Source of the DNA: an uncultured Bacteroidales bacterium
Lineage (GTDB): Bacteria; Bacteroidota; Bacteroidia; Bacteroidales; WCHB1-69
Reading direction: 5' to 3'
Length of the DNA stretch: 64,000 bases
Assembly: GCA_900316305.1 (NCBI GenBank)
Contig: ONCM01000011.1
Span: 1,863 to 65,862, forward strand
Shown piece by piece: positions 1 to 64,000 of this stretch. Both the position numbers and the translations under genes were made by a program. The notes beneath the pieces were generated by a model. That model did not search any database and was not told where the DNA came from. It worked only from the letters and a program-made list of their open reading frames with translations. Positions within the stretch are counted from its first letter, which is position 1, and every line of letters begins with the position of its first letter.

Positions 1-1
1 T

Positions 2-391
2 GCAGTCAGTGCGGAGTTCACTATCGAGACCTCCGACAGCTGTTACGAATGGAATGGCGTTTCCTATTGTGGAACTGGCGACTACACGCAGACGCTTACC
101 TCGGAGAACGGCTGCGACAGCGTGGTGACAATGCATCTGACCACGAGTGTAGGCATCAACGACAACGAGGTAAGTCTGGTCTATCTTGCACCAAACCCGA
201 CCTCCAACATCTGCCGCATCATCGGATTAAGCCAAGAACCTCAGCGCGTGGAACTTTACGATATGCATGGAGCTTTCATCAAGCGATACCAAGAGACCGA
301 ACTGGATGTGACCACCTTGGTCACCGGCGTGTATATCGTGAAAGTCTTCACCGACAACAACGTCATCAACCTTAAGTTAGTCAAGCAATAG
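2..391 (+). CDS. 3' end of a secreted protein with a T9SS (Por) C-terminal sorting domain; the 5' end lies outside the window
   Basis: The frame is open from base 2. A Cys-rich module (CYEWNGVSYCGTGDYTQTLTSENGCDSVVTMHLT) is followed by a CTD-like tail (LAPNPTSNICRIIG...GVYIVKVFTDNNVINLKLVKQ) and a stop at 389-391. Confidence 0.7.
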   Translation, partial: AVSAEFTIETSDSCYEWNGVSYCGTGDYTQTLTSENGCDSVVTMHLTTSVGINDNEVSLVYLAPNPTSNICRIIGLSQEPQRVELYDMHGAFIKRYQETELDVTTLVTGVYIVKVFTDNNVINLKLVKQ

Positions 392-468
392 GCCAAGAGC
401 TAAGAGCTAAGAGCTAAGAGCCAAGATCCAAAAGCTAAAAGCCAAAAGCTAATAGCTAATAGCTAAAA
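392..468. repeat. Heptamer tandem array (AAGAGCT / AAAGCYA / AATAGCT units)
   Basis: gccaagagctaagagctaagagctaagagcc...aaagctaaaagccaaaagctaatagctaatagctaa. It contains the stop codon of the porin gene (463-465). Confidence 0.9.
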
Positions 469-1629
469 CCGTACGGATACTTTTGCTGCCCACGTATGTC
501 CGGGCTTCTGGTGATCAGCACGACATTTAAGCGTGTAGTCCAAATGCACACGGACATGTTCCTCCGGCCACCATTCGAGGTCGAAGGAGAAATAGTGGGA
601 GGTGGTAGTGGGTTCCTGTTTGTCACGGACATAGTAGTCGTAGCGGAAGAGCGGGCGCAGACGCTGCACAGCAGAACTCTTGCTCCCCCACCCCATGTAG
701 AACCAATAACCGACAAACGCGTACAGGCCTCGCGTCTTCACCAGATAGACGGAGTCAGCGGCCATCGGGTCGAAATCGGCAATACCTGTGGTGCCCTGCA
801 GATACTCGCTACGGGCGGTCCAATGTTTACCCAAGTATTCCGCGCCGCACGACCAACGGTTGCGGGGCGCGTTCCGGTCCTTGAAAAGCGGATAGTTGCC
901 TAAATAAACAGATCCTGACAAACGGAAATTCTTCACAAAAGGATAGAAATCCAAACGAGCGGAGAAGTCTTTGCTCAGGTTATCTTTCTTGATATTGATG
1001 CCACCACCGCCGAAAATGCCCGCATAATAGTTCAAGATGGGTATTCTCTCGTCGCCGAGCTTGTAGTCCACCAGCGTACCCGACAACATCGCTCCGATTT
1101 CCAGACCGTTGGCATATTCAGGAATGCCGGAAATGTCGTTGAAGCCAGCCAACGCGGCCACGGACTGAGAGAGTTCCACAAATTCCAAGTCCAAAGGTGA
1201 CAGGAAGTTATCCATCGTATAAGGCGTTTTGATCTGGCCTATCCAAAGGTGGGCATATTTGCAGAACTTCACCCGCAACCACGCATCCAACAGGCGCGGC
1301 GTAAAGGCCAAATCCGCCTGCAAACGGAAGTCAAGCATCGGGTGAAGATTGCCAGAGAAGTCGAAACGGGCACGACGCAACATCATGACACTGGTTTTCG
1401 TCACGGTGCCGTCATTTTCAGGCTGCAACGCATAGTCATATTGGGCATCCACAAAGCCGTGAATCTGGAGATAATCGCTGAGCTTCCACACCCGCTCCTT
1501 CTTCACTTTCCCAGACAGCGAATCCGACTGCGCAAAAGCGTCGGAAGGCGAAAAAAGAAGCAAGATCAGGATAAAAAACAGGCAAAAAGTCGCAAAATCA
1601 AACTGATACGGCTTTGCTATATCTCTCAT
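463..1629 (-). CDS. Phosphate-selective porin O/P family outer-membrane protein
   Basis: Signal peptide ending AFAQ. Motifs RRARFDFSG, DAWLRVKF and GQIKTPYTMDNF are typical of porin O/P. Start taken at MRDIAKPY (ATG 1629) inside the 399-aa ORF. Confidence 0.7.
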   Translation of the reverse strand: MRDIAKPYQFDFATFCLFFILILLLFSPSDAFAQSDSLSGKVKKERVWKLSDYLQIHGFVDAQYDYALQPENDGTVTKTSVMMLRRARFDFSGNLHPMLDFRLQADLAFTPRLLDAWLRVKFCKYAHLWIGQIKTPYTMDNFLSPLDLEFVELSQSVAALAGFNDISGIPEYANGLEIGAMLSGTLVDYKLGDERIPILNYYAGIFGGGGINIKKDNLSKDFSARLDFYPFVKNFRLSGSVYLGNYPLFKDRNAPRNRWSCGAEYLGKHWTARSEYLQGTTGIADFDPMAADSVYLVKTRGLYAFVGYWFYMGWGSKSSAVQRLRPLFRYDYYVRDKQEPTTTSHYFSFDLEWWPEEHVRVHLDYTLKCRADHQKPGHTWAAKVSVRF

Positions 1630-1820
1630 AACCAATATTATAAAGGAACAAAAATAAACCAAATTTGATTTTGCAAAGATAGCAAATACATCATTATTAT
1701 GTATGTTTACATATTTTAAGCTGCTACTATTCCGCGACTGGCAACATCACGGTACTCTATGCGCACACTTTTACGGAAAAAATCCTATTTTTGCCGCCTA
1801 AAACTGCAAAACAATTACGT

Positions 1821-2306
1821 ATGAGCGAACAATATCCCTTAACGATTTTCAAGGACAACCAGCCGGTGACCATTTACGATGAGCAGGAATGGAACCGTTT
1901 CGTGCAAGATTATACCCTGATTCACGCGGCGGGAGGCCTTGTTTCCAACGAAAACGACGAAATCCTGATGATTTTCCGACTCGGATGCTGGGATTTTCCA
2001 AAAGGGAAAGTCGAAGAGGGCGAAGACTGGCCCACGGCGGCCGTCCGCGAGGTGGAAGAGGAAACCGGTCTGCGGAACATTCTCCTGAAAGAAGCCTTCG
2101 TTAACACCTATCACACTTATATCCTGAAAGATACGCCTATCCTGAAAATCACCCACTGGTACTCAATGCAGGCACATTCCCAATCACTCGTCCCCCAGAC
2201 CGAAGAGGATATCGCACAGGCGGTGTGGGTGCCAGTGGCGGAGGTTTCCTCGCGGCTGAAGGAATCCTATTTGTCATTGAGGGAGCTTTGGGGGATGATG
2301 CGATGA
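1821..2306 (+). CDS. NUDIX hydrolase
   Basis: Nudix box GKVEEGEDWPTAAVREVEEETGL. ATG at 1821 (MSEQ); the track start at 1791 is a TTG. Confidence 0.8.
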   Translation: MSEQYPLTIFKDNQPVTIYDEQEWNRFVQDYTLIHAAGGLVSNENDEILMIFRLGCWDFPKGKVEEGEDWPTAAVREVEEETGLRNILLKEAFVNTYHTYILKDTPILKITHWYSMQAHSQSLVPQTEEDIAQAVWVPVAEVSSRLKESYLSLRELWGMMR

Positions 2307-2403
2307 AAGACGATGAAGGACGATGAAAAACGATGAAAAACGATGAAAAACGATGAAAAACGATGAAAAACGATGAAAAATAACGATGAAAAGCGATGAA
2401 AAG
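2301..2403. repeat. Decamer tandem array CGATGAARRA, 10 units
   Basis: Eight in-phase units from 2301 plus two more after a TAA insert. The NUDIX stop TGA (2304-2306) is in unit 1 and the hydrolase ATG (2396) is in the last unit. Confidence 0.95.
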
Positions 2404-3787
2404 AGTAGTTATATATAGCTTATTATTATTGATATCTGGGGGACTGGCGGCGCAGAATATTTCCGGTTATTGGGAAGACAAGATTGCCATTTCCAAGAAG
2501 GATTCGCTGACCATCGGCATCCAAGTGGACTACCATGCGGACACGCTCTATATTGAGCTTGACAGTCCCGACCAGTATTTCACGGGGCAGCCCGCTTCGG
2601 ACGTGCAATTCAAGGATTCCGTGCTCACCTTCAGTGTGCCCGAATTCGGACTCAGCTTTGAAGGCAAGCTATCCACGGATGGTCAACACATTACAGGCAC
2701 TTGCAAACAACACGGGCGCAAGTTTTCCTGCGAACTGGCGACAGGTGCGAAACGGAAGCAATTTCTTCGTCCGCAGATGCCCACCCCACCCTATCCATAC
2801 CGCACGGAGGAGGTCAACTACCGCGACATACAAGGCAAATTCCTCCTTATCAACGGAACGCTGACCCTACCGGAAAGAACGCCCAAAGGATTGGTGATCT
2901 TCATCAGCGGTTCTGGCTGGCAGGATCGTAACGAATCCATCTCCGGGCACAAGCCCTTCGCTGTGCTAGCTGACACCATCACAAAGGCCGGTTTTGCAAC
3001 CTACCGCTACGACGACTTCCCCGTGACCGTTTTCCGCAAATCGACCACCTACGACTTCGCCGACGGGGTGCGGTCCGTCATGGATTCCTTGCTTCAGCGC
3101 GATGACCTGCACGGACTTAACGTCTTCCTCCTCGGGCACAGCGAGGGCAGTCTGGTCGCTTCCATCGTGGCCGCCGCCGACCCAAGAGTCACAAGCACCA
3201 TCCACCTCGCCGGTGTTGCACAGCCCATCGAAGAGATCCTGCTCTACCAAAGCGAAGCCCTCAATCGCGCCTCGGGCAAGCTGACGGAAGAAGAAGTCAA
3301 GAACAGCACGGCCATCAACAAGCAATTCTATGAACTCATCAAAAAAAGCAAAAACCGAGAAGAATGCGCCGAGAAAATCGGCAAATTATGGGACAAATTG
3401 GCCGCTCAACTCTCAGAAGAAGAGCAGGTTAAATACAATATGACATCAGAAGGAAAGTTTATGATGATCCAGACCATGAGTTCCCCGTGGTATTACGAAC
3501 TCTTCCACATCGACCCAATCAAATATCTGAAGAAGATTACCACACCCGTGCTGGCCATCTCCGGCGACAAAGACTTGCAAGTGGACGCCTCCCGCACCGA
3601 AGAAAACATGCTTAAATACCTGAAAAAATGTCCTGCTTTCGATTTCGAGCACCTCACCGGACTGAATCACCTGTTACAGCCCTGCACCACCGGCAGCTTA
3701 GAGGAGTACGGCCAAATCGAAACCACAATCGACCCCGATGTGCTGGATATCGTCGTAAAATGGTTGAAAATATTTCCAACTAAATGA
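2396..3787 (+). CDS. Secreted alpha/beta-hydrolase (serine hydrolase)
   Basis: Signal peptide MKRVVIYSLLLLISGGLAAQ, nucleophile elbow GHSEG, 463 aa. Confidence 0.7.
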   Translation: MKRVVIYSLLLLISGGLAAQNISGYWEDKIAISKKDSLTIGIQVDYHADTLYIELDSPDQYFTGQPASDVQFKDSVLTFSVPEFGLSFEGKLSTDGQHITGTCKQHGRKFSCELATGAKRKQFLRPQMPTPPYPYRTEEVNYRDIQGKFLLINGTLTLPERTPKGLVIFISGSGWQDRNESISGHKPFAVLADTITKAGFATYRYDDFPVTVFRKSTTYDFADGVRSVMDSLLQRDDLHGLNVFLLGHSEGSLVASIVAAADPRVTSTIHLAGVAQPIEEILLYQSEALNRASGKLTEEEVKNSTAINKQFYELIKKSKNREECAEKIGKLWDKLAAQLSEEEQVKYNMTSEGKFMMIQTMSSPWYYELFHIDPIKYLKKITTPVLAISGDKDLQVDASRTEENMLKYLKKCPAFDFEHLTGLNHLLQPCTTGSLEEYGQIETTIDPDVLDIVVKWLKIFPTK

Positions 3788-3802
3788 AAATTCAACCATC
3801 CT

Positions 3803-3847
3803 ATTCTTCATTCTTCATTCTTCATTCTACATTCTACATTCTACATT
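3803..3847. repeat. Heptamer array ATTCTTC x3 / ATTCTAC x3-4
   Basis: Read directly; lies between the hydrolase stop and the YfcC stop. Confidence 0.9.
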
Positions 3848-3849
3848 GA

Positions 3850-5454
3850 TCAGAATCCTGCGAATGGCATAAACAGCGGCGGGAGCAACAGCAGAAATCC
3901 CAACACGATGAGCACCAGAAGGAACTTCCAAATGAATTTGAACCACGTGGCGTAAGGGATGCGGGCGACGCCGAGCACACCGATAAGCACGCCTGAAGTG
4001 GGAGTAATCATATTTGTAAATCCGTCGCCGAATTGGAAAGCGAGGACGGTGAGCTGACGCGGAATTTCCATCAAATCAGACCATTCCGCCATCATAGGGA
4101 TGGTAAGCGCAGCTTTGGCAGAACCCGACGGGATAATCAAATTCAACAGATTTTGCATCACGTACATGGTAGCCGTGCTGCCGATTCGGCCGGCATCCTG
4201 CATGCTTTGCGCCACCGCGAAGAGGATGGTGTCGATGATGTGACCCTCTTCCAAAATGATGATGATGCCGCCGGCGAGACCGACGACCAACGCGGCCACT
4301 AGGATGTCCTTACAACCCTCCAAGAAGCTGCGGACCACCTTGTCGAACTTCATCCCGAAGGCGATACCGGCGGAGATACCCATCGCGAAGAAAAGTCCTG
4401 CGATCTCCATCACATACCAGTCGTAGCCCAACACGCCCGTCACGAGGATCAAAATCGTGAAAAGCAGCAGCGTAAGGATCAGATGGTGAACGGATTTCCG
4501 TGTCGCGAAGAAGCCGATGAGGATGAACAATCCCGCCCAAATCGGGAAAAGCATCACGTGACGGCTACCCAAACCAACGGTGATGTCTGTATAGGGCATT
4601 GTAATGGCACAATACAACAAAACAGCTGATATACAGCCATATACTATCCATGCAGAGAGGCCAGATTTCACCATCTCCTGCTGAGAGCCCGTGACCGTCG
4701 TTTTTTCGCGCCAGTAATTGTCGATTTCGTATGTCAGCGACTTTTCGGGATTCTTCTTTACCCAAGCAGCATAAAACAACGTGAAAACGATAGCGATAAT
4801 CGTCAATATAATCCAACAGATGAGTCGGTAGCCGATGCCGGAGAAGGTCGGCAGTCCCGAAAGTCCCTGTGCAATACCGATGGTGAAGGGGTTGAGCATC
4901 GCGCCTGCGAAGCCCACGTGCGCGGCCACATAGCACATCAGCACGCCCGTGATGGAGTCGTAGCCCATGGAAACGGCCAACGGCACGAAGACTACGATAA
5001 AGGCGATGGTCTCCTCGCTCATTCCGAACACCGACCCGAACAAACTGAACATCAGCATAATGGCGATAATCAGCAAGTTGTTGACCCCCACCTTTCGGAA
5101 GAAGGCGTGCTCTTGCATCCGCTGGGTCTTGTCGAGGAAAAGCCAGATGCCGCGGTTGATGGCGTCGGTTTCGTTCATGATCCAGAAGGCCCCGCCAATC
5201 ATCAGAATGAAGACGATGATGCCCGAAGTGCGCTCGAAGCCCTTGAAGAAGGCGGTGAATACCTGCCAGGTCTGCGGTGCGGAATCAACACGATGATACG
5301 AATCGGCAACCACTACATTGCGATCGTGTCCATCCACCGTAACAGTCTGACGCTCAAACTGTCCGGCAGGTACAATCCACGTCAGCACCGCGCACACGGC
5401 GATGATGCTGAACACGATGGTGAAGGTATGGGGGATATTGAATTTGGTACGCAT
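3850..5454 (-). CDS. YfcC/DcuC-like anaerobic C4-dicarboxylate-type membrane transporter family protein
   Basis: 534-aa polytopic membrane protein. The N-terminus FNIPHTFTIVFSIIAVCAVLTWIVPAGQFERQ is typical of YfcC family proteins. Confidence 0.75.
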   Translation of the reverse strand: MRTKFNIPHTFTIVFSIIAVCAVLTWIVPAGQFERQTVTVDGHDRNVVVADSYHRVDSAPQTWQVFTAFFKGFERTSGIIVFILMIGGAFWIMNETDAINRGIWLFLDKTQRMQEHAFFRKVGVNNLLIIAIMLMFSLFGSVFGMSEETIAFIVVFVPLAVSMGYDSITGVLMCYVAAHVGFAGAMLNPFTIGIAQGLSGLPTFSGIGYRLICWIILTIIAIVFTLFYAAWVKKNPEKSLTYEIDNYWREKTTVTGSQQEMVKSGLSAWIVYGCISAVLLYCAITMPYTDITVGLGSRHVMLFPIWAGLFILIGFFATRKSVHHLILTLLLFTILILVTGVLGYDWYVMEIAGLFFAMGISAGIAFGMKFDKVVRSFLEGCKDILVAALVVGLAGGIIIILEEGHIIDTILFAVAQSMQDAGRIGSTATMYVMQNLLNLIIPSGSAKAALTIPMMAEWSDLMEIPRQLTVLAFQFGDGFTNMITPTSGVLIGVLGVARIPYATWFKFIWKFLLVLIVLGFLLLLPPLFMPFAGF

Positions 5455-5463
5455 TCTTTTTAA

Positions 5464-5617
5464 TGGTTATTGGTTATAGATGTTTAGAGTTTAGAGTTTA
5501 GAGTTTAATGTTTAGGAGTTTAGGAGCTTAGGAGTTTAGGAGCTTAGGAGCTTAAGTTCAAAGTTCTATGTCTAAGTTGAAAAGCCAAAAGCTAACAGCA
5601 AACAGCTAATAGCCAAC
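5464..5617. repeat. Composite heptamer arrays (GGTTATT, GTTTAGA, GGAGYTTA, AGCTAAC...)
   Basis: Fills the whole YfcC-ROK intercistronic gap. Confidence 0.9.
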
Positions 5618-5619
5618 GA

Positions 5620-6564
5620 CTATTTCAAATGCACCAACGCCGCGGCACCCAATACGGCCGCGTCATTGGATTGTAATTCAGAAAATTGGATGGAGATTCT
5701 GTCCTTGTAGATGTAGAGCAGGTTCTCCGCGAAGTAGCGGCGCAGCGGCTGGAGAAGGGCTTCGCCAGCGCGGGTGGGACCGCCCATGAGAAAGAAGGCC
5801 TCCGGAGAGCAGAACGAGGCGGCGTTGGCCATGCCGATGGCGAGCCAGTAGGCCGTGGTGTCGTAGGTTTTCCGTGCGAGCGGGTCGCCTGCGACGGCCA
5901 TCTCGCCCACGTCCTTGCAGGTGAGCTCCTCTCCCTTGAACGTGTCTGGAAACTCGCCCTTGGCGGCTTCCTCGCGGTAGGTCTGGCAGATACCGCGTGC
6001 GGAGGCGTACATCTCTAAGCAGCCCTTACGACCGCAACTGCAGAGTCTGTCGCTCAGCGGGTTGACGATGGCGTGACCGAGTTCGCCAGCCATGCAGCCA
6101 CGACCGTGGATCAGGTGGCCATCGACGAAGATGCCGCTGCCCACACCCGTACCAAGGGTGATGGTCACGAAATGCTGCATCAGTTTGGCACCGCCGTAAA
6201 TGTGCTCGCCCAAAGCGGCGGCATCCGCATCGTTAGAGAGCGTAACCGGCAGATTCAGCGTTTGTTGCAGCATATTGCAGAGAGGGATTTCCTCTTTCAT
6301 CCGCAGATTGGCCGTGTTCGCGCCAATGCAGCCCGTGTCGAAATGGGCGTTCGGGGCCCCAATGCCCACTCCCAACACGTTGGGATTGCCAAATTCGGAC
6401 CTCAACGACCGCACCGCATCCGCAATATCACGGACATAACGATCCGAGTTGTCATATTCCTGCGTTTTCAATCCTCTCCTGCCCAACACTTTCCCGTCAG
6501 GGTTCACCAAGGCGATGTCCGTGTTTGTCCCGCCGATGTCAATGCCTACAGCCAACTTATTCAT
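5620..6564 (-). CDS. ROK family sugar kinase (glucokinase-like)
   Basis: ATP-binding DIGGTN and ROK zinc motif CSCGRKGCLE. Confidence 0.8.
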   Translation of the reverse strand: MNKLAVGIDIGGTNTDIALVNPDGKVLGRRGLKTQEYDNSDRYVRDIADAVRSLRSEFGNPNVLGVGIGAPNAHFDTGCIGANTANLRMKEEIPLCNMLQQTLNLPVTLSNDADAAALGEHIYGGAKLMQHFVTITLGTGVGSGIFVDGHLIHGRGCMAGELGHAIVNPLSDRLCSCGRKGCLEMYASARGICQTYREEAAKGEFPDTFKGEELTCKDVGEMAVAGDPLARKTYDTTAYWLAIGMANAASFCSPEAFFLMGGPTRAGEALLQPLRRYFAENLLYIYKDRISIQFSELQSNDAAVLGAAALVHLK

Positions 6565-6600
6565 ACTTTACAACTTAATTTCACGAAAAAATTGAAAGTG

Positions 6601-6608
6601 CAAAAGTA
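6601..6608 (-). promoter_or_regulatory. Bacteroidetes -7 box (TACTTTTG) for the ROK kinase gene
   Basis: CAAAAGTA on the + strand, 37 nt upstream of the ATG at 6564. Confidence 0.5.
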
Positions 6609-6660
6609 ACATAAAAAGCGTTACAAAAAACCTCCCCGCTCCAACTATCGCAAAAAAATG

Positions 6661-6668
6661 TATCTTTG
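6661..6668 (+). promoter_or_regulatory. -7 box TATCTTTG for the class-V aminotransferase gene
   Basis: 29 nt upstream of the ATG at 6697. Confidence 0.5.
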
Positions 6669-6696
6669 CCGCTTCGAAAATTCTAAATCTAAAAAT

Positions 6697-7851
6697 ATGA
6701 TATATTTAGACAATTCAGCAACATCTTTTCCGAAACCGAATGAGGTTTACGAATTTATGGACCATTTCTACCGTGTTCACGGTGTGAGCCCGGGCCGTGC
6801 AGGCTACGACGCCGGCATCGAGACCGGTGAAGTCCTGACCGAAACCCGCCGTATGCTCACCAAGCTGTTCAACGGCGGCACGGATGAGAAACGTCTGACG
6901 TTCAGCTATAACGCCACCGATTCCTTGAACATTCTGATCCAAGGTTTGGCCCAGAAGGGCAGCCACGTGATCACCACGATGTTGGAGCACAACTCTGTCC
7001 TTCGTCCGCTCTATCACCTTGAGAAAGAAGGCATTATCGAGGTCACCTACCTGCCTTTCGATGAAGCTGGCTACGTTCACCCCGAACAGTTCGAAGAAGC
7101 TATCCGTCCGAACACGAAGATGGTGGTCTGCACGCAGTGCTCCAACGTCATCGGCACGGTGCAACCTATCAAGGCGATCGGTAAGGTTTGTAAGGAACAC
7201 GGTCTCACCTTCGTCGTCGATGGCAGCCAAGGCGCGGGTGCCGTCAAGATGGATATGATCGACTATAACGTTGACGCCTACGCCTTTACGGGTCACAAGT
7301 GCCTGATGGGACCCACCGGTATCGGCGGCAGCTACGTGCGCGAGGGCGTGGAAGTGCGCCACACCCGTTTCGGCGGCACCGGCGTGAAATCCGCCGTCCG
7401 CGACCATCTGGAGGAATTCCCCTACCGTCTGGAAGCCGGCACCATCAACATGCTGGGCATCAGCGGTCTGCACGCAGGTGTGAAGTGGATTACCGAGAGA
7501 GGTATCGAGAACATCCACAACCAGGAGATGGCGTTATGGAAACGTCTCCGCGACGGCATCAAGGACGTTCCCGGCGTCATCATCTACTGCGCTACCTCCG
7601 TGGAGAACCAGAACCCCGTGCTCTCCATCAACATCAAGGGCTTTGAGGCCATGGACGTGGGCACCATGCTCGACGTCGATTACGACATCGCATGCCGTAC
7701 CGGTCTGCAGTGCGCCCCTCTGGTCCACGAATGTCTCGGCACGATGAAGATCGACGGCACCGTACGTCTCAGCATCGGCGCCTTCAACACCGAGGCCGAC
7801 ATCGACGCCTGCATCCAAGCCGTCAAGGAGATCGCCGCGATGAAAAATTAG
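6697..7851 (+). CDS. Class-V aminotransferase / cysteine desulfurase family protein
   Basis: MIYLDNSATSFPKP start and PLP-lysine context FTGHKCLMGPTGIGG. ATG at 6697, 29 nt downstream of a TATCTTTG box. Confidence 0.8.
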   Translation: MIYLDNSATSFPKPNEVYEFMDHFYRVHGVSPGRAGYDAGIETGEVLTETRRMLTKLFNGGTDEKRLTFSYNATDSLNILIQGLAQKGSHVITTMLEHNSVLRPLYHLEKEGIIEVTYLPFDEAGYVHPEQFEEAIRPNTKMVVCTQCSNVIGTVQPIKAIGKVCKEHGLTFVVDGSQGAGAVKMDMIDYNVDAYAFTGHKCLMGPTGIGGSYVREGVEVRHTRFGGTGVKSAVRDHLEEFPYRLEAGTINMLGISGLHAGVKWITERGIENIHNQEMALWKRLRDGIKDVPGVIIYCATSVENQNPVLSINIKGFEAMDVGTMLDVDYDIACRTGLQCAPLVHECLGTMKIDGTVRLSIGAFNTEADIDACIQAVKEIAAMKN

Positions 7852-7907
7852 TGCTGGCTCTTGGCCTTTCGCTTTTAGCTATTGGCTAAATGGCACTCGC
7901 GAGAAAC

Positions 7908-7937
7908 TGTAGAGACGTGGTGCACCACGTCTCTACA
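7908..7937 (+). terminator. Perfect 30-nt palindrome downstream of the aminotransferase gene
   Basis: TGTAGAGACGTGGTGCACCACGTCTCTACA followed by TTGTTT. Confidence 0.55.
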
Positions 7938-7953
7938 TTGTTTAAGGAATTTT

Positions 7954-8035
7954 GCCAACAGCTAACAGCCAATAGCCAAAATCTAGGTCAACAGTCAATG
8001 GTCAACAGTCAATGGTCAATAGTCAAAAGTCAAAA
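7954..8035. repeat. Heptamer arrays (CAGCYAA, CAGTCAA/TGGTCAA) containing the EamA start codon
   Basis: gccaacagctaacagccaatagccaaaa...ggtcaacagtcaatggtcaacagtcaatggtcaatagtcaaaagtcaaa. A reverse-complement-like arm at 7853-7889 sits on the other side of the terminator palindrome. Confidence 0.9.
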
Positions 8036-8923
8036 TGGATCGGGCACCTCGCGGTGCTGACCGTCTATATCATCTTCGGGGTCAACCCGAACTGTTCAAA
8101 GGCGGTGGTGCCGGAGTATATCACCCCAGAGGCTTACACCGCGCTGCGACTGTTCGTCGGGTCGGCGGGATTCTGGATCATTTCCCTGTTCACCCCGCAC
8201 GAAAAGGTGGCCAAACGGGATATGTGGACCATCGTTTTCGGAGCCGTTTCCCTTTACGGCACGCTATGGGCCTTCGCGGAGGCCATGCGCTACATCTCCC
8301 CCACCTACGTGTCGCTGGTTTCGGCCATGTCGCCCCTCGTGGTGATGCTGATGGCCGCCATCTTCCTCAAAGAGCCCATCACCACACGCAAGGCCATGGG
8401 CGTCTTCTTCGGCATCGCCGGTGCGCTGATTATGATCCTCTTTTCCCTACACGGCGACGCACGCTACAGTAACCTCGGCGCCCTGCTTTGTCTCGTAAAC
8501 ATCTTGTTTTACGCCACTTATCTCATCATCACCCGAGCCATCTCTCCCAAATATTCGCCCGTGACCATGATGAAGTGGATGTTCCTGTTCAGCTTCGTTT
8601 TCAGTCTGCCTGCCGCCATCCCCACCGTCAAGGATTCGCCATTGCTGATGGGCACCGCGCCCGCTATGGCCTACGTCAACATGGGGATCGTCGCCCTCTT
8701 TGCCACCGTGCTGGCCTACTACCTGCTGCCCGTCGCTCTGCGGCACATCCGCCCGACCACCGTCAGCATGTACAGCAACCTGCAACCCTTCATCACCGCC
8801 ATCCTCGCCATCGCCGTCGGCCAGGACGTCTTCACCTGGAACAAACCCGTCGCCCTCGTCCTCATCATCTTCGGCGTGTTCCTCGTCACCACCAGCAGGG
8901 CGAAAGGAGACATCAATACGTAA
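8012..8923 (+). CDS. EamA/DMT family transporter
   Basis: About 10 TM helices in two EamA-like halves. The start codon lies inside a heptamer array. Confidence 0.7.
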   Translation: MVNSQKSKWIGHLAVLTVYIIFGVNPNCSKAVVPEYITPEAYTALRLFVGSAGFWIISLFTPHEKVAKRDMWTIVFGAVSLYGTLWAFAEAMRYISPTYVSLVSAMSPLVVMLMAAIFLKEPITTRKAMGVFFGIAGALIMILFSLHGDARYSNLGALLCLVNILFYATYLIITRAISPKYSPVTMMKWMFLFSFVFSLPAAIPTVKDSPLLMGTAPAMAYVNMGIVALFATVLAYYLLPVALRHIRPTTVSMYSNLQPFITAILAIAVGQDVFTWNKPVALVLIIFGVFLVTTSRAKGDINT

Positions 8924-8925
8924 AA

Positions 8926-8981
8926 CATTGACCATTGACTGTGTAACCATAAACTGTAAACCTCAATAACCAATAACCATT
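8926..8981. repeat. Composite array TTGACYA - TAAACYR - CAATAAC (short version)
   Basis: cattgaccattgactgtgtaaccataaactgtaaacctcaataaccaataaccatt, ending 6 nt before the ATG at 8988. Confidence 0.9.
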
Positions 8982-8987
8982 ACAAAA

Positions 8988-10166
8988 ATGTTCGTCATCA
9001 TTTTCCTCATCCTGCTCCTCCTCTTTTTCATCACCCCGGACATCTACATCTCGGCTGTCTATCTTCGGCAAGCCCCGATGGTCTGGCGGATTTTGTTTTT
9101 TCTGCCGACCGTCGTCAGCTTTCTTTCCATCGTGGGAGTGTACTATCGGGGATCCTCTAGCGTCTATACCCTCATTTTTCTCTTTATCCTGCTTTGCGTT
9201 GCCATGCCGAAGCTGGTTTTCATGATTTTCTCGCTGCTGTCCAGACTGTTTGGTCATTGGAGTCCAACCGCTGCGACGATTACCAGCATTGTCGGGGTAA
9301 TCGCCGTGTCCGCCGTCTTCTTTGTGGCGTTCTATGGGCTCACGTTCGGATGGAAAAGACTTGAAGTACAACACGTTGACCTTTATTTCGACCATCTGCC
9401 TGCGGCGTATGACGGCTACCGCATCGCGCACCTGAGCGACCTCCATGTGGGTTCCTATCGGAAGAAGACCGGTTTCGTGGAGAAGGTGGTGCAGCGCGTG
9501 AACGAGGAGAGGCCGGATCTGGTGGTCTTCACCGGCGACTTGGTGAACACCGATCCCCACGAGCTGACGCCCTACATCCCCGTTCTGTCGAAACTCACCG
9601 CCCCGGACGGCGTGTTCTCGGTGCTCGGCAACCACGACTACTGTCTATACGGGAAGCCGAAGCGTTGGGCGGACGTGCGCGAAGGTGGCCTGATTGTGGC
9701 GGACATCGAGCGCAAGATGGGTTGGCGGATGCTGATGAACGACGCCCGCATCCTCACCCGCGACACCGACCGCATCGCCATCGTCGGGGTGGAAAACACG
9801 GGCAAGCCACCGTTCCCGCAGATCGGCAACCTGCAAGGTGCGGTAAAGGGCATAACAGACTATGACACCATAAAAAGCAGCGACGACCTTTTCACCATCC
9901 TGCTCACCCACGACCCGTCGCACTGGCGTATGGAGGTGCTGCCGAAGACGCACATCCCACTGACCCTCAGCGGGCACACGCACTCCGCCCAGCTACGCAT
10001 CGGCAACTGGTCGCCATCAAAATGGATGTACGAGGAATGGGACGGATTGTACGAGTCCGGGGACCAGAAACTTTACATCTCGCAAGGCATTGGCGGCACT
10101 TTCCCGTTCCGCTTCGGGGCAAGGCCGAGAATTGTGATTATTACGTTGAGGAGAAATCATGAATGA
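8988..10166 (+). CDS. Membrane-anchored metallophosphoesterase
   Basis: N-terminal TM helices followed by HLSDLHVG, GDLVN, GNHD and GHTH calcineurin-like motifs. Confidence 0.8.
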   Translation: MFVIIFLILLLLFFITPDIYISAVYLRQAPMVWRILFFLPTVVSFLSIVGVYYRGSSSVYTLIFLFILLCVAMPKLVFMIFSLLSRLFGHWSPTAATITSIVGVIAVSAVFFVAFYGLTFGWKRLEVQHVDLYFDHLPAAYDGYRIAHLSDLHVGSYRKKTGFVEKVVQRVNEERPDLVVFTGDLVNTDPHELTPYIPVLSKLTAPDGVFSVLGNHDYCLYGKPKRWADVREGGLIVADIERKMGWRMLMNDARILTRDTDRIAIVGVENTGKPPFPQIGNLQGAVKGITDYDTIKSSDDLFTILLTHDPSHWRMEVLPKTHIPLTLSGHTHSAQLRIGNWSPSKWMYEEWDGLYESGDQKLYISQGIGGTFPFRFGARPRIVIITLRRNHE

Positions 10167-10217
10167 AGAATGAAGAATGTAGAATGCATAATTATGAATG
10201 ATGAATGATGAATGATG
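10161..10217. repeat. Heptamer array GAATGAA/GAATGTA/GAATGAT
   Basis: Contains the metallophosphoesterase stop codon. It is the reverse complement of the 3803 array unit. Confidence 0.9.
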
Positions 10218-10410
10218 GATGGTGAGGGGGGAATAATAATTGGGGCAGAACAATTTTTGCATTTAACTCAATATCTTTCAATCAATTACAACATACTCTA
10301 AAATAATTTCAGTTGCTGTGTGACGAAATGTCCATTTTTTACGACTAAAAGGTATAAGCACATTAATTAAACACTTAAACCTTAATACTCATAATTAAAC
10401 ACAGAAAAAA

Positions 10411-10803
10411 ATGGACAAAAAAATCAAAAGAATGGCGCTATTCGTCATGGCGGCTGTGACAATGCTTTGCTTTGCCGCTTGTAACAGAGAGAACGAGAGC
10501 CCTGACACCGAGAACCAGGAGGTATTGGGCAACACCCTTTGGGCTTGGGAGGGTCAAGAGACACTCGGATTTATCTCCGCCGAAATAGTTTTCCCCGGCG
10601 ACTATGCGGCAAAGATCACGTTCTACAAACCCGATCACTCCCCTGTCATATTAGACGGCACCTACAGCTATTCCAACGGTAACGGCACCATGGCGTTGAG
10701 GTATCAGACGACGCACAACGCCATCAACCCGACGTTTACCGTTAACGGCAACACCATGGTGCTATACATTTTCGGTGTCACCTACACGTTCACCAAACAA
10801 TAA
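10411..10803 (+). CDS. Small lipoprotein, unknown function
   Basis: Lipobox LCFAAC after MDKKIKRMALFVMAAV; 130 aa. Confidence 0.55.
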   Translation: MDKKIKRMALFVMAAVTMLCFAACNRENESPDTENQEVLGNTLWAWEGQETLGFISAEIVFPGDYAAKITFYKPDHSPVILDGTYSYSNGNGTMALRYQTTHNAINPTFTVNGNTMVLYIFGVTYTFTKQ

Positions 10804-11176
10804 ACACTTTCCATCACCCTCACCGCCTCAGCCCAGGGCGAATGGAAGTGGGCGAACTACTGGTCGGGAAGCGATGAACTTGGCAATAGCCTTACGAATC
10901 GTTTTGAAAGGACTGCATTTGACGATGACGGAAACATATACGTTTTCGGAAGTTTCAGTGGTAGCGCGACTCTTTATGCCTCAAAATGGCACCTCGCATG
11001 ATGCTGGTGGTCATCATCCGTATATCATACTTCTGATCCGGCGCTACCCCAACCCCACCACCGACCGTGTGGTCATTGAGAGTCCCGAGGGGCTGTACGT
11101 CGCGCACGTAAGCACCCATATTGTCAGCATAGCGACAAAGTGGTTCTCTTCCCCGTTAGGGAATCCGTATCAATAG
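10804..11176 (+). pseudogene. Remnant of a T9SS-secreted protein (signal-peptide end plus beta-propeller-like start, then a frameshifted CTD fragment)
   Basis: One frame reads ...LTASAQGEWKWANYWSGSDELGN...DDDGNIYVFGSFSGSATLY then stops. Another frame reads YPNPTTDRVVIESPEGLYVAHV (start of a T9SS CTD). No start codon; the upstream gene's stop abuts it. Confidence 0.4.
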
Positions 11177-11205
11177 CTTGGGAACATTCCCGGCCCGCCA
11201 AAAAA

Positions 11206-12144
11206 CTACCTGTTGCGGAAGAAGAAATCGTTGACCACCAGACGCAACATCACGCCGTAGTTGAAGGTCATCATCTTCTCGCCGTATGGGTATAGATGCA
11301 ATTGGCTCATACAGCCGTAGAAGGTGGGGTCGAGGGAGACGTATGGGTTGATGACGATTTTGAGGCCGGCAGCGAAGGAACCACCGTAACCAGGACCACC
11401 GTAAATCACATCGTAGGTCTGCATGTTTACGCCGGGCACATAGTTCTCACCACCGTATGGATCCAACAATGTCATCGTCAACTGCGGACTATTGTGCTCA
11501 TCCAACAAAACAGCATCAAATTTTTTAACTCTCACGTAGTTGAATTGTGCACCCACCTCGATAAAGGGTTTCACAATGCGGTGAACGCCGCTGAAGAGGT
11601 ACGACATGGAGAGATCAATCATCGAACGGTCCTCTACTCCGAGCAGCGTCATCTCCGGAAGACGGTATGTGTTGCTCGGTACCTGTCCCTTGACGTCTAG
11701 CAACACTTTATTGACCGTTTTCAGACGCGCAAAATTGTATGACAGGGATATGCCCCAATTGTCGCGAATCTTGTAACGCACACCCAAATTGATACTCACA
11801 GCAAGGTTATAGGTCGGATTCATGTTCAGATCCGACTCTTTAAACCCAATCTGGTCATTCATACTGACATGCGGATAGAGTTTCACCACCGCCTCCTGAA
11901 TTTCCTTCCGACGGTACTCATTGTCGAAGAGGTAATCCAGTCCACATTCGTTATAGGCACTTCCATTGTAGTAAAGTGCTGTCTTTTTGCCGCCCCAGAA
12001 CATGCCGGCACCGATGTAGAAATCGAAACCGCGGTCGTACCAGGTGGTGTCGTGGAAGGTGACCGCCTGACCGACCTCTTCGCGTTGCGCTACTGCTACC
12101 AGGGCGTATAGCAGGGTGATGGCTATGATTGCTATTTTCTTCAT
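11206..12144 (-). CDS. Outer-membrane beta-barrel protein, unknown function
   Basis: Signal peptide MKKIAIIAITLLYALVAVAQ and alternating beta-strand pattern. Start taken at the second ATG (12144). Confidence 0.45.
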   Translation of the reverse strand: MKKIAIIAITLLYALVAVAQREEVGQAVTFHDTTWYDRGFDFYIGAGMFWGGKKTALYYNGSAYNECGLDYLFDNEYRRKEIQEAVVKLYPHVSMNDQIGFKESDLNMNPTYNLAVSINLGVRYKIRDNWGISLSYNFARLKTVNKVLLDVKGQVPSNTYRLPEMTLLGVEDRSMIDLSMSYLFSGVHRIVKPFIEVGAQFNYVRVKKFDAVLLDEHNSPQLTMTLLDPYGGENYVPGVNMQTYDVIYGGPGYGGSFAAGLKIVINPYVSLDPTFYGCMSQLHLYPYGEKMMTFNYGVMLRLVVNDFFFRNR

Positions 12145-12263
12145 TTGACTGTTGATTTTGTGATTCCCCACACTGCGGCTCCGCCTTGTGTGGGGTTAAT
12201 TGCGCTATCGCGCGTCTTGCCTCTTCGAGGCTGCTCAAGGAATCTGTATCTTTTGACTTTTGC

Positions 12264-13544
12264 CTACTTCTGCGTCATGATGTCCAGCACCAAATTGTCA
12301 GTGGCGGCCATGCCGTGGAGACCGATGTTGGCCATGTTCTGGACGCATTGATCGACATCCTCGTCGATGATGCCTTCGGCGGGGGTAACCACCTCATCTT
12401 GGATGGCCAGCATGGACGAGAGAACGGCGGTGGAGACACCCGTGGCGACCTTCAGAGAGCAACTCGGTTTCGCACCGTCGCAGATCATACCCGTGATGTT
12501 GGCGATCATGTTCTTGACAGCATAGACGATCTGGTCGTAGTTACCGCCCAAGAGGTAGGTGAGTCCGCAGGCCGAACCGGTAGCCGCGACCACGCAACCG
12601 CACAGCGGCGAAAGGCGACCAAAACTCTGTTTGATATAGATCACCGTCAAATGGCTCAGCATCAAAGCTCTGGTGAGTTCCTCCTCTGATTTGAGGCGTT
12701 CCTTGGCGAAGACCCAGACCGGCAGCGTGGCGGCAATGCCCTGGTTCCCGCTGCCTGAATTGCTCATCACGGGCACCTTCACCCCCGCCATACGCGCATC
12801 GCACGCCGCGGACGTGTAGGACAAGATCTTGGAATAGACACCGTTGCCGAAAAACTGAACGCGGGGCTCCATAAAGATGGTGCGACCCAGCCCATGGCCG
12901 AAATTGTTGTTGAGCGACATCTCGGCCGCCCGCTTGTTGAGTTCAGCGGTCTCCAAGATGAAATGGATTTCCGACAGCGGGGCCGTCATGGCAAAATCAT
13001 AGACCGTGCGCATGTCGAGTTTCGGATCCTCGGAGGTCGTACACTCCTCGCTCTTCACGCGGTCGTCGAGCAGCACCTCCCCGTTTTTGGCGATGTAGCT
13101 GAAGTGGGTGTGCATCCCGCTGATAACCACCTCCACGCTGTCGTCTCCGTTGTGGCACTCCACCTCAATGTAGAGTTTCTCCGCCACATCCTTCTTCTGC
13201 TGGATTTTGATGCGGTTCTGGGCAATATACTCCTTGCCCTTCTCCACCAATTCCGGGGTGATATCCTTAAGAACTTCCAGCTGGTATTCCGATTTGCCCG
13301 CGAGGGCGCCGAGGGCGATGGCGATCGGCAGACCGACCATGCCAGTGCCGGGAATACCCACGCCCATGGCGTTCTTGAGCATGTTGGCACTCAACAAAAC
13401 GGTGATCTGCTTGGGCACAGAGCCCAAAATCTCTTTCGCCTTGGCCACCGCCAAAGCCACGGCCATGGGTTCGGTGCAACCTATGGCGGGCACCACTTCA
13501 CGCTTCACCAGCGCTATAATCCGATTTCTCTCTTCTGCTGTCAT
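12264..13544 (-). CDS. UPF0597 / L-cysteine desulfidase (serine dehydratase alpha-like) family protein
   Basis: N-terminus EVVPAIGCTEPMAVALAVAKA and length (426 aa) are typical of the YhaM/CyuA family. Confidence 0.7.
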   Translation of the reverse strand: MTAEERNRIIALVKREVVPAIGCTEPMAVALAVAKAKEILGSVPKQITVLLSANMLKNAMGVGIPGTGMVGLPIAIALGALAGKSEYQLEVLKDITPELVEKGKEYIAQNRIKIQQKKDVAEKLYIEVECHNGDDSVEVVISGMHTHFSYIAKNGEVLLDDRVKSEECTTSEDPKLDMRTVYDFAMTAPLSEIHFILETAELNKRAAEMSLNNNFGHGLGRTIFMEPRVQFFGNGVYSKILSYTSAACDARMAGVKVPVMSNSGSGNQGIAATLPVWVFAKERLKSEEELTRALMLSHLTVIYIKQSFGRLSPLCGCVVAATGSACGLTYLLGGNYDQIVYAVKNMIANITGMICDGAKPSCSLKVATGVSTAVLSSMLAIQDEVVTPAEGIIDEDVDQCVQNMANIGLHGMAATDNLVLDIMTQK

Positions 13545-13564
13545 TGGATAATATTTTGAAACGG

Positions 13565-13572
13565 CAAAAATA
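13565..13572 (-). promoter_or_regulatory. -7 box TATTTTTG for the cysteine desulfidase-like gene
   Basis: CAAAAATA on the + strand, 21 nt upstream of the ATG at 13544. Confidence 0.45.
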
Positions 13573-13580
13573 CATTTTTT

Positions 13581-13690
13581 AATGGTTATTGGTTATAGGT
13601 TATTGGTTATTGAAGGTTAATGGTTAATGGTCAACAGTCAACAGTCAACAGTCAACAGTCAACAGTCAATGGTCAATGGTCAATGGTCAA
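13581..13690. repeat. Composite array (reverse orientation): GGTTATT - GGTTAAT - GGTCAAC/GGTCAAT
   Basis: Encodes the last PrmC codons (LTIDH*) and runs up to the cysteine-desulfidase promoter. Confidence 0.9.
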
Positions 13691-14539
13691 GCTTGCCGTT
13701 AGGAAGCGGGGGCGGCCATTGAGGTCCTGTAGGGAACGGATTTCTGAAAAGCCGTGACGGGCGAACAGGTCGATCATCTCCTCGTGGTAATCGTGATAGG
13801 TTTCCACCCAGAGCGTGCCGCCGGGAGCCAGCACCAGCCGGGCAAGACTTGCTAACGCTTTATAACACCAAAGTTTATCCTCGTCGGGCACGAAAAGGGC
13901 TTGCGCAGGCTCGTAGTCCACCACATTGCGATGCATCGCGGCTCGGTCGGAAGCGGGGATGTAAGGGGGATTGCTGACCAGCACATCGAACTTCTCTTCC
14001 GCAAAAGGAAGGTTCTCGATATCGAACATGTCATGGCAGACGAAAGTCACCCCGACCCCATTGCGTTCGGCATTCCCACGGGCGACCGTCAAAGCCTCCG
14101 ATGAAATGTCGGTAGCGAAGACCTTGGCCTCTTTCAGCGATTTCGCCAACGAGACGGCAATGCAGCCGCTGCCCGTGCCCACATCCCATATACGCGGTGC
14201 CGAACCTGCATATCGTTGCACAACCATCTGCACCAATTCCTCCGTCTCAGGTCTGGGAATCAGCACCGCCGGCGACACTGTGAACGACAGTCCGTAAAAT
14301 TCGGTCTCGCCCAACACGTACTGCACCGGACAACCTTCCGCCAGCCGTTCCACATCGCGTCGGACTTCCTGCATCAGCGACTCATCCAAAGTCTCATTCC
14401 CGCGCAATGCCAGTTCGTACCGTTCCATTCCCAGCTTCGCACACACATACCACGAAGCAATCGCAGCCGCCTCACGAGGGTCGTAGAGCGGCTGCAAGGT
14501 TGCGGTCATTTCGTTAATTAGATTCTTAATTGTGAGCAT
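13673..14539 (-). CDS. prmC: Peptide chain release factor N5-glutamine methyltransferase
   Basis: SAM motif VGTGSGCI and catalytic NPPY (VSNPPYIP). Confidence 0.85.
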   Translation of the reverse strand: MLTIKNLINEMTATLQPLYDPREAAAIASWYVCAKLGMERYELALRGNETLDESLMQEVRRDVERLAEGCPVQYVLGETEFYGLSFTVSPAVLIPRPETEELVQMVVQRYAGSAPRIWDVGTGSGCIAVSLAKSLKEAKVFATDISSEALTVARGNAERNGVGVTFVCHDMFDIENLPFAEEKFDVLVSNPPYIPASDRAAMHRNVVDYEPAQALFVPDEDKLWCYKALASLARLVLAPGGTLWVETYHDYHEEMIDLFARHGFSEIRSLQDLNGRPRFLTASLTIDH

Positions 14540-14543
14540 TGGG

Positions 14544-14669
14544 GATTGATGAAATACGATGAATGACGATGAATTATGTCGATGAATTATGTCGATGAAT
14601 GAAACGATTATTCATAATTCATAATTCATAATTCATCATTCATCATTCTACATTCTACATTCTACATTC
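14544..14669. repeat. Two-armed heptamer array (GATGAAT-type arm, then its complement ATTCATN / ATTCTAC arm)
   Basis: The arms are mutually complementary around 14605-14612. Fills the DoxX-prmC gap. Confidence 0.9.
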
Positions 14670-15831
14670 CCTCCGGAAAGTCCCTCCATGCCCACTTCTC
14701 CTTCACCACGCCTTTATCCAGCAGGATGATGCCCGGGTTGGAGCGGATGGCGTCGCGAACCATGAACGGACCCGTGATCGGATTGATCGGGTTGTAGTAG
14801 ATCGGGAATTCGATACCGTATTCCTCCACAAATGCAGCAATATCCTCCTCCGAAGAGTTGGTAATGCCCACGAAATCGACCCCTTTGTCCTGACAAGCTT
14901 TGGCTAATGTCAGCGCCTTCTGCATACCCTTCTCCTTGGCCTCGCTCAGATTGTGTACATATAATATATATACCTCACCCTCGCGGTCTTTGGCGAAATA
15001 GTCGGGTGCGTGGTCGGCACCGTTCTCGTCCAGCATGTTGAAGCCGTCAATCTTGGCCTTCACCGCCTCCTTGACGACCTTATCCTCGCGGTCAACATAC
15101 TCGTTATTCTCATAAAAAGCGTCATCCTGCGCCATCAGCTCGTCCTGCGTGAGTTTCACCTCTTCGCCGGAAGCGTTGTTCTTATAAACGAACACCACCT
15201 CCTTCTGTGCGGGCTGCGCTACGAAAACGGAGACATCCTTGCCCTTGTTCCAGTCGCTCTTGCCGATGAAGGGCAGATGACGGATGACGTACAGCTGGAA
15301 GCCGACGGAGATGGCCGCGAAAATGGCCACACAAAGCCACTGCCCAAGTTCCGTCAGACGGCAGTCCTTGACTTTCTTCCGATTGAAGAAGAAGATCAAG
15401 GTCGGGATGATGATGACCACATTCTTGAGGAATGTCTGCATGTTGGACATTTCAATGACGTCGCCGAAGCAGCCGCAGTCCTTCACCACGCCGAAGTAAT
15501 GGATGCCCTTCAGCTCCAACTGCTCGGCAATGGCGAGCCACATCGTGAGGAAGAAGAAGAACGTCATGAAAAGGAGGTAGCCCCAAGCGGCCCATTGCAC
15601 CTTCACGCGGAAGAGCAGCATGCAGCCGAGAACAAATTCGCACATGATGGCTACCACCGCTGCAAACAGTGCCAACGGATGCAGGAAGCCCATGTGAAAA
15701 GAGACGAAGTAGTCGTTCATCGTCACCCCGAAACCCACCGGATCGATGGCTTTCGTAAAACTGGAGAAGATGAAGAGGCACCCCAGGAGGATGCGGATAA
15801 CTTTAAGCCAGATAGGTTCTTTTTTTGCCAT
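14662..15831 (-). CDS. DoxX/MauE-like membrane protein with C-terminal thioredoxin-fold-like domain (BT_3928-like)
   Basis: N-terminal 4-5 TM helices (LLGCLFIFSSFTKAIDPVGF) plus a soluble C-terminal half. Confidence 0.55.
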   Translation of the reverse strand: MAKKEPIWLKVIRILLGCLFIFSSFTKAIDPVGFGVTMNDYFVSFHMGFLHPLALFAAVVAIMCEFVLGCMLLFRVKVQWAAWGYLLFMTFFFFLTMWLAIAEQLELKGIHYFGVVKDCGCFGDVIEMSNMQTFLKNVVIIIPTLIFFFNRKKVKDCRLTELGQWLCVAIFAAISVGFQLYVIRHLPFIGKSDWNKGKDVSVFVAQPAQKEVVFVYKNNASGEEVKLTQDELMAQDDAFYENNEYVDREDKVVKEAVKAKIDGFNMLDENGADHAPDYFAKDREGEVYILYVHNLSEAKEKGMQKALTLAKACQDKGVDFVGITNSSEEDIAAFVEEYGIEFPIYYNPINPITGPFMVRDAIRSNPGIILLDKGVVKEKWAWRDFPEGM

Positions 15832-15838
15832 TATTATA

Positions 15839-15920
15839 GGTTTACATGTTTACAAGTTTATAAGCTTACAAGCTTACAAGTTTACAAGCTTAAGCTCCTA
15901 AGCTCCTAAGCCCCTAAGCC
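15839..15920. repeat. Heptamer arrays GTTTACA/AGCTTAC and AGCTCCTA around an AAGCTT centre
   Basis: Contains the DUF1599 stop codon. Fills the DUF1599-DoxX gap. Confidence 0.85.
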
Positions 15921-16471
15921 TCTTTCTCGAGGACAAGGCGGATGAGGCAGAACATCGCGTAATTGATCATATCGTAGTAGTTGGCGTCGAGGCCTTCGGA
16001 GACGAGGGTGTTGCCCTGATGGTCTTCGATGGACTTGGTGCGGTAGATTTTCATGAGGATGATGTCGGTGATGGAGCTGATGCGCATCTGTCGCCAGGCC
16101 TCGCCGTAGTCGTGGTTCTTGCTCATCATCAGATCTTTGGCGGCGTGGATGTACTTGTCGTACAGCTCGCGGGTCTTCTCCGGCGCAAGGCTAACCTCCT
16201 CGGATTTCTCCGCGACCCCGATCTCCAGCTGGATGAGGGCCATCACGGCATAGTTGACGATGCCCACGAATTCGGGGATGACACCCTCCGCAACTTTCGC
16301 CACTCCAGTCTGTTGGATGCTGCGAATGCGGTTGGCCTTGATGTAGATCTGGTCGGTGAGCGACGGCAGGCGCAGAATGCGCCAAGCTGTGCCGTAGTCA
16401 ATCGCCTTGTTGCAGAAAGTCTCCCGACAATAGGCGATTATCTCCTCATATTGTTCTGCTGTATTTGCCAT
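15914..16471 (-). CDS. DUF1599 domain protein
   Basis: Duplicated motif DYGxAWR...SxTDxIxxKxxRxxSI. The start ATG overlaps the stop of the upstream peptidase gene by 1 nt (TAATG). Confidence 0.7.
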   Translation of the reverse strand: MANTAEQYEEIIAYCRETFCNKAIDYGTAWRILRLPSLTDQIYIKANRIRSIQQTGVAKVAEGVIPEFVGIVNYAVMALIQLEIGVAEKSEEVSLAPEKTRELYDKYIHAAKDLMMSKNHDYGEAWRQMRISSITDIILMKIYRTKSIEDHQGNTLVSEGLDANYYDMINYAMFCLIRLVLEKEA

Positions 16472-19400
16472 TATCTCTTGATAATCTTAAGGTTCTGAGT
16501 CTTTTGGTTGTCGAAGGTGATTTGCAGCAAGTAGAAACCGGCCGGCACATCACCCATATTGAGCTGGTAGCTGTTTTCGCCGCTCAGGTTCACATTCTTC
16601 ACCATACGACCGTTCAGGTCAAAGAGGACAATGCGCTGAGCAGGCTGCTCGCTCTCTATATTCACCCATTCGTTAGTGGGGTTCGGGAAGACGCGCGCAC
16701 GAACCATCTCATACTCCTCAATGCCAACGCCCGTAGTGTCCGTCACATCCTCAATCACCATAATTCCTACACTCGGCAGAATGATATCGTCAACCCATAC
16801 GCAGTCGTGACCACCGGTAGTACTATAATCCTTTTCGTAGGAGAAGATGATGGTATTCGTACCAGCAGGAATGCTTACATCCACCTTAGTCCAGGGAATA
16901 TCACCCGAAACAGATTCTTTCTTGGAGGTGTTCACATAAAGGTTGAAAAAGTCATAACCCGATTCCGTACTCACGCGTCTGTAATAGGACAGCGTGGATG
17001 CCGCCTGCGTTGTCACCGTGATGGACATTCTGGAATTAGCATTATTCGGCAAGCTTTGTTTGGAACGAGCGCAATATTGTCCGGTATGGACCGCTGCTCC
17101 GGAAACAATTTCCCACGGGTAATTGTTCATCGTCCAGTTTTGGTGCGTAAAATCGCCGCTCTCAAAATCCTCGTATGAGCCACCCACCATCACATAGAGG
17201 GTGTCGATTGTGTGGATACCATCATAAAAAGTATGGAAATACATCGGAACGATGGAGGAATTGGGCACTGTGTCGGCTATCTGCACATTGAAGAAACGCT
17301 CCACCGGCATATTCGGTTCCAAACCGTCGATGGAGATCGGATCCGTCAGAATCTTCACGCCAGAGTAGTTGCATGTCAGATCAATGGAGCCGTTCTGGAC
17401 TTCCGCATGGCCCACGTTCTTGTTGATCATGTTGAAACGGACCGCATCACCGGGGTCCAGGAACGAGGTCTGCATGTCATTGACCGTTGTGGAGTAACTG
17501 TCTAAGACAACCTTCGGCAATTTCACCAGCACGCGCACCTCGGAGTTGACAATCGTGTCATTCCAGTGAATTCCAAGGGTGAAGGGAATGTTGGCATAGT
17601 CTTCGGATGCAGGCATCACGAAAGAGAATGCCGCCGTCCGGCTCTCGATGTCATTCACATTGAGCACACCCACATAAACGGAGTCTTGTAACATGGTCAC
17701 ATTGTTTACCGGCGTAAGCGTGGCATAGACCTGAGTGGCATTGGCGACACCAACATTAGAAAGAGACAAGTCCATGTTGATGGTGCTGCCTATTGCAAAC
17801 ATCGTATTTTCAGCCACGTTCAGACTGGTGGAAACCACATACGGGCCATAAGGCGCAATGACCTGCAACGTCTGGAAGTAAGGAATATAATTTTGTGCCA
17901 GCACGACCAACTCATAGCTGCCCGGATTCATCGAAGAGGGCAAATTAAGCACCACGTTACCGTTTTCGTCCGCATACCCCATCACAATAAGTGTATTTCC
18001 TTGGGTGATCGCGACGTAGGCATACGGAACGGTTTGCACTGTATAGAGTTCCTCGTTGGTGGTGATGACAGCACTTGCCGTCACGGCCATCGTGGAGGGA
18101 ACACCCAGGTAGGCACGCACGGAGGGATCGCCGAAACAGTGGTAGATTTCCCAATAATACTGTTTCAAGCTAGAACTGGAGGACTGCACGGTCATATTGC
18201 CGGCCGTTATGATGCCGCCGATCGTGGAAACCCAGTACTGATAATCCTCACCATGGGTATGGAAAAGCTTGTCATACATGCCCAATGTGGTTCCTGTGTA
18301 GGTGGGGTTTGCCGTAATGCTGTTCGTCACGCCAACAGCCCAGTAGAAGTCTTCGCCCCAGTAGGAGTTGTTGGAAGCACCGATGTAGCCCATAGCACCC
18401 TTCTTCTCGGCACGCAACAACGCCTCGCCAAAGCATTCGGAGGTATTGAAATGGCCGGACACGCAGCAGTTGCCTATCATCAAACCATATTTGTCAGTGT
18501 TCTGAAGTTGGTAAACGTGCGAAACGGTGAACTCCGGATCCGCCCAGCTGGTTTCGCTGCCGTGAGCCGTATAGTTCGCCCAACCTGCACCAGCACTCAC
18601 CTCAGAGCGAATCAGGGCAGCTTGGGAAGAACAGTTGTAAAGGTGTACCATCACATTGGAGTAACGGGGATTATCGGTATTAATGTAGTTGTTGTTGACG
18701 TAGTTGATCTGACCGTTGGCGTGCGTAGGGCCGTAATTCGCGTCCGTGCCCGCAATCAACACAGCATTGCCCAAATAGGAGGGATCCGGCATGGTAAACT
18801 GCTCATACATCAGGATTTTCTCCAACTGATGGTCAAGCTGGTCGTTGTTGGTAGCAGAAAGACGGCCGTAGTAGCAGTCCGGAATGTAGTCGTTTCCTGA
18901 AAGTGTTGCATAGTAGAGGTCCGTGACATGATTGTTGTTCGTTTGGGCATTGAAGGGAGGGAGCTGCGCAACATCCCCAATGAAAAGGAGATAAGTGGGC
19001 GCGGGATCCTCTTCGGTGCCGGCATCATACTTCGACTGGATAAAGCTCTTGATGGAAGTGGTCGTGGAACCCACAGCCGGATCACTCGTATAGTACAACT
19101 CCACAAGATAGCCCAAACGACGTTTCCAAGAGACAAACTCCTGCAAAAGTTCATTGGTGGAAAACATGTTGTTGGCAATAATCAAATATTTGACGGGAGT
19201 CGTCGCAAATTCGTCGCGGGTAGGCTCCATACTGTTGATAACCAGACTTCTGTCTAAAGAAAACATGGGAGAGGCATACTTCTGCAAATCGTTCGTAGCC
19301 GTCATATCCACATTGGTGAACGTGATGTCCACATCAATTTGGGTATAGATTCTAATCTTCTGGGAAACAGGATTATACTGCACCGGTGAAACATAAAGGT

Positions 19401-19875
19401 TCGCCATGGCGGCACTACGTCTCACACCGGCTTTCTCCACCTTCACCAAAGGCTGGGCATAAAAAGCATTGGTGCTGTAAACTTCTGGATTATAGGAGAA
19501 AGGCGGTTGGGGACCGCTCTTGGAAGCGGCGACTTGCGAGGGGTACAGCGGATGGTGCACACCCAAATCGGCGGCATCATACTCCGTGTATTGCGCATTC
19601 GTCACCGTGGCCACCACCTCGTCACAGACCGGAATCTGGAGCAATTTGGAAAGCTGGGGCAGTTGCGGGTCACCCGGGTTGTAGGATTCCCCATACTCCG
19701 GCATAGACACCAACGAAAAAACACCCTCCGGCACGGTGATTTCTTCCACAGAAAGAGCACCAGGAGTAAAAGAGATCGAAACTTTCTGATAGGTGTTCTG
19801 ACGGATGTCAATTGTCTGAGCGAATGACATTCCCATGATGGCGAAGACGCCAAGTAAGAAAAATAACTTTTTCAT
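16471..19875 (-). CDS. Peptidase C25 (gingipain family) with T9SS C-terminal sorting domain
   Basis: Motifs YLLFIGDVAQLPPF, TAHGSETSWADP and GNCCVSGHF (catalytic His/Cys context). C-terminal tail VFPNPTNEWVNIE...GFYLLQITFDNQKTQNLKIIKR. Start taken at MKKLFFLL (19875). Confidence 0.8.
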   Translation of the reverse strand: MKKLFFLLGVFAIMGMSFAQTIDIRQNTYQKVSISFTPGALSVEEITVPEGVFSLVSMPEYGESYNPGDPQLPQLSKLLQIPVCDEVVATVTNAQYTEYDAADLGVHHPLYPSQVAASKSGPQPPFSYNPEVYSTNAFYAQPLVKVEKAGVRRSAAMANLYVSPVQYNPVSQKIRIYTQIDVDITFTNVDMTATNDLQKYASPMFSLDRSLVINSMEPTRDEFATTPVKYLIIANNMFSTNELLQEFVSWKRRLGYLVELYYTSDPAVGSTTTSIKSFIQSKYDAGTEEDPAPTYLLFIGDVAQLPPFNAQTNNNHVTDLYYATLSGNDYIPDCYYGRLSATNNDQLDHQLEKILMYEQFTMPDPSYLGNAVLIAGTDANYGPTHANGQINYVNNNYINTDNPRYSNVMVHLYNCSSQAALIRSEVSAGAGWANYTAHGSETSWADPEFTVSHVYQLQNTDKYGLMIGNCCVSGHFNTSECFGEALLRAEKKGAMGYIGASNNSYWGEDFYWAVGVTNSITANPTYTGTTLGMYDKLFHTHGEDYQYWVSTIGGIITAGNMTVQSSSSSLKQYYWEIYHCFGDPSVRAYLGVPSTMAVTASAVITTNEELYTVQTVPYAYVAITQGNTLIVMGYADENGNVVLNLPSSMNPGSYELVVLAQNYIPYFQTLQVIAPYGPYVVSTSLNVAENTMFAIGSTINMDLSLSNVGVANATQVYATLTPVNNVTMLQDSVYVGVLNVNDIESRTAAFSFVMPASEDYANIPFTLGIHWNDTIVNSEVRVLVKLPKVVLDSYSTTVNDMQTSFLDPGDAVRFNMINKNVGHAEVQNGSIDLTCNYSGVKILTDPISIDGLEPNMPVERFFNVQIADTVPNSSIVPMYFHTFYDGIHTIDTLYVMVGGSYEDFESGDFTHQNWTMNNYPWEIVSGAAVHTGQYCARSKQSLPNNANSRMSITVTTQAASTLSYYRRVSTESGYDFFNLYVNTSKKESVSGDIPWTKVDVSIPAGTNTIIFSYEKDYSTTGGHDCVWVDDIILPSVGIMVIEDVTDTTGVGIEEYEMVRARVFPNPTNEWVNIESEQPAQRIVLFDLNGRMVKNVNLSGENSYQLNMGDVPAGFYLLQITFDNQKTQNLKIIKR

Positions 19876-19921
19876 AATATGATTTATTTTTACTTTATTA
19901 TTACTCACAAAAAATGCGGCG

Positions 19922-19929
19922 CAAAAATA
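19922..19929 (-). promoter_or_regulatory. -7 box TATTTTTG for the C25 peptidase operon
   Basis: Extended context AAGTGTATTTTTGC, 47 nt upstream of the ATG at 19875. Confidence 0.5.
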
Positions 19930-19986
19930 CACTTTCTTTTCAAATCCACGGCCATATTCGACCTTTGAACCAACGTATTTTTTTTA

Positions 19987-19994
19987 TACTTTTG
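19987..19994 (+). promoter_or_regulatory. -7 box TACTTTTG for the porin-like gene
   Basis: 34 nt upstream of the ATG at 20028; divergent from the C25 promoter. Confidence 0.5.
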
Positions 19995-20027
19995 CGAGCG
20001 AAAAAAATACGGTTTTTCATACAATTA

Positions 20028-21935
20028 ATGTATTACAAATCAGCGATATATAAAATCCTCACACTACTCGGCATCCTCCTGTCGGGAGTTCTCTGCCTGC
20101 AAGCTCAGGAAGAGAAGCCTACGCGCAAGGCCATCGACTCGGTCATGGCCATCTCGCCCGACTACCTGCCCACGCGTCTCGCACCTAACCCCACCCTCGA
20201 TTTCAACCCGCTGGAATACACCAACATTGACACTTCGCTTGTCCACATTTCCCAATATGACCCGTTATGGCGGATTGAGAACATGTACCAATCGCTCGGC
20301 ATCAACGGCCAAGCCCACAAGAACATGGTTTTCGACATCGACCGCTCGATGGGCTTCACGATGATCACGCTCCCCTACCCGCTCTATTTCAAGAAGATAT
20401 CCGACCTCTACCTCTACAATCTCAAGACCTCCTACACGGACATTGACTTCACCTACGGTATTTTGAGTGAGTTCTCGTTCAGGGCAACCCACGCGCAGCA
20501 CGTTCGGCAGGCCGACTTCGTCTTCAACATCGACGGACTCAGCAACAAGGGCTATTTCATCCACCAAGCCACCAACCGACTCAGTCTCAGTGGTCTAGCG
20601 CGCTACGAAACGCCCAACAAGATCTACGGATTCCTGCTGACCTACGCCTTCAACCACGGCAAATACATGGAAAACGGCGGTTTGGAGAACTGTTCAGATT
20701 TCACTGACCGCAACGCCCGCGACCACAGTATATCCAACGATTTGAGCAGCTTTGCCGTGATGTTCAGCAATGCCGAATCGCTGATTAACCAACACACGGG
20801 CGAGATGATCAACTACGTGAATATCAAGAACAAAAAAGGGCAATATTTCGGAACTTTCAGTCACACATTGGATGTCACCAATCTGAGAAGCAGATTCCTG
20901 GACAACGACCTGAACAACCTCTTCTACCGTAACCGTTATTATGTGAGCACCGACTCCACCAACGACTCCATCGAGTACGTCAGCGTGGCCAATGCCCTGC
21001 AGTTCTCCAACTACAGTCCGGTCGATACCATCGGCGACCAGTCCTATTTCATCCGGTTTGCCGGCGGGTTGCGACATGAGTACGTGACCGCGATCAACCC
21101 ATTTTACAAGGGCAACAGCCTCACCCTCTTCGCCCGCACCACCATCCGTCTATTCAAGGTTTGGGAGCTCTACGGCAACATCTCCTACACGCTCTTCGGT
21201 TACAACAAAAACGACGCCATGGCGAAGGTCGGGGCGCGGTTCACCATCAACAAGAAGCACCGCCACTACCTCGGGCTCGAAGCCTCCTTCATGCGCTGCT
21301 CGCCCGACTACATCTACACCAAGTACCACGGCAACAACAACTCTTGGCTGAACGACTGGAACAAGCAAAACATCTTCAAGGCTGGAGCCTACTGGACGAT
21401 GTTCGGCTACACCCTCAGCGCACACATCTTCAACCTCGGCAAATACATCTTCCTCAACGACAACTTCGAGCCGCAGCAGTTGACAAAGCCCGCTCAAGTC
21501 ATCCAGTTAGAACTCAAGGCACCTGTGCGCACGAAGCACTTCGCCCTGGACGCCAACATGGCCCTGCAGCACTCCACCAACAAAGCCGTCACCGTGCCGC
21601 TGTTCGCTGGCAAGTTGGGCGCGGCCTTCCAGACACGCATCTTCAAGAAAAAGCTGCATTTCCAGGTGGGTGTCGATCTCTTCTACAACACTAGATACTT
21701 TGCCGACGGCTACAACCCCATCCTGCATCAGTTCTACTCACAGCAATACGTCACCACGGGCAACTACCTCTATGTCAACGCCCACATCGCCTTCCGCGTG
21801 AAGCGCATCTCCTTCTTCATACGCGGCGGCAACCTCATCGCCGGCCTCTTCAGCTACCACTACATCACCACCCCCGGCTACCCCATGCAGGACCGGAATT
21901 TCGAGGCGGGAGTGAACTGGAAATTCTATGACTAA
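20028..21935 (+). CDS. Outer-membrane beta-barrel protein (putative porin family)
   Basis: Signal peptide ending CLQAQ, aromatic-terminal beta-barrel (…NWKFYD). ATG at 20028, 34 nt after a TACTTTTG box. Confidence 0.5.
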   Translation: MYYKSAIYKILTLLGILLSGVLCLQAQEEKPTRKAIDSVMAISPDYLPTRLAPNPTLDFNPLEYTNIDTSLVHISQYDPLWRIENMYQSLGINGQAHKNMVFDIDRSMGFTMITLPYPLYFKKISDLYLYNLKTSYTDIDFTYGILSEFSFRATHAQHVRQADFVFNIDGLSNKGYFIHQATNRLSLSGLARYETPNKIYGFLLTYAFNHGKYMENGGLENCSDFTDRNARDHSISNDLSSFAVMFSNAESLINQHTGEMINYVNIKNKKGQYFGTFSHTLDVTNLRSRFLDNDLNNLFYRNRYYVSTDSTNDSIEYVSVANALQFSNYSPVDTIGDQSYFIRFAGGLRHEYVTAINPFYKGNSLTLFARTTIRLFKVWELYGNISYTLFGYNKNDAMAKVGARFTINKKHRHYLGLEASFMRCSPDYIYTKYHGNNNSWLNDWNKQNIFKAGAYWTMFGYTLSAHIFNLGKYIFLNDNFEPQQLTKPAQVIQLELKAPVRTKHFALDANMALQHSTNKAVTVPLFAGKLGAAFQTRIFKKKLHFQVGVDLFYNTRYFADGYNPILHQFYSQQYVTTGNYLYVNAHIAFRVKRISFFIRGGNLIAGLFSYHYITTPGYPMQDRNFEAGVNWKFYD

Positions 21936-21975
21936 TAATGGTTATTGGTTATTGAAGGGTTATTGGTTATTGAAG
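21936..21975. repeat. GGTTATT array arm directly after the porin-like gene stop
   Basis: taatggttattggttattgaagggttattggttattgaag, complementary to 22160-22192. Confidence 0.85.
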
Positions 21976-22089
21976 CGGGAGGAGAGGATGAAAGGAGGAG
22001 AGGATGAGAGGAGAGAATGAGAGGGGCAAGCGTCGGGAGCGAACGAAGAGACGATAATGCGATGAATTTCAAGCCCCTATTTACTAATC

Positions 22090-22192
22090 ACTATAAACCA
22101 TAAACCATAAACTATAAACCATAAACTATAAACCATAAACTGTAAACTGTAAACTGTAAACCTCAATAACCAATAACCAATAACCCATAACC
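22090..22192. repeat. Composite array TAAACYR x about 10 - CAATAAC x3, ending 9 nt before the fumC ATG
   Basis: ctataaaccataaaccataaactataaacc...ctgtaaacctcaataaccaataaccaataacccataacc. Confidence 0.9.
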
Positions 22193-22201
22193 TTTATAAA
22201 A

Positions 22202-23572
22202 ATGGAATATAGAATCGAAAAAGACACATTAGGCGAAATACGCGTCGAGGCCGACAAGCTGTGGGGCGCGCAGACGCAACGGGCGATGGAGAACTTCCAA
22301 ATCGGGAAGAAGCACATCCCCATCGAGATCATCTACGGCATCGCGACGGCCAAGAAGGCGGCGGCCTGCGCCAACTACGACTGCGGCGTGCTGCCCGAGG
22401 ACAAGCGCGACCTGATCGTGCGCGTGGTCGATGAGATCACCAGCGGACAATGGGACGACCAGTTCCCGTTGCACATCTGGCAGACCGGCTCCGGCACACA
22501 GACCAACATGAACGTCAACGAGGTGATCGCCCACCGCGCGCAGCAGCTGCAAGGCGGCCAACTCACCGACTACCCGCTCTTCCTCTCGCCCAACGATGAT
22601 GTCAACAAATCGCAATCCACCAACGACATCTTCCCCACGGGCATGAGGATCGCCACCGCGAAGAGCATCATCACGCGCACGCTGCCCACGCTGGAGCGTA
22701 TGATGGAGACCTACCGCGAGAAGGTCGCTGAATACGCAGACATCAAGAAGATCGGGCGCACGCATTTGATGGACGCCACCCCGCTGACACTCGGCGACGA
22801 ACTCTCCGGCCACCTTTCCCAATTAGAGCACGGCTACGAGGTTATCCAACAGAGTCTCAAACACTTGATGGAACTTCCCATCGGCGGAACGGCCGTCGGC
22901 AACGGCATCAACGCCCCGAAAGGCTACGACAAAATCGCCCTGCAATACATCAACCAATTCACGGGTTTGGAATTCACCAACTGTCCCAACAAATTCGAGG
23001 CGATGGCCACCCACGACTCGCTCTGCGAGATGTCGGGCGCGTTCAAGCGTTTGGCGGTTTCGCTGATGAAGATCGCCAATGACTTCCGCTTGCTTAACTC
23101 CGGTCCGCGCTGCGGCCTGGGCGAGGTGATATTGCCCGCCAACGAGCCCGGCTCCTCCATCATGCCCGGCAAGGTGAACCCCACGCAGTGTGAGGCACTC
23201 TCACAGGTTTGCTGCCAAGTCATCGGCAACGACGTAGCCATCACCACCGGCGCCATGCAGGGCCACCTGCAGCTCAACGTCTTCATGCCGCTCATCGGCC
23301 GCAACCTGCTGCAATCATCGCGCTTATTGGCAGATGTTATCAACTCCTTCAACGATCACTGTCTCAAGGGAATAAAGCCCAACTTGGAGCGCATCTCCAT
23401 GCATCTCCACAACTCGCTGATGCTGGTCACGAAGCTGAACCCGCACATCGGTTACTACAACGCCGCGAAGATCGCGCAACATGCGCACGAAAACGGGCTG
23501 ACGTTGCGAGAATCTGCATTGGAATTGGGATTGGTGTCTGCGGAAGATTTCGACGAGTGGATGCAATTGTAG
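22202..23572 (+). CDS. fumC: Class II fumarate hydratase
   Basis: Signature GSSIMPGKVNPTQCEA; 456 aa. Confidence 0.9.
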   Translation: MEYRIEKDTLGEIRVEADKLWGAQTQRAMENFQIGKKHIPIEIIYGIATAKKAAACANYDCGVLPEDKRDLIVRVVDEITSGQWDDQFPLHIWQTGSGTQTNMNVNEVIAHRAQQLQGGQLTDYPLFLSPNDDVNKSQSTNDIFPTGMRIATAKSIITRTLPTLERMMETYREKVAEYADIKKIGRTHLMDATPLTLGDELSGHLSQLEHGYEVIQQSLKHLMELPIGGTAVGNGINAPKGYDKIALQYINQFTGLEFTNCPNKFEAMATHDSLCEMSGAFKRLAVSLMKIANDFRLLNSGPRCGLGEVILPANEPGSSIMPGKVNPTQCEALSQVCCQVIGNDVAITTGAMQGHLQLNVFMPLIGRNLLQSSRLLADVINSFNDHCLKGIKPNLERISMHLHNSLMLVTKLNPHIGYYNAAKIAQHAHENGLTLRESALELGLVSAEDFDEWMQL

Positions 23573-23593
23573 AGACGCAAAATTTTGCGTCTC
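23572..23593 (+). terminator. Palindromic hairpin immediately after the fumC stop
   Basis: GAGACGCAAAATTTTGCGTCTC. Confidence 0.5.
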
Positions 23594-23620
23594 AACGCGT
23601 GCGGGGCACGTCATTTATGG

Positions 23621-23665
23621 CCCTTGCGGGGTAATCCTTTTCCGTTATTGTGTGCCCTTGCGTGT
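23621..23665 (+). repeat. Left copy of the 45-bp imperfect direct repeat bounding the Abi islet
   Basis: cccttgcggggtaatccttttccgttattgtgtgcccttgcgtgt. Confidence 0.8.
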
Positions 23666-23791
23666 ATGGGACGGTCTCGCCCGTTTTTGCTTTTGTTCAG
23701 TCATTATTTCTCACAATACAGCCTATGGATGTGGGTTCAGAATTGAGCAGCCTCTGATTATCTTCAGCCTGCAGTTGTGCCATTGCGTCAT

Positions 23792-24220
23792 TCAAGTGCC
23801 CGATTTGAGACAATATGCCGTTCTGCTCTTTTGCAACCATTTCGTTGATGTCGTTTTAATAACGCAGCGTTTCGTACATTTCGGATTTGAGTCGTTCAAC
23901 TTCAGAGCGTATTTTTCTATCTGCAATTGAGTATCGCTCAGCGTGAGCAAAGCTTGTTGCTTTTGAAAGAATGCACGCATAATATTGATATTCACTTGAA
24001 TGGCAATGAGAGTTCTTAACAACCCCGATAGCATAGCGATGCCTTCTCGCGTAAAAGCGTATGGGAGATACTTGCTGTGTTGCCCGCGACCCTTCTTTAA
24101 GGTGAAAAAATTGCACCTTAAAGAATCGTATTCGTCTTGGGTTAGCACCAACATGGAATCTTTAGGGAAACGTTTTTTTTTGTAATGTAAAATATTGGAT
24201 GTAAAAAAATTATCGAACAA
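23792..24220 (-). pseudogene. ORF6N/KilA-N-like domain gene, N-terminally truncated and apparently frameshifted at the 3' end
   Basis: RFPKDSMLVLTQDEYDSLR...KYLPYAFTREGIAMLSGLL...AIQVNINIMRAF matches the ORF6N core, but the usual N-terminal part is missing and the C-terminal coiled-coil continues in another frame. Confidence 0.45.
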
Positions 24221-24242
24221 TGTTTGGATATTAAAAAAATTG

Positions 24243-24250
24243 TATTTTTG
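24243..24250 (+). promoter_or_regulatory. -7 box TATTTTTG for the Abi_2 gene
   Basis: 98 nt upstream of the ATG at 24348; the leader contains a hairpin followed by a T-run. Confidence 0.45.
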
Positions 24251-24347
24251 CGGCTGACAGTTTCCACCACGCTACAAGACGTAAGTCCAGCGAACCAGGG
24301 TGGAACTTTTGTTTATAACCATCTGAAAAACAAATTATTAAACAATT

Positions 24348-25262
24348 ATGACATACGATAAACAACCATTAAGCGTTGAGTCTCAAATTTCGCAATTAAA
24401 AGAACGTGGACTGATTATTGAAAATGAAATAATTGCGGCAAAAGTTTTGTCTGTTATCAGTTACTTCCGCTTTGCCAATTATCTGCGACCATACGAGGCG
24501 GACAAAACGAACCATATATTTAAACCAGGAAAAATGTTTGGCGATGTCGTGAAACTATACTATTTTGATAAAAGTTTGAGAGGAATCATCTTCTCAACCA
24601 TTCAGTCTGTGGAAATTGCATTGAGAACAAGCATTATACAAAACTTCTCAATGAAATATGGTCCGTTTTGGTTTATGGATGCCAGCCTTTTCAAGAATGC
24701 TCAAATCTACAATGAATGTATCAACAGCATTCAAGCCGAATTATCGAGAACTAAAGAAGATTTCATCCAAGAGCATTTTGCCAAATATGACAGTCCTAAT
24801 ATGCCTCCAGCATGGAAGACCCTCGAAGTGATATCATTCGGCACGTTAGGCAAACTCTTCAGCAATTTCAAGGACAACACTGTCAAAAAAGCGGTGGCGA
24901 GAGGTTTTAATGTGCCGCAACATGTTTATCTTGAGAGTTGGATAGCAAGTTTGGCTGCATTGCGCAACTGTTGTGCCCATCATGCCCGCGTTTGGAACAG
25001 AGTATATCCCATAAAGCCACAGTTGCCGAAATCAAAACTGATGCGTTCTTCTTGGATAGAAAATGCCAATATCTTTCCCAATCGTCTATATGCAATACTA
25101 TGTTGTCTTCTGTACTGGGCAAATAACATCGCCTCAGATAATTCATTTAAAACAGATATAGTTGGCCTTTTGCGAAATAATCCTGTCGTTGATGTTGCCG
25201 CTATGGGATTCCCGCACAGTTGGGAGGAAGAACCGCTGTGGCGCTCCTCAGCGGTTTCGTGA
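24348..25262 (+). CDS. Abi_2 (AbiD/AbiF-like) abortive-infection family protein
   Basis: 304 aa. Motifs ISYFRFANYLRPYE, FGTLGKLF and LRNCCAHHARVWNR are characteristic of Abi-like (PF07751-type) proteins. Confidence 0.75.
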   Translation: MTYDKQPLSVESQISQLKERGLIIENEIIAAKVLSVISYFRFANYLRPYEADKTNHIFKPGKMFGDVVKLYYFDKSLRGIIFSTIQSVEIALRTSIIQNFSMKYGPFWFMDASLFKNAQIYNECINSIQAELSRTKEDFIQEHFAKYDSPNMPPAWKTLEVISFGTLGKLFSNFKDNTVKKAVARGFNVPQHVYLESWIASLAALRNCCAHHARVWNRVYPIKPQLPKSKLMRSSWIENANIFPNRLYAILCCLLYWANNIASDNSFKTDIVGLLRNNPVVDVAAMGFPHSWEEEPLWRSSAVS

Positions 25263-25281
25263 TGTTTATGTTGTCAGCCAG

Positions 25282-25326
25282 CCCTTGCGGGTTTATCCTT
25301 TTCCGTTATGGTGTGCTCTTGCGTGT
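25282..25326 (+). repeat. Right copy of the 45-bp imperfect direct repeat bounding the Abi islet
   Basis: cccttgcgggtttatccttttccgttatggtgtgctcttgcgtgt. Six mismatches to the left copy by eye. Followed by cccgcaagggc, which is complementary to its start. Confidence 0.8.
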
Positions 25327-25376
25327 TACGAAAGAGCAGGGTGCCCGCAAGGGCGCAAGATGTCGAAAAAAAACAA

Positions 25377-25408
25377 TGTAGGGGGCGAATAATCATTCGC
25401 CCCCTACA
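25377..25408 (-). terminator. Hairpin plus T-run (minus strand) after tgt
   Basis: TGTAGGGGGCGAATAATCATTCGCCCCCTACA, with an A-run on the + strand side (a T-run for the minus transcript). Confidence 0.55.
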
Positions 25409-25431
25409 ATTATCTTATCCTCCCATCATCG

Positions 25432-26565
25432 TCACAACCTCCGCGAAATCTTCGGCAACACCTCGTCTTTCCAGGTCGCAAACGTGCCGTCAAGGATCTT
25501 TTGGCGGGCGGTGGTGACGAGGTCGAGGTAGAAGTGCAGGTTGTGGATGCTGCCAATCATCGGGCCGAGGATTTCGTCCGAGACGTAGAGGTGGCGCAAG
25601 TAGGCGCGGGTGTATTCGCGGTCGGCGAAGAGGTCGCTCTCCGCATCTAACGGCGTAAAGTCGTTCTTCCACTTTTCGTTACGCATGTTCATCATGCCTT
25701 CCCACGTGAAAATCATGCCGTTACGACCGTTACGCGTCGGCATCACGCAGTCGAACATATCAATGCCCAAAGCGATGCACTCGATGATGTTGGCGGGAGT
25801 ACCCACCCCCATCAGGTAGCGCGGCTTGTCCTTCGGCAGAATTTGACAGCAGACATCCGTCATCTCGTACATCAACTCCGTCGGCTCACCCACGGAGACA
25901 CCGCCGATGGCGTTGCCGTCACAGTTCGTGGAAGCCACATACTCCGCCGACTGCACGCGCAGATCCTTGAACGTGCTGCCCTGCACAATCGGGAAGAGCG
26001 TTTGCTCGTATCCGTAGTAGGGTTCGGTCTCGTCCAGACGGGCAATGCATCGTTTCAACCACTTGTAGGTGGTCTCCATGGAGTTCTTAGCATACTTGTA
26101 ATCAGCGGGATACGGCGTACACTCGTCAAAAGCCATGATGATGTCGGCACCGATGTTGCGTTCGAGGTCCATCACCTTTTCCGGACTGAACAGATGGCGG
26201 GAACCGTCGATGTGCGACTGGAACCAGACACCCTCTTCGGCATCAATCTTACGACGGTGGCTCAGCGAGAAAACTTGGAATCCGCCACTGTCAGTGAGGA
26301 TCGGACGATCCCAGCCGTTGAACTTGTGGAGTCCGCCGGCTTCACGCAAGACCTCCATGCCGGGGCGCATATACAAATGGTAAGTGTTGCCCAAGATAAT
26401 CTGGGCTTTCACATCCTGTTTCAAATCCCTGATATGTAACGACTTGACCGCACCCAACGTACCTACGGGCATGAAAATCGGGGTTTCAATCAATCCGTGA
26501 GCGGTCTCAATCAATCCGGCACGAGCGCGACTTTTGCCGTCTTCCTTCTGGAGAGTAAACTTCAT
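25432..26565 (-). CDS. tgt: tRNA-guanine(34) transglycosylase
   Basis: MKFTLQKEDGKSRAG..., TDSGGFQV, LMGVGTP. Start taken at ATG 26565. Confidence 0.9.
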   Translation of the reverse strand: MKFTLQKEDGKSRARAGLIETAHGLIETPIFMPVGTLGAVKSLHIRDLKQDVKAQIILGNTYHLYMRPGMEVLREAGGLHKFNGWDRPILTDSGGFQVFSLSHRRKIDAEEGVWFQSHIDGSRHLFSPEKVMDLERNIGADIIMAFDECTPYPADYKYAKNSMETTYKWLKRCIARLDETEPYYGYEQTLFPIVQGSTFKDLRVQSAEYVASTNCDGNAIGGVSVGEPTELMYEMTDVCCQILPKDKPRYLMGVGTPANIIECIALGIDMFDCVMPTRNGRNGMIFTWEGMMNMRNEKWKNDFTPLDAESDLFADREYTRAYLRHLYVSDEILGPMIGSIHNLHFYLDLVTTARQKILDGTFATWKDEVLPKISRRL

Positions 26566-26599
26566 ATTATTGTTCGTAAGTTTGTTTATATTTTTTTGG

Positions 26600-26607
26600 C
26601 AAAAATA
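26600..26607 (-). promoter_or_regulatory. -7 box TATTTTTG for tgt
   Basis: 35 nt upstream of the ATG at 26565. Confidence 0.5.
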
Positions 26608-26629
26608 CATATTTTATCGAAATAAAACA

Positions 26630-26637
26630 TACTTTTG
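26630..26637 (+). promoter_or_regulatory. -7 box TACTTTTG for the GT2-sigma operon
   Basis: 34 nt upstream of the ATG at 26671. Confidence 0.5.
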
Positions 26638-26670
26638 CAGCCAAACTGTTAACCTAAACCGATTCATAAA

Positions 26671-27807
26671 ATGCAAATATCAGAAGTAGCTCTGGCTATT
26701 TTAATCATATTTGGCGTTATAACTCTCATTCAGTTAGTCTATTACTACGTCATCTATGGCCGTTTCGCCTTCTATCGGAAAAAAGGCGCATTGGGATTCC
26801 GGGACATTCCGATTTCGGTTGTCATCGTGGTCCGCGACGATGCCGCGCAGGTTTTGCAGACCCTCCCCTCCCTTCTGGAACAACAGTATTCTTTCTACGA
26901 AATCGTAATCGTCAACGACCGGTCGCGGGACGAGAATTCCCTGCACGCTATCCGGGAGTACAAGGATCGTTACCCGAACATCAAGATTGTGGACCTGAGC
27001 ACGGCCGTCTCAACAAGCCGCGGCAAGAAGATGGCCATCTCCATGGGCATCAAGTGCGCCACCTACGACCACATCCTGCTTACCAGTCCGAACTGCATCC
27101 CGGCCTCCAAACTTTGGATTTCCAATATGGCGCAAAACTTCCAGTTCCAACGCAAGGTCGTGTTGGGTTATAACACATACGCCAAGAAAAAAGGGCCGTA
27201 CAGCCATTTTCTGCTCTACGACAACCTTATCGGTGCAGTGCAGTACTTCTCGCACGCACTACTGCGCACCACCTACCGCGGCGACCTTAACAACGTCGCC
27301 TTCGTGCGCCCGCTCTTCTACCAACAGAAAGGATTCATTGCTTACAACCATCTGCTCTATGGCGAAGAAGACATCTTCATCCACCGCGCCTCCAACAAGA
27401 ACAACACCGCCATTGAGTTCGACCCTGATTCAGCCACCGTGCGCCAGCACACGCCCAGCTACGGTTTCTGGCGGCTCCACAAAGTGAGTCTTTTCTTCAC
27501 CAGAAAGTACAACTCTTTCAAGAACAGATTTTTACTCAGTCTCTACGAGCTCACCAACCTGCTATTTTACGTCTTTTTGGCCATCACCATCGTGGTTGCC
27601 CTGCATCAGCCGCTGGCCCTCTACATCGCCGCCGGCATCGCCGTGCTGCGCATCGCCAGCATGTACGTCGTGATGGGCATCGCCGCGAAGAAACTGCAAG
27701 AAAAACAGCTCATTCCGTACTTCCTGTTTTACGACCTGCTCTTCTCCATTCTGAATCCGCTATATTGGCTATCATCTAAAATTCACCATAAAAAGATCGC
27801 ACAATGA
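26671..27807 (+). CDS. Family 2 glycosyltransferase, membrane-bound
   Basis: ISVVIVVRDD...YEIVIVNDRSRDEN (GT2 DxD region) with N- and C-terminal TM helices. Confidence 0.7.
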   Translation: MQISEVALAILIIFGVITLIQLVYYYVIYGRFAFYRKKGALGFRDIPISVVIVVRDDAAQVLQTLPSLLEQQYSFYEIVIVNDRSRDENSLHAIREYKDRYPNIKIVDLSTAVSTSRGKKMAISMGIKCATYDHILLTSPNCIPASKLWISNMAQNFQFQRKVVLGYNTYAKKKGPYSHFLLYDNLIGAVQYFSHALLRTTYRGDLNNVAFVRPLFYQQKGFIAYNHLLYGEEDIFIHRASNKNNTAIEFDPDSATVRQHTPSYGFWRLHKVSLFFTRKYNSFKNRFLLSLYELTNLLFYVFLAITIVVALHQPLALYIAAGIAVLRIASMYVVMGIAAKKLQEKQLIPYFLFYDLLFSILNPLYWLSSKIHHKKIAQ

Positions 27808-28412
27808 TAAGCACCTGCCAAACTGAAAAAGCGCGCCGCGATTACGTATTGCTTCGTAAAGCGCTGGACCACAACGACCAGCAGGCCTACGCCGAGCTGA
27901 TGTCCCTCTATCGCGACAGCATCTACTACATGTTGATCCGGATGGTGAAAAACAAAGACGACGCCGAGGACCTCACCCTCATGACCTTCGGCAAGGCGTT
28001 CCGCTATCTCGACAAATACACCCCAAAATACGCCTTCTCCACGTGGCTCTACCGCATCGCACTCAACAACAGCATTGACTTCCTGCGCGTGAAAAACAAT
28101 ATGCCGCAATATTTCGAGGAAGATCTCTACACCACGAGCACAACCTCCATCATCGACCAGAGCGAGGACAACCTGCAACGCACCCCCGAAGACGAAATCA
28201 TCGACAAACAACGGCTGCAGATGCTGCGCGCCGCCGTCTCGGAGCTGCCCGAAAAGTACCGGAAAGTCATTGAGTTACGTTACTATGAGGACCTCGCTTA
28301 CGAGGACATCGCCGAGCGTCTGGGGCTCACCCTCTCCAACGTGAAAATCCAGATCATGCGCGCCAAGCAGATGCTCACCCAGCTGATGCAGCCTATGCGC
28401 AACGCGATGTAA
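27804..28412 (+). CDS. ECF-type RNA polymerase sigma-70 family factor
   Basis: Region 2 (FSTWLYRIALNNSIDFLR) and region 4 (YEDIAERLGLTLSNVKIQIMRAK). ATGA overlap with the upstream GT2 gene. Confidence 0.85.
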   Translation: MISTCQTEKARRDYVLLRKALDHNDQQAYAELMSLYRDSIYYMLIRMVKNKDDAEDLTLMTFGKAFRYLDKYTPKYAFSTWLYRIALNNSIDFLRVKNNMPQYFEEDLYTTSTTSIIDQSEDNLQRTPEDEIIDKQRLQMLRAAVSELPEKYRKVIELRYYEDLAYEDIAERLGLTLSNVKIQIMRAKQMLTQLMQPMRNAM

Positions 28413-28417
28413 TCCCT

Positions 28418-29398
28418 TTATACAAAAAGCTTTACCAAGCCGATCAGAATCAACGCAAATAGTATAAGACCTACTATCAAGATCGTAAAAGCTAATGCAG
28501 AGGCCAACGTAAACTTCAAAATCGTGCGCCACCAACTGTAGCCTGTGAACTGTTTGATGGGAATCATCACCAACAGCATGGACCAGGAGGCCAAAGTGGT
28601 CAAACCGAAAAAGGTCAGCACAATCGAATAGATGGAGTACATGTTGACAGAATAAAGCAGCGCAACAAAGAACTCGGAGTAGCGCAAACCAGGAACATTG
28701 GGACTGCGCTTAAAGAACTGATAAAGTTCACCAGAAATAACCATTAAAAGCAATAACAAGAAGACGTTCGGCGCACGATCCTCCAATTTTTCAAAAAAAG
28801 GTAAAATTTTATCGGGTATTTCATCGATTTTCTTAAGCTCGTTTTCAGTAAAAACGCTATGCTCCTCATCTTTTTTGGTCGTCTGTTCTTCAACCTCTTT
28901 GGATGGTGTCTGCGAGGCAAGGGATAACGTATCCGCAGGCATGGTCTCGTCCGCTTTCGTCTCCTCCTTCTGCACTTGCGTCTCCTCTTTCTCGCTATCG
29001 CCAAAATTTTCCCTTTTGATATTAACCCCGTGGACTACGAGCAGGGAAACGGCGGCAAGCAGAAAATACATTTTGAAAGGACCAAAATAGGATGCCTGCA
29101 TGCCGTTGACAAAGTCGCGAATCAAGTACCCGGGACGCAGGATAAGGTCGCGCATGGTGCGAAACATACCCCGATCACCCATACCGGTGGCATCTAAAAA
29201 GTTATAGAAAGCCGTCTTCAGCGAATATCGGCCCAACTTTTCCGACTGACCGCAGCGAGGACAATAATTTCCCTTGTAATGGTCGTGACAATTGTGGCAT
29301 TCATGCTCATTCTCGGTCATCGGCTCCACTTGGTGCGGTCGGGTCTGCCAGGCCTTGAATTGGCGATATTTCTCTTTAAGGTTAAATTTCTTTTTCAT
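28418..29398 (-). CDS. DUF3667-like zinc-ribbon membrane protein
   Basis: N-terminal CHNCHDHYKGNYCPRCGQ zinc ribbon followed by TM helices. Convergent with the sigma gene with a 5-nt gap. Confidence 0.6.
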   Translation of the reverse strand: MKKKFNLKEKYRQFKAWQTRPHQVEPMTENEHECHNCHDHYKGNYCPRCGQSEKLGRYSLKTAFYNFLDATGMGDRGMFRTMRDLILRPGYLIRDFVNGMQASYFGPFKMYFLLAAVSLLVVHGVNIKRENFGDSEKEETQVQKEETKADETMPADTLSLASQTPSKEVEEQTTKKDEEHSVFTENELKKIDEIPDKILPFFEKLEDRAPNVFLLLLLMVISGELYQFFKRSPNVPGLRYSEFFVALLYSVNMYSIYSIVLTFFGLTTLASWSMLLVMIPIKQFTGYSWWRTILKFTLASALAFTILIVGLILFALILIGLVKLFV

Positions 29399-29451
29399 AA
29401 TGAGGCGCAAAAGTACAAAAAAATAACAAGTATCACGTATTCAAAAAATAT

Positions 29452-29459
29452 TACTTTTG
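29452..29459 (+). promoter_or_regulatory. -7 box TACTTTTG upstream of the lipocalin-like gene
   Basis: 45 nt upstream of the ATA at 29504. Confidence 0.45.
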
Positions 29460-29503
29460 CCGAATCAAAAGAAATCTAATTATTCACCAAACAATAAAGC
29501 ATT

Positions 29504-29908
29504 ATAAAATTCAAACATTTTTTCGTTTTAGCAGTTGCTTTTGCATTAGTTGCATTAGGAACCTCTTGTAACAAGCCGTCCGAAAACAAGATTCTCGGAA
29601 AATGGAGAACGACGGGCATTGAAACGTGCAACTCCATAAACCCTGACGTTTGGGTAGAAGAGACTCTTCCGGCAGACGAAGTCAACATCATTGAGTTCCG
29701 CAGCAATGGCACCTGTTTGTACTACAACGAAGACGGCCAACAAGAAACCGGCGCTTGGTCTTACGACAAAGACAGTCAACAACTCACCATCAACGGTAAA
29801 ACCGGTGACATCATTGAATTCGCTTCCAATCAGATGAAATTAGAATTCAAACTTACCGCTGGAGAAAATTGGATAAAAACAAGAACTACGATGAAGAAGA
29901 TCAAATAA
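29504..29908 (+). CDS. Small lipocalin-like lipoprotein with no canonical start codon
   Basis: The in-frame stop at 29495-29497 is followed by AGC ATT ATA AAA TTC AAA..., encoding (I/M)KFKHFFVLAVAFALVALGTSC (clear lipobox). There is no ATG/GTG/TTG before 29717. A TACTTTTG box lies at 29452-29459 and a terminator at 29931. Confidence 0.5.
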   Translation: MKFKHFFVLAVAFALVALGTSCNKPSENKILGKWRTTGIETCNSINPDVWVEETLPADEVNIIEFRSNGTCLYYNEDGQQETGAWSYDKDSQQLTINGKTGDIIEFASNQMKLEFKLTAGENWIKTRTTMKKIK

Positions 29909-29930
29909 ACTTCTTTCTGATCAAAAAAAG

Positions 29931-29966
29931 AAAAGCGTCGTTTGAATAACGACGCTTTTTTTTTTG
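29931..29966 (+). terminator. Rho-independent terminator of the lipocalin-like gene
   Basis: AAAAGCGTCGTTTGAATAACGACGCTTTT followed by a T-run. Confidence 0.7.
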
Positions 29967-29994
29967 CAACAAATGTGTCAGACCGATACAGAAA

Positions 29995-30017
29995 AGGCCT
30001 CCGAAAATCGGAGGCCT
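29995..30017 (-). terminator. Hairpin plus T-run (minus strand) right after rpsS
   Basis: AGGCCTCCGAAAATCGGAGGCCT. The minus strand continues TTTTC. Confidence 0.55.
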
Positions 30018-30080
30018 GCATATAGAGGGTATTGGTAATTCGAAGGAAGATAACCTAAACTGGACGTGGTCCAAATGGAA

Positions 30081-30359
30081 TTACTTGGAACCTTTGTCCT
30101 TTTGTCCTGCGTGACCGCGGAAGATACGGGTGGGGGCGAACTCGCCGAGTTTGTGGCCGACCATGTTCTCCGTCACATAGACGGGGATAAACTTGTTGCC
30201 ATTATGCACAGCGATGGTGAGGCCGACGAAGTCGGGGGAGATCATGGAAGAGCGGGACCACGTTTTGATGGTGGACTTCTTGCCAGACTCCTGGGCGGCA
30301 ATCACACGTTGCTCCAGTTTGTAATGTATATACGGTCCTTTTTTTAATGAACGACTCAT
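30081..30359 (-). CDS. rpsS: 30S ribosomal protein S19
   Basis: [15 protein letters not shown]...[11 protein letters not shown]. Confidence 0.95.
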
Positions 30360-30376
30360 AATGGATAGCTTTTAGG

Positions 30377-31201
30377 TTATTTTTTTCTTCTTTCAACGAT
30401 GTATTGGGAAGAGTTCTTCTTCGGATGGCGGGTCTTGTAGCCTTTAGCGGGCATACCCTTGCGAGAACGCGGATTACCACCGGAAGCACGGCCTTCACCA
30501 CCACCCATCGGGTGATCGACAGGGTTCATGACGACACCGCGGTTGCGCGGACGGCGACCGAGCCAGCGACTGCGGCCGGCCTTACCGGACACCTCAAGGC
30601 TGTGGTCTCCGTTGGAGACGATGCCGATGGTGGCCTTACAGGCGCAGAGGATCAGGCGGGTCTCACCAGAAGGCAGCTTGATGATGGCGTAGCGGCCGTC
30701 ACGAGACATCAGCTGTGCGTAGGAACCGGCGCTGCGGGCAATCTTGCCGCCCTGACCGGGACGCATCTCGATGTTGTGAATGATGGAACCGAGGGGAATC
30801 TCGCCGATCGGAAGGCTGTTGCCAAGGTCGGGGGAAACACCGGTACCGCTGACGATCTGCTGACCCACTTTGATGCCGTGAGGCGCCACGATATAGCGTT
30901 TCTCACCATCAGCGTAGAACAGCAGGGCGATGCGTGCCGAGCGGTTCGGATCGTACTCAATGGTCTTAACGGTGGCCGGAACACCATCCTTATTTCTCTT
31001 GAAATCAATGATGCGATACATCTGCTTGTGACCGCCTCCGCGGTACCGTATCGTCATCTTACCACTGCTGTTTCTACCGCCCGTGCTGTGCTTGGGAGCC
31101 AACAGGCTCTTTTCGGGCTTGTTCGTGGTAATGTCATCGTAAGCGCTAATCACTTTGAAGCGCTGACCCGGCGTTACAGGTTTGTACTTTTTTAATGCCA
31201 T
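30377..31201 (-). CDS. rplB: 50S ribosomal protein L2
   Basis: [15 protein letters not shown]...[13 protein letters not shown]. Confidence 0.95.
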
Positions 31202-31212
31202 TTTTATACTTT

Positions 31213-31331
31213 GGTTTAATGTTTATGGTTTAAGGTTTATGGTTTATGGTTTATGGTTTATGGTTTGACGGGGCCTTGGGAAAGACAACCTTAAACTCTC
31301 AACCTTAAACTCTCAACCTTAAACCTTAAAC
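31213..31331. repeat. Two-armed heptamer array inside the ribosomal block (rplW-rplB spacer)
   Basis: A GGTTTAT/GGTTTAA arm (31213-31266) and an AACCTTA/AACTCTC arm (31287-31331). GGTTTAAGGTTT and AAACCTTAAACC are exact complements. Confidence 0.9.
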
Positions 31332-31334
31332 TAA

Positions 31335-31625
31335 TTAGATGTTACTGTAGAAATCGATTTTCTGGTCTTTGTCGACGAAGACGTAAGCCTTCTTGAAATT
31401 GTTCTTTTGACCGAGGATGACGCCAGCCTTGGTGTTGCGGGCGGTCGTTTTGCCGCGTTGGATGAGCGTGTTCACGCGCACCACTTTCACGTTGTACAGA
31501 GACTCGATCTCGCGTTTGATCTCGGGTTTCGTAGCCTCGCGCGTCACCATGAAGCCGTAGCGGTTGTATTTCTCAGCCACGGTGGTCATCTTCTCACTGA
31601 TGATGGGTTTTATGATGCAACTCAT
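31335..31625 (-). CDS. rplW: 50S ribosomal protein L23
   Basis: 96 aa, IIKPIISEKMT...YNVKVVRVNT, positioned between rplD and rplB. Confidence 0.9.
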   Translation of the reverse strand: MSCIIKPIISEKMTTVAEKYNRYGFMVTREATKPEIKREIESLYNVKVVRVNTLIQRGKTTARNTKAGVILGQKNNFKKAYVFVDKDQKIDFYSNI

Positions 31626-31651
31626 TGTTTCTGATTTTTAAGGGTGATGAA

Positions 31652-32281
31652 TTATTCGCCTAACATCTTTTCCAACTCCTTGAGGCTGCTCTCGCAGATG
31701 ATGAGGTTGTTGGCGTTAAGCACATGATACGTATTGGCCTCGATGGCGCGCATGATGTTGGTGCGTTGGAGGTTGCGGCCGGAAAGATAGATGTTTCTGT
31801 CGTTCTCGGGGAGAAGCAGCAGGGTCTTCTTGCCTTCAAGTTTGAGGTTCTTGAGCATGGCCTTGTACTCCTTGGTCTTGGGGGCCTCGAAGGTGAAGTC
31901 TTCCACCACGGTGATGTTGCCTTCCTGTTGTTTGTAGGTGAAGGCGGAGAAGCGGGCGAGACGTTTCACTTTCTTGTTGAGCTTGAAGCCGTAGTCGCGC
32001 GGATGAGGTCCGAACACGGTGGCACCGCCGCGGATGGTCGGGCTCTTGATGCTACCTGCACGTGCGCCGCCAGTACCTTTCTGACGTTTGAGCTTGCGGG
32101 TGCTGCCTGACACGGTGGAGCGTTCCAGCGTATTGTGCGTGCCTTGTCTCTGATTTGCCAAATATTGTTTCACGTCAAGCCAGATGGCATGATCGTTCGG
32201 TTCCACGTTGAAGATCTTATCGTTCAGGGTGACCGTCTTTGCAGTTTCGCTGCCGTCTATTTTATAAACTCTTAGCTCCAT
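31652..32281 (-). CDS. rplD: 50S ribosomal protein L4
   Basis: 209 aa, [28 protein letters not shown]. Confidence 0.9.
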
Positions 32282-32901
32282 CTCTCAATAATTATATATG
32301 AACCATTGGCTCCCGGAACGGAACCTTTAACTAAAACTAAATTCTTCTCTTTCACGATCTTGATGATCTGGAGGTTGATGACCTTCACCTTGGCGTTGCC
32401 CATCTGGCCGGCCATGCGCATGCCCTTGAACACGCGTGACGGGTAGGAGGATGCACCCATAGAACCGGGGGCTCTCAAACGGTTGTGCTGACCGTGGGTG
32501 GCGTCACCGACACCGCCGAAGTGGTGGCGTTTCACAACACCCTGGAAGCCTTTACCCTTGGAGGTGCCGCTCACATCGACATATTCGCCTTCCTCGAAGA
32601 CGGTGACGTCGAGCACATCACCCAAAGATTTCTGATGGCCTTCCTCGAAGCGGGTGAACTCACGCACGATCTTTTTCGGCGTGGTACCGGCCTTCGCGAA
32701 GTGACCCTTCAGCGACTTGGTCGTGTTTTTCTCTTTCTTCTCGTCGTAAGCCAATTGGATAGCGCTGTAGCCGTCCGTCTCGACGGTTTTGACTTGCGTG
32801 ACCACGCAAGGACCAGCCTCTAACACCGTGCACGGCACAACCTTGCCGGAGGCATCGTAGATGCTAGTCATCCCAATTTTTTTTCCTATTAATCCTGACA
32901 T
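32272..32901 (-). CDS. rplC: 50S ribosomal protein L3
   Basis: [16 protein letters not shown]...[16 protein letters not shown]. Confidence 0.95.
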
Positions 32902-33022
32902 TTTTGGTTAGATTTATAAAATTAATTGTCTTTTACTGCTCGTTTCGACAACCCACACTTCAACTCAACTAATTGACAAACAATCAATTAAGCTTCAGAA
33001 ATGGGTTTTTCTAACAAGCGTG

Positions 33023-33030
33023 CAAATATA
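33023..33030 (-). promoter_or_regulatory. -7 box TATATTTG for the rplC-rpsS block
   Basis: Context AAAAAGTGTATATTTGC, 122 nt upstream of the rplC ATG. Confidence 0.45.
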
Positions 33031-33080
33031 CACTTTTTCTTTATACTCAGTCACTTGCACGAAAAAAAGTTTTCAAAAAA

Positions 33081-33110
33081 AGAAGAGGCGCAAAATTTTG
33101 CGCCTCTTCT
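33081..33110 (-). terminator. Palindromic hairpin terminating the 33140-33997 lipoprotein gene
   Basis: AGAAGAGGCGCAAAATTTTGCGCCTCTTCT, flanked by A/T runs on both sides. Confidence 0.6.
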
Positions 33111-33139
33111 TTTTACGTTTTTACTGATTAATGCCGGTA

Positions 33140-33997
33140 TTAATACTGGAACTCGTCCACGCACGTGACCGGAAGTTCGAGGATGTTTTCAAAATTCATC
33201 GTGCTTTCCCAAGTCATTTTAACAGGACTCTTCTTACTGTTATAGACATAGCTGTAGTTCGTGGCGCTTGTGTTATTGCCTTGCATGATCTCCTCGCGAA
33301 CAACATTGTTTGCTGAGAAAATCTCATCCGTACCCAGAGCCACCACATCGAAAAGTCCCTTGTAGGGGTTGTTCTTGTCGTCATACGCCCATTTGTAGGA
33401 CATGTTATTCTCGCCATTCATTTCCATGGCCGTGACGTTCTTGCCCGTCCACGTGAGAAGAACATGGGTGGTACCTTTCACCGGCGAGTTTTCCATCACC
33501 TGATTGGCAGCGTTTTCAGGAATGAAAAGTCTCAACGGGTTGAAAGGAAGTGAGTTCACGGACTTGCCATCATTAAAGGTCACATTCATGCCCGTCACCG
33601 TTTTTCCTTTGTGCTCCAACTCGTATTTTCCTATCGTGGTGCCAGCGGCGTTGAAGATTTCAATGTTTTTGATCAAATTGTTGTCGTAGTTGAATTTAGC
33701 AGTATTACTACCGTAGTTGATCTCGACAACCCGGTTGTTATCATCGTAACGGAACAGTGCGGTGCTGCGGTTGTCATTAGCATCGTAATAGTCGATGTAG
33801 CTGAGTACCTTGCCGTTCCAAGTCCAAACCTCGCGCTCGGTGCGGGAAATCTCGGTACCAGCAGGGGTCTTGTAAGTACGGGTGTGTTTGACCTCGGTAA
33901 TTTTCTGTTTGGGGGTGTACTGTCCCTCCTTTTCGCAAGAGGTGAAAGCCAAAGCGACTGCAAATACAGCAATCATGAATACAAATGTCTTTTTCAT
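33140..33997 (-). CDS. Lipoprotein, unknown function
   Basis: MKKTFVFMIAVFAVALAFTSC lipobox; 285 aa. A palindromic terminator lies downstream at 33081-33110. Confidence 0.6.
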   Translation of the reverse strand: MKKTFVFMIAVFAVALAFTSCEKEGQYTPKQKITEVKHTRTYKTPAGTEISRTEREVWTWNGKVLSYIDYYDANDNRSTALFRYDDNNRVVEINYGSNTAKFNYDNNLIKNIEIFNAAGTTIGKYELEHKGKTVTGMNVTFNDGKSVNSLPFNPLRLFIPENAANQVMENSPVKGTTHVLLTWTGKNVTAMEMNGENNMSYKWAYDDKNNPYKGLFDVVALGTDEIFSANNVVREEIMQGNNTSATNYSYVYNSKKSPVKMTWESTMNFENILELPVTCVDEFQY

Positions 33998-34117
33998 AAT
34001 TCTACTATTATTTTAATCGTTTAATTATCAATATCTTATACAAGAATAAATTTTTGATAAATCAAATAGCGAAGATACACTTTTTCTCTCTACACTGCAA
34101 CAGACGCGAAAAAGTTT

Positions 34118-34639
34118 TTACTGCGCCACACTCACCTTCGTGCTCAGACTAATGAAGCCGTAGTTGTCGGCCTTCTCGGCACGACGATAGACGGACAACT
34201 TGTGGGTACCGAGGTTCTTGAACTTGCGGTGCGGATAGACCACCACGTCAAGCACGGCATTGTTGCTGTTGCCCTCGGGACGAATGTCCTTGTTGTTCTT
34301 CGAATCAAGCAGAAATTGGCTGCTGGCGATGGACTGCATGCCGTCGGGACTGGTCAGGGTAAGCGTGAGGGGAATCACCCTCAACGCCACGATGGAGGTG
34401 TCGTAGAGAAGCGATACCGTGACATCATAGTATTTGGTGGTGTCCTTAATCTCGAAATCGAAGTCCAAAACCTCCTCCTCAAACGCCCAGTTGGTGTTCG
34501 GGAAAGGATGACTCACCTCCATTGACCAATTCTTGTTGACACCTTTTCGTTTAAAGGAATCGCATGAAACCAAAGTGGTGGTCAGCAAAACGGCAACAAC
34601 CACCGTCCAAAATCCGCGTGCAAAATTTATCTTTCTCAT
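34118..34639 (-). CDS. Small lipoprotein (possibly GldH-like)
   Basis: Lipobox LVSCD; 173 aa. The layout W.F....L.F.F.I.D....Y.V.V.L.Y resembles GldH, but this is a weak call made by eye. Confidence 0.4.
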   Translation of the reverse strand: MRKINFARGFWTVVVAVLLTTTLVSCDSFKRKGVNKNWSMEVSHPFPNTNWAFEEEVLDFDFEIKDTTKYYDVTVSLLYDTSIVALRVIPLTLTLTSPDGMQSIASSQFLLDSKNNKDIRPEGNSNNAVLDVVVYPHRKFKNLGTHKLSVYRRAEKADNYGFISLSTKVSVAQ

Positions 34640-34656
34640 ATACCTATATTATATAT

Positions 34657-34750
34657 TCATCGTCTTTCATCGTCTTTCATCGTCTTTCATCGTCTTTCAT
34701 CGCTTTTCATCGCTTTTCATCGTCTTTCATCGCTTTTCATCGTCTTTCAT
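34657..34750. repeat. Decamer array CATCGYYTTT x9-10 (reverse complement of the 2301 unit)
   Basis: In-phase units from 34661 to 34750. Lies upstream of the 34639 lipoprotein gene in that gene's orientation. Confidence 0.95.
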
Positions 34751-34788
34751 GACAGCCCTACGGGAGAATTGCGTATCCATATTTTATG

Positions 34789-34796
34789 TACTTTTG
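34789..34796 (+). promoter_or_regulatory. -7 box TACTTTTG for rnhA
   Basis: 41 nt upstream of the ATG at 34837. Confidence 0.5.
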
Positions 34797-34836
34797 CCTC
34801 CCCAAAATTGCGGCGGCAAAAATAACAAATTTGAAG

Positions 34837-35478
34837 ATGGCAAAGCAACAAAAATATTATGTGGTGTGGTCGGGCAAGCAACCCGGCGTTTACGACAACT
34901 GGAACGACTGCAAAGCACAGGTCTATCAGTTCGAGAACGCGAAGTACAAGTCGTTTGAGAGTCGCTCGGCGGCGGAAAGCGCCTTCAAGCAGGGATACGA
35001 GAAGTTCTACAAAAGTCACCCTTCCGAGAAAAACTCCGCCAAACAACTGATCCTGCTCCAAGACCAGCCCAAGCCGATCTTGCGGAGTCTGTCCGTCGAT
35101 GCGGCGTGGAATTCCGTGACCAAGGTAATGGAATACCGCGGCGTCTATACCGAGACCGGACAGGAGTGGTTCCACAAGGGGCCGTTCCCGCACGCCACCA
35201 ACAACGTCGGCGAATTTTTAGCCATCGTGCACGGCCTCGCCCTCATCAAGCAGAAAGGCTACGACATCCCCATTTACACCGACAGCATGACCGCCCTCTC
35301 CTGGGTTCGCAAGAAAAAGCACAATTCCGTGATTCTGCCCACCGCCGACAACGAGGAGGTCTTAGATCTGTTGGAACGCGCCGAAAACTGGCTCCGCAAC
35401 AACACCTACGAAACCCCTATCTACAAATGGAACACCCCGCTCTGGGGAGAAATTCCCGCGGATTTTGGGAGGAAATGA
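34837..35478 (+). CDS. rnhA: Ribonuclease H1 with N-terminal hybrid-binding (viroplasmin-like) domain
   Basis: KYYVVWSGKQPGVYDNWNDCKAQV...F.SRSAAESAF followed by an RNase H core (NNVGEFLAIVHGL, IYTDSMTALSWV). ATG at 34837. Confidence 0.75.
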   Translation: MAKQQKYYVVWSGKQPGVYDNWNDCKAQVYQFENAKYKSFESRSAAESAFKQGYEKFYKSHPSEKNSAKQLILLQDQPKPILRSLSVDAAWNSVTKVMEYRGVYTETGQEWFHKGPFPHATNNVGEFLAIVHGLALIKQKGYDIPIYTDSMTALSWVRKKKHNSVILPTADNEEVLDLLERAENWLRNNTYETPIYKWNTPLWGEIPADFGRK

Positions 35479-35510
35479 CCATTGACAAAGGGCGTATGCG
35501 ATACGCCCCT

Positions 35511-35550
35511 ACCAATAACCTATAACCAATAACCAATAACCTATAACCTA
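35511..35550. repeat. Heptamer array CAATAAC/CTATAAC containing the stop of the OadA-like gene
   Basis: accaataacctataaccaataaccaataacctataaccta. Confidence 0.9.
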
Positions 35551-37329
35551 TTTCACAAACGCAATCACATCGCCTTTGTTGACCTTCTGGCCTTGTTCGG
35601 CGACCGTTTCGAGGATCTGACCGTCGAAGAGGCTTACCACAGGTTCCATGCCGTAGTAGGTGCTCACCATGCAGACGGTGTCGCCCTTCTTCAACGCCGT
35701 GCCGACCGGTTTGGGCATCGACTTCTCGTCACCCACGGCAATCTCCCAAAGGATTTGTCCGCTCACGGGCGCGACCACCGGCTGGGCCTCGGGATACATC
35801 TTTCTGACACGCTCGAAAATAATCTGTTGACGATCTTGCGGGGCAGCGGCAACGCCACCAGCCTGCTTCTTCTGCATGGCGGCCTCCAACTCACGATTGA
35901 AGTTCTGTTTCGCCCTACCCTCTTTATAATCAACATATTGGCGTTCGTGCATAGCTAATTCGAAGAGTTCCTCTTCGTCCTGACCGACATCCCAGCCCTT
36001 TTCTTCCATCATCTTGCGGTACTTAGGCAGCTCGTCGGGATAGTTGTCTTGCGGCACGCCGTCGAAGAACTCGAAGCCTTTTTCCTTGGCCAACTCGATG
36101 ATTTCGGGAGCCAGCGGTCCAGGCAGACGGCCGCACTTGCCGAGAATCATATCCCACTGGTTCTGCTCCATGTAGGTAAAGCGCGGTTTGCCCTCCACCT
36201 CAGCGCGGACGTTCATCAGCGCGATGTTCTTGACATACTGGCTGAACGGGGTCACCAAACCGGGCGTGCCCACCATCGGCCACACGGCAGCCACCTCGTC
36301 GAACAGCTTGACCAGCAGCTGGTCTTCGTTGAGCGTTGGCTGGCCGTTTTTCTCCAATGTCTTGTTGAGATAGCTGTGGATGCCCTTCAGGTCGGCCATC
36401 ATGGAGCCCATCATGCCGCCGGGCAGACCGCAACCGAGCAGTAAGGATGTGGAAATCTTGTTCTTCGGCTCAATGAAGTAGCCGAGGAAGTCGTCCATGA
36501 ACTTTTGGGTGAGCGAACGGGCCTCCATGTAAGCGTTCATATCAATGTCGGCGACCTCGAAACCGTCGTTGCGGAGCATGGCCTGCACGGCAATGACATC
36601 GGGATGAACCATACCCCAGGAAAGCGGTTCCATAGCCACGTCGATGATGTCGGCGCCGTTGCGGCAGACTTCCAGCACGGAAGCCATGGAGAGGCCGGGA
36701 CCCGTATGTCCGTGATACTGAATCACCAAGTGCGGGTACTTCTCCTTGATAGCCTTCACCAACTTGCCGAGGTCCGCAGGACGACCGATGCCGGCCATGT
36801 CCTTCAGACCAATCTCCTTCGCGCCGTACTCCACATATTTATCGACCACGGAGAGATAGTGCTCTAATGTATGGACGGGCGAGTGCGAGATGCTGAGTGC
36901 GGCCTGCGAAATGAGGCCGAACTCATTGGCGTATTTGATGGAGAGTTCCAGATTCCGGTGGTCGTTGAGGCCGCAGAAAGAGCGGACCACATCCACGCCT
37001 TGTGCCTTCTTGACCTTGAACATCAGTCGGCGCACGTCGGCGGGCACAGGGTACATGCGCAGACCATTGAGGGCGCGTTCCAGCATCTGGCACTGGATGC
37101 CGGCAGCCCGCAACGGCTTCGTCCACTCGCGCACGGCGTGGTTGGGGTTCTCGCCGTACATCAGGTTCACCTGCTCGAAGGCACCGCCATTGGTTTCCAC
37201 GCGATCGAAGCAGCCCATGCGCGCAATCACAGGCGCAATTTCGGTCAACTGATCCACGCGCGGCTGATACTTTCCGGACGACTGCCACATGTCACGATAC
37301 ACCAAACAGAATCCGATTCTCTTTTTCAT
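35548..37329 (-). CDS. Oxaloacetate decarboxylase alpha / pyruvate carboxylase subunit B-like carboxyltransferase with a C-terminal biotinyl-fold domain lacking the canonical lysine
   Basis: 593 aa with an HMGL-like TIM barrel (YRDMWQSS, HGHTGPGLS). The C-terminal segment APVSGQIL...GDTVCMVSTYYGMEPVVS...GDVIAFVK aligns to a biotinyl domain, but EAMKM is replaced by STYYGM. Confidence 0.65.
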   Translation of the reverse strand: MKKRIGFCLVYRDMWQSSGKYQPRVDQLTEIAPVIARMGCFDRVETNGGAFEQVNLMYGENPNHAVREWTKPLRAAGIQCQMLERALNGLRMYPVPADVRRLMFKVKKAQGVDVVRSFCGLNDHRNLELSIKYANEFGLISQAALSISHSPVHTLEHYLSVVDKYVEYGAKEIGLKDMAGIGRPADLGKLVKAIKEKYPHLVIQYHGHTGPGLSMASVLEVCRNGADIIDVAMEPLSWGMVHPDVIAVQAMLRNDGFEVADIDMNAYMEARSLTQKFMDDFLGYFIEPKNKISTSLLLGCGLPGGMMGSMMADLKGIHSYLNKTLEKNGQPTLNEDQLLVKLFDEVAAVWPMVGTPGLVTPFSQYVKNIALMNVRAEVEGKPRFTYMEQNQWDMILGKCGRLPGPLAPEIIELAKEKGFEFFDGVPQDNYPDELPKYRKMMEEKGWDVGQDEEELFELAMHERQYVDYKEGRAKQNFNRELEAAMQKKQAGGVAAAPQDRQQIIFERVRKMYPEAQPVVAPVSGQILWEIAVGDEKSMPKPVGTALKKGDTVCMVSTYYGMEPVVSLFDGQILETVAEQGQKVNKGDVIAFVK

Positions 37330-37543
37330 ACTATCTTTCCTTTCTTAATATCTTATAAATCAACAATATATATTATACATTACCTTTTTTTCAGGCGGTG
37401 GCAAAAGTACAAAAAAAAGTTATCAACAAGGTGCAACCCTTTCGTTTTTCTGTATCATATAATCAAAATTGAAGTTTCAGGTTTACGTCTAAAAAAATAC
37501 TACTTTTGCAACTTCAACTGACAACAAACAAAAAAATATAAAA

Positions 37544-39082
37544 ATGAAAAAACTACTGTTATCCGCCATTTTCATGGCATTCGCCGTCTGCATGATGGCA
37601 CAAAGCGTGGCGCTTTGCGAACCTTTCTCCAATTGTTGGATCAGACGTTCCACTATCATCGGAACATCCATCGGACAGGATGAAGAGACCCTCTACTACT
37701 ACCTGTCGCCCCGTCATTCTGACTCTTTCAAACCGAAAACCTGGACCGAGCATGTTTTCTTCATCGACAAGAACACGATGGCCAAAACGGATATTCCCGT
37801 CACCACACCCAACACCCACACAATGCTGGATGCCATCCTTTCCGAGGACGGAGTCATCGCATTGTACCAGAGCCTGTCCAAGAAGGGTGACCAAGCCATC
37901 TTCACCATCGCCAATATTGACAGAAACGCCAAGCAGGTGACTTTGGACAATGCCACTACGGTTACCGTTCCGACCAACGCCAAATACTGGCCGGAGTTCA
38001 AGACCGCCAAATCTCCGGACGGCAAGCTGCTGGCGGTATTAGTGATGGTCACCGGAAAAGACAGCCAGTTAGAGAGCCTTTCCGCATTGGTAATCAACAA
38101 CCAAGGCGAGGTCGTGTGGAACGGGGCCGTCACCCCAGAATTCGGAGGAAAGAGCTTCTCGTTGGGCAACCTCACGATGGACAACAACGGTACCCTCTAC
38201 CTGCCGGCCTACACCTGCCAGGTGAGCGGCAAGAACATATCCAATGTAAACCTTATGATGACCAAGACCACCGAAGACGGCACCGAAACCTACACGGAGG
38301 AAGTGAGCTTCGGCACCCCGCAGAATTTCACCGCCAAGGTGCTCAAGGACGGCAACATCGCCGTTGCGGGCTACTACACAGAATCCATGACCAACACCGC
38401 CATTCAGACGAGCGGCTACTACTTTTACAAGTTCGACACTAAGTCGGAGAACATCACTGACCTGAAAAACTTCCCCTTCGCCAGCGACTACGTGGAGAAG
38501 ACGGCGTGGGCCCGTTTCTCCTCCGTACTCGGCAACCAGCAGTACTCCATCAGCGCGGGCGACATCTTCGAGTTGGCAAACGGCAATCTGGTGCTTTGCG
38601 GCGAACACCGCTTCATCAAGGAGATTTATGACGGCAACATGCACAGCTACACCTACCAGATGCTCACCAAAAACATACTGGTCTCCACCCTCAAGACCGA
38701 CGGCACGTCCAACTTCACCATGGTGGAGAAGCAACAGATGTCGTCCAAGGGCACCTTCCCTGACGACGACTGGCGGCCCGTCTGCGTCTCCTACACCGCC
38801 TTCGCCCATGGGGACGATATGTACTTCCTCTTCAACGACGACACCAAGAACATCCCCTACCCCGGAAAGGATGCGGTCTGCACTTTCGCCGGTTTCGGTA
38901 TCACCAACAACTGGAAAAGCGTGCTGATGCGCCTCACCCCCGACCAGAAACTCACTCAGCGCGTATTCCCTGAGACCAAGCAGCTGCTCCGCTATGTGGA
39001 TTTCACCGACGGCGACAACTTCTACGCCTCCGGCATCAGAGGCGGCGAGGTCTATATGACGAAATACGCAATCGAGGAGTGA
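37544..39082 (+). CDS. Secreted protein, unknown function
   Basis: Signal peptide MKKLLLSAIFMAFAVCMMAQS; 512 aa, beta-rich. Confidence 0.55.
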   Translation: MKKLLLSAIFMAFAVCMMAQSVALCEPFSNCWIRRSTIIGTSIGQDEETLYYYLSPRHSDSFKPKTWTEHVFFIDKNTMAKTDIPVTTPNTHTMLDAILSEDGVIALYQSLSKKGDQAIFTIANIDRNAKQVTLDNATTVTVPTNAKYWPEFKTAKSPDGKLLAVLVMVTGKDSQLESLSALVINNQGEVVWNGAVTPEFGGKSFSLGNLTMDNNGTLYLPAYTCQVSGKNISNVNLMMTKTTEDGTETYTEEVSFGTPQNFTAKVLKDGNIAVAGYYTESMTNTAIQTSGYYFYKFDTKSENITDLKNFPFASDYVEKTAWARFSSVLGNQQYSISAGDIFELANGNLVLCGEHRFIKEIYDGNMHSYTYQMLTKNILVSTLKTDGTSNFTMVEKQQMSSKGTFPDDDWRPVCVSYTAFAHGDDMYFLFNDDTKNIPYPGKDAVCTFAGFGITNNWKSVLMRLTPDQKLTQRVFPETKQLLRYVDFTDGDNFYASGIRGGEVYMTKYAIEE

Positions 39083-39110
39083 GCAGTTAGCAGTTAGTAG
39101 TTAGCAGTTA
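39083..39110. repeat. Heptamer array GCAGTTA x4
   Basis: Immediately after the stop at 39080-39082. The same unit recurs in the Rhs cassette leaders. Confidence 0.85.
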
Positions 39111-39156
39111 ACGTGGTAGTACATACGTTAAACAAATAATACATTAAAAACATTTT

Positions 39157-39218
39157 CCAAAAAGGGCTGAAAGCCCGACCACGTGTCAGCCTAGGGTGGA
39201 GCGAAGCAGAGCCCTAGG
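39157..39218. repeat. REP-like double-hairpin element, copy 1
   Basis: ccaaaaagggctgaaagcccgaccacgtgtcagcctagggtggagcgaagcagagccctagg, with hairpins gggctgaaagccc and cctaggg...ccctagg. Confidence 0.75.
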
Positions 39219-39251
39219 TATTATGAAATGTACAAAAAATATACAAAAATC

Positions 39252-39299
39252 AAACGGGATTGTCCAATAATTTGACGGACAGTCCCGTTTTTGTTTTGC
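39252..39299 (+). terminator. Hairpin plus T-run about 170 nt downstream of the 37544-39082 gene
   Basis: AACGGGATTGTCC...GGACAGTCCCGTT followed by TTTTGTTTTG. Confidence 0.5.
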
Positions 39300-39437
39300 A
39301 TAAAACATTATCATTCAAAACAATACAACATTTGGCACGATTGTGGTAATTTTTCGTCAAAATAATTGTCTAATACATTGTAGTAAAAACAAACCGCCAT
39401 GCGTCAAAGAAAAAGTTCGACTATTTTGAATAATATG

Positions 39438-39445
39438 TATTTTTG
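39438..39445 (+). promoter_or_regulatory. -7 box TATTTTTG for the TonB-dependent-receptor-like gene
   Basis: 32 nt upstream of the ATG at 39477. Confidence 0.5.
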
Positions 39446-39476
39446 CACCCTTAAAAATAATCAAAAACAAACGATC

Positions 39477-41939
39477 ATGACATTCACACGAAAAACCGTA
39501 ACCAAGATTTTATCCACTCTCTTTTTAATACTATTCTGCTGTTTTTCAGCATTTTCACAAAATACCATTCAAGGTCTTCTCCAAGATGAGAACACGGGGA
39601 AGCCGGTACAGTACGCCAACGTGAGTCTGCTGCGGCAAGCGGACAGCGTGCTGGTGGGCTACACCGCCGCCGATGACAAAGGGGCGTTCACCCTGCAGGC
39701 GGTTCCCAACGGCAAATACCGTCTGGTGGTCTTCTTTGTGGGATACGAAAACTACCAGCAGGAACTTCTGGTTGACAAAAACATGGACTTGGGCACCATC
39801 AAGATCAAGCCGGGCACGGCCACCATCGGCGAAGTGGTGGTGAAGGGCGAGCGGCCGCTGTTTGCCGTGGATGGGGAAAAAACCTACTACAACACCGCCG
39901 AAGACCCTACCGTACAGACGGGTACGGCTTCTGATGTACTGCAGAACGCGCCGGGTGTCTCCGTGGATGTAGAGGGCAACGTCACCCTGCGCGGCACCTC
40001 CAGCGTGGAAATCTGGATCAACGACAAGCCCTCGCACATGAACGCCGAGAACCTCAAGATCTACCTCCAGCAGATGCCCGCCAACAGCATCGACCACGTG
40101 GAGGTCATCACCAACCCCTCGGCGCGTTACGGTTCCAAGGCCGACGGCATCATCAACATCGTGACCACCACGAAAGTGATGAAGAACCAATTCGTCAGCT
40201 TCGGTGCCAACGCCTCCATCAAACCGTATGCAAGTCCTTGGATCTCATACGTTTGGAGCAACGAAAAGCTCTCCATCAACCTCTACAGCAACTTCTCTTA
40301 TTCCATGGATCGCTACAACAACATGTCCGACATCTCCATCTATCAGCCCGGACCGGAAGGCCGCGAAATCGTGAGTTTCGAGAAAGACTCCTCCTATTCC
40401 AGGGGCCATAACTTCGGAGGCGGACTCCATTTCAATATGGATTACGAAATCGACAGCATGAACAGCATCTCGTTGTGGAGCGGTTTTTGGCCGAACTTGC
40501 GCAACTTCAACGGCTATTCCGAGACCTATCGCGAAATGTTCATAGACAGTTCTCTTACCCATTATCGAACGTTATCTCCGAGCAGAAGTAACAGCCATTG
40601 GGCTGGTTTTGGGTTCTATTATCTGCATAATTTCGACCAAAACGGGCACAACATCTCCTTGGATGTGAATGGAAGCAGCTGGGGATGGGGAAATGTTGGC
40701 AAAACCGAAAAAGTTTACCTCTCACCGACCGAATATACGCGATTCATGGACGAGAAAAACCGCAGCGGCTCTTTTGATGTGAGCGCGGAATTGACTTACA
40801 ACCGTCCCTATTCCGAAAACGGCGAGATTTCGCTCGGCTATTACGGCGGATACACCCATTCCAACGAATACGATTACTTGGACACGCTGAACAACGGGAT
40901 TTGGGTGAGAGATGAAATGCGAAGCTATAGAAGTCTGGCACCGGAGATTGAGAACCAGGTGTTCTTCACGTTGCAGCACAAATTCGGCAACTTCACCATC
41001 AAGCCGGGCGTGCGCCTGGAGCACACCTACACCAGCATCCTCTACCCCGAAATCGTGCCCGACACCTTCGCCGTACGGCGGAACTTCTTCCACGTGCGCC
41101 CGTCATTGCACCTGTCGTACCGCACCGAATCGATGCACAACTTCCGCCTGAGCTACACCTTCCGCAGCAGCAACCCTGATGCCGAAAATCTCACCCGCTT
41201 TGTCAAATACGAAGAGGAGAGCTTCTACGGCGGCAACCCCGACCTGAACTCCATCCTGACACATTCCGTGGAAGCGGGTTGGCAGAAATACTGGGAGAAG
41301 TTCGGTTCTGTGGGAGTGACGCTCTACTACCGCGCCAAAACCCGGGACATCGACGAAATCACGGTGCCCGCCTACCACGAGATTTACGGCCGTCAGGTTT
41401 CCTTCACCTATCCCGTGAACGTGGGCAAGGCGATGAACACCGGCTTGGAGGTCAACACCATGTACCGTCCGAACGCCATGTTCAACATACGCCTCTACGC
41501 TAACGTCTATCATCGTTACATAGAAACGATGTACGACAACGAATTCTACAAGCAGCAGATGTGGTCTTACAGCTTCAACATGAGCGTATGGGCTAAGCTT
41601 TGGAAACGTCTGGAAATCAACGTGTCCGGCTATTACGGCTCACCTTCGATTTCCCTGTTCAGCAGCACCCACGCCCACTACAGCATCAATGCGGGTCTGC
41701 GCGCCGACTTCTTCGACAAGAAGCTTTCGGTCTATCTGAACGCCAACGACATCTTCAACTGGAACAGCTGGGGATTCGACAACGACAGTCCCTACTACGT
41801 GTCGCACGGCACGTTCAAGTACAATTCCCGTACAGTGGCGTTGGGCTTCACGCTCAGATTCGGAAAGATGGAGCTGGAGAACCAAGCCCGCCAAGGCGCC
41901 GCCAGCGAGAGCAGCGGCAGCGGTCAGGGCGGCCATTGA
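39477..41939 (+). CDS. TonB-dependent-receptor-like outer-membrane beta-barrel protein with CarboxypepD_reg-like N-domain
   Basis: Signal peptide ...AFSQ, carboxypeptidase-regulatory-like fold (GKYRLVVFFVGYE), plug region (DVLQNAPGVSVDVEGNVTLRGTSS). ATG at 39477, 32 nt after a TATTTTTG box. Confidence 0.7.
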   Translation: MTFTRKTVTKILSTLFLILFCCFSAFSQNTIQGLLQDENTGKPVQYANVSLLRQADSVLVGYTAADDKGAFTLQAVPNGKYRLVVFFVGYENYQQELLVDKNMDLGTIKIKPGTATIGEVVVKGERPLFAVDGEKTYYNTAEDPTVQTGTASDVLQNAPGVSVDVEGNVTLRGTSSVEIWINDKPSHMNAENLKIYLQQMPANSIDHVEVITNPSARYGSKADGIINIVTTTKVMKNQFVSFGANASIKPYASPWISYVWSNEKLSINLYSNFSYSMDRYNNMSDISIYQPGPEGREIVSFEKDSSYSRGHNFGGGLHFNMDYEIDSMNSISLWSGFWPNLRNFNGYSETYREMFIDSSLTHYRTLSPSRSNSHWAGFGFYYLHNFDQNGHNISLDVNGSSWGWGNVGKTEKVYLSPTEYTRFMDEKNRSGSFDVSAELTYNRPYSENGEISLGYYGGYTHSNEYDYLDTLNNGIWVRDEMRSYRSLAPEIENQVFFTLQHKFGNFTIKPGVRLEHTYTSILYPEIVPDTFAVRRNFFHVRPSLHLSYRTESMHNFRLSYTFRSSNPDAENLTRFVKYEEESFYGGNPDLNSILTHSVEAGWQKYWEKFGSVGVTLYYRAKTRDIDEITVPAYHEIYGRQVSFTYPVNVGKAMNTGLEVNTMYRPNAMFNIRLYANVYHRYIETMYDNEFYKQQMWSYSFNMSVWAKLWKRLEINVSGYYGSPSISLFSSTHAHYSINAGLRADFFDKKLSVYLNANDIFNWNSWGFDNDSPYYVSHGTFKYNSRTVALGFTLRFGKMELENQARQGAASESSGSGQGGH

Positions 41940-42064
41940 CCATTGACTATTGACTATTGACCATTGACTGCTGACTGTGTAACCATAAACCATAAACTGT
42001 AAACTATAAACTATAAACCTCAATAACCAATAACCAATAACCAATAACCTATAACCTATAACCA
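41933..42064. repeat. Composite array TTGACYA x6 - TAAACYR x6 - CAATAAC/CTATAAC x6 (long version)
   Basis: Starts on the receptor-like gene's stop codon and ends 4 nt before the nspC ATG. Uses the same junction strings (tgactgtgtaaccataaac; taaacctcaataacc) as 8926 and 22090. Confidence 0.95.
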
Positions 42065-42068
42065 AATA

Positions 42069-43223
42069 ATGAACCAATACGACCAATACCCCTCCCCCTG
42101 CTACATCCTCTCCGAAGAGGCACTGTTGGCGAATTTGCAACTGCTGGATCTCGTGCAGAAAGAGGCCGGTGTGAAGATCATCTGCGCTTTGAAGGGCTAC
42201 GCCTTCTGGCCGTCGTTCCCGCTCATCCGCGAGTGGCTTAGCGGCGCGACCGCCAGCTCCGTGAATGAGGCGCGACTCATCGCTGAGGAGATGGGATGCG
42301 AGGCGCACACCTACGCGCCCGTCTATACCGAACAGGACTTCGAACAGTTGCTCATGTTCAGCAGTCACCTGACGTTCAACTCGTTGACGCAGTACGAGCG
42401 GTTCCGTGCACAGGCGGCCGCCTTCCCCAAGAAGGTGAGCCTCGGACTGCGCATCAACCCCGAATATTCGGAGATCGAGACCGACCTCTACAACCCCGCT
42501 GTACCGGGTTCGCGCTTGGGTATCCTGCGCGACGACATGCCCGACACGCTGCCCGAAGGCATTGAGGGTCTGCACTTCCACGTGCTCTGCGAGAACGACA
42601 GCTACGCCCTCGAACGCTGCCTTAAAGCCACGGAGGAGAAGTTCGGCGACCTCATTCGCCAGTGCAAATGGTTCAACATGGGCGGCGGCCACCATATCAC
42701 CCGCGCCGACTACGACATCCCGCACCTCATCGGGCTGCTGCAGGACTTCCGCAACCGCTACCCGAATTTGGAGGAGGTCATCCTCGAACCAGGCGAGGCC
42801 GTGGGCTGGCAGACCGGCGTGCTGACCTCCACCGTGGAGGACATCGTGGAAAACAAAGGCATCAAGATCGCGATGCTCAACGTCTCTTTCGCCTGCCACA
42901 TGCCCGACTGTCTGGAAATGCCCTACAAACCGACGGTGCTTGGTGCCACCGAACCCAACGAAAACAGCAAGCACGTCTATCGTCTGGGCGGCTGCTCCTG
43001 TCTGGCCGGCGACTTCATCGGCATGGGCGACTTCGCATTCCCCGAACCGTTGGAGCTCGGTGACCGCATCGTTTTCGACGACATGATCCACTACACGATG
43101 GTGAAGACCACCTTTTTCAACGGGGTGGCGCATCCCGCCATCGGGGTCATCCACACGGACGGCAATTTCGAGATGTTGGCACAACCCGGGGACTATGCTT
43201 CGTACAAGGCGAAGTTGGGGTAA
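42069..43223 (+). CDS. nspC: Carboxynorspermidine/carboxyspermidine decarboxylase
   Basis: PSPCYILSEEAL...IICALKGYAFW...ASSVNEARL...FNSLTQ; 384 aa. Confidence 0.8.
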   Translation: MNQYDQYPSPCYILSEEALLANLQLLDLVQKEAGVKIICALKGYAFWPSFPLIREWLSGATASSVNEARLIAEEMGCEAHTYAPVYTEQDFEQLLMFSSHLTFNSLTQYERFRAQAAAFPKKVSLGLRINPEYSEIETDLYNPAVPGSRLGILRDDMPDTLPEGIEGLHFHVLCENDSYALERCLKATEEKFGDLIRQCKWFNMGGGHHITRADYDIPHLIGLLQDFRNRYPNLEEVILEPGEAVGWQTGVLTSTVEDIVENKGIKIAMLNVSFACHMPDCLEMPYKPTVLGATEPNENSKHVYRLGGCSCLAGDFIGMGDFAFPEPLELGDRIVFDDMIHYTMVKTTFFNGVAHPAIGVIHTDGNFEMLAQPGDYASYKAKLG

Positions 43224-43306
43224 TTCAGAATTATGAATTAAGAATGATGAATGATGAATAAAGAGGATAGAGGGAGGAAGAAGTAGAAGGTAAATTATAA
43301 CAAGAA

Positions 43307-43708
43307 ATGGCATTTACATTGAAAATACGGGAAAACGGTTCGCAGCAGGAGGTTTTCGACCCCGTGCGGCAGAAGTGGGTCGTGATGACCCCCGAGGAGC
43401 GCGTGCGGCAGGTCTTCATCCTCTACCTGCTAAACGTCAAGGGATTGCCACTCTCGCACCTCTCGGTGGAGCACGCCGTGACCGTCAACGGAATGACCCA
43501 ACGTTACGACCTCGTGGTCTTCGACGACGCGCTGCAACCGTATATGGTGGTCGAGTGCAAGGCCCCGCACATAAAGCTCACGCAAAAGGTCGTGGAGCAG
43601 GCCGGCCGCTACAACAGCATCCTGAAGGCACCGCTGCTGTGCGTCACGAACGGGGTGGAACAGAGGATGTTTGAGATCGACTTTGAGGATAAGAGGATAA
43701 GAGGATAA
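43307..43708 (+). CDS. Type I restriction enzyme HsdR N-terminal domain-like small protein
   Basis: 133 aa, PEERVRQ...YDLVVF...MVVECKAP pattern (PD-(D/E)xK-like). Confidence 0.65.
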   Translation: MAFTLKIRENGSQQEVFDPVRQKWVVMTPEERVRQVFILYLLNVKGLPLSHLSVEHAVTVNGMTQRYDLVVFDDALQPYMVVECKAPHIKLTQKVVEQAGRYNSILKAPLLCVTNGVEQRMFEIDFEDKRIRG

Positions 43709-43851
43709 GAGAATTGGAGGATGAAAAAGCGATGAAGGGGCGATGAAAAGCGATGAAGGGGCGATGAAAGGACGATGAAAAAGCGATGAAAAGCGATGAA
43801 GGGGCGATGAAAGGACGATGAAAAAGCGATGAAAAAGCGATGAAGGACGAC
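43685..43851. repeat. GAGGATAA x3, then a decamer array GCGATGAARR x about 13 with a 40-nt super-period
   Basis: Contains the HsdR_N-like gene's stop codon and fills the convergent gap to paralogue A. Confidence 0.9.
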
Positions 43852-43868
43852 ACGAGGGGAAATGCCCC

Positions 43869-44711
43869 CTATCGCAACATCCGGCGGGAATACTCTTGTC
43901 CCACTATTTCTGTAGGTTTGGATTTTCTGGGGTTGAGTGTCCAGCGGGGCATATTGTCGATGATGCGGTAAAAAGCTTCGCTCATCCGCCAATCTTCATC
44001 ATTATCCCGGTCATATCGCAACCATACACCCACGACTTCCCCTTCTTGGTTGATTTGCAACAAAAAGGAGTTTTCTTTGGATTTAAAACGACTATTCTTC
44101 TTATTTTCTTTGGCAATGATCCTTGCCTCGATGTCATTCTTTTTCAATCGCTCCTGCTTTGCCTTTTCTTTGAACCAAGCCCGCAATTCCGGGTTCTTTT
44201 TCAGCTCTTTATGTAAATAGGATCTCAGCGTGCCATACTCGGAAGGGAAACGCCAAAGGTTTCGGGTGATTTTAATCATCGCCGACGAAGTCCCTTGCCA
44301 TAAAAATTCTGGTGGAGTGAATTCGATACTCACTGTATCTATCTGAGCCTCAAGATCGCTGTCGGTTTTCGTCGTATCCACCACCACAGGTATAATCCCC
44401 ATCATTGGCGGGATTGTATCACATTGCCGGATTTGACTATCCGCAGGCGCGCTTACTGGCTGTGCGGTAGCTGGCCCCGTCATCGACACCGCCGCCACCG
44501 CAATTCCCGCCACCGCCACGGCCTTGCCGAGGCTCTTGCGTTTGGAAAGTTCGCGTTCGAGGTAGCGCACCTCCGACTCGCAATAGGGACACGTGCCCGC
44601 GCAGTCGCCCGTGTGCGTGCATTCGCGCTCCTGCAGCGGGATGCCGTTGGCGTCGGCGATCTTCCGCCGCACCTCCTTCAAGACCTTGCATGTGTTTTTG
44701 CCTCGGGACAT
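43869..44711 (-). CDS. Paralogue A: Cys-rich cytoplasmic N-domain / single TM / TonB_C-like exported domain protein
   Basis: MSRGKNTCKVLKEVRRKIADANGIPLQERECTHTGDCAGTCPYCESEVRYLERELSKRK, then TM helix AVAVAGIAVAAV. The C-terminal part is divergent. Confidence 0.6.
   Translation of the reverse strand: MSRGKNTCKVLKEVRRKIADANGIPLQERECTHTGDCAGTCPYCESEVRYLERELSKRKSLGKAVAVAGIAVAAVSMTGPATAQPVSAPADSQIRQCDTIPPMMGIIPVVVDTTKTDSDLEAQIDTVSIEFTPPEFLWQGTSSAMIKITRNLWRFPSEYGTLRSYLHKELKKNPELRAWFKEKAKQERLKKNDIEARIIAKENKKNSRFKSKENSFLLQINQEGEVVGVWLRYDRDNDEDWRMSEAFYRIIDNMPRWTLNPRKSKPTEIVGQEYSRRMLR
44499..44711 (-). repeat. Conserved 5' coding block of paralogue A
   Basis: About 210 nt, near-identical to the blocks at 46295-46507 and 47677-47889. 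The differences seen are mostly synonymous. Confidence 0.8.
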
Positions 44712-44749
44712 AGCTTTGTTTTTTAGGGGAATATGAGCGAAATCGACTA

Positions 44750-45553
44750 CTATACAGAGTCGGCCATCAAATCTTTACGGCCAATAAGACTAAAGACAGT
44801 GATATTATTTTCTTCGTTCAGTATCCGCAATGTCCGTAACATCTCGTTCAATGTGGAACCGCTGGTGGTCACGTCGTCGATGATAAGCACGTTTTGATTT
44901 CTAATGGAAGCACAAAGTTGTTCGTCCTCTTCGTTGGCGAATTTCAAAAAGTGCATGATATACGGGCGCAAGCGACTCTTTTTCACATCTTTAGCGATGG
45001 TAAAATAGTCTTTCTTATGGATAAGGTCAACCATATCATTGACGGCAGCCTTCACTTCCGCCTTCTGTTTTTCTGTGTAACGAGGGCGGCCGTTTTCCAG
45101 CGTATCGTCCAGATATTGTTTCTCGTATGCGTCCATATCAAATGAGATGTTCTGGGGCAGCGCCTTCACAAGTTGCATCTTGTGGAGCGTGGGCTGCGCA
45201 AACCGGTAAATATAACGCAGCATATACTGGTTCACTTTGCTCGAAGACTCGGGCATGACCACCATTTGGTAATCGTACAAGTTGATTTTCCGGTTCAAAT
45301 CGTCAATGGCCTTTTTGATAAATTGGGTCAGGTTCGGATCTTTTTGAATATCCTCAGGAAATTTCACATATTGAATGAATGCACTCCGGACACGGCTGTC
45401 CACCTGCCCGGAAAACTCATATCCATAATAGAAGCACTTGCCGAACGCCTCTACTTGGTATCCGTTGCCAGCCAACTGGACGATATCCGTTTCGTTGTCA
45501 TGTACAAAATCGAACACGAACCGCTGTGTCTTTTCATCGAAAGTAATGCCCAT
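44750..45553 (-). CDS. Phosphoribosyltransferase (PRTase)-domain protein, ComF-like C-terminus with a long unique N-terminal region
   Basis: PRPP-binding loop VLIIDDVTTSGSTL near the C-terminus; 267 aa. Visibly more AT-rich than the flanking 5' blocks. Confidence 0.65.
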   Translation of the reverse strand: MGITFDEKTQRFVFDFVHDNETDIVQLAGNGYQVEAFGKCFYYGYEFSGQVDSRVRSAFIQYVKFPEDIQKDPNLTQFIKKAIDDLNRKINLYDYQMVVMPESSSKVNQYMLRYIYRFAQPTLHKMQLVKALPQNISFDMDAYEKQYLDDTLENGRPRYTEKQKAEVKAAVNDMVDLIHKKDYFTIAKDVKKSRLRPYIMHFLKFANEEDEQLCASIRNQNVLIIDDVTTSGSTLNEMLRTLRILNEENNITVFSLIGRKDLMADSV

Positions 45554-45637
45554 AACTATTCGTCTAACATTTGAATATTCAGCTGCAAAGATACATTTTT
45601 TGTATTAACCGCAACAATATCGTCTTATCCGTATCCA

Positions 45638-46507
45638 CTATCGTAACTCCTTCACGGGAATCTGCTGCCGTACATAATACTTGTGATGTTCTACTTTATA
45701 GTAGGGTTCCCATGGGGGCATGTCCAAGAAAATTTGGAATAGCTTTTCAAACTCCAGTTGGTCTTTATCGCTATACGTGTCAAAGTTCATTTTCATCCAA
45801 AACACCTTACCAGAAGGGTCAAATTCTACCGTAAAGATATCCTCTTTGGATTCGTCACGCAACTGTTCATTCGTTTTCTTTCGCAACCATCTCCTAAGCT
45901 CCGAATCCTTCCTCAACTGTTTGCGCAAATAAGATTTCAACGTCCCCTGACTTGAAGGAAATTGCCAATAAAGGTTGCTGTTGATAAATGGTAAGGCCAA
46001 TCCCATTATAGGAGGTTCGTCTATACTATCTCGGCTTTCTATACCCGCATCTATGGAGCTGCTGTCGCTTTGCGGTACGATACCGGGCATCGGAAAGGTG
46101 TCGCATCTCTGCATTTTTTCAGTCTCCTTCCTCCCAGAGGTTTTCTCTTTTGAATGGCGTTTGCGTTCTATGACAATTTCGCCCATGGTATCATCATCCC
46201 ATGGTATTTCCTCTTCGGGTGTTTTTGAGTTTTTTAGGGTTGTCTTACTCACGGGTTCGGAAGTCGCGCAACCGACCATCGTCACTGCTGAGAGGGCAAT
46301 TCCCGCCACCGCCACTGCCTTGCCGAGGCTCTTGCGTTTGGAAAGTTCGCGTTCGAGATAGCGCACCTCCGACTCGCAATAGGGACACGTGCCCGCACAG
46401 TCGCCCGTATGCGTACACTCACGCTCTTGCAACGGGATACCGTTGGCGTCGGCGATCTTCCGCCGCACCTCCTTCAAGACCTTGCATGTGGTTTTGCCTC
46501 GGGACAT
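45638..46507 (-). CDS. Paralogue B of the Cys-rich/TM/TonB_C-like family
   Basis: The first 86 aa are identical to paralogue C and differ by one residue from A over about 70 aa. The C-terminal part is unique. Confidence 0.6.
   Translation of the reverse strand: MSRGKTTCKVLKEVRRKIADANGIPLQERECTHTGDCAGTCPYCESEVRYLERELSKRKSLGKAVAVAGIALSAVTMVGCATSEPVSKTTLKNSKTPEEEIPWDDDTMGEIVIERKRHSKEKTSGRKETEKMQRCDTFPMPGIVPQSDSSSIDAGIESRDSIDEPPIMGLALPFINSNLYWQFPSSQGTLKSYLRKQLRKDSELRRWLRKKTNEQLRDESKEDIFTVEFDPSGKVFWMKMNFDTYSDKDQLEFEKLFQIFLDMPPWEPYYKVEHHKYYVRQQIPVKELR
46250..46507 (-). repeat. Conserved 5' coding block of paralogue B
   Basis: About 258 nt encoding the same 86 aa as paralogue C. Confidence 0.8.
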
Positions 46508-46617
46508 CGATAGGAATTACTTGAGAAGGCAAAAATAAAAAAATATACCACACCGAGAAGAAAGAAAAAATGTTATCTTTACAGTCTTAAAAATTTTTGT
46601 AATAAAAATTAAAAAAC

Positions 46618-46785
46618 ATGGAATACAAAGCCATTATAACAAAGACTAAAAGCGGGCGTTATATAGCCCAGTGCGAGCAGCTTCCTGCGGCCCTCACCCA
46701 AGGCGACACGGAGGAGGAAGCACTGGAGAACCTTCAGGACGCCATTGACCTCATCTTGAAAACAGAAGAGGAAGAGATTGCATAA
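46618..46785 (+). CDS. HicB/UPF0150-family antitoxin-like protein (55 aa; too short for the ORF track)
   Basis: MEYKAIITKTKSGRYIAQCEQLPAALTQGDTEEEALENLQDAIDLILKTEEEEIA matches the HicB N-domain pattern. Confidence 0.6.
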   Translation: MEYKAIITKTKSGRYIAQCEQLPAALTQGDTEEEALENLQDAIDLILKTEEEEIA

Positions 46786-46789
46786 AACA

Positions 46790-46907
46790 CGACGCTTACA
46801 TTAACACGGTAACAAAAGTTAAGACAACCCTTCCGAGGCACGCAGACATCGACGAGGAGCTGGCGGACGCGATATGCAAACAGCTCGGAATCCCTAAGAG
46901 GCGTTAA
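46790..46907 (+). pseudogene. Probable HicA/YcfA-type toxin remnant (C-terminal about 35 codons only)
   Basis: The frame reads ...TVTKVKTTLPRHADIDEELADAICKQLGIPKRR*, resembling a HicA C-terminus (tvPrH..el...t...IlKQlgi). No start codon or N-terminal half was found. Confidence 0.3.
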
Positions 46908-46947
46908 TCATGTGATACGCAAACACATTGTTTTTCACAAAGAAAAA

Positions 46948-47889
46948 TTACCGCAAATCCCGCAGCCGGACAGTAACGATGGAGGACACCGGCTTGTCAG
47001 AGACGGTGGCGGGCTTCCATTCCGTACCGGAAATCACCGCGGTGACCTTCGCACGGAACGCCTCGTCCTTCGGCTCGTACACTTCCGGCATATTCAGGAT
47101 GTTCACCAGCGACACACTGCCGTCCTCTTCCACGAAGAAACGAATTTCAACCGAATCAACCCGCGGTTCCTGCATATACGTTTGGAACTGTTTCAGACGT
47201 TCGCCCAACCAACCTTCAAACTTGCCCTCTGTGAAAACGGCCGGTGAAAATCCAGGAATTGACTCGGGAGCAGGTCTTTCTTCTTCGTTGAAGATCCAGT
47301 TTTGAAAACCCACATCATCCACCAAGCCAATAATGACTTCATCATTTTCCGTTTTATGCTTACCCTCATCCGTTTCGAGCAGAAGACTTTCATCGAAGGT
47401 AATCTCCTTTTGAGCCGTATCGTGCTTTGATTCGTCCATATCAAGTACAATTCCCCGTACCTGCAGCGTGTCGCAATTCTTCTGCCGTTTCTTTTTCTTC
47501 GACTTATTCTTTTCGGGATTACGAGCCTTCGGCTTGCCATTGTCGTCCACAACAACAGCCCCCATCCAAGAAAGAGCATTCGTTATTTCCCGCCCTGATG
47601 TTTTTCGGGTTTTATTCGAGGAGTCGGTCGTTACGGGTTCGGAAGTCGCGCAGCCTACCATGGTAACCGCTGAGAGAGCGATTCCCGCCACTGCCACAGC
47701 CTTGCCGAGGCTCTTGCGCTTGGAGAGCTCGCGTTCGAGGTAGCGCACCTCCGACTCGCAATAGGGACACGTGCCCGCGCAGTCGCCCGTATGCGTACAC
47801 TCACGCTCTTGCAACGGGATACCGTTGGCGTCGGCGATCTTCCGCCGCACCTCCTTCAGAACCTTGCATGTGGTTTTGCCTCGGGACAT
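46948..47889 (-). CDS. Paralogue C of the Cys-rich/TM/TonB_C-like family
   Basis: Same N-terminal 86 aa as B. The C-terminal segment FEGWLGERLK...VEIRFFVEEDGSVSLVNI...AFRAKVTAVISGTEWKPATV resembles a TonB C-terminal domain. Confidence 0.6.
   Translation of the reverse strand: MSRGKTTCKVLKEVRRKIADANGIPLQERECTHTGDCAGTCPYCESEVRYLERELSKRKSLGKAVAVAGIALSAVTMVGCATSEPVTTDSSNKTRKTSGREITNALSWMGAVVVDDNGKPKARNPEKNKSKKKKRQKNCDTLQVRGIVLDMDESKHDTAQKEITFDESLLLETDEGKHKTENDEVIIGLVDDVGFQNWIFNEEERPAPESIPGFSPAVFTEGKFEGWLGERLKQFQTYMQEPRVDSVEIRFFVEEDGSVSLVNILNMPEVYEPKDEAFRAKVTAVISGTEWKPATVSDKPVSSIVTVRLRDLR
47632..47889 (-). repeat. Conserved 5' coding block of paralogue C
   Basis: See paralogue B. Confidence 0.8.
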
Positions 47890-47945
47890 TGTTCGGGATT
47901 ATTTGAAAGTGCGAAAATACACTTTTTTTCGTTGCGGAAATTTTG

Positions 47946-47953
47946 TATCTTTG
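47946..47953 (+). promoter_or_regulatory. -7 box TATCTTTG for the 47979 gene
   Basis: 25 nt upstream of the ATG. Confidence 0.5.
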
Positions 47954-47978
47954 CACTTTCATCCAAACAACGCCCACT

Positions 47979-48575
47979 ATGAACAAGAAAATCCTCCGAT
48001 ATCTCTTCGTTTGTGTTGCCGTCTTCGCGATTTCCGCCGTGTTTGACCTAATCGCTGGCGGCAAGACGACAGAAGTCGCCCTCAAAACAGCAGCCATATA
48101 CAGCATCTTATTCACCATCCTGTGGGGACTGATTGTAGAACGCACCCGCAAGAATCGTGAAGAAGAAGCTGATGAAAATGAGGAGATTACAGATTCTTCA
48201 GACGTTTCGGAAACCAACACTGTCGAAAAGATGGTGGAGCAGTATGGCGAACCGGATGCGACCATCGTCACCGACGGCACAAAGGGGATGGCACCCGACA
48301 GCACCGTGCTGGTTTATGACCACGGCGGCAGTAACGACAACGGATTTCTGGTCTATGACGGCCTCGCCATCGACAAATCAAGCATCACCGACCTCACTTT
48401 TCACCGCGAGGAGAGATCCCCTTACGGTGCCCAAAATTTTACCTTCCCGGAACTGTTCGAGATTGTGCTAAACACCACCGACGACAACCACCCGAAGGTA
48501 TTCGTTAATGCCGGCCACGACTTGGAGCTGGCAAAGGAGACAATGCTGGAAATCCGGAAGCATATTATTGTATAG
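47979..48575 (+). CDS. Membrane protein, unknown function
   Basis: Two TM helices, then an acidic linker and a soluble domain. ATG at 47979, 25 nt after a TATCTTTG box. Confidence 0.5.
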   Translation: MNKKILRYLFVCVAVFAISAVFDLIAGGKTTEVALKTAAIYSILFTILWGLIVERTRKNREEEADENEEITDSSDVSETNTVEKMVEQYGEPDATIVTDGTKGMAPDSTVLVYDHGGSNDNGFLVYDGLAIDKSSITDLTFHREERSPYGAQNFTFPELFEIVLNTTDDNHPKVFVNAGHDLELAKETMLEIRKHIIV

Positions 48576-48605
48576 GTGCACCCTGAAATTCAAGTAATAC
48601 CTGCA

Positions 48606-49124
48606 ATGAAGAGTTCTCTTCTCCGATATATCCTCGTCAGCATCGCCGCTGCCCTCTTTCTACCCTGTGCGGCGCAGAGCATTATCGACAATCCGCTGCG
48701 ACGAACAGTACTGTACCGCCCCGGCGACTTCGATTCCAAGTTCTTCCGCATTCCCGCCATCATCACCGCCAAGGACAGCACTCTTGTGATCGCCACAGAC
48801 CGCCGCAAGTACAGCAACGCGGACCTTCCCGAGGACATTGACATCATCCTCAACTACAGTGCGGACGGCACGAGCGTGTTGCTCCACTCGCTGCCCATCG
48901 GCAACGAACGGAAAAACGTATCCGTCCTAATCAGCTATGATGAGGGGAAATCCTGGCCCGTGAGCCGCGTAATCGTGCCCTACAATTCCGCCTACTCGTC
49001 ACTCTGCATTCTCCCCGACGGCACCATCGGGATGTACGTAGAGGAGGCCCCCAACGGCGGCGACCATTACGAAATGGTGTTTTACAATTTCACGTTGGAT
49101 TGGTTGGAGGCAACTAACCATTAA
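48606..49124 (+). pseudogene. Exo-alpha-sialidase remnant with a large internal deletion
   Basis: Signal peptide, FRIP motif (FRIPAIITAKDSTLVIATDRR) and the first Asp-box start (SADGTS), joined directly to the last blade (SYDEGKSW ... LPDGTIGMYVEE). Only 172 aa versus several hundred for intact sialidases. Confidence 0.5.
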
Positions 49125-49131
49125 CAAAAAA

Positions 49132-49190
49132 CCTAGGGCTCGCTCCCGCTCACCCTAGGCTGACATACGTCGGGCCTTCAGCCCTTTTGG
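49132..49190. repeat. REP-like double-hairpin element, copy 2 (inverted relative to copy 1)
   Basis: cctagggctcgctcccgctcaccctaggctgacatacgtcgggccttcagcccttttgg. It aligns to the reverse complement of copy 1 with a few differences. Confidence 0.75.
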
Positions 49191-49222
49191 AAATAATATT
49201 TCTATTGCCTGTTGCCTTATTC

Positions 49223-50713
49223 CTACGCCAACGACCATTCCGCCCCGTCCTTGGTGTCCTTCACCACGATGCCGGCGGCGTTGAGGTCGTCGCGAATTTT
49301 GTCCGACAACGCCCAGTTCTTTTCGGCTTTGGCGGTCTTGCGCATCTCCAACACCAACTGCATGGCCTTATCGAGGGCGTCGTGCTCGCGGGTGTCACCC
49401 TGTGCGAGTTCGGGTTTGATGCCCAAGATGTCGAAGAAGAAGGTGCGGAAGGTGGTCTTCAGCAACTCAATATCTTCAGCCGTAAGCGTGGCGTGACCGT
49501 CCTTCACAGCGTTGATGATGCGCACTGCGTCAAACAACTCGGCAATCACCTTCGGGGTGTTGAAGTCGTCGTTCATCGCCTCGTAGCAGCGTTCCTGCAG
49601 GGCTTCGATGTTCTCGGTGGAGGTGGCACCGGCCTTCAAACTGTCGAGGTGACGTTCGGCGGCATATAGTTTTTCCAGTCCCTTCTCGGCAGATTGCAGT
49701 GCGGCGTTGCTGAAATCGACCGTGCCGCGATAGGAGGCCTGCAAAACGAAATAGCGAATCGTCATCGGCGAATAGGCCTTCTCCAACTTAGGATGGCTGC
49801 CGGTGAAAAACTCGTTGAGGGTAATGAAGTTGCCGAGCGACTTGCCCATCTTCTGTCCCTCAATGGTAATCATATTGTTGTGCATCCAGTAGCGCACGGA
49901 ACTCTTGCCGTTGGCCACGGTGCTCTGACACACTTCCGACTCGTGGTGCGGGAACAGCAGGTCCATGCCGCCGCCGTGGATGTCGAACTGCTCGCCCAAA
50001 TACTTGGTGCTCATGGCCGTACATTCGATATGCCAGCCCGGGAAACCGACGCTCCAGGGGGAGTTCCAGCGCATGATGTGCTCGGGGGCGGCCTTCTTCC
50101 AGAGGGCGAAGTCGGCGGGATTGCGTTTCTCGCTCTGACCGTCCAGCTCGCGGGTGTTGGCAATCAGCTCTGCCAAAACGCGACCCGAAAGCTTGCCGTA
50201 GCCGAAGTCCTTGTCGAACTTCTCCACATCGAAATAGACGGAGCCTTCCGACACGTAGGCATAGCCCGCATCAAGAATTTTTTGCACCATCTCGATTTGC
50301 TCGATAATGTGGCCGGAAGCGCGAGGCTCAATGGAGGGTCCCTTCACATTGAGCGCATCCATGGCCTTGTGGTAGCTGTCCATGTAGTATTGCGCCACCT
50401 CCATGGGTTCCAGCTGCTCCAAACGGGCCTTCTTGGCGATCTTGTCTTCACCCTCGTCGGCATCGTGCTCCAGATGGCCCACGTCGGTGATGTTGCGCAC
50501 GTAGCGCACCTTGTAACCGATGTGCGTGAGGTAGCGGAACACCACGTCGAAGGTGACCGCAGGGCGCGCATGCCCCAGGTGCGGCTCGCCATAGACCGTC
50601 GGTCCGCAGACATAGAGGCCCACATGGTCGGGCGTGATGGGCTTGAACAGCTCTTTTCTCTTACTTAACGTATTGAATAAAAAGACTTTGCCTTTATTGT
50701 CGGTGTTTTTCAT
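49223..50713 (-). CDS. cysS: Cysteine--tRNA ligase
   Basis: HIGH-type motif PHLGHAR, KMSKS-type motif KMGKS; 496 aa. Confidence 0.95.
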
Positions 50714-50780
50714 ATCTTATTATTAAATTCTATTACCATTATTTTTTCGTCCTGTAAAGGCGTATGCGATACGCCCCTAC

Positions 50781-50846
50781 ATTTCATCGTTCTTTCATCG
50801 TTCTTTCATCGTTCATTCATCGTTCATTCATCGCCCTTCATCGTCC
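50781..50846. repeat. Decamer-type array CATCGTTCWTT
   Basis: Lies between the acyl-CoA ligase stop and the cysS promoter region; abuts the stop at 50847. Confidence 0.85.
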
Positions 50847-52607
50847 CTATGCAAACAACTTCTCAATCTGATCCTCGTACTTCTTAATCAGGACATTGCG
50901 CTTTAATTTCAACGTGGGGGTGAGCTCGCCGGACTGGATGGACCATTCGTGGTTCATCAGCAAGAAGCGTTTCACCTTCTCGGTGTCGCCGAAGAACTTG
51001 TTGTATTCATCCACAATCTTCTTGTACTTTTTCTGCACCTCGGGATGCTCGATCATCTCCTCGTTGGTGGTATAAGGAATACCCTTGTTGGTGCACCAGG
51101 AGCGCAGGTCCACGAAGTTCGGTACGATGAGGGCGGCGGCGAACTGTTTGTTCTCGCCAACCACCAGGATATTGTCAATCAGGGACTCTTCCATGAATTT
51201 GTTCTCGATGATGGTGGGCACCACATACTTGCCGAACGCCGTCTTGAACATCTCTTTCTTACGACCGGTAATCTTCAGCCGGCCTTCGGGAGTGAGTTGC
51301 CCGAGGTCGCCGGTATGGAACCAACCGTCAGCATCAATCACCTCGGCGGTCTGTTCGGGATGGTTGTAGTAGCCCTTCATGACATGCGGTCCTTTGGTGA
51401 GGATCTCTCCGTCCTCTGCGATACGCACGCGCGTACCGGGCAACACCGGACCGGCCGTGCCGATCTCCATACCGCCCTCGAAGAAGTTGCACACCGCAAT
51501 CACCGGGGAGGTCTCGGTGGTGCCGTAGCCCTCCAACACGGGAATACCCATGGCCCAAAACACCTTGGAGATACGCGGCTGGATGGCCGCACCACCCGTC
51601 ACCACAACCTTCAGGTTGCCGCCGAGTGCCTTGTTCCACTGGTTCAGCACCAGCTTGCGCGCCCACTTCAGCCGACGGTCGTAACGCTTGCCGGGATTGT
51701 CGCCGTACTGCAACGCGATCTCATTGGCCCAGAAGAAAATCCGCTGTTTGGTTTTGCTCAGCTTATGTCCTTTCTGCAGAATCTTGTCATAGACTTTTTC
51801 CAAGAGTCGCGGCACCGTCGTGAAGATATCGGGTTTCAGCTCCACCATATTCTCCTGAATCTTGGCCAGGCTCTCTGCATAGTATATCGGCAGGCCGAGA
51901 TACTGCCAAGCGTAGTTCATCATGCGTTCATACACGTGACACAGAGGGAGATAACTCAGAATGCGGTTGTTTTCGGTCGTCGGGATGATCGGCAGCACCG
52001 CCTCCACATTGGAGAGGAAATTGCGGTGGCTCAGCATCACACCTTTAGGGAATCCGGTGGTACCGGACGTGTAAACTAAAGAGATAATGTCCTCGGGTTG
52101 GATGCTGTCCTTGATCTCTTTCAGGTACTGCGGCGCGGGGTTGGCGCGACCGAGTTCGATCACCTCGTTCAAGTGCTTGTAACCACGGAGGTTACGGAAT
52201 GTATAGACTTTGTCTTTCAGTTCGGGTTTGTCTTCCAAAATCTGGGTGATCTTGCGCAGCAGGTCCCAGCCGGCCACGAAAATCAGCTTCACATGGGCAT
52301 CTTCAAAGATATAGCGGTAGTCGCTCTCGCTGATGGTCGGGTAGATGGCCACGTGGAGTGCGCCGATCTGCATGATGGCCATGTCGAGGAAGTTCCACTC
52401 CGGTCGGTTGGGGGTGATGGTGGCCACACTGTCGCCCTTCTTGATGCCCAGCTGCATCAGTCCGTAGGAGAGACTGTTGACGATTTCCACGTATTGTTGG
52501 GTGCTGTATTTCACCCAGATGCCGTTCTCCTTGCAGCACAGGGCGTCTTCCTTCGGGAATTCTTTCAGATCACGTTCGAGCATGTCGAACAATCGAGTCA
52601 CTTCCAT
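50847..52607 (-). CDS. Long-chain-fatty-acid--CoA ligase (AMP-binding enzyme)
   Basis: AMP-binding signature YTSGTTGFPKGVMLSHRN; 586 aa. Confidence 0.85.
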   Translation of the reverse strand: MEVTRLFDMLERDLKEFPKEDALCCKENGIWVKYSTQQYVEIVNSLSYGLMQLGIKKGDSVATITPNRPEWNFLDMAIMQIGALHVAIYPTISESDYRYIFEDAHVKLIFVAGWDLLRKITQILEDKPELKDKVYTFRNLRGYKHLNEVIELGRANPAPQYLKEIKDSIQPEDIISLVYTSGTTGFPKGVMLSHRNFLSNVEAVLPIIPTTENNRILSYLPLCHVYERMMNYAWQYLGLPIYYAESLAKIQENMVELKPDIFTTVPRLLEKVYDKILQKGHKLSKTKQRIFFWANEIALQYGDNPGKRYDRRLKWARKLVLNQWNKALGGNLKVVVTGGAAIQPRISKVFWAMGIPVLEGYGTTETSPVIAVCNFFEGGMEIGTAGPVLPGTRVRIAEDGEILTKGPHVMKGYYNHPEQTAEVIDADGWFHTGDLGQLTPEGRLKITGRKKEMFKTAFGKYVVPTIIENKFMEESLIDNILVVGENKQFAAALIVPNFVDLRSWCTNKGIPYTTNEEMIEHPEVQKKYKKIVDEYNKFFGDTEKVKRFLLMNHEWSIQSGELTPTLKLKRNVLIKKYEDQIEKLFA

Positions 52608-52685
52608 AATCCTATTTTAGAATGAGGCGGCAAAGATACATAAAATGTGAATACATCGAATAGGCGTCCATCATCGTTAATCGGA

Positions 52686-52846
52686 TGGAGAAGGTGAACG
52701 TCCAGTTAGCAGTGAGCAGTGAGTAGTTAGCAGTTGGGCGGGAACCGTCATTGTTCTCTCCGTTAGGGGATGCATGGCAATAGCCAGGAACAGGACGGTG
52801 CGCGGGGGAAATCCATGGAAAGAGATTCTTCGGATGGTAATCGTCT
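52686..52846 (-). repeat. Terminal (truncated) cassette leader plus the first 12 nt of an Rhs core end
   Basis: Minus strand: ...CTGGCTATTGCCATGCATCCCCTAACGGAGA...CCAACTGCTAACTACTCACTGCTCACTGCTAACTGGACGTTCACCTTCTCC, then unrelated sequence. Confidence 0.7.
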
Positions 52847-53371
52847 TTAACGACCATATGTGATTTTGTTCTTCTTGTTCGTATAGAGTTTTGGATATAT
52901 GGCGTGAATTCTTTGGAAAGCCTTCTTGCGGTTGCCGAATCGTTTGTCATATTCGTATACCTTCACCCAAAGTCCTCCTGAATAATCAACGTAATAAACA
53001 GTCTTTTCGTTATTAAATGTCGTTATGTTTATGAGAACATTTCCGCTCATCAAAACTTCTTTCCACATGATGGATTTGAATTCATACGTCTTTTTTTTGG
53101 GGGGTCCTTCATACCATTCGGTATATGCCATTGTGATATATAAAGTTGCCGTATCCGGAAGCGTTTGCAATTCCTCATAAATAAGATCGTCTATTTTGAA
53201 ATGGCTTCTGAAATAGGGGAACGACAATGTGTCTCCAGGACGTGTCACACACGTGAAACCGATTGATTCAGGAAGTGTTCCGTCAACGACTACTATCGCA
53301 GGGACAATTTTTTGAGCCAACATCAAGTTGGACAGCACTAACAAAACGAAAAACAAAAATGTCTTTTTCAT
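52847..53371 (-). CDS. Putative immunity protein of cassette 1 (exported)
   Basis: Starts 9 nt after the stop of the toxin ORF. Signal peptide MKKTFLFFVLLVLSNLMLAQ. Function assigned by position only. Confidence 0.45.
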   Translation of the reverse strand: MKKTFLFFVLLVLSNLMLAQKIVPAIVVVDGTLPESIGFTCVTRPGDTLSFPYFRSHFKIDDLIYEELQTLPDTATLYITMAYTEWYEGPPKKKTYEFKSIMWKEVLMSGNVLINITTFNNEKTVYYVDYSGGLWVKVYEYDKRFGNRKKAFQRIHAIYPKLYTNKKNKITYGR

Positions 53372-53380
53372 ATTATCAAA

Positions 53381-54469
53381 TCAAAATCCGATTTTGATCT
53401 TTTTTAAATTATCAATGAGGATGCCCCCAATCATATTGCTGTTCGAATCATATACAACAGCCGTTCCCAATCTTTTTTCATACTTCACCCCTGTGGTGAA
53501 ATTGGGGATAGATTCATAACTATTTCCAACAATAACATTATAGGCATATTTTGAGAAAACGGATTTGTCCTTTTCAGATAATCTGTATGGTGTCTGAACA
53601 CAAGTCCCTGTACCATCAGGGCAACTGAAAGAATGTAATTTATGGGAGTGTATGGATAAATATCCTTTAGGATCGATTTCAATCTCTCCATCAGGAGTAC
53701 CAGTAGGATAAGTTTTGGGTAGTCCGCCAGAAAATGATGTGGCTTCTTCCCTGTCCCCACCATTGATGACCGTCCTATCATATACAGATATTATTGCTTC
53801 TATTTCAATAATATCCGTCTTCCAATCAACTGTCACCGCTGAACGGCTTGTCACCCTTTGTGCCTCATTATTTTTTGTTATGATATTGATACTTTCCTCA
53901 TCGGAAACAAAATAAACAGAAATGTCCTCTTTACCGTCTGTGCCCAAGAAATTTCCATTCCAATCTAAATACTGTCCTATCTCCTCCCCATTCGGATCCA
54001 CGCACCTCACCGGGTTGTTCGCGCAATAAACATACGGACTCAAAGAAGGATATTTGTCACTCATCGGGTCCACGCTCAACCAGACGCTGAGGTCGCTGCT
54101 GTAATACCGTGAGCCAAAGTAAGATAGACCCGTTTCGGAGTCCTTTTCTTTTGCGGAGAAGGTGAAAGTTCCGTCACGGTGTGGGTGTTGTCCGGGATTC
54201 CGCCACACGGTTGCGGTGTGCCGTGGCCGGGACTGGCCGGGGGTGTGGCGGAATGGCGGTGGGGTTGCCGGAGCGGATCCCTTGCCGGACAAGGCCTTGA
54301 AAGAACGGTTTTGCCGGTCCGCGGCGGGGGCCAAAGCCCGGAGGGAGGGCATCCCCCGTGACCACGCTGTCCTGGTTGGGACAACAGCCTGGCTGCCCGA
54401 AGCGTTTGCGGGCGCGGGCGAAATCCCCGAACGGGGATTCATCGCATGGTATGATTGGCGGCGGTTCAT
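53381..54469 (-). CDS. Cassette 1: Rhs core-end plus variable C-terminal toxin domain, fused in frame to a GC-rich Pro/Arg-rich leader with its own ATG
   Basis: FTFSAKEKDSETGLSYFGSRYYSSDLSVWLSVDPMSDKYPSLSPYVYCANNPVRCVDPNGEE is an RHS repeat-associated core end, followed by a unique about 215-aa tail. The conserved leader ATG at 54469 is in frame. Confidence 0.6.
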   Translation of the reverse strand: MNRRQSYHAMNPRSGISPAPANASGSQAVVPTRTAWSRGMPSLRALAPAADRQNRSFKALSGKGSAPATPPPFRHTPGQSRPRHTATVWRNPGQHPHRDGTFTFSAKEKDSETGLSYFGSRYYSSDLSVWLSVDPMSDKYPSLSPYVYCANNPVRCVDPNGEEIGQYLDWNGNFLGTDGKEDISVYFVSDEESINIITKNNEAQRVTSRSAVTVDWKTDIIEIEAIISVYDRTVINGGDREEATSFSGGLPKTYPTGTPDGEIEIDPKGYLSIHSHKLHSFSCPDGTGTCVQTPYRLSEKDKSVFSKYAYNVIVGNSYESIPNFTTGVKYEKRLGTAVVYDSNSNMIGGILIDNLKKIKIGF

Positions 54470-54510
54470 CGGCGGTTTTTTGACGGGGCGAAGATACGAT
54501 TTCTGAGAGT
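54167..54510 (-). repeat. GC-rich leader of cassette 1
   Basis: TATCTTCG box, ATGAACCGCCGCC, hairpin AATCCCCGTTCGGGGATT (54422-54439), and a 12-bp inverted repeat ATTCCGCCACAC/GTGTGGCGGAAT (54197-54208 / 54243-54254). Confidence 0.8.
54489..54496 (-). promoter_or_regulatory. Variant -7-like box TATCTTCG at the 5' end of the cassette-1 leader
   Basis: TCGTATCTTCGCCCCGTCAAAAA, 19 nt upstream of the leader ATG at 54469. The same string recurs at 59215 and 62977. Confidence 0.35.
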
Positions 54511-54559
54511 GATTATTTGTTCGGGATTTTGAATACAATTATAAAGGAAGACGATCCGG

Positions 54560-54784
54560 TCAAAAATGTCTGACATAAATAATAGCAGCCACCCACAATG
54601 CGCCTATGGCATAAAACCATAAATCACTAAGAATTTGAGACCAGCTTTGCTTCCCCATTCCTAAAAAATCATTATAATGGTGGACCAGCGTAAAAAACAA
54701 CAATGATGCAATAAACACTCCAATAAAAAAACATATTTTTTTTGTTTTTATTCTGCGAAGGCTGTTATTTTTTCTTTTTTCCAT
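54560..54784 (-). CDS. Putative immunity protein of cassette 2 (74 aa, two TM helices)
   Basis: Overlaps the toxin ORF end by 20 nt; has two hydrophobic helices. Assigned by position only. Confidence 0.4.
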   Translation of the reverse strand: MEKRKNNSLRRIKTKKICFFIGVFIASLLFFTLVHHYNDFLGMGKQSWSQILSDLWFYAIGALWVAAIIYVRHF

Positions 54785-55805
54785 TTTTCCATTTGTTTTT
54801 TGTTGTCATGAACCAAGAACGAATATTTAAGGCATAACCAACATCTTCAATAATGTCAGCCGCTTTCCTGACTACAGGTCCACCTGCTTCCTCAAATAGT
54901 TTAAGTGTTTTCCCAACCCCAAGTGTTGCCAAGTCTATTATTGCCCATTCTTTGTCTGATTTAGATGCTTTGTCTCCAAACATATTCTCTCCCTTGCCCA
55001 ATATCATGATATCATTTATTTGTGAAGTGATTGGCAATGCCGTGACCAAACCCTGACCAATAGCCACACCCTTTTGTGCTGCTTTCCTGTCAAAATCATC
55101 CAATTTCTCACGTCTTGTTCTCGGATCAAGGATAATTGGGGATTTAACCACTCCATCAGAAGATTGTCCAATCATAGGGATTGACGCGTCATCTTCCACA
55201 TATTGAGGTTTTGTATAACTGACATATTCTCGTTTGTTGTCAATGGAAAATTTCCCAGAAAACTTATCCCTTCTTGAATTCCTTTTGATAATTCCGCCAG
55301 TATGATGCTCTTTTCGGTATCGTCTTGCCTCCGCACGAGTGTCAAATTCACCATTGGGATCCACCATAATTATTGGGTTATTCCTGCAATAAGCGTATGG
55401 AGAAGTTGAGGCATATTTCGCTGCCATCGGGTCCACGCTCAGCCAGATGCTTAGGTCGGAGGAGTAATACCGTGAGCCAAAGTAACTTAAACCAGTTTCC
55501 AAGTCCTTTTCTTTTGCGGAGAAGGTGAAAGACAATGATGAATGATAAATGATGAATGATGAATAGTGACTGGGAGCATGCTGGCGGTTTTGTTGGAAAT
55601 TCCGCCACACGGTTGTGGTCGGCCGTGGCCGGGGATGGTTGGGAGTGTGGCGGAATGGTGGTGGGTAGGCAGTGAGTTGCGACCGTTCGCGCGCGCAGGC
55701 CGTAGGTCTGCAGGGCTTGGTGGCGGGGAAAAGGCACAACCGGTGGCGCGCGCCGGAGGTGTGCGGGCACGTGGAGAACAGGCGATATGTTCGGGTGACG
55801 GACAT
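54765..55805 (-). CDS. Cassette 2: leader plus Rhs core-end plus variable toxin domain
   Basis: The ATG at 55805 is in frame with FTFSAKEKDLETGLSYFGSRYYSSDLSIWLSVDPMAAKYASTSPYAYCRNNPIIMVDPNGE, followed by a unique basic tail. Confidence 0.6.
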   Translation of the reverse strand: MSVTRTYRLFSTCPHTSGARHRLCLFPATKPCRPTACARERSQLTAYPPPFRHTPNHPRPRPTTTVWRNFQQNRQHAPSHYSSFIIYHSSLSFTFSAKEKDLETGLSYFGSRYYSSDLSIWLSVDPMAAKYASTSPYAYCRNNPIIMVDPNGEFDTRAEARRYRKEHHTGGIIKRNSRRDKFSGKFSIDNKREYVSYTKPQYVEDDASIPMIGQSSDGVVKSPIILDPRTRREKLDDFDRKAAQKGVAIGQGLVTALPITSQINDIMILGKGENMFGDKASKSDKEWAIIDLATLGVGKTLKLFEEAGGPVVRKAADIIEDVGYALNIRSWFMTTKNKWKNGKKKK

Positions 55806-55837
55806 CAGATTTTGACAGGGTGGATGAATGAGATATC
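55530..55837 (-). repeat. GC-rich leader of cassette 2
   Basis: ATG at 55805. The same 12-bp inverted repeat ATTCCGCCACAC/GTGTGGCGGAAT (55599-55610 / 55645-55656). A CATTCAT heptamer array lies directly before FTFS. Confidence 0.8.
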
Positions 55838-56476
55838 TTATTTTATTATAGGATTTTCCATGACAGAATATGGATACCTATCAGACCATTTTAAAGCGAT
55901 AAAATTTCCACCATGATAAGCATAGACCGCTAAAAAAGGATCTATGTGAAGAAAGTATTCTATACCATCACAATAATACATTCCATCAATATAACGAGCT
56001 TCCTTGCCATCAATCGTCAATGTAAGATGTGGCAATAGAGTGTCCTCCCGAGATTTGATAACCGATAAATGTGCCATCCACGAGAGATCGTCGGGAAGTT
56101 GTTCCGTTTTGTTCGTTTTTTTCAAGAAAAGTCCATACGATTCACCAAATATATAACAGTCCCTTTTATTATAATACAAGTGACCCGTTAAAGGATTATC
56201 CGTGTATATGCCACCATAATTACAACATAATTCAGGAAGAAAAGTCTTTGGAGCATAACCGATATATGTAAAAGTCGTATCGTTTCTTTGAACGAAATTT
56301 ATCAGGAATATATAATCTTCTTTGGAATCTGAAATGTTAGAGGAAAGTATTTGTTTGAAACACTTGTTTTTAACACGAAGTTGTTGTAGTTTAACCTTGT
56401 TTTGTGAATCTACTTGCGCATCACAAATCAAAGGAATCAACAATAACAACAAATAGAATTTATATAACTTTTTCAT
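55838..56476 (-). CDS. Putative immunity protein of cassette 3 (exported)
   Basis: Signal peptide MKKLYKFYLLLLLIPLICDAQ. Starts 8 nt after the toxin stop if ATG 56476 is used. Confidence 0.45.
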   Translation of the reverse strand: MKKLYKFYLLLLLIPLICDAQVDSQNKVKLQQLRVKNKCFKQILSSNISDSKEDYIFLINFVQRNDTTFTYIGYAPKTFLPELCCNYGGIYTDNPLTGHLYYNKRDCYIFGESYGLFLKKTNKTEQLPDDLSWMAHLSVIKSREDTLLPHLTLTIDGKEARYIDGMYYCDGIEYFLHIDPFLAVYAYHGGNFIALKWSDRYPYSVMENPIIK

Positions 56477-56484
56477 TGATACAA

Positions 56485-57444
56485 TCATTTGAACCAAAGG
56501 CGATGAGTTGCTTGAAACAGATTGATTGACTTTTGAATATTCTTGGATATTTCATATCTGTAGTTTTGTTGGTCATCCGTCGAAACGTAACGGTGACGAA
56601 AAGCTTCATAGACTTTATATGTATTGGGATTATTTATCATCATAGGAATATCACAAGTTGGGCAAGGTTTACCATCCGGACCTCTGTAACTTAATTTATG
56701 TCTATAACTCCAATGACTGTGAATTTGGTATTTGACATTTTCGGGAGAACGGACTTGGTTGAAAACATCCTGATGAGATGTTCCAACAATGGTTTCTGTT
56801 TCACCAATATTCAATGCCCATTCAACATCAGTGTTTTCCGCTGCAAATTCGAAGAAATCGGTGGCAACGTTAGCATCATCAAATGACATGATATGTGTAA
56901 TGAAATCTATTTTTTTGCTAGGGTCATTTTTGTCTAGTATCAACTCTCCAGGATAGTTGTCAGAATTATGATTGATTGAACCCGCTTTATAATACCGACT
57001 AATTTCTTTCCCATTTTTATCTGTTGCATATACAATATCCACATCTGTTCTACCATTATCTCTTTTAGTCAAAGTTCCATCTCGTGCCAGATCCCACTCA
57101 TCCTCCCCATTCGGATCAACCACTTTTATAGGGTTATTGCTGCAATAAACATAGTTAGATTGATTTGGATATTTCCCCGCCATCGGGTCCACACTCAGCC
57201 ACACACTCAAATCGCTGTTGTAATACCGTGAGCCGAAGTAAGATAAGCCGGTTTCGGAGTCCTTTTCTTTGGCGGAGAAGGTGAAAGTCAGAGAGTTAGC
57301 AGTTAGCAGTGAGTAGTTAGCAGTTGGACGGAGGGAGGCAGAATAGTGTATCTCTGCGTATCGCGCATGTAGGCACGTATTTGTCCGCAGACAATCTGCG
57401 GAATTCTGCGGGATCAGTGGGCTATATGTGGAGGCGGCGGGCAT
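56485..57444 (-). CDS. Cassette 3: leader plus Rhs core-end plus variable toxin domain (contains an IHSH motif)
   Basis: The ATG at 57444 is in frame with LTFTFSAKEKDSETGLSYFGSRYYNSDLSVWLSVDPMAGKYPNQSNYVYCSNNPIKVVDPNGED, followed by a unique tail. Confidence 0.6.
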   Translation of the reverse strand: MPAASTYSPLIPQNSADCLRTNTCLHARYAEIHYSASLRPTANYSLLTANSLTFTFSAKEKDSETGLSYFGSRYYNSDLSVWLSVDPMAGKYPNQSNYVYCSNNPIKVVDPNGEDEWDLARDGTLTKRDNGRTDVDIVYATDKNGKEISRYYKAGSINHNSDNYPGELILDKNDPSKKIDFITHIMSFDDANVATDFFEFAAENTDVEWALNIGETETIVGTSHQDVFNQVRSPENVKYQIHSHWSYRHKLSYRGPDGKPCPTCDIPMMINNPNTYKVYEAFRHRYVSTDDQQNYRYEISKNIQKSINLFQATHRLWFK

Positions 57445-57475
57445 AGGATTTTGATGGGGCGATGAGAAGTTTTTA
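57286..57475 (-). repeat. GC-rich leader of cassette 3
   Basis: ATGCCCGCCGCC start. GCTAACT heptamers lie directly before FTFS. Confidence 0.75.
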
Positions 57476-57531
57476 TTAATTTGACGTTCACAATTCGGGG
57501 AATGTTCACAATTGGTATTGTTTCTCTATCA

Positions 57532-58113
57532 TTATTTTGTAGTATAAAAACGATCACATTTGATGATTTTGTTCGCTTTGTGTTTATTAATAGGTTTGTT
57601 GATTCGAATCGCAGAAGAAATGCAATCGTTTAACGCTGCTGTGTCTCTTTCGGATGCTTGAGCATATCCTACATATAAATGTTCAAATCCTCTATTGCTT
57701 ACTCCATATATATGATTTGGTTTTTCCAAGTTATAAAACAAATAATATCTCCAAAAAGTACTACCGTATCTTCCACTTTCATATAAAACACCTTCTATGG
57801 GTATATCAATTCTTTCTCCCATTTGTAAAAGGCACTGGGTTCTCAGAAGAAAGTTGTACAAAGTGTCCTGTGATTTATACGGGTATTCTTCACTAATGTA
57901 AAATACAGCGTCATGATAGGAGAACGTATAAGCATCGGAATGTCCACTTATAATGGTTTCAATTGTACTATTGAGTGGCAATTTCACCATATATGCAGGA
58001 GAGTCTTCCAATGGTTTGTATAAAAAAACTTTACAAAAATGCTTTTCTATTTTAAATGCACAACTTGCTGTTATCAGACACACTATGGAAAGCATAAGTT
58101 TACTTTTTTTCAT
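57532..58113 (-). CDS. Putative immunity lipoprotein of cassette 4
   Basis: Lipobox LITASC. Overlaps the toxin ORF end by 14 nt. Confidence 0.45.
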   Translation of the reverse strand: MKKSKLMLSIVCLITASCAFKIEKHFCKVFLYKPLEDSPAYMVKLPLNSTIETIISGHSDAYTFSYHDAVFYISEEYPYKSQDTLYNFLLRTQCLLQMGERIDIPIEGVLYESGRYGSTFWRYYLFYNLEKPNHIYGVSNRGFEHLYVGYAQASERDTAALNDCISSAIRINKPINKHKANKIIKCDRFYTTK

Positions 58114-59197
58114 AAGATTCTATATTAAAGGGCAAAAATGGACCTGTTTTATCATCGTTCAATAAGGAAGGACCTGTTCCTCCCAAATATTGCCCATCCT
58201 TACTCCATTTGACAATATAATGCGTTCTATATCCAAAGCCCAATTCTTTGCGTACAAGGTTTTCTCTATAACAAGCGACCCATTCATTTTTTTCGATTTT
58301 TTCATCAGATGTGCAATCTCTCCCAACTAAAGTGAAATCTCTCCAATTGTTATTGTCATCAAATGCATGGGATAGTTCATGCGCTAAATCGCAGGTGCCA
58401 TTATATTCTCCTAATGGATTTCCTTGTACAGGTAATCTTGTCCCATTTGGAGCCCATGTTATAGTGTTTTGTTCTTTTTTCTCATACCAACTTGTACCAG
58501 CTTTAATCGTATATTGAGTTCCTGAATTTTGTAAATCAGAAATCATACGATTCCCCTCCGTTGTCTTATTTATTTTGTCCAACGAATATTTAGCTTTATT
58601 AACAAAACGATTCTGTTGGCGCTCATTGAGAACAGCACCTTTTATGTGAGTTAAAGTACCATCTTTTTCATATCTATATTGAGAGCCTCGCCATTCAATT
58701 ACTATCTCTTCCCCATTCGGATCCACCAGTTTCACTGGGTTATCCGCGCAATAAACATACGGCGACAGCGACGCATATTTGTCACTCATCGGATCCACGC
58801 TCAACCAAATGGAGAGGTCGCTGCTGTAATACCGTGAGCCAAAGTAAGATAGACCGGTTTCGGAGTCCTTTTCTTTTGCGGAGAAGGTGAAAATCCAGTT
58901 AGCAGTCAGCAGTGAGTAGTTAGCAGTTGGGCGGAGAACAGTGGGATGCGTGGCAGTGATTCGGAGCGGCAGGCTTTCCCCGGTAGGGGATGAAGCGCGG
59001 TAGGACGGGGACACACCGCAGTCACCATGTCCCGCAGGGACAGAAGCTCGGTAGGAACCGGAAGCGGCGCGGGGTTTCCCAAGCCCCTTCAGGGGCGAGA
59101 CATGGCTCCGCGGATCGCGCGGATCACACGGATTTCCGCGAAGAGGGTCTGCGGGGAACGGCGGGAGCGGCGGGCGATATGTTCGGTGGCGGTTCAT
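58100..59197 (-). CDS. Cassette 4: leader plus Rhs core-end plus HExxH metallopeptidase-like toxin domain
   Basis: The ATG at 59197 (MNRHRTYRPP...) is in frame with FTFSAKEKDSETGLSYFGSRYYSSDLSIWLSVDPMSDKYASLSPYVYCADNPVKLVDPNGEE. The tail contains AHELSHAFD. Confidence 0.6.
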   Translation of the reverse strand: MNRHRTYRPPLPPFPADPLRGNPCDPRDPRSHVSPLKGLGKPRAASGSYRASVPAGHGDCGVSPSYRASSPTGESLPLRITATHPTVLRPTANYSLLTANWIFTFSAKEKDSETGLSYFGSRYYSSDLSIWLSVDPMSDKYASLSPYVYCADNPVKLVDPNGEEIVIEWRGSQYRYEKDGTLTHIKGAVLNERQQNRFVNKAKYSLDKINKTTEGNRMISDLQNSGTQYTIKAGTSWYEKKEQNTITWAPNGTRLPVQGNPLGEYNGTCDLAHELSHAFDDNNNWRDFTLVGRDCTSDEKIEKNEWVACYRENLVRKELGFGYRTHYIVKWSKDGQYLGGTGPSLLNDDKTGPFLPFNIESYEKK

Positions 59198-59230
59198 AGG
59201 CGTTTTTGACGGGGCGAAGATACGAAAAAA
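58892..59230 (-). repeat. GC-rich leader of cassette 4
   Basis: TATCTTCG box, ATGAACCGCCACC, block CGGAAATCCGTGTGATCCGCGCGATCCGCGGAG, hairpins GCCCCTGAAGGGGC and TCCCCTACCGGGGA, and GCTAACT heptamers. Confidence 0.8.
59215..59222 (-). promoter_or_regulatory. Variant -7-like box TATCTTCG at the 5' end of the cassette-4 leader
   Basis: 17 nt upstream of the leader ATG at 59197. Confidence 0.35.
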
Positions 59231-59317
59231 TTGGGGTTATATGAGTTGATGTGTTGTCCGAAATTCAGGGAAGATTATAATCCTTTGATAATAAAGATTA
59301 GTATCGCTACAGGAAAA

Positions 59318-59974
59318 TCACCATGCAATAGTCCAACAATATACACGATTCGTTGTGTTCTTGTCAAATGCGACTCCGCTATTATAACCATGTTTTATCC
59401 GGTCAGGCAATAAATCCCAGTTATATTCATAATCCTGAGGCAGAATAAAACCGTCTCCAAATTTCATCACACAAAAAACGATTGAATCTTGAGAAAACCG
59501 AGAATGTTTAGGGCCGTTTGAAAGAAAATCACAAATGTGCTTGAAATTGGGAATAAGATGCCCGCAGTCAGGTACGTTCTCAAAAAGTCTCTCCAACATG
59601 ATGGTGTCGTATTCAGATCTCAGCGATCGTTCATTGCTAAACGAGACAAACAAGCTGTCATTTTGGTTGACAACATATGTCGCAGATCGTAAGCATTGAT
59701 TTTGGAATCTTTGCATTTGATCGGAATCTTTGCATTGATACACCTTCCATCGGTACAATAGCTCAAATTCATCTGTAAAATAAGGGTATTGGCGATCAAC
59801 AACATTCCCTCCCATTCCAATCAATGTGAAATGTTTTATAGTATCAAATTCGTGAAAAACACTATCAGGAATAACGTAATCATTTTGAAAAAACGCACTT
59901 TTATGAATGTTTTGACACGATGCAAGACAAAAGACAAAATTCATTATTTGCAACATTAATACATATTTTCGCAT
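59318..59974 (-). CDS. Putative immunity lipoprotein of cassette 5
   Basis: MRKYVLMLQIMNFVFCLASC lipobox. The ATG at 59974 lies 4 nt after the toxin stop; the upstream part of the 316-aa track ORF is read-through of the toxin region in another frame. Confidence 0.45.
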   Translation of the reverse strand: MRKYVLMLQIMNFVFCLASCQNIHKSAFFQNDYVIPDSVFHEFDTIKHFTLIGMGGNVVDRQYPYFTDEFELLYRWKVYQCKDSDQMQRFQNQCLRSATYVVNQNDSLFVSFSNERSLRSEYDTIMLERLFENVPDCGHLIPNFKHICDFLSNGPKHSRFSQDSIVFCVMKFGDGFILPQDYEYNWDLLPDRIKHGYNSGVAFDKNTTNRVYCWTIAW

Positions 59975-59978
59975 AATC

Positions 59979-60746
59979 TTAAAACATTTTGGAAATAACT
60001 TTGAGAACTTCAACGAATACATCAGTGACTGATTGTTGTTTCGAAGACTTAGAGTAATCATACATGCGTCGCTCGGTCGCTGAGTTGATATGAGTGGCTG
60101 AAAAAAAATGAATATCGTCTTTGACGTTTTTTCGTGACAAGACAGTATATCTGCTTGACGAGTTTTTTTTAGCATATGTCCAAGAAAAGATTTTAACAGC
60201 ATATTCTGATGTTTCAGTATGCGAAAAAGAATTTGGCCCCATAGCATCAGGGAAAGATTGTGTAACACTTCTTACTTCAACATCTTGAACCAACGGTCTT
60301 TTTTCATAACCCATATTATTCATAAATGCTTCGGCATTATCACCCGTAAATGTTGCGTTCGCTATTCCATCAACACCATCTTGTCGGCATGATACATCAC
60401 TTACCTTATCCAAATTAGAATTAATGGCATCATTGTCGGATTTGTCGAACATATTATTACTACCCATCCATTTCCACCCTTTTCCCTCCAATGATTTTTC
60501 ATCTCCTTTTCGGTAATCTCGATTGTAATATACATCCCCCGTCAACTCATTTTCAAACCAGTCCTCCCCATTCGGATCCACCAGTTTCACTGGGTTATCC
60601 GCGCAATAAACATACGGGCTCAGCGAGGCATATTTGTCACTCATTGGATCCACGCTCAACCAAATACTCAAATCGCTGCTGTAATAGCGTGAGCCAAAGT
60701 AAGATAGACCGGTTTCGGAGTCCTTTTCTTTTGCGGAGAAGGTGAA
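59979..60746 (-). pseudogene. Cassette 5: Rhs core-end plus variable toxin domain, out of frame with its leader ATG (no usable ATG)
   Basis: FTFSAKEKDSETGLSYFGSRYYSSDLSIWLSVDPMSDKYASLSPYVYCADNPVKLVDPNGED plus a unique tail. The leader ATG at 60831 is in a different frame; the only in-frame start is a TTG inside the core end. Confidence 0.5.
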
Positions 60747-60858
60747 AATAGCCCGGAACGGTGGCGGGTTCGTCCCAAATCCCCGGAAGGGGATTCATCG
60801 GTCTCTGGCGATATGGGCGGTGGCGGGGCATTGGTGATTATATAATAGTGCAAAAGTA
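60747..60858 (-). repeat. Short leader of cassette 5
   Basis: TACTTTTG box, ATGCCCCGCCACC, hairpin AATCCCCTTCCGGGGATT (60778-60795), and CCGTTCCGGGCTAT. Confidence 0.75.
60851..60858 (-). promoter_or_regulatory. -7 box TACTTTTG at the 5' end of the cassette-5 leader
   Basis: 19 nt upstream of the leader ATG at 60831. Back to back with the + strand box at 60904-60911. Confidence 0.4.
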
Positions 60859-60903
60859 CAAAAATATCATATACAAAATCAATGCAACTTCAAGATTTTT
60901 TTA

Positions 60904-60911
60904 TACTTTTG
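60904..60911 (+). promoter_or_regulatory. -7 box TACTTTTG for the + strand gene pair inside the array
   Basis: 16 nt upstream of the ATG at 60928. Confidence 0.45.
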
Positions 60912-60927
60912 CAAAAATATTTGACTT

Positions 60928-61266
60928 ATGCAGATTCTTCGACAGAAAATCACAAGAGAGCATCTCAAAACATTGGCAGCCAACACATTCGTTGATATGA
61001 TCAAATGTGTCGCCGATGTTAAACAAAATCTGTTGGCTGTTGATGCTGAACTACATGCCGACCTTGAATCCATGTTGCTTGAAAATGGTTCTGAACAGGG
61101 TTGTCTTTGGGGATTTAACCTCTATCCTGACGAAACTGGCGATGATTTCATCGAATTCGATTCTCTTATCAACATCCGCTCTTGGCAAGGGAACCGCAGC
61201 AGAGACGTTGAAGACGAAAGTGTGCGTCAGCAAATCAGAGAAATTGTTTCCAAATACATTGAATAA
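60928..61266 (+). CDS. Small conserved hypothetical protein (DUF5674-like by recollection)
   Basis: 112 aa. Perfect TACTTTTG box 16 nt upstream. Opposite strand to the whole array. Confidence 0.45.
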   Translation: MQILRQKITREHLKTLAANTFVDMIKCVADVKQNLLAVDAELHADLESMLLENGSEQGCLWGFNLYPDETGDDFIEFDSLINIRSWQGNRSRDVEDESVRQQIREIVSKYIE

Positions 61267-61268
61267 CC

Positions 61269-61595
61269 ATGCAGCACGAAACCCTCAGCAACGGCGCTTG
61301 GGCCGATATGACGTTGGCCCAGCAAATGGCAAACATTGGAAGTGAAAGTTACCGTGCCACAAAATGGCTTGCTAAAGGCCGCAGTGACAACGCCGAACGT
61401 GCTTTTGAGCGTATGCAAGAGCTGGTGGACCTCACTATCGCTTACGGTCGACGCAATTCCCCAAATCGATATTCTCTTCTGAAAGAAATCTGTCGCTTCA
61501 GGGAACTTTTCTGCAAGGCATTCCTCGATTCCAATCTGACCGAACTTTCTGCACTCAACCATTATCTCGATCATTTTGCTAAGATCAGGGCATAG
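61269..61595 (+). CDS. Small helical hypothetical protein, translationally coupled to the preceding gene
   Basis: 108 aa. Starts 2 nt after the upstream stop. Confidence 0.4.
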   Translation: MQHETLSNGAWADMTLAQQMANIGSESYRATKWLAKGRSDNAERAFERMQELVDLTIAYGRRNSPNRYSLLKEICRFRELFCKAFLDSNLTELSALNHYLDHFAKIRA

Positions 61596-61800
61596 AGTTA
61601 CACAGATCTCATGCATTTGGATGCATAGCAATAGCCCGGGACGTTTGCGGGTTCGTTCCAAATCCCCGTGAGGGAATTCATGAATCTCCGCGTGTCACAC
61701 GTATCCACACGTATTAGGGCTGCGGAAATCTGCGAGGTCTGTGATATTTGATGGTGGCGGGCATAGCGGATTTTTGAGGGGGCAATGATGTGAAATTAAA
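61596..61800 (-). repeat. Leader copy not followed by an Rhs core end (precedes the inverted two-gene insert)
   Basis: ATGCCCGCCACC at 61764, hairpin AATTCCCTCACGGGGATT (61661-78), and CCCGGGCTATTGCTATGCATCC. Confidence 0.7.
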
Positions 61801-61810
61801 TAATACAATA

Positions 61811-62377
61811 TTATTCTAATCCTGTGAAATATTCTCGAGCAGTATAAAAGGCTTTTTTAGACTCCTTTTCCATGAAAACAAAGTGCCATCTTGCTGTTGG
61901 CTGAAGAAAAAACGTGGATTTCACCCCATTGTATGTTATTTCTACTTCACAACTCTCACTTTCGAATTCTCTCTTTTCGAAAACACAATACTCCGACCAA
62001 TTCCTGCTATTATAGATGCTTTTTATTCTGTTTTTAGAATAATAGACAACATAAAAGTCTTCAACCATCACCCCACTAATGCCTGCGAGTTGTATTTTGT
62101 CATCCATATTGTACACATGACGATCTAACAGAAGTTTATCCCCAACTTTTATAGATAACGTATCGTTCTCATTTATTCCAAAAATTGTAAGCACTGCATG
62201 TCTCTTTTTATACGGTTTGGCAAAATCCCAGATCTCATCAGTGGTTTGCCAATGCCTTGTTACATGCTTCGATGGGCTGGCGTAATTTATTGAATCTTGA
62301 CCTAAGGCAGTTAACGCATATATGGTTGACATAAATATGAATACAAGTGATTTAATCTGATTATTTGTCTTGCTCAT
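61811..62377 (-). CDS. Putative immunity protein of cassette 6 (exported)
   Basis: Signal peptide ...MSTIYALTALGQ. Starts 9 nt after the toxin stop. Confidence 0.45.
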   Translation of the reverse strand: MSKTNNQIKSLVFIFMSTIYALTALGQDSINYASPSKHVTRHWQTTDEIWDFAKPYKKRHAVLTIFGINENDTLSIKVGDKLLLDRHVYNMDDKIQLAGISGVMVEDFYVVYYSKNRIKSIYNSRNWSEYCVFEKREFESESCEVEITYNGVKSTFFLQPTARWHFVFMEKESKKAFYTAREYFTGLE

Positions 62378-62386
62378 AGCGATTTG

Positions 62387-62749
62387 TCAATGATGGTTGT
62401 GTCGATAGTTTTCAAAATAATGCTTCAAAATTTCATCTCTCATCCTCTCCATTTTTCTTTTACTGAACGGATGAGAGGATTTATTCACGATCTTTGCGGT
62501 AAAGTTAATGGTGATAATTTTATTCCCATTCTCATCGATTGTTATGACTATTTCTATCTCCTCCCCATCCGGATCCACCAACTTCACCGGGTTGTCTGCG
62601 CAATAAACGTAAGGCGAAAGCGAAGGATATTTCCCCGCCATCGGGTCGACGCTCAACCAAATGCTCAAATCGCTGCTGTAATAGCGTGAGCCAAAGTAAC
62701 TTAAGCCGGTTTCAACATCCTTCTCTTTTGCGGAGAACGTGTAAGACAA
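62387..62749 (-). CDS. Cassette 6: Rhs core-end plus short toxin tail, out of frame with its leader ATG (only a TTG start)
   Basis: (L)SYTFSAKEKDVETGLSYFGSRYYSSDLSIWLSVDPMAGKYPSLSPYVYCADNPVKLVDPDGEE plus a 55-aa tail. The leader ATG at 62958 is in another frame. Confidence 0.45.
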   Translation of the reverse strand: MSYTFSAKEKDVETGLSYFGSRYYSSDLSIWLSVDPMAGKYPSLSPYVYCADNPVKLVDPDGEEIEIVITIDENGNKIITINFTAKIVNKSSHPFSKRKMERMRDEILKHYFENYRHNHH

Positions 62750-62990
62750 ATGTAGAATGAAGAATGTAGAATGGCGGCGGGATACCCTTCCCCGTTAGGG
62801 GATGCATATCTGTAGCCCGGAACGGTTGCGCACGCGGGCCAAATCCCCGTGAGGGGATTCATGGATCTCCGCGGATCGCGCGAATCGCACGGATTTCCGA
62901 GAAGAGAATCTGCGGGGATATGCGCGGTCTGCGGGCGATATGTGAGGTGGCGGTTCATCGGTGGTTTTTGACGGAGCGAAGATACGAAAA
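62750..62990 (-). repeat. GC-rich leader of cassette 6
   Basis: TATCTTCG box, ATGAACCGCCACC, CGGAAATCCGTGCGATTCGCGCGATCCGCGGAG, hairpins AATCCCCTCACGGGGATT (62842-59) and TCCCCTAACGGGGA (62789-802), and TTCTACA/TTCTTCA heptamers. Confidence 0.8.
62977..62984 (-). promoter_or_regulatory. Variant -7-like box TATCTTCG at the 5' end of the cassette-6 leader
   Basis: 18 nt upstream of the leader ATG at 62958 and 7 nt after the stop of the YwqK-like gene. Confidence 0.35.
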
Positions 62991-63863
62991 TCACGAATCG
63001 GTTTTGGTACATTTCGTACCTCTGGCCTGTTTCATTCTCCATTTTCTTATGAAGCTATATGTACTCCAACCAAGAGCTTTCCGTTCGCCACGTTTCTGGT
63101 TTTTGAAAATCCGCCCCTTGGTGTCATAATAGACGGCGTTTGTCAGTTTGCCCGCCTGATAATAACGGATGCATTGGAGACCGTTGTAATGCTTTTTCGT
63201 ATAGAAGTCATATATAGTGTCTTTTACGCCATTTGTATATTTCGTTGTTGTCTCTAACATCCTTCGATGGTTGTAGAAGTTCTCTTTGTACAAGGTATTG
63301 TTTTTGTAGTATTGGACCAAACTGTCGGCCCAACAATAGGCGGAGTCTATTAGGGTGTCGTATTTCGCATAATACTTCCAAATGGGCTGGTTAAAGCCCA
63401 CGTAGGAAGTGTCATACTCGATTTTGTCCGAGAGATACCGGTCCGGATAGTTCAGATCCTCATCGCCATTCACGTAGAGGAGTCGTGTTAACAGTTCTCC
63501 ACCTGCGGAATAGCTTCTGACAACCCCGTCCGCAACACCTTGTTTGTAAGAGACCTCTCCACGCAACCGGCCGTCAGGCCAGTACTCTTTTGAAACGCCA
63601 TCTTCCAAACCTTCTTTGTAGCTGATGGTTTGAATGAGTTTACCCGTCTTGAAGTTGTAGCTGGTGTCTGATAGCTTATGCCCCATCTCATACACCGTCT
63701 TTTTCACCAGAACAGTATCGTTATCAACCTTCATGGAGATTACGAACCAGTTCCCGTGCGGCAATCCGCCCACAAGTTGGTTGTGCGCGTCATACAGACC
63801 GGTCACAGTTTGCCCAAACAACAAGGTTGGAAAGACCCCCAAAAGCAACAATAGTTTCTTCAT
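62991..63863 (-). CDS. YwqK-like (MORN-variant repeat) immunity/antitoxin family protein, exported
   Basis: Signal peptide MKKLLLLLGVFPTLLFGQ. Repeats of the G..DG....Y...G.L type (EGLEDGVSKEYWPDGRLRGEVSYKQGVADGVVRSYSAGGEL). Confidence 0.55.
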   Translation of the reverse strand: MKKLLLLLGVFPTLLFGQTVTGLYDAHNQLVGGLPHGNWFVISMKVDNDTVLVKKTVYEMGHKLSDTSYNFKTGKLIQTISYKEGLEDGVSKEYWPDGRLRGEVSYKQGVADGVVRSYSAGGELLTRLLYVNGDEDLNYPDRYLSDKIEYDTSYVGFNQPIWKYYAKYDTLIDSAYCWADSLVQYYKNNTLYKENFYNHRRMLETTTKYTNGVKDTIYDFYTKKHYNGLQCIRYYQAGKLTNAVYYDTKGRIFKNQKRGERKALGWSTYSFIRKWRMKQARGTKCTKTDS

Positions 63864-63889
63864 ATTCTGTCTGCTTTTCTCCAATCGAT

Positions 63890-64000
63890 TCATCTCTTGC
63901 GAACAATTTTTTTGCGAGAACGACAATTAGAAATCCTCAACTCAGGTCTTATAACCAATCTTCTTGATCGCATTGTTACAGAAAAACTCCAATTATCTTG
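63890..64000 (-). CDS. Possible 3' end of a further toxin ORF (cassette 7) running off the window
   Basis: The open frame from the window edge reads QDNWSFSVTMRSRRLVIRPELRISNCRSRKKIVRKR* and stops 27 nt upstream of the YwqK-like gene's ATG. The position is analogous to the other toxin ends. Confidence 0.3.
   Translation of the reverse strand, partial: QDNWSFSVTMRSRRLVIRPELRISNCRSRKKIVRKR

Follow-up and report, generated by a model that had tools for sequence, protein, structure and literature searches.

The window, a 64,000-nt stretch of contig ONCM01000011.1 from an uncultured Bacteroidales bacterium, carries the distal portion of a cassette array made up of orphan Rhs/YD-shell C-terminal toxins and their immunity genes, with the genes on the minus strand (Table 1). 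In relatives, such arrays come after a ∼3000-aa SpvB/TcdB/YD-shell toxin; here the array runs off the end of the window, and its 5′ end lies beyond it. At the array terminus, cassette 0 retains no more of the core than its first 12 nt (TTCACCTTCTCC, 52698-52687), past which there is unique DNA and then the promoter of an AMP-binding gene. The leader remnant 5b is broken within a REP-like unit at 61619 by the insertion of a gene pair. The immunity protein of cassette 6 has identical copies in L001-L006, with differing cassette orders.

Table 1. Features of the cassette array and a solo repeat unit, in window coordinates
Feature	Coordinates	Strand	Details
MORN-repeat immunity gene	62991..63926	-	next cassette upstream
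Cassette 6 leader	62744..62990	-	-7 box TATCTTCG 62984-62977; ATG 62958; block (e), hairpin (b), one REP-like unit 62815-62787, heptad array 62773-62749
Cassette 6 Rhs core tail	62555..62743	-	begins TACACGTTCTCC
Cassette 6 toxin remnant	ORF 62387-62749		after core tail; internal deletion
Cassette 6 immunity gene	61811..62377	-	188 aa
Leader remnant 5b	61600..61810	-	ATG block, RYAEI-type module, hairpin (b) variant
Inserted two-gene module	60928..61595	+	opposite strand, splits leader 5b; DUF5674 60928-61266, 108-aa ORF 61269-61595
Cassette 5 leader	60747..60866	-	-7 box TACTTTTG; ATG 60831; hairpin (b)
Cassette 5 core tail + toxin	59979..60746	-	
Cassette 5 immunity gene	about 59318-59973		
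Cassette 4 leader	58892..59225	-	-7 box TATCTTCG 59222-59215; ATG 59197, in frame; block (e), GCCCC-TGAA-GGGGC hairpin, REP-like units 59054-59028 and 59003-58975, heptad array 58928-58896
Cassette 4 core tail + toxin	58100..58891	-	TIGR03696 positions 17-75; Peptidase_M91
Cassette 4 immunity gene	57532-58113		
Cassette 3 leader	57286..57470	-	ATG 57444, in frame; RYAEI-type module, heptad array 57325-57294
Cassette 3 core tail + toxin	56485..57285	-	Toxin-JAB1 domain
Cassette 3 immunity gene	55838-56497		
Cassette 2 leader	55530..55830	-	ATG 55805, in frame; 12-bp inverted repeat (d) 55599-55656, heptad array 55564-55534 (unit TCATCAT)
Cassette 2 core tail + toxin	54765..55529	-	
Cassette 2 small downstream ORF	54560-54784		
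Cassette 1 leader	54167..54499	-	-7 box TATCTTCG 54496-54489; ATG 54469, in frame; hairpin (b), inverted repeat (d) 54197-54254
Cassette 1 core tail + toxin	53381..54166	-	
Cassette 1 immunity gene	52847-53371		
Cassette 0, solo leader remnant	52687..52850	-	array terminus; REP-like unit, heptad array 52735-52703
Solo REP-like unit CTATTGATACGGATTCCCTAACGGGGAAG	11148..11176	-	ordinary intergenic region far from the array

The original prediction described the leaders as mosaics of six recurring blocks (a-f), and all six lie where it had placed them, with ∼0 expected by chance. Block (a), TCGTATCTTCGCCCCGTCAAAAA, occurs at 54477-54499, 59203-59225, and 62965-62987 (at most one mismatch, 0 expected) and hairpin (b), AATCCCC-N4-GGGGATT, at 54422, 60778, 61661, and 62842 (0.03 expected). 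Hairpin (c), TCCCC-N4-GGGGA, is found at 52757, 58977, and 62789; block (d), a perfect 12-bp inverted repeat with a 34-nt loop, at 54197/54243 and 55599/55645; block (e) at 59106-59138 and 62867-62899; and block (f) at 52768, 61619, and 62800. These block coordinates refer to the plus strand; genes and leaders are read from the minus strand. The blocks recur in rumen and gut Bacteroidales MAGs and metagenomes. The leaders of cassettes 1, 2, and 4 have a GC content of 0.61-0.71 and the other leaders about 0.50-0.58, while the toxin and immunity genes lie below them at 0.31-0.40. The claim that such DNA is not neutral spacer holds, in that the leaders are conserved, modular, and shuffled between strains. 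What the block description missed is that block (a) is a promoter with a start codon, that blocks (c) and (f) jointly form one REP-like unit, that a ∼32-nt heptanucleotide array lies immediately upstream of the conserved core, and that the leaders are ORFs continuous with the toxin genes.

Each leader comprises the promoter and start codon of an orphan toxin gene along with the in-frame 5′ stretch of its ORF. At its 5′ end is a −7 promoter box of the Bacteroidetes type TAnnTTTG (leader promoter consensus, ttttcGTAtCTTcGCcccgTCAAAAAccaccgATG), followed by a short A-rich UTR and an ATG, with the end of the box 16-21 nt before the ATG in most leaders. The box is present in 55 of 93 leaders compared with 3 of 93 in a control window. 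In 90 of 94 genome-derived leaders, which range from 72 to 426 nt, the ATG shares its reading frame with the Rhs core tail of 63 codons; this frame is kept across about 50 leader lengths, 88 leaders lack a stop codon, and in 70 the ATG frame is the sole open one. The result was replicated in metagenomes, where the hairpin-(b) ATG codon keeps the frame of the core tail in 45 of 47 leaders. Most of the other 74 leaders likewise open with an in-frame ATG, among them minimal leaders of 19 codons, which lack hairpins but have a TATCTTTG/TACCTTTG box. The gene product would carry an N-terminal extension of 19-142 codons, joined at a fixed point to the last 63 Rhs core codons, which lead into the toxin domain. 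Among the six leaders of the window, two are out of frame, that of cassette 5 because of an 83-nt deletion relative to L003 and that of cassette 6 because one CATTCTA unit is absent, which is exactly its difference from L008 and L032. Judged from sequence alone, the leaders are likely to be active as promoters and to be translated.

On balance, we favor a model in which displaced cassettes remain expressed by virtue of their leaders, and in which leader and 190-nt core tail jointly act as direct repeats for homologous shuffling. With a leader, each displaced cassette would have a start site of its own for transcription and another for translation, so that its toxin ORF would be translated and expression maintained for the immunity gene, which is tightly linked to it or overlaps it. 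Homologous recombination, presumably of the RecA type, between the direct repeats could delete, reorder, and exchange cassettes, the full-length gene included. The mobile unit would comprise toxin, immunity gene, and leader between two core tails, and on its insertion into the core of the main gene, the displaced toxin would automatically gain a leader. The extension itself is assembled from the kind of DNA that fills the intergenic regions of this lineage. Its components are REP-like palindromic units, other short palindromes, and the ∼4.5-unit heptanucleotide array that precedes the core, with gain, loss, duplication, and recombination of these units probably giving the mosaic.

Comparison of the arrays shows that cassette order is rearranged between strains. 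In L001 the full-length gene carries a toxin/immunity module that in L003 is joined to a leader instead (2081 nt, 98.7% identity), and the M91 toxin is also found fused to the YD shell (P0014, P0104, P0120). Between two core tails, L003 is missing four of the window cassettes, and its core has a mosaic structure. The orphans match TIGR03696 at profile positions 13/17-75 and the full-length gene matches it at 1-75; the homology between the main gene and the orphans begins exactly at TTCACC. Recombination tracts extend through the 190-nt core tail, as would be expected for homologous recombination. However, about 30 "solo leaders" end roughly −5 to +12 nt from the leader/core junction, a clustering not expected from simple homologous recombination inside the core tail. 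An apparent precise cut after TNCAC is largely an ascertainment effect.

The hairpins belong to a REP-like family, in which a CTACAGATATG or CTACCGAGCTT head is followed by a covarying 5-6-bp stem, with the loop of this G+C-rich hairpin 18 nt from the start of the head. The 94 leaders of relatives contain 273 perfect hairpins whose stems are ≥5 bp, compared with 79 ± 8 in dinucleotide shuffles, and 142 whose stems are ≥6 bp, compared with 21 ± 5. Divergence is 6.3% in the stems and about 14% in the loops and remaining leader, the stems being 2.3-fold more conserved than the rest of the leader. The compensatory stem changes proposed as a check are present: the covariation score is 0.336 compared with 0.125 in shuffles (0 of 500 as high) and at most 0.099 for slid structures. 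These data support nucleotide-level constraint on the short hairpins, and the stems are therefore selected for something that the expression model does not require. The units also occur beyond the array and are not specific to cassettes; of 226 REP-like units, 124 are within leaders and about 94 are elsewhere, and some of them adjoin flippase/TonB, RelA/SpoT, and OEP/Peptidase_M1 genes in loci without the core tail.

One possible role for the stems, compatible with the model above, is that they act in RNA as REP-type elements, either as 3′ stabilizers or partial terminators of the upstream cassette mRNA or as throttles on translation of the downstream orphan toxin, with the ORF open merely to let ribosomes through. 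Besides their covariation, the stems tolerate G-U pairs (UG 17-18 at outer pairs), and the units directly follow immunity genes and, at other loci, lie downstream of ordinary genes; REPs have been reported to lie downstream of coding regions and to stabilize mRNA (PMC3733652). We nevertheless consider this role unlikely, as the hairpins are not followed by a U-tract, global folding was no better than in shuffles (sense-strand z = −0.34 and −1.75), the 19-codon leaders manage without hairpins, and ribosomes unwind hairpins within a translated ORF. The earlier suggestion of a structured RNA is supported only in part: the short stems are constrained, but no Rfam family was matched and no global fold was significant.

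The original prediction suggested that the leaders could be attC-like sites. A site-specific recombinase that excises and integrates cassettes at attC-like or rAID-1-like substrates would account for the variable cassette order, the fixed leader/core junction, the solo leaders and array ends clustered a few nucleotides from it, and hairpins conserved as structure, and Bacteroidales rAID-1 arrays do combine repetitive intergenic motifs with a tyrosine recombinase (bioRxiv 10.1101/471110). This reading is improbable. The leaders cannot be taken as noncoding DNA because their ATG stays in the toxin frame despite many lengths; they have a promoter-like box of their own and are apparently translated, and their hairpin units are not confined to cassettes. 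A XerD probe found no integrase-type recombinase in the window, which stops short of the array 5′ end, and gave one unrelated match in about 1 Mb of related loci, where arrays directly follow the full-length toxin with no recombinase between. Homology with the main gene extends over 190 nt and shows mosaic tracts, a pattern typical of homologous recombination.

The strictly kept frame could instead serve the leader peptide, as a disordered N-terminal signal for trafficking, tethering, or degradation that makes short toxins deliverable or sets their level. A recurrent N-terminus, M-x4-(T/P)-Y-(R/S)-P, and a composition consistently rich in Pro, Arg, Ala, Ser, and Gly fit such a function, but the extension stays open and in frame while its amino acid sequence is almost free to drift. 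Leader dN/dS is ∼0.8, substitutions fall evenly on the codon positions (284/295/267), and 128 changes are synonymous and 304 nonsynonymous, compared with 497 to 105 in the core tail. Conservation tracks the DNA stems and not the residues, lengths span 19 to 142 codons, and the peptide has no Pfam or NCBIfam match and no signal-peptide features. AlphaFold predicts residues 1-162 to be disordered (pLDDT <50, compared with about 90 in the toxin domain). A functional peptide is improbable.

Heptad arrays are present in most intergenic gaps of the window. In leaders, their length is tight (30-34 nt in 61 of 77), which the favored model leaves unexplained. Slipped-strand phase variation, in which gain or loss of one 7-nt unit shifts the frame and so turns the orphan toxin on or off, would suit the one-unit frame loss in cassette 6 and the greater resemblance of units within than between arrays, but it is very improbable given imperfect copies (about 4.5 per array), the nearly constant array length, the 90 of 94 leaders in frame, and the same kind of array in ordinary intergenic regions, where frame is irrelevant.

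The locus resembles the orphan toxin/immunity arrays downstream of Rhs, CdiA, and MafB polymorphic toxins. As there, a full-length YD-shell toxin is followed by cassettes of a conserved core piece, a variable C-terminal toxin, and an immunity gene, with exchange via the common core (PMC3482391). Here, however, every orphan has a dedicated conserved promoter, ATG, and in-frame extension, the junction is at one fixed core codon, and the extension consists partly of REP-like and heptamer repeats. Rhs orphan displacement models are kin to this array type. Classical orphans, to the best of our knowledge, have been described as having no translation start.

The repeats themselves resemble REP/BIME and Rickettsia palindromic elements, being short units with a conserved unpaired tag and a covarying stem that occur as singletons and regularly spaced clusters, mainly extragenic but sometimes translated in frame, often N-terminally. 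In contrast to GTAG/CGTC-tagged REPs, the tag is CTAC(A/C)G, 5′ of the hairpin with a gap of about 6 nt, an order that mirrors the canonical GTAG-hairpin arrangement; a survey reported no GTAG REPs for Bacteroidetes (PMC3733652). Unlike REP/BIME, the units are systematically recruited to the 5′ end of one gene family. The heptamers are like the TAACTGA-type intergenic repeats of Beggiatoaceae, Cyanobacteria, and a few Bacteroidetes, of unknown function, in being tandem 7-nt units poor in G that often lie immediately before start codons, with 7-nt-step indels (PMC4679880). They differ in having many units per genome (CTAACTG, CATTCTA, ATAAACC, GTCAACA, and others), in occupying most intergenic gaps, and in being read as codons within leaders.

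Integron cassettes are promoterless. The cassettes here share with them a tandem arrangement, conserved hairpin-containing DNA in between, and strain-variable order, and a circular intermediate of core and toxin-immunity-leader is formally possible, but no intI was found, stems of 5-8 bp with tetraloops take the place of 57-141-nt imperfect attC palindromes with R/L boxes, the cassettes bring promoters of their own, the element constitutes the 5′ portion of an ORF, and the repeat common to the acceptor site is a 190-nt coding segment. With rAID-1, defined by a 5′ XerD-like recombinase and orphan immunity gene arrays, they share a Bacteroidales host, co-oriented low-GC genes related to interbacterial toxins and immunity, and GC-skewed repetitive DNA between genes (bioRxiv 10.1101/471110; PMC12247911). 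Unlike in rAID-1, the available flanks show no recombinase, and the arrays follow a full-length toxin and consist of toxin and immunity pairs with Rhs core tails.

Downstream of each leader, the GC-rich DNA that precedes every toxin cassette, lies a conserved segment of ∼190 nt, with the genes on the minus strand. This core tail encodes FTFSAKEKDSETGLSYFGSRYY..VDPNGEE, the closing stretch of the RHS repeat-associated core domain (TIGR03696, E = 1e-16 to 1e-17); profile positions 13/17-75 are covered in the orphans and 1-75 in the main gene, that is, the full-length YD-shell toxin gene, of the related locus L001. Variable toxin domains, Toxin-JAB1 and Peptidase_M91 among them, stand 3' of the core tails together with small immunity-type genes. 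In L001, an array of like kind follows a 3061-aa protein with SpvB, TcdB_toxin_midN, FG-GAP, and TEN_YD-shell domains, and in the related locus L047 an ORF of >2446 aa lies upstream of the array; it is in these two relatives that a full-length shell gene is seen upstream, the window ending inside its array. Homology between main gene and orphans starts exactly at TTCACC. When leader plus core peptides were scanned against 185,579 species genomes, 71 loci emerged, nearly all from rumen or gut uncultured Bacteroidales. The RHS core tails, the array behind the full-length toxin in L001, and the scan results together show that the window holds the distal portion of an orphan Rhs-type toxin/immunity array, which extends past the window edge at 64000 and stops at ∼52690 beside an AMP-binding enzyme gene. 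One toxin/immunity module (2081 nt, 98.7% identity) sits on the full-length gene in L001 and on a leader in the related locus L003, so a variable toxin with its cognate immunity is common to main-gene and orphan positions; M91 toxins were also found attached to the YD shell. Feature coordinates are collected in the table.

Coordinates of features in the window and in related loci (L-numbered)
Feature	Position	Strand	Details
Core-tail start	54166, 55529, 57285, 58891, 60746	-	TTCACCTTCTCC, exact start in window
Core-tail start, cassette 6	62743	-	TACACGTTCTCC, window sequence
Immunity genes	52847-53371, 55838-56497, 57532-58113, 59318-59973, 61811-62377, 62991-63926		window
DUF5674 gene and 108-aa partner	60928-61595	+	inserted inside leader; also in L003, L006, L033
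Array and solo-leader ends	window 52687-52698; L033, L113, L116, L007, L037, L041, L048, L068, L089, L091		junction zone
Leader head with YD-shell fragment	L012 ∼10470-11933; L019 ∼3200-4670; L049 547-1234		in-frame fusions
Solo REP-like unit	11148-11176		window, outside the array
Intergenic heptad arrays	395-466, 3803-3847, 5477-5617, 7954-8033, 10155-10225, 13579-13690, 14610-14669, 21939-22192, 31212-31331, 35511-35548, 39078-39110, 41933-42065, 43228-43259		window
Intergenic arrays with leader-type units	3803-3847; 39078-39110; 10155-10225		window; ATTCTAC; AGTTAGC; AATGATG
CGATGAA-type repeat	2301-2402		window; CGATGAAAAA x10
CGATGAA-type repeat	34656-34750		window; TTCATCGTCT x9.5
CGATGAA-type repeat	43720-43844		window; GATGAAAAAGC x11.5
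CGATGAA-type repeat	50782-50844		window; TTTCATCGTTC x5.8

Several observations concern the cassette genes themselves. Most window immunity proteins have, judged by eye from the translations, a start resembling a signal peptide or lipoprotein (e.g., MKKTFLFFVLLVLSNLMLAQ, MRKYVLMLQIMNFVFCLASCQ), which suggests that the toxins may act in the periplasm and that orphan toxins may do no harm when expressed in the cytoplasm. The immunity protein encoded at 61811-62377 has an identical copy on metagenome contigs where the neighboring cassettes vary from contig to contig; the last immunity gene of the window gave no exact match on other contigs. The cassette-6 toxin (window 62387-62749 against L001 9194-9947) has lost ∼400 nt relative to the 393-aa L001 version, and identity is only 86% over its 5' part, against 99% for the immunity gene; in cassette 6 the toxin is decaying and the immunity gene has been preserved. 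The insertion of the DUF5674 pair cuts a REP-like hairpin of the leader at 61619, and the promoter of the DUF5674 gene faces that of cassette 5 (27-nt inverted repeat, 60842-60920).

The leaders were originally predicted to be GC-rich mosaics of six recurring modules, labeled (a)-(f), and this description was borne out. Every module is present at its position in the window, far above chance, and the GC content of the leaders is 0.61-0.71 in cassettes 1, 2, and 4 and ∼0.50-0.58 in the others, against 0.31-0.40 in the genes. In window cassettes 1-4, the frame set by an ATG in block (a) stays open across the entire leader and into the core, and in cassettes 5 and 6 the leader ATG is out of frame with the core. 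From 224 core tails in the window and the first 77 loci we obtained 168 distinct orphan upstream regions, of which 94 contain a recognizable ATG-N14-ATATCGCC block. These 94 leaders range from 72 to 426 nt with ∼50 different lengths, many 3 nt apart; the ATG-to-core distance is a multiple of three in 90, a stop codon is absent in 88, and the ATG frame is the sole open one in 70. In an independent metagenome sample, gathered by DNA pattern, a core tail follows 47 of 68 copies of hairpin (b), 45 of the 47 in frame. Most of the other 74 orphans have an in-frame ATG at the start, and a minimal leader class consists of 19 codons (MNQRITHT..AES) with neither hairpins nor heptads.

The consensus 5' of the leader ATG is ttttcGTAtCTTcGCcccgTCAAAAAccaccgATG. 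A TAnnTT[TC][GC] box occurs in 55 of 93 leaders versus 3 of 93 in a control window, its end usually 16-21 nt before the ATG, and the housekeeping gene at 52607 has a like layout (tgTATCTTTGcc..24 nt..ATG). The Bacteroidetes -7 promoter element is TAnnTTTG. Given in-frame ATGs and a -7-type box at a set distance, block (a) is best read as a putative promoter, short UTR, start codon, and first codons. Derivation of the leader from the 5' end of the main gene is ruled out, as the main gene has an unrelated, signal/TM-like start (MRQYLLMAIAG...). Internal translation initiation at the heptad array, proposed by analogy with heptad arrays that abut ordinary start codons, was rejected because there is no consistent start codon at the core start. 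Used alone as a protein query, the leader peptide brought up just 14 leader ORFs, all truncated or degenerate, and added no new context. The leader head (ATG block plus RYARYAEI-type module) is also fused in frame to much longer YD-shell fragments, through at least two other junctions (ASGWQTF.YGKLGE and VLYWDEQNRL); the head has thus been attached to truncated toxin genes on more than one occasion.

The N-terminal leader "peptide" is common to hundreds of predicted proteins with unrelated toxin domains. When 38 same-length leader pairs were compared, substitutions were spread evenly over the codon positions (284/295/267), and single changes in the leader were 128 synonymous to 304 non-synonymous (25.7% synonymous expected at random), with dN/dS of ∼0.8; the adjoining core tail gave 497 to 105 and ∼0.06. 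AlphaFold2 modeling of the cassette-4 ORF with 21 homologues assigned pLDDT <50 to residues 1-162 (leader plus core tail) and ∼90 to the M91 toxin domain. By these comparisons, the leader appears to be translated, yet not selected as protein.

At the nucleotide level, leaders contain several independent 5-8-bp hairpins, and perfect ones outnumber those in dinucleotide shuffles by 3.5- to 7-fold. Among 65 distinct instances of CCCC-N3-5-GGGG, the closing pair is T:A or G:C in 62, compared with 52% paired when partners are shuffled, and divergence between related leaders is 6.3% in stems, 14.1% in loops, and 14.7% in the rest. Blocks (c) and (f) turned out to be two halves of one REP-like unit, in which a head, CTACAGATATG (or CTATTGCYATG) or else CTACCGAGCTT, is followed by the hairpin; the distance from head start to hairpin loop is 18 nt in 106 of 161 units. 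Stems vary with complementarity kept (ATCCCC/GGGGAT, AACGCC/GGCGTT, AACCCC/GGGGTT, TGTCCC/GGGACA, ACGTCCC/GGGACGT, TTGCCCC/GGGGCAA, TCAGCCC/GGGCTGA). Compensatory change in the stems, which was looked for as a check on the original prediction, is evident across 85 distinct units: at the fifth pair (16-29), which was not used for selecting them, there are 45 UA, 21 GC, 11 AU, 1 UG, and 7 unpaired, and the covariation score is 0.336 versus 0.125 ± 0.013 for shuffles (none of 500 reached it) and 0.099 or less for slid structures. Occurrence outside the locus was likewise found. A sample of ∼1.4 Mb, biased toward toxin loci, holds 226 units, 124 in leaders and ∼94 elsewhere, including loci with no Rhs core nearby: L097 (polysaccharide flippase, DUF4301, TonB), L104 (RelA/SpoT, DUF5618), and L133 (outer-membrane efflux protein, T9SS-tailed M1 peptidase). 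Clustered units are spaced 51-54 nt or 94 nt apart. In L104, positions 9266-11339 form a ∼1.38-kb tandem duplication without an Rhs core nearby, and each copy has a DUF5618 gene preceded by one REP-like unit pair and a short heptad array, alike in both. On the coding strand, hairpin loops are mostly TNNC (TGAC, TAAC, TTAC, TGGC), or GNNA on the opposite strand, and a subset are true GNRA (GTAA, GTGA, GCGA).

The hairpins do not add up to the structured RNA that had been offered as one explanation. Whole-leader folds are no better than shuffles and not convincing (sense z = -0.34 and -1.75; antisense -2.1), and an Rfam search of the array at permissive thresholds gave no family, only two chance-level matches (E = 0.6-0.7) far below gathering thresholds. 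RNAalifold on 15 full leaders recovered three small hairpins with little covariation, because leader alignments are mosaic. Only local hairpins are real in the leaders; no significant global fold emerged. In the cassette-4 leader, the antisense fold is slightly better than the sense fold (z = -2.1 vs -0.34).

The second leader component, which was not part of the original prediction, is an array of tandem 7-nt units directly before the core. A pronounced 7-nt periodicity marks the last 36 nt ahead of the core: mean autocorrelation reaches 0.58 at lag 7 and 0.56 at lag 14, other lags give ∼0.25, and 94 of 136 distinct pre-core sequences have their best lag at 7. The unit varies by cassette (CTAACTG, TCATCAT, CATTCTA, TCACTGN, CAACTGT, CCCTGNC); array length is nearly constant, 30-34 nt in 61 of 77 leaders. 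Window cassette 6 has one CATTCTA unit fewer than its relatives in L008 and L032, which puts it out of frame. Within the 64-kb window, Tandem Repeats Finder placed period-7 arrays in most of the gaps between genes; some have leader-type units, and many abut start codons (ATGs at 22202, 31201, 5454, and 8012 in the window). It would appear that the leader body is the intergenic-type DNA of this lineage, filtered to stay open in frame. The intergenic arrays comprise 4-10 units (including AAGAGCT, ATTCTAC, GTCAACA, ATAAACC, CAATAAC, TGGTTTA, and AGTTAGC) and largely fill most window gaps, several abutting start codons in G-poor orientation; they also occur in the flanks of L013, L048, and L072. 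A second intergenic tandem class has 10-11-nt units containing CGATGAA and lies beside gene starts and ends.

Cassettes have been rearranged, as the original prediction anticipated. L003 corresponds to window 62431 to 60747 joined to window 54169-52649; it thereby lacks the four window cassettes that lie between two core tails, and its core combines patches of both parental cores. Relative to L003, the cassette-5 leader of the window has an 83-nt deletion. Blocks shared at ≥96% tend to end between -100 and +200 relative to the core start. Mapping of crossovers from the ends of ≥97%-identity blocks was set aside, since all cassettes share the core and alignments extend through it, so that the pile-up at -25..0 does not locate crossovers. 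Some 30 "solo leaders", including the array end at 52687-52850, stop within ∼-5..+12 nt of the leader/core junction. Arrays and solo leaders often end after 5-12 nt of core tail (e.g., TTCACCTTCTCC and then unique DNA), and others stop with the last heptad unit. The idea of a precise cut after T(T/A)CAC proved to rest mostly on ascertainment: without that search requirement, ends scatter around the junction. The leader/core junction zone still appears to be a preferred, recurrent rearrangement boundary.

In the simplest model, the 190-nt core tails, and to a smaller degree the leaders, would serve as the sites of homologous recombination in these events. A core|toxin-immunity-leader|core segment could loop out and re-insert into any core; upon insertion into the main gene, the displaced toxin would inherit the incoming leader and keep a promoter and start codon. 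Arrays with a visible 5' end (L001, L047) have no recombinase between main gene and array, the toxin gene lying directly upstream. A tblastn search with a XerD probe, a weak test, gave no match in the window, where the 5' flank is missing, and one unrelated match in ∼1 Mb from 77 loci. The hairpin stems are selected for something that a leader serving as an expression adaptor does not require. The leader heptad arrays have a fixed length. With the junction zone as a preferred boundary, there is a modest probability that a structure- or heptad-recognizing protein takes part. We consider it unlikely that the leader is a purpose-built "cassette adaptor" of a toxin-cassette system that is recombinase-independent or depends on an unrecognized nuclease, with REP-like hairpins and fixed-length heptads as active cis-elements. 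In such a system, an HUH/RAYT-type or oligomeric heptad-binding protein might recognize the elements as single-stranded DNA or RNA, and the elements might set the cassette boundary at the leader/core junction and promote capture and excision or gate toxin translation; if true, it would be an integron-like system built on a coding-sequence repeat.

In the usual view, orphan toxin modules are spare parts that stay silent, with immunity genes somehow expressed. Here, a large group of rumen and gut Bacteroidales seems to give every spare module a standard portable gene start and to keep the toxin frame actively open, which would imply that the spares are expressed units. The portable start also suggests how insertion of a cassette into the main gene could automatically equip the displaced toxin with a fresh promoter and start codon. 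The leaders illustrate clearly that palindromic "extragenic" repeats and heptamer arrays can apparently be translated within hundreds of proteins with DNA- or RNA-level constraint kept, which is relevant to gene calling and to reading low-complexity N-termini of metagenomic proteins, and they expose two little-described genome-wide repeat classes in uncultured Bacteroidales.

Among known systems, the locus comes closest to Rhs/CDI-type orphan arrays; the hairpins are nearest to REP-like repeats and RPE-like in-frame palindromes, and the heptads to TAACTGA-type arrays. An integron has its integrase next to the array, and its attC site, a single imperfect palindrome of 57-141 nt, closes a promoterless ORF at the 3' end. 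The leaders differ on each count: a weak search gave no integrase match in the window, the site architecture is wrong, the cassettes have their own promoter boxes, and the leader is the 5' part of ORFs. Overall, the observation behind the original prediction is confirmed and its interpretation partly supported: structured, conserved, and shuffled DNA stands, and attC-like, non-coding, and cassette-specific DNA does not. [quoted passage not shown] The array resembles them in taxon, in at least two co-oriented genes at GC ≤41% (here 0.31-0.40), and in repetitive leaders as spacers. Neither defining feature is seen here: no such recombinase was found in related arrays with a visible 5' end, the 5' end of the window array lying outside the window, and the array does not consist of orphan immunity genes. 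REP/BIME repeats occasionally lie inside ORFs, often at N-termini (PMC3733652), and share with the leader units many copies, a conserved unpaired tag, a covarying stem, genome-wide spread, and spaced clusters. Here the tag is CTAC, 5' of the hairpin at ∼6-nt spacing (GTAG 3' on the other strand), mirroring the canonical arrangement, in which a GTAG tag lies directly 5' of the stem and a RAYT transposase is associated; we would call the units REP-like, a label that stops short of REPs. TAACTGA intergenic heptamer repeats, of unknown function, occur in Beggiatoaceae, Cyanobacteria, and a few Bacteroidetes (PMC4679880) and are likewise tandem 7-nt intergenic units, often just 5' of start codons; the window arrays are far more pervasive and diverse. 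As judged from sequence, the locus is most probably a set of orphan Rhs toxin cassettes, each with a portable promoter, ATG, and in-frame leader built from genome-wide REP-like and heptamer repeats.

Follow-up and report, generated by a model that had tools for sequence, protein, structure and literature searches.

The window, a stretch of 64,000 nucleotides, carries on its minus strand (52,650-64,000) six cassettes made of an Rhs core end (the tip), a toxin and a putative immunity gene, with a GC-rich leader ahead of each. The host genome is that of a rumen-type Bacteroidales, and the array sits behind a giant Rhs toxin gene; this full-length SpvB/TcdB/Rhs gene lies ~3 kb past the window end. 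All features below are on the minus strand unless stated otherwise.

A sequence-only reading of this DNA had noted that the leader ATGs of cassettes 1-4 (54469, 55805, 57444 and 59197) open long frames, and we recovered the same ORFs of 362, 346, 319 and 365 aa, each of which starts at the leader ATG, crosses a Pro/Arg-rich region and continues into FTFSAKEKD and the toxin tail. The cassette 1 leader (54167..54496) bears a box, TATCTTCG, at 54496-54489 and an ATG at 54469, from which 303 nt (101 codons) lead in frame into the tip and toxin (53381..54166; 261-aa tail). The ORF as listed (53381..54538) begins at a TTG, and it is the in-frame ATG that gives the 362-aa product. The putative immunity gene (52847..53371; 174 aa, with a signal peptide) starts 9 nt past the toxin stop. 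The cassette 2 leader (55530..55805; 276 nt, 92 codons, in frame) includes a TCATCAT heptamer array at 55534-55564 and continues into a tip and toxin (54765..55529; entire ORF 54765..55805) whose 254-aa tail has no match in Pfam, and its putative immunity gene, encoding a 74-aa membrane protein (54560..54784), overlaps the toxin end by 20 nt. In cassette 3, a leader of 159 nt (57286..57444; 53 codons, in frame) with a GCTAACT heptamer array at 57294-57325 precedes a tip joined to a Toxin-JAB1 domain (56485..57285; entire ORF 56485..57444), and the putative immunity gene (55838..56497) overlaps or abuts the toxin stop. The cassette 4 leader (58892..59222) has box TATCTTCG at 59222-59215, ATG 59197 and 306 nt (102 codons) in frame, comprising hairpin modules and a GCTAACT-type heptamer array (58896-58928). 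Its ORF (58100..59197) begins with MNRHRTYRPPLPPFPADPLRGNP, the N-terminus quoted in the first reading, and carries a tip and a Peptidase_M91-like toxin with an intact HELSH motif (58100..58891); the putative immunity gene (57532..58113; 193 aa) starts inside the last 14 nt of the toxin.

In the remaining two cassettes the ATG is out of frame. Cassette 5 has a leader (60747..60858) with a box at 60858-60851 and ATG 60831, and is 85 nt long from that ATG. Because of an 80-nt leader deletion relative to L166, an otherwise identical contig in which this leader is 165 nt, in frame and part of a 310-aa ORF, the ATG is out of frame (+1) with the tip. The tip and toxin follow (59979..60746; 255-aa tail, no match in Pfam), and a putative immunity gene with a lipoprotein-like N-terminus (59318..59974) begins at ATG 59974, 3 nt past the toxin stop. 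The cassette 6 leader (62744..62984) contains box TATCTTCG (62984-62977), GC-rich hairpin modules, a CATTCTA heptamer array and an ATG (62958) shifted by +2 from the tip frame. Its tip (YTFSAKEKD...DPDGEE) and truncated toxin (62387..62743; 118-aa tail) have an internal deletion of ~400 nt relative to locus L003, and its putative immunity gene (61811..62377) encodes 188 aa with a signal-peptide-like N-terminus. Upstream, a MORN_2-repeat putative immunity gene (62991..63893) belongs to the next cassette, which is a 707-aa partial-core orphan, as seen in L166. Two plus-strand genes, encoding DUF5674 (112 aa) and a 108-aa ORF (60928..61595), are inserted into the array and have broken a further leader (61619..61790; ATG ~61764) inside a hairpin module; an intact version of this leader heads a JAB1-toxin cassette in L001. 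The array ends in a terminal leader remnant (52687..52850) of hairpin modules and a GCTAACT heptamer array, behind which the tip is reduced to its initial 12 nt (TTCACCTTCTCC, 52698-52687). The next feature is an acyl-CoA ligase-like gene with a TATCTTTG box at 52638-52631 and its ATG at 52607.

A TAnnTT(T/C)G box had been described ahead of the ATG in cassettes 1, 4, 5 and 6, at a distance of 17-19 nt and perfect in cassette 5 (TACTTTTG), and we find it there with spacings of 19, 17, 19 and 18 nt, respectively; no good box is present in cassettes 2 and 3, that of cassette 3 being degenerate. Across 82 leaders the box was present in 41, against a chance expectation of <1% of such positions, and it lay 16-21 nt upstream of an in-frame ATG in 39 leaders and 8 nt away in two more; about half of the leaders have no recognisable -7 box. 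Housekeeping genes of the window share this geometry, for example TATCTTTG 23 nt upstream of ATG 52607. The leaders lack the TTTG element that the Bacteroides promoter consensus has at -33; it occurs in only 2/40. No terminators were found between cassettes, and read-through from upstream may provide most transcription, making the box dispensable. In arrays without a full-length rhs gene within 10 kb, the first cassette has a 57-nt leader behind a good box. From this comparative conservation, and that of the ATG described below, we infer that the box fires and the ATG is used.

The first reading had named loss of frame and ATG among homologous leaders as what would speak against it; both are conserved. 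In a set of 48 non-identical homologous leaders with box and ATG from other Bacteroidales MAGs, the first ATG is in frame with the tip in 41, with in-frame stops in 0/41 (binomial p = 1.3e-13, with the caveat that leaders from related genomes do not count as wholly independent); if each length is counted once, 23 are in frame and 7 out of frame (p = 1.5e-6). Leaders with an ATG-N12-NNATAY motif are in frame in 56/63 cases. An independent metagenome sample, picked by the leader 5′ end alone, gave 46/47 in frame over 22 distinct lengths (135-474 nt), and one further tip variant, in L087, is likewise in frame. Combined, the in-frame sets span well over 30 different lengths, from 54 to 474 nt. An identical JAB1 toxin (100%) was found on four different leaders, every one of them open.

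These frame statistics already contradict the view that the orphans are silent spare parts, with leaders of non-coding junk held open by GC-richness and cassettes that become active only once recombined onto the main rhs gene. Leader GC content (55-66%), an unconstrained leader amino-acid sequence, the movement of cassettes between orphan and main-gene positions and the classical view of Rhs/CdiA orphans all fit that account, which we nonetheless regard as extremely improbable. Besides conservation of the ATG over so many lengths, it is opposed by arrays that exist without a main rhs gene within 10 kb. The GC-richness by-product, an alternative raised in the first reading, fails because the other two frames hold ~4x more stops and because stops close off those terminal leaders that lack a tip (L025 and metagenome loci L094, L100, L120 and L101). 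Summed over leaders from the window and from its nearest relatives, stops number 2 in the tip frame and 23 and 35 in the other two. In a separate count over the last 150 nt ahead of the tip, there are 31 stops in the tip frame versus 126 and 120. Within GCTAACT-type heptamer arrays, the unit that would put TAA into the tip frame reads TCA instead, whereas an intergenic copy (39077-39110) has TAA in all three frames. Given their promoter-like boxes and start codons in the toxin's reading frame, the orphan cassettes are very probably translated, and more than a silent stock of spare parts.

As the first reading had stated, the core end retained in the cassettes includes the DPxGE region: PxxxxDPxGE is present, and positions 13-75 of 76 of TIGR03696 (Rhs_assc_core) are matched. 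With few exceptions, the 62-residue core end retained is exactly the same from cassette to cassette. Tip and toxin are under strong purifying selection, with synonymous to non-synonymous single changes in the tip at 5.7 to 1 and a median dN/dS of 0.14 for toxin domains; this constraint on the toxins could reflect use after recombination onto the main gene and not the short products. The leader peptide, in contrast, is nearly unconstrained (pN/pS ~0.8; 102/101/87 substitutions across the three codon positions), so that a role for it in export or toxicity is unlikely, and reading through would be what is selected.

Of 85 immunity starts, 46 overlap the toxin end and 26 more fall within 15 nt of it (72/85 together). 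We think it probable that the cassettes are autonomous bicistrons in which toxin and immunity gene are translationally coupled, and that each can still be swapped into the main rhs gene. A sub-variant of this explanation holds that ATG and open frame are kept for coupled immunity translation and polarity protection, with the short toxin irrelevant or tolerated. The close coupling, the free drift of the leader peptide and the lack of terminators between cassettes agree with this sub-variant, as do metagenome loci L123, L138 and L155, where the toxin has been deleted and an immunity-like gene is joined to the leader with almost nothing in between. Orphan immunity arrays are moreover known to be selected in Bacteroidales, as in the recombinase-associated rAID-1 arrays of gut Bacteroidales (Ross et al. 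2019, 10.1101/471110; PMC12247911). Against it, toxin domains are intact and under purifying selection, including the HExxH motif of cassette 4, and a promoter and start placed directly at the immunity gene, the simpler route, is rarely taken. We hold the sub-variant to be possible, though on balance unlikely.

The leaders are also rich in hairpins, and a further explanation would make them primarily nucleic-acid elements, with the ORF secondary: either a structured 5′ RNA controlling expression or an attC-like site through which a nearby tyrosine recombinase would capture tip-toxin-immunity-leader cassettes. There are 145 perfect 6-bp hairpins, 3.4x the 42 +/- 10 seen in shuffles, with conserved stems and variable loops (ATCCCC-N4-GGGGAT occurs with 9 different loops), and a 12-bp inverted repeat (ATTCCGCCACAC...GTGTGGCGGAAT) in the cassette 2 leader recurs as the same module in that of cassette 1. 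Such hairpins could impede translation and may point to an extra role at the nucleic-acid level. Yet whole-leader folds barely beat shuffles (z -0.8 to -1.8), and the leaders have no Rfam match. Arrays terminate in a leader, and hence the repeating unit is tip-toxin-immunity-leader; strain differences have their edges at or beside the leader-tip junction, although homologous recombination between tips alone can give uniform cassette edges. At least 10 loci have a tyrosine recombinase in divergent orientation to the first cassette, and the repetitive intergenic sequences of rAID-1 arrays have been called integron-reminiscent. However, the window array and that of L166 are headed by the main rhs gene and not by a recombinase, in L020 and L025 rhs material has cut the recombinase gene itself short, and the recombinase's more distant relatives (~45% identity) are prophage integrases. 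Conservation of frame and ATG would also be left unexplained, and we judge a primarily nucleic-acid function improbable.

The bicistron explanation leaves room for exchange. One module is found on a full-length Rhs core in one strain and on a leader in another, so that the cassettes are real spare parts as well, and the two roles coexist. The original proposal of independently transcribed and translated short toxins rather than silent spare parts is supported by frame and ATG conservation, with the qualification that the spare-part role exists alongside.

In the bicistron we propose, which would not be a promoterless fragment, the leader would bring a -7 promoter box of Bacteroidetes type, with the sequence TAnnTTTG or, in many cases, the weaker TAnnTTCG. 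This would be followed by a short 5′ UTR rich in A, an ATG whose first few codons are weakly conserved (M-x4-T/P-Y-R/S-P), and an in-frame spacer of 18 to ~158 codons, built of GC-rich hairpin modules and a heptamer tandem repeat and free to drift in amino-acid sequence. Translation from the leader ATG would proceed through the last ~62 Rhs core residues (PxxxxDPxGE) into the toxin domain, and the immunity gene, overlapping or abutting the toxin stop, would be translated by coupling. Selection would retain an ATG in frame and the lack of stops, not the peptide, and the 186-nt conserved tip would still permit recombination of the cassette onto a full-length Rhs gene. The likely pay-offs are guaranteed immunity expression from every cassette and a cytoplasmic toxin-immunity pair that, toxin-antitoxin-like, would stabilise the array; we infer these pay-offs, and either may be the one that matters.

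The closest precedent is found in Salmonella Typhimurium, where main and orphan Rhs toxins are expressed internally, the orphans from promoters and start codons within the gene, and function as type II toxin-antitoxin modules (Starsta et al. 2020, PMC7043789). [quoted passage not shown] In Salmonella, the promoter (P2) and a CTG start lie inside core-coding sequence common to main and orphan genes. The signals described here, in contrast, sit in a dedicated, non-homologous leader of variable length that the main gene lacks, they consist of an ATG and a Bacteroidetes-type -7 box, and expression is read from conservation across many genomes, not measured.

Classical Rhs/CdiA-CT orphans of Proteobacteria also form arrays of core end, toxin and immunity gene behind a full-length gene, with a conserved stretch for homologous recombination and comparative evidence of tip switching. 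Their core fragments vary in length, and initiation signals of their own are described as missing; the cassettes studied here differ in keeping the same 62-residue core end nearly throughout, each headed by a leader with box and ATG. The rAID-1 arrays resemble ours in their Bacteroidales hosts, in long co-oriented low-GC cassette arrays with repetitive GC-skewed intergenic sequences, in immunity genes kept in bulk, in shuffling between strains and in the tyrosine recombinase that adjoins some related arrays, but they are defined by a co-directional 5′ XerD-like recombinase and hold mostly immunity-only genes.

Intergenic TAACTGA heptamer direct repeats 5′ of start codons have been reported from five Bacteroidetes, with a suggested role in translation (MacGregor 2015, PMC4679880). 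The final leader module is similarly a heptamer array of 4-5 copies, often (C)TAACTG/TAACTAC; unlike those repeats, the arrays here use many different heptamers, are far denser and, in leaders, are read through as coding sequence with in-frame TAA removed. Similar heptamer arrays occupy most intergenic spacers of the window.

The array lies on the minus strand from ~52,650 to the end of the window. In each of its cassettes a GC-rich leader precedes a conserved Rhs tip of 186 nt (FTFSAKEKD...VDPNGEE), which continues into a variable toxin tail, and a small putative immunity gene is the last of the four parts. The tips, which start at 62743, 60746, 58891, 57285, 55529, and 54166 (minus strand), match TIGR03696 (Rhs_assc_core) over profile positions 13-75 of 76 (E = 1e-16 to 1e-18). 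Pfam toxin domains were recognized in two tails, Toxin-JAB1 in cassette 3 and Peptidase_M91 in cassette 4, and the remaining tails bear no relation to one another. In every cassette the toxin, intact or recently broken, is accompanied by its own putative immunity gene, the immunity function being assigned from gene position, one MORN_2 match excepted. The related sequence L166, 99.9-100% identical to the window, extends the picture: an SpvB/TcdB_toxin_midN/RHS gene of >3102 aa lies ~3 kb past the window end, and this full-length SpvB/TcdB/Rhs gene and its immunity gene come first, followed by a partial-core orphan of 707 aa and the window cassettes. A full-length rhs gene is absent within 10 kb of the related arrays in loci L020 and L025, and a main-gene head is thus not universal. 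All related sequences come from metagenome-assembled genomes (MAGs) of uncultured Bacteroidales from rumen and hindgut. The last element of the arrays is a leader without a tip, bearing box, ATG, modules, and heptamers (window 52687-52850, L025 16080-16190, L020 14620-14920, L094, L100, L120, and L101); in the window this remnant, read from 52850 to 52687 on the minus strand, has no more than the first 12 nt of a tip behind it. Since arrays terminate in a leader, the tiling unit is tip-toxin-immunity-leader.

A sequence-only reading of this region had proposed that many of the orphan cassettes, which lack a full Rhs core, may be self-expressed short toxins rather than silent spare parts. The features on which it rested are present. 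The leader ATGs at 54469, 55805, 57444, and 59197 in cassettes 1 to 4 open frames of 362, 346, 319, and 365 aa, respectively (peptide examples from leaders or leader-tip junctions are MNRHRTYRPPLPPFPADPLR... and ...LLTANWIFTFSAK), and these ATGs are exactly the starts in public gene calls of NCBI and ENA assemblies. A TAnnTT(T/C)G-type, -7-like box precedes the ATG by 17-19 nt in four cassettes: TATCTTCG in cassettes 1 (19 nt), 4 (17 nt), and 6 (18 nt), and TACTTTTG in cassette 5 (19 nt). The retained core end with its DPxGE region is recognizable both from the Rhs_assc_core match and from VDPNGEE or its variants, which are kept in 85 of 91 orphan tips.

Cassettes 5 and 6 have an ATG that is out of frame with the tip. 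For cassette 5 this is because 80 nt are absent at the leader-tip junction: L166 holds them (L166 13152-13231 vs window 60747-60749) and is otherwise 100% identical, giving a 165-nt leader that is in frame and an ORF of 310 aa. The missing stretch is flanked by two ATT triplets, and the window either lost it very recently or was assembled differently. The cassette 6 toxin has an internal deletion too, and this looks like a decaying cassette.

Open frames in GC-rich sequence could arise simply because stop codons are few, and we therefore asked whether ATG and frame are conserved in homologous leaders elsewhere. A scan with the tip peptide, taking one genome per species, yielded 74 loci and 82 non-identical orphan leaders. 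Here the ATG was assigned without regard to frame, as the first one 8-24 nt behind the box nearest the tip. In-frame ATGs were found in 41 of 48 cases (p = 1.3e-13), none of the 41 with an in-frame stop, and this set spans 23 distinct leader lengths from 54 to 306 nt; several of the seven out-of-frame cases arise artificially from the rule of taking the first ATG. In the same sample, the 150 nt immediately upstream of the tip hold 31 stops in the tip frame vs 126 and 120 in the other two frames. A second, independent sample came from a metagenome scan with a pattern built from the leader 5′ end alone, so that the tip played no part in ascertainment. It gave 90 unique starts, 47 of them with a tip within 700 nt, and 46 of these 47 were in frame over 22 distinct lengths (135-474 nt), as was one extra leader with a variant tip.

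The tip-less terminal leaders serve as natural negative controls, and they run into stop codons, mostly in the heptamer array (L025 16080-16190; L094, L100, L120, and L101). Arrays of GCTAACT type before a tip offer a further view of the same pattern: the unit whose TAA is due in the tip frame carries TCA instead, and an intergenic copy at window 39077-39110 has TAA in all three frames. The frame-specific stop counts and the stop-closed terminal leaders contradict the reading of the open frames as a by-product of GC-richness. Together with the in-frame ATG counts and the TCA substitution, they indicate that the open frames are kept by selection and are not a side effect of base composition. 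The proposal of self-expressed orphan toxins is supported on the comparative test that this reading had itself suggested, with in-frame ATGs and stop-free frames, and we infer expression from the leaders on that sequence evidence.

Selection on the leader differs from that on the tip and toxin. In leader pairs 85-97% identical, the three codon positions take nearly equal shares of the substitutions (102/101/87), the ratio of synonymous to non-synonymous changes is 55:226, and pooled pN/pS is ~0.8; pairs at <86% identity by global alignment were unreliable and left out. Local frameshifts within leaders are offset farther on, as by gaps of -2, -5, -2, and +51 in one pair. Tips vary mainly at third positions, with 5.7 synonymous per non-synonymous single change, and toxin domains have a median dN/dS of 0.14. 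Conservation of the leader at the codon level is weak and limited to its start (M-x4-T/P-Y-R/S-P, the Tyr codon being both TAT and TAC). Codon-position bias, sought in leaders as a sign of a functional leader peptide, was not found. Because substitutions are even over codon positions, pN/pS is ~0.8, and conservation is limited to the first codons, the leader is best read as a read-through spacer and not a functional peptide; the unconstrained sequence argues against an earlier suggestion of a part for the peptide in export. The same JAB1 toxin (100% identical) stands behind four different leaders of ~50 to 87 codons, all of them open, which implies that leaders and toxins are reshuffled via crossovers in the tip. 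That an in-frame start is kept while the peptide drifts cleanly signals translation without function at the protein level, and the comparison behind it covers more than 100 cassettes of uncultured herbivore-gut Bacteroidales.

Transcription signals are less uniform. The primary-sigma promoter of Bacteroides has a -7 element TAnnTTTG and a -33 element TTTG. Among the 82 leaders, 39 have a box 16-21 nt upstream of the in-frame ATG and two more have one at 8 nt (chance expectation <1%), the perfect TAnnTTTG occurring in 26 and TAnnTTCG in 15 more; the stretch after the box is conserved and C-rich/A-rich. Housekeeping genes of the window show the same box geometry, for example TATCTTTG 23 nt before the ATG at 52607, and a box lies within 120 nt of 12 of 40 long window ORFs. 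At consensus spacing, a -33 TTTG was present in just 2 of 40 cases, with an A/T-rich stretch there instead, and half of the leaders are without a box. A sigma-70 promoter/terminator scan, its promoter half being uninformative for Bacteroidetes promoters, found no terminators between cassettes. As the -33 element is missing, half of the leaders are boxless, and inter-cassette terminators were not found, these data speak against a strong independent promoter, and read-through transcription probably contributes. Conservation of the start codon exceeds that of the promoter.

Toxin and immunity genes are tightly spaced. The next ORF starts inside the last toxin codons in 46 of 85 cassettes and no more than 15 nt away in 26 more, so that 72 of 85 overlap or abut, and 20 of the 46 overlaps are of the 4-nt kind typical of ATGA. 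This has the layout of translational coupling, in which a broken leader frame would leave ~800 nt untranslated ahead of the immunity gene. We propose that each cassette probably acts as an autonomous bicistron: the leader would supply the promoter box, 5′ UTR, ATG, and a neutral in-frame spacer, and ribosomes would pass through the Rhs core end and toxin and then hand over to the immunity gene. Immunity would in this way be expressed from each cassette, and the cytoplasmic toxin-immunity pair would probably form an addiction module, by analogy with Salmonella Rhs orphans. The archive role is retained as well. Over 1813 nt, the main-gene tip, toxin, and immunity gene of locus L001 match a leader-headed orphan in locus L003 at 99.3% identity, with homology from the first tip codon, which is comparative evidence that an orphan can take the place of a main-gene tip through recombination within the core end that both share. 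If orphans are expressed as proposed, an array-bearing cell would make many toxin-immunity pairs simultaneously, with a bearing on array stabilization through addiction, the upkeep of broad immunity, and the counts of ‘complete’ toxins in gene finding and toxin surveys. The ATG-to-tip distance modulo 3 is a simple computational test that can be transferred to other polymorphic-toxin arrays.

The usual view of orphan toxin modules that follow Rhs, CdiA, and similar genes is that they are silent archives. The array has the structure of classical Rhs orphans (core end, variable toxin, immunity, main gene, and tip exchange), but a ‘silent’ orphan in the classical sense is without its own promoter or start, whereas here an in-frame ATG is conserved and accompanied by a -7-like box. 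According to one experimental study, Salmonella Rhs orphans can be expressed from inside and behave as addiction modules (PMC7043789). The likeness is that an in-frame start upstream of PxxxxDPxG gives a short toxin, the use of the ATG being presumed in our case. In Salmonella, however, promoter and start lie within core sequence common to the main gene, while here the box and ATG lie in a dedicated leader without a main-gene counterpart, homology between main gene and orphan beginning exactly at FTFSAKEKD. The rAID-1 (recombinase-associated acquired interbacterial defence) arrays, known from gut Bacteroidales (10.1101/471110; PMC12247911), have a co-directional 5′ XerD-like tyrosine recombinase with at least 44% identity to BF9343_RS08045, chiefly orphan immunity genes, and conserved repetitive intergenic motifs. 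Our array resembles them in phylum, array form, and repetitive spacers (leader modules are repeated here), but it pairs toxins with immunity genes, the array of the window and L166 is headed by an rhs gene, and the recombinase of related loci is divergently oriented. In the literature searched we found no description of these leaders.

In integrons, an adjacent integrase recombines cassettes at attC-type imperfect palindromes in their 3′ ends, and several features of the leaders invite comparison with them. As well as donating promoter and start, the leader might serve rumen and hindgut Bacteroidales as the recombination site of an integron-like platform, on which a divergent tyrosine recombinase captures and shuffles tip-toxin-immunity-leader units. 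Arrays end in a leader. Leaders are module mosaics, rich in hairpins: perfect hairpins occur at 3.4x the level of dinucleotide shuffles, their stems conserved and loops variable, and leaders 1 and 2 have in common a module with a 12-bp perfect inverted repeat (window 54190-54250 and 55590-55650, minus strand; ATTCCGCCACAC-(~35 nt)-GTGTGGCGGAAT) that recurs in at least seven leaders of other genomes, nearly always in the same frame (...RHTP...TVWR). Whole-leader folds are marginally and not significantly better than shuffles (z -0.8 to -1.8), with no whole-leader palindrome. Strain differences have their edges at or beside the leader-tip junction, although homologous recombination between tips would also yield uniform cassette edges. 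A tyrosine recombinase (Phage_integrase, ~374 aa) is divergent from a first cassette with a 57-nt leader in at least 10 related loci, an integron-like layout; it usually lies ~230-340 nt away, and the first leader reads MNQ.IT... and has a good TAnnTTTG box. Full copies are at L030 1706-2827, L043 8578-9699, L077 962-2086, L034 6924-8045, and L084 7001-8128, and truncated ones at L020 8963-9715, L025 6035-6739, L044, L011, and L024. In L020 and L025 the recombinase is itself cut by rhs material at about codon 235-249, and the window array, headed by an rhs gene, has none. Homologues at ~45% identity are prophage integrases, and a link to rAID-1 through the recombinase was dropped; a 59% homologue is again beside a toxin array. 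Weighing these points, we regard this integron-like, dual-use reading of the leader as improbable; if it held, newly inserted cassettes would be expressed at once and in frame. We continue to favor the leader as a start donor and neutral spacer, exchanged through crossovers in the tip.

An intron-like or alternative-exon leader joining the main gene to tips was also considered and dropped: leaders match no Rfam family at gathering or permissive thresholds, and a conserved ATG with its box speaks for independent initiation.

Some leaders (L113, L129, L136, L152, and L158) are enlarged by a GC-rich insert that has inverted repeats of its own (...GGATTCCGCCACC...GGCGGCGGAATGACG...), brings an in-frame stop, and may be a small mobile palindromic element. 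In the window, a DUF5674 gene and a 108-aa ORF (60928-61595, plus strand, opposite to the array) are inserted in a leader that is cut inside its hairpin module (61619); the insertion recurs in L003, L006, and L166-L168. At L123 12607, L138 1014, and L155 (minus strand, offset 3465 on the reverse complement), only ~150 nt of a truncated leader remains, joined through a short spacer to a small lipoprotein-like gene; tip and toxin are missing, and the arrangement looks like a leader driving an immunity-only cassette.

Beyond the array, the sole above-gathering Rfam match in the window is an Acido-Lenti-1 RNA at 49132-49185 (plus strand; 40.2 bits, E = 1.2e-5), between two ORFs and unrelated to the cassettes. 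Nearly all intergenic spacers consist of short tandem repeats with many units, of period 7 (also 8, 10, and 11). Examples are 395-466, 2301-2402, 3803-3847, 5477-5617, 7954-8033, 10155-10225, 13579-13690, 14548-14669, 21939-22192, 31212-31331, 34656-34750, 41933-42065, 43685-43846, and 50782-50844, with units such as AAGAGCT x10, GTCAACA x9, ATAAACC x10, AATGATG x10, and CGATGAAAAA x10, among others. CAATAAC arrays lie directly 5′ of start codons in three cases (8964, 22164, and 42021), and the last leader module in cassettes is one such tandem array. The only description of spacer repeats found in the literature searched concerns TAACTGA repeats, which precede start codons in Beggiatoaceae, Cyanobacteria, and five Bacteroidetes (PMC4679880); the repeats of this genome are far denser and more varied. 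Spacers in the related MAG loci are likewise filled with repeats.
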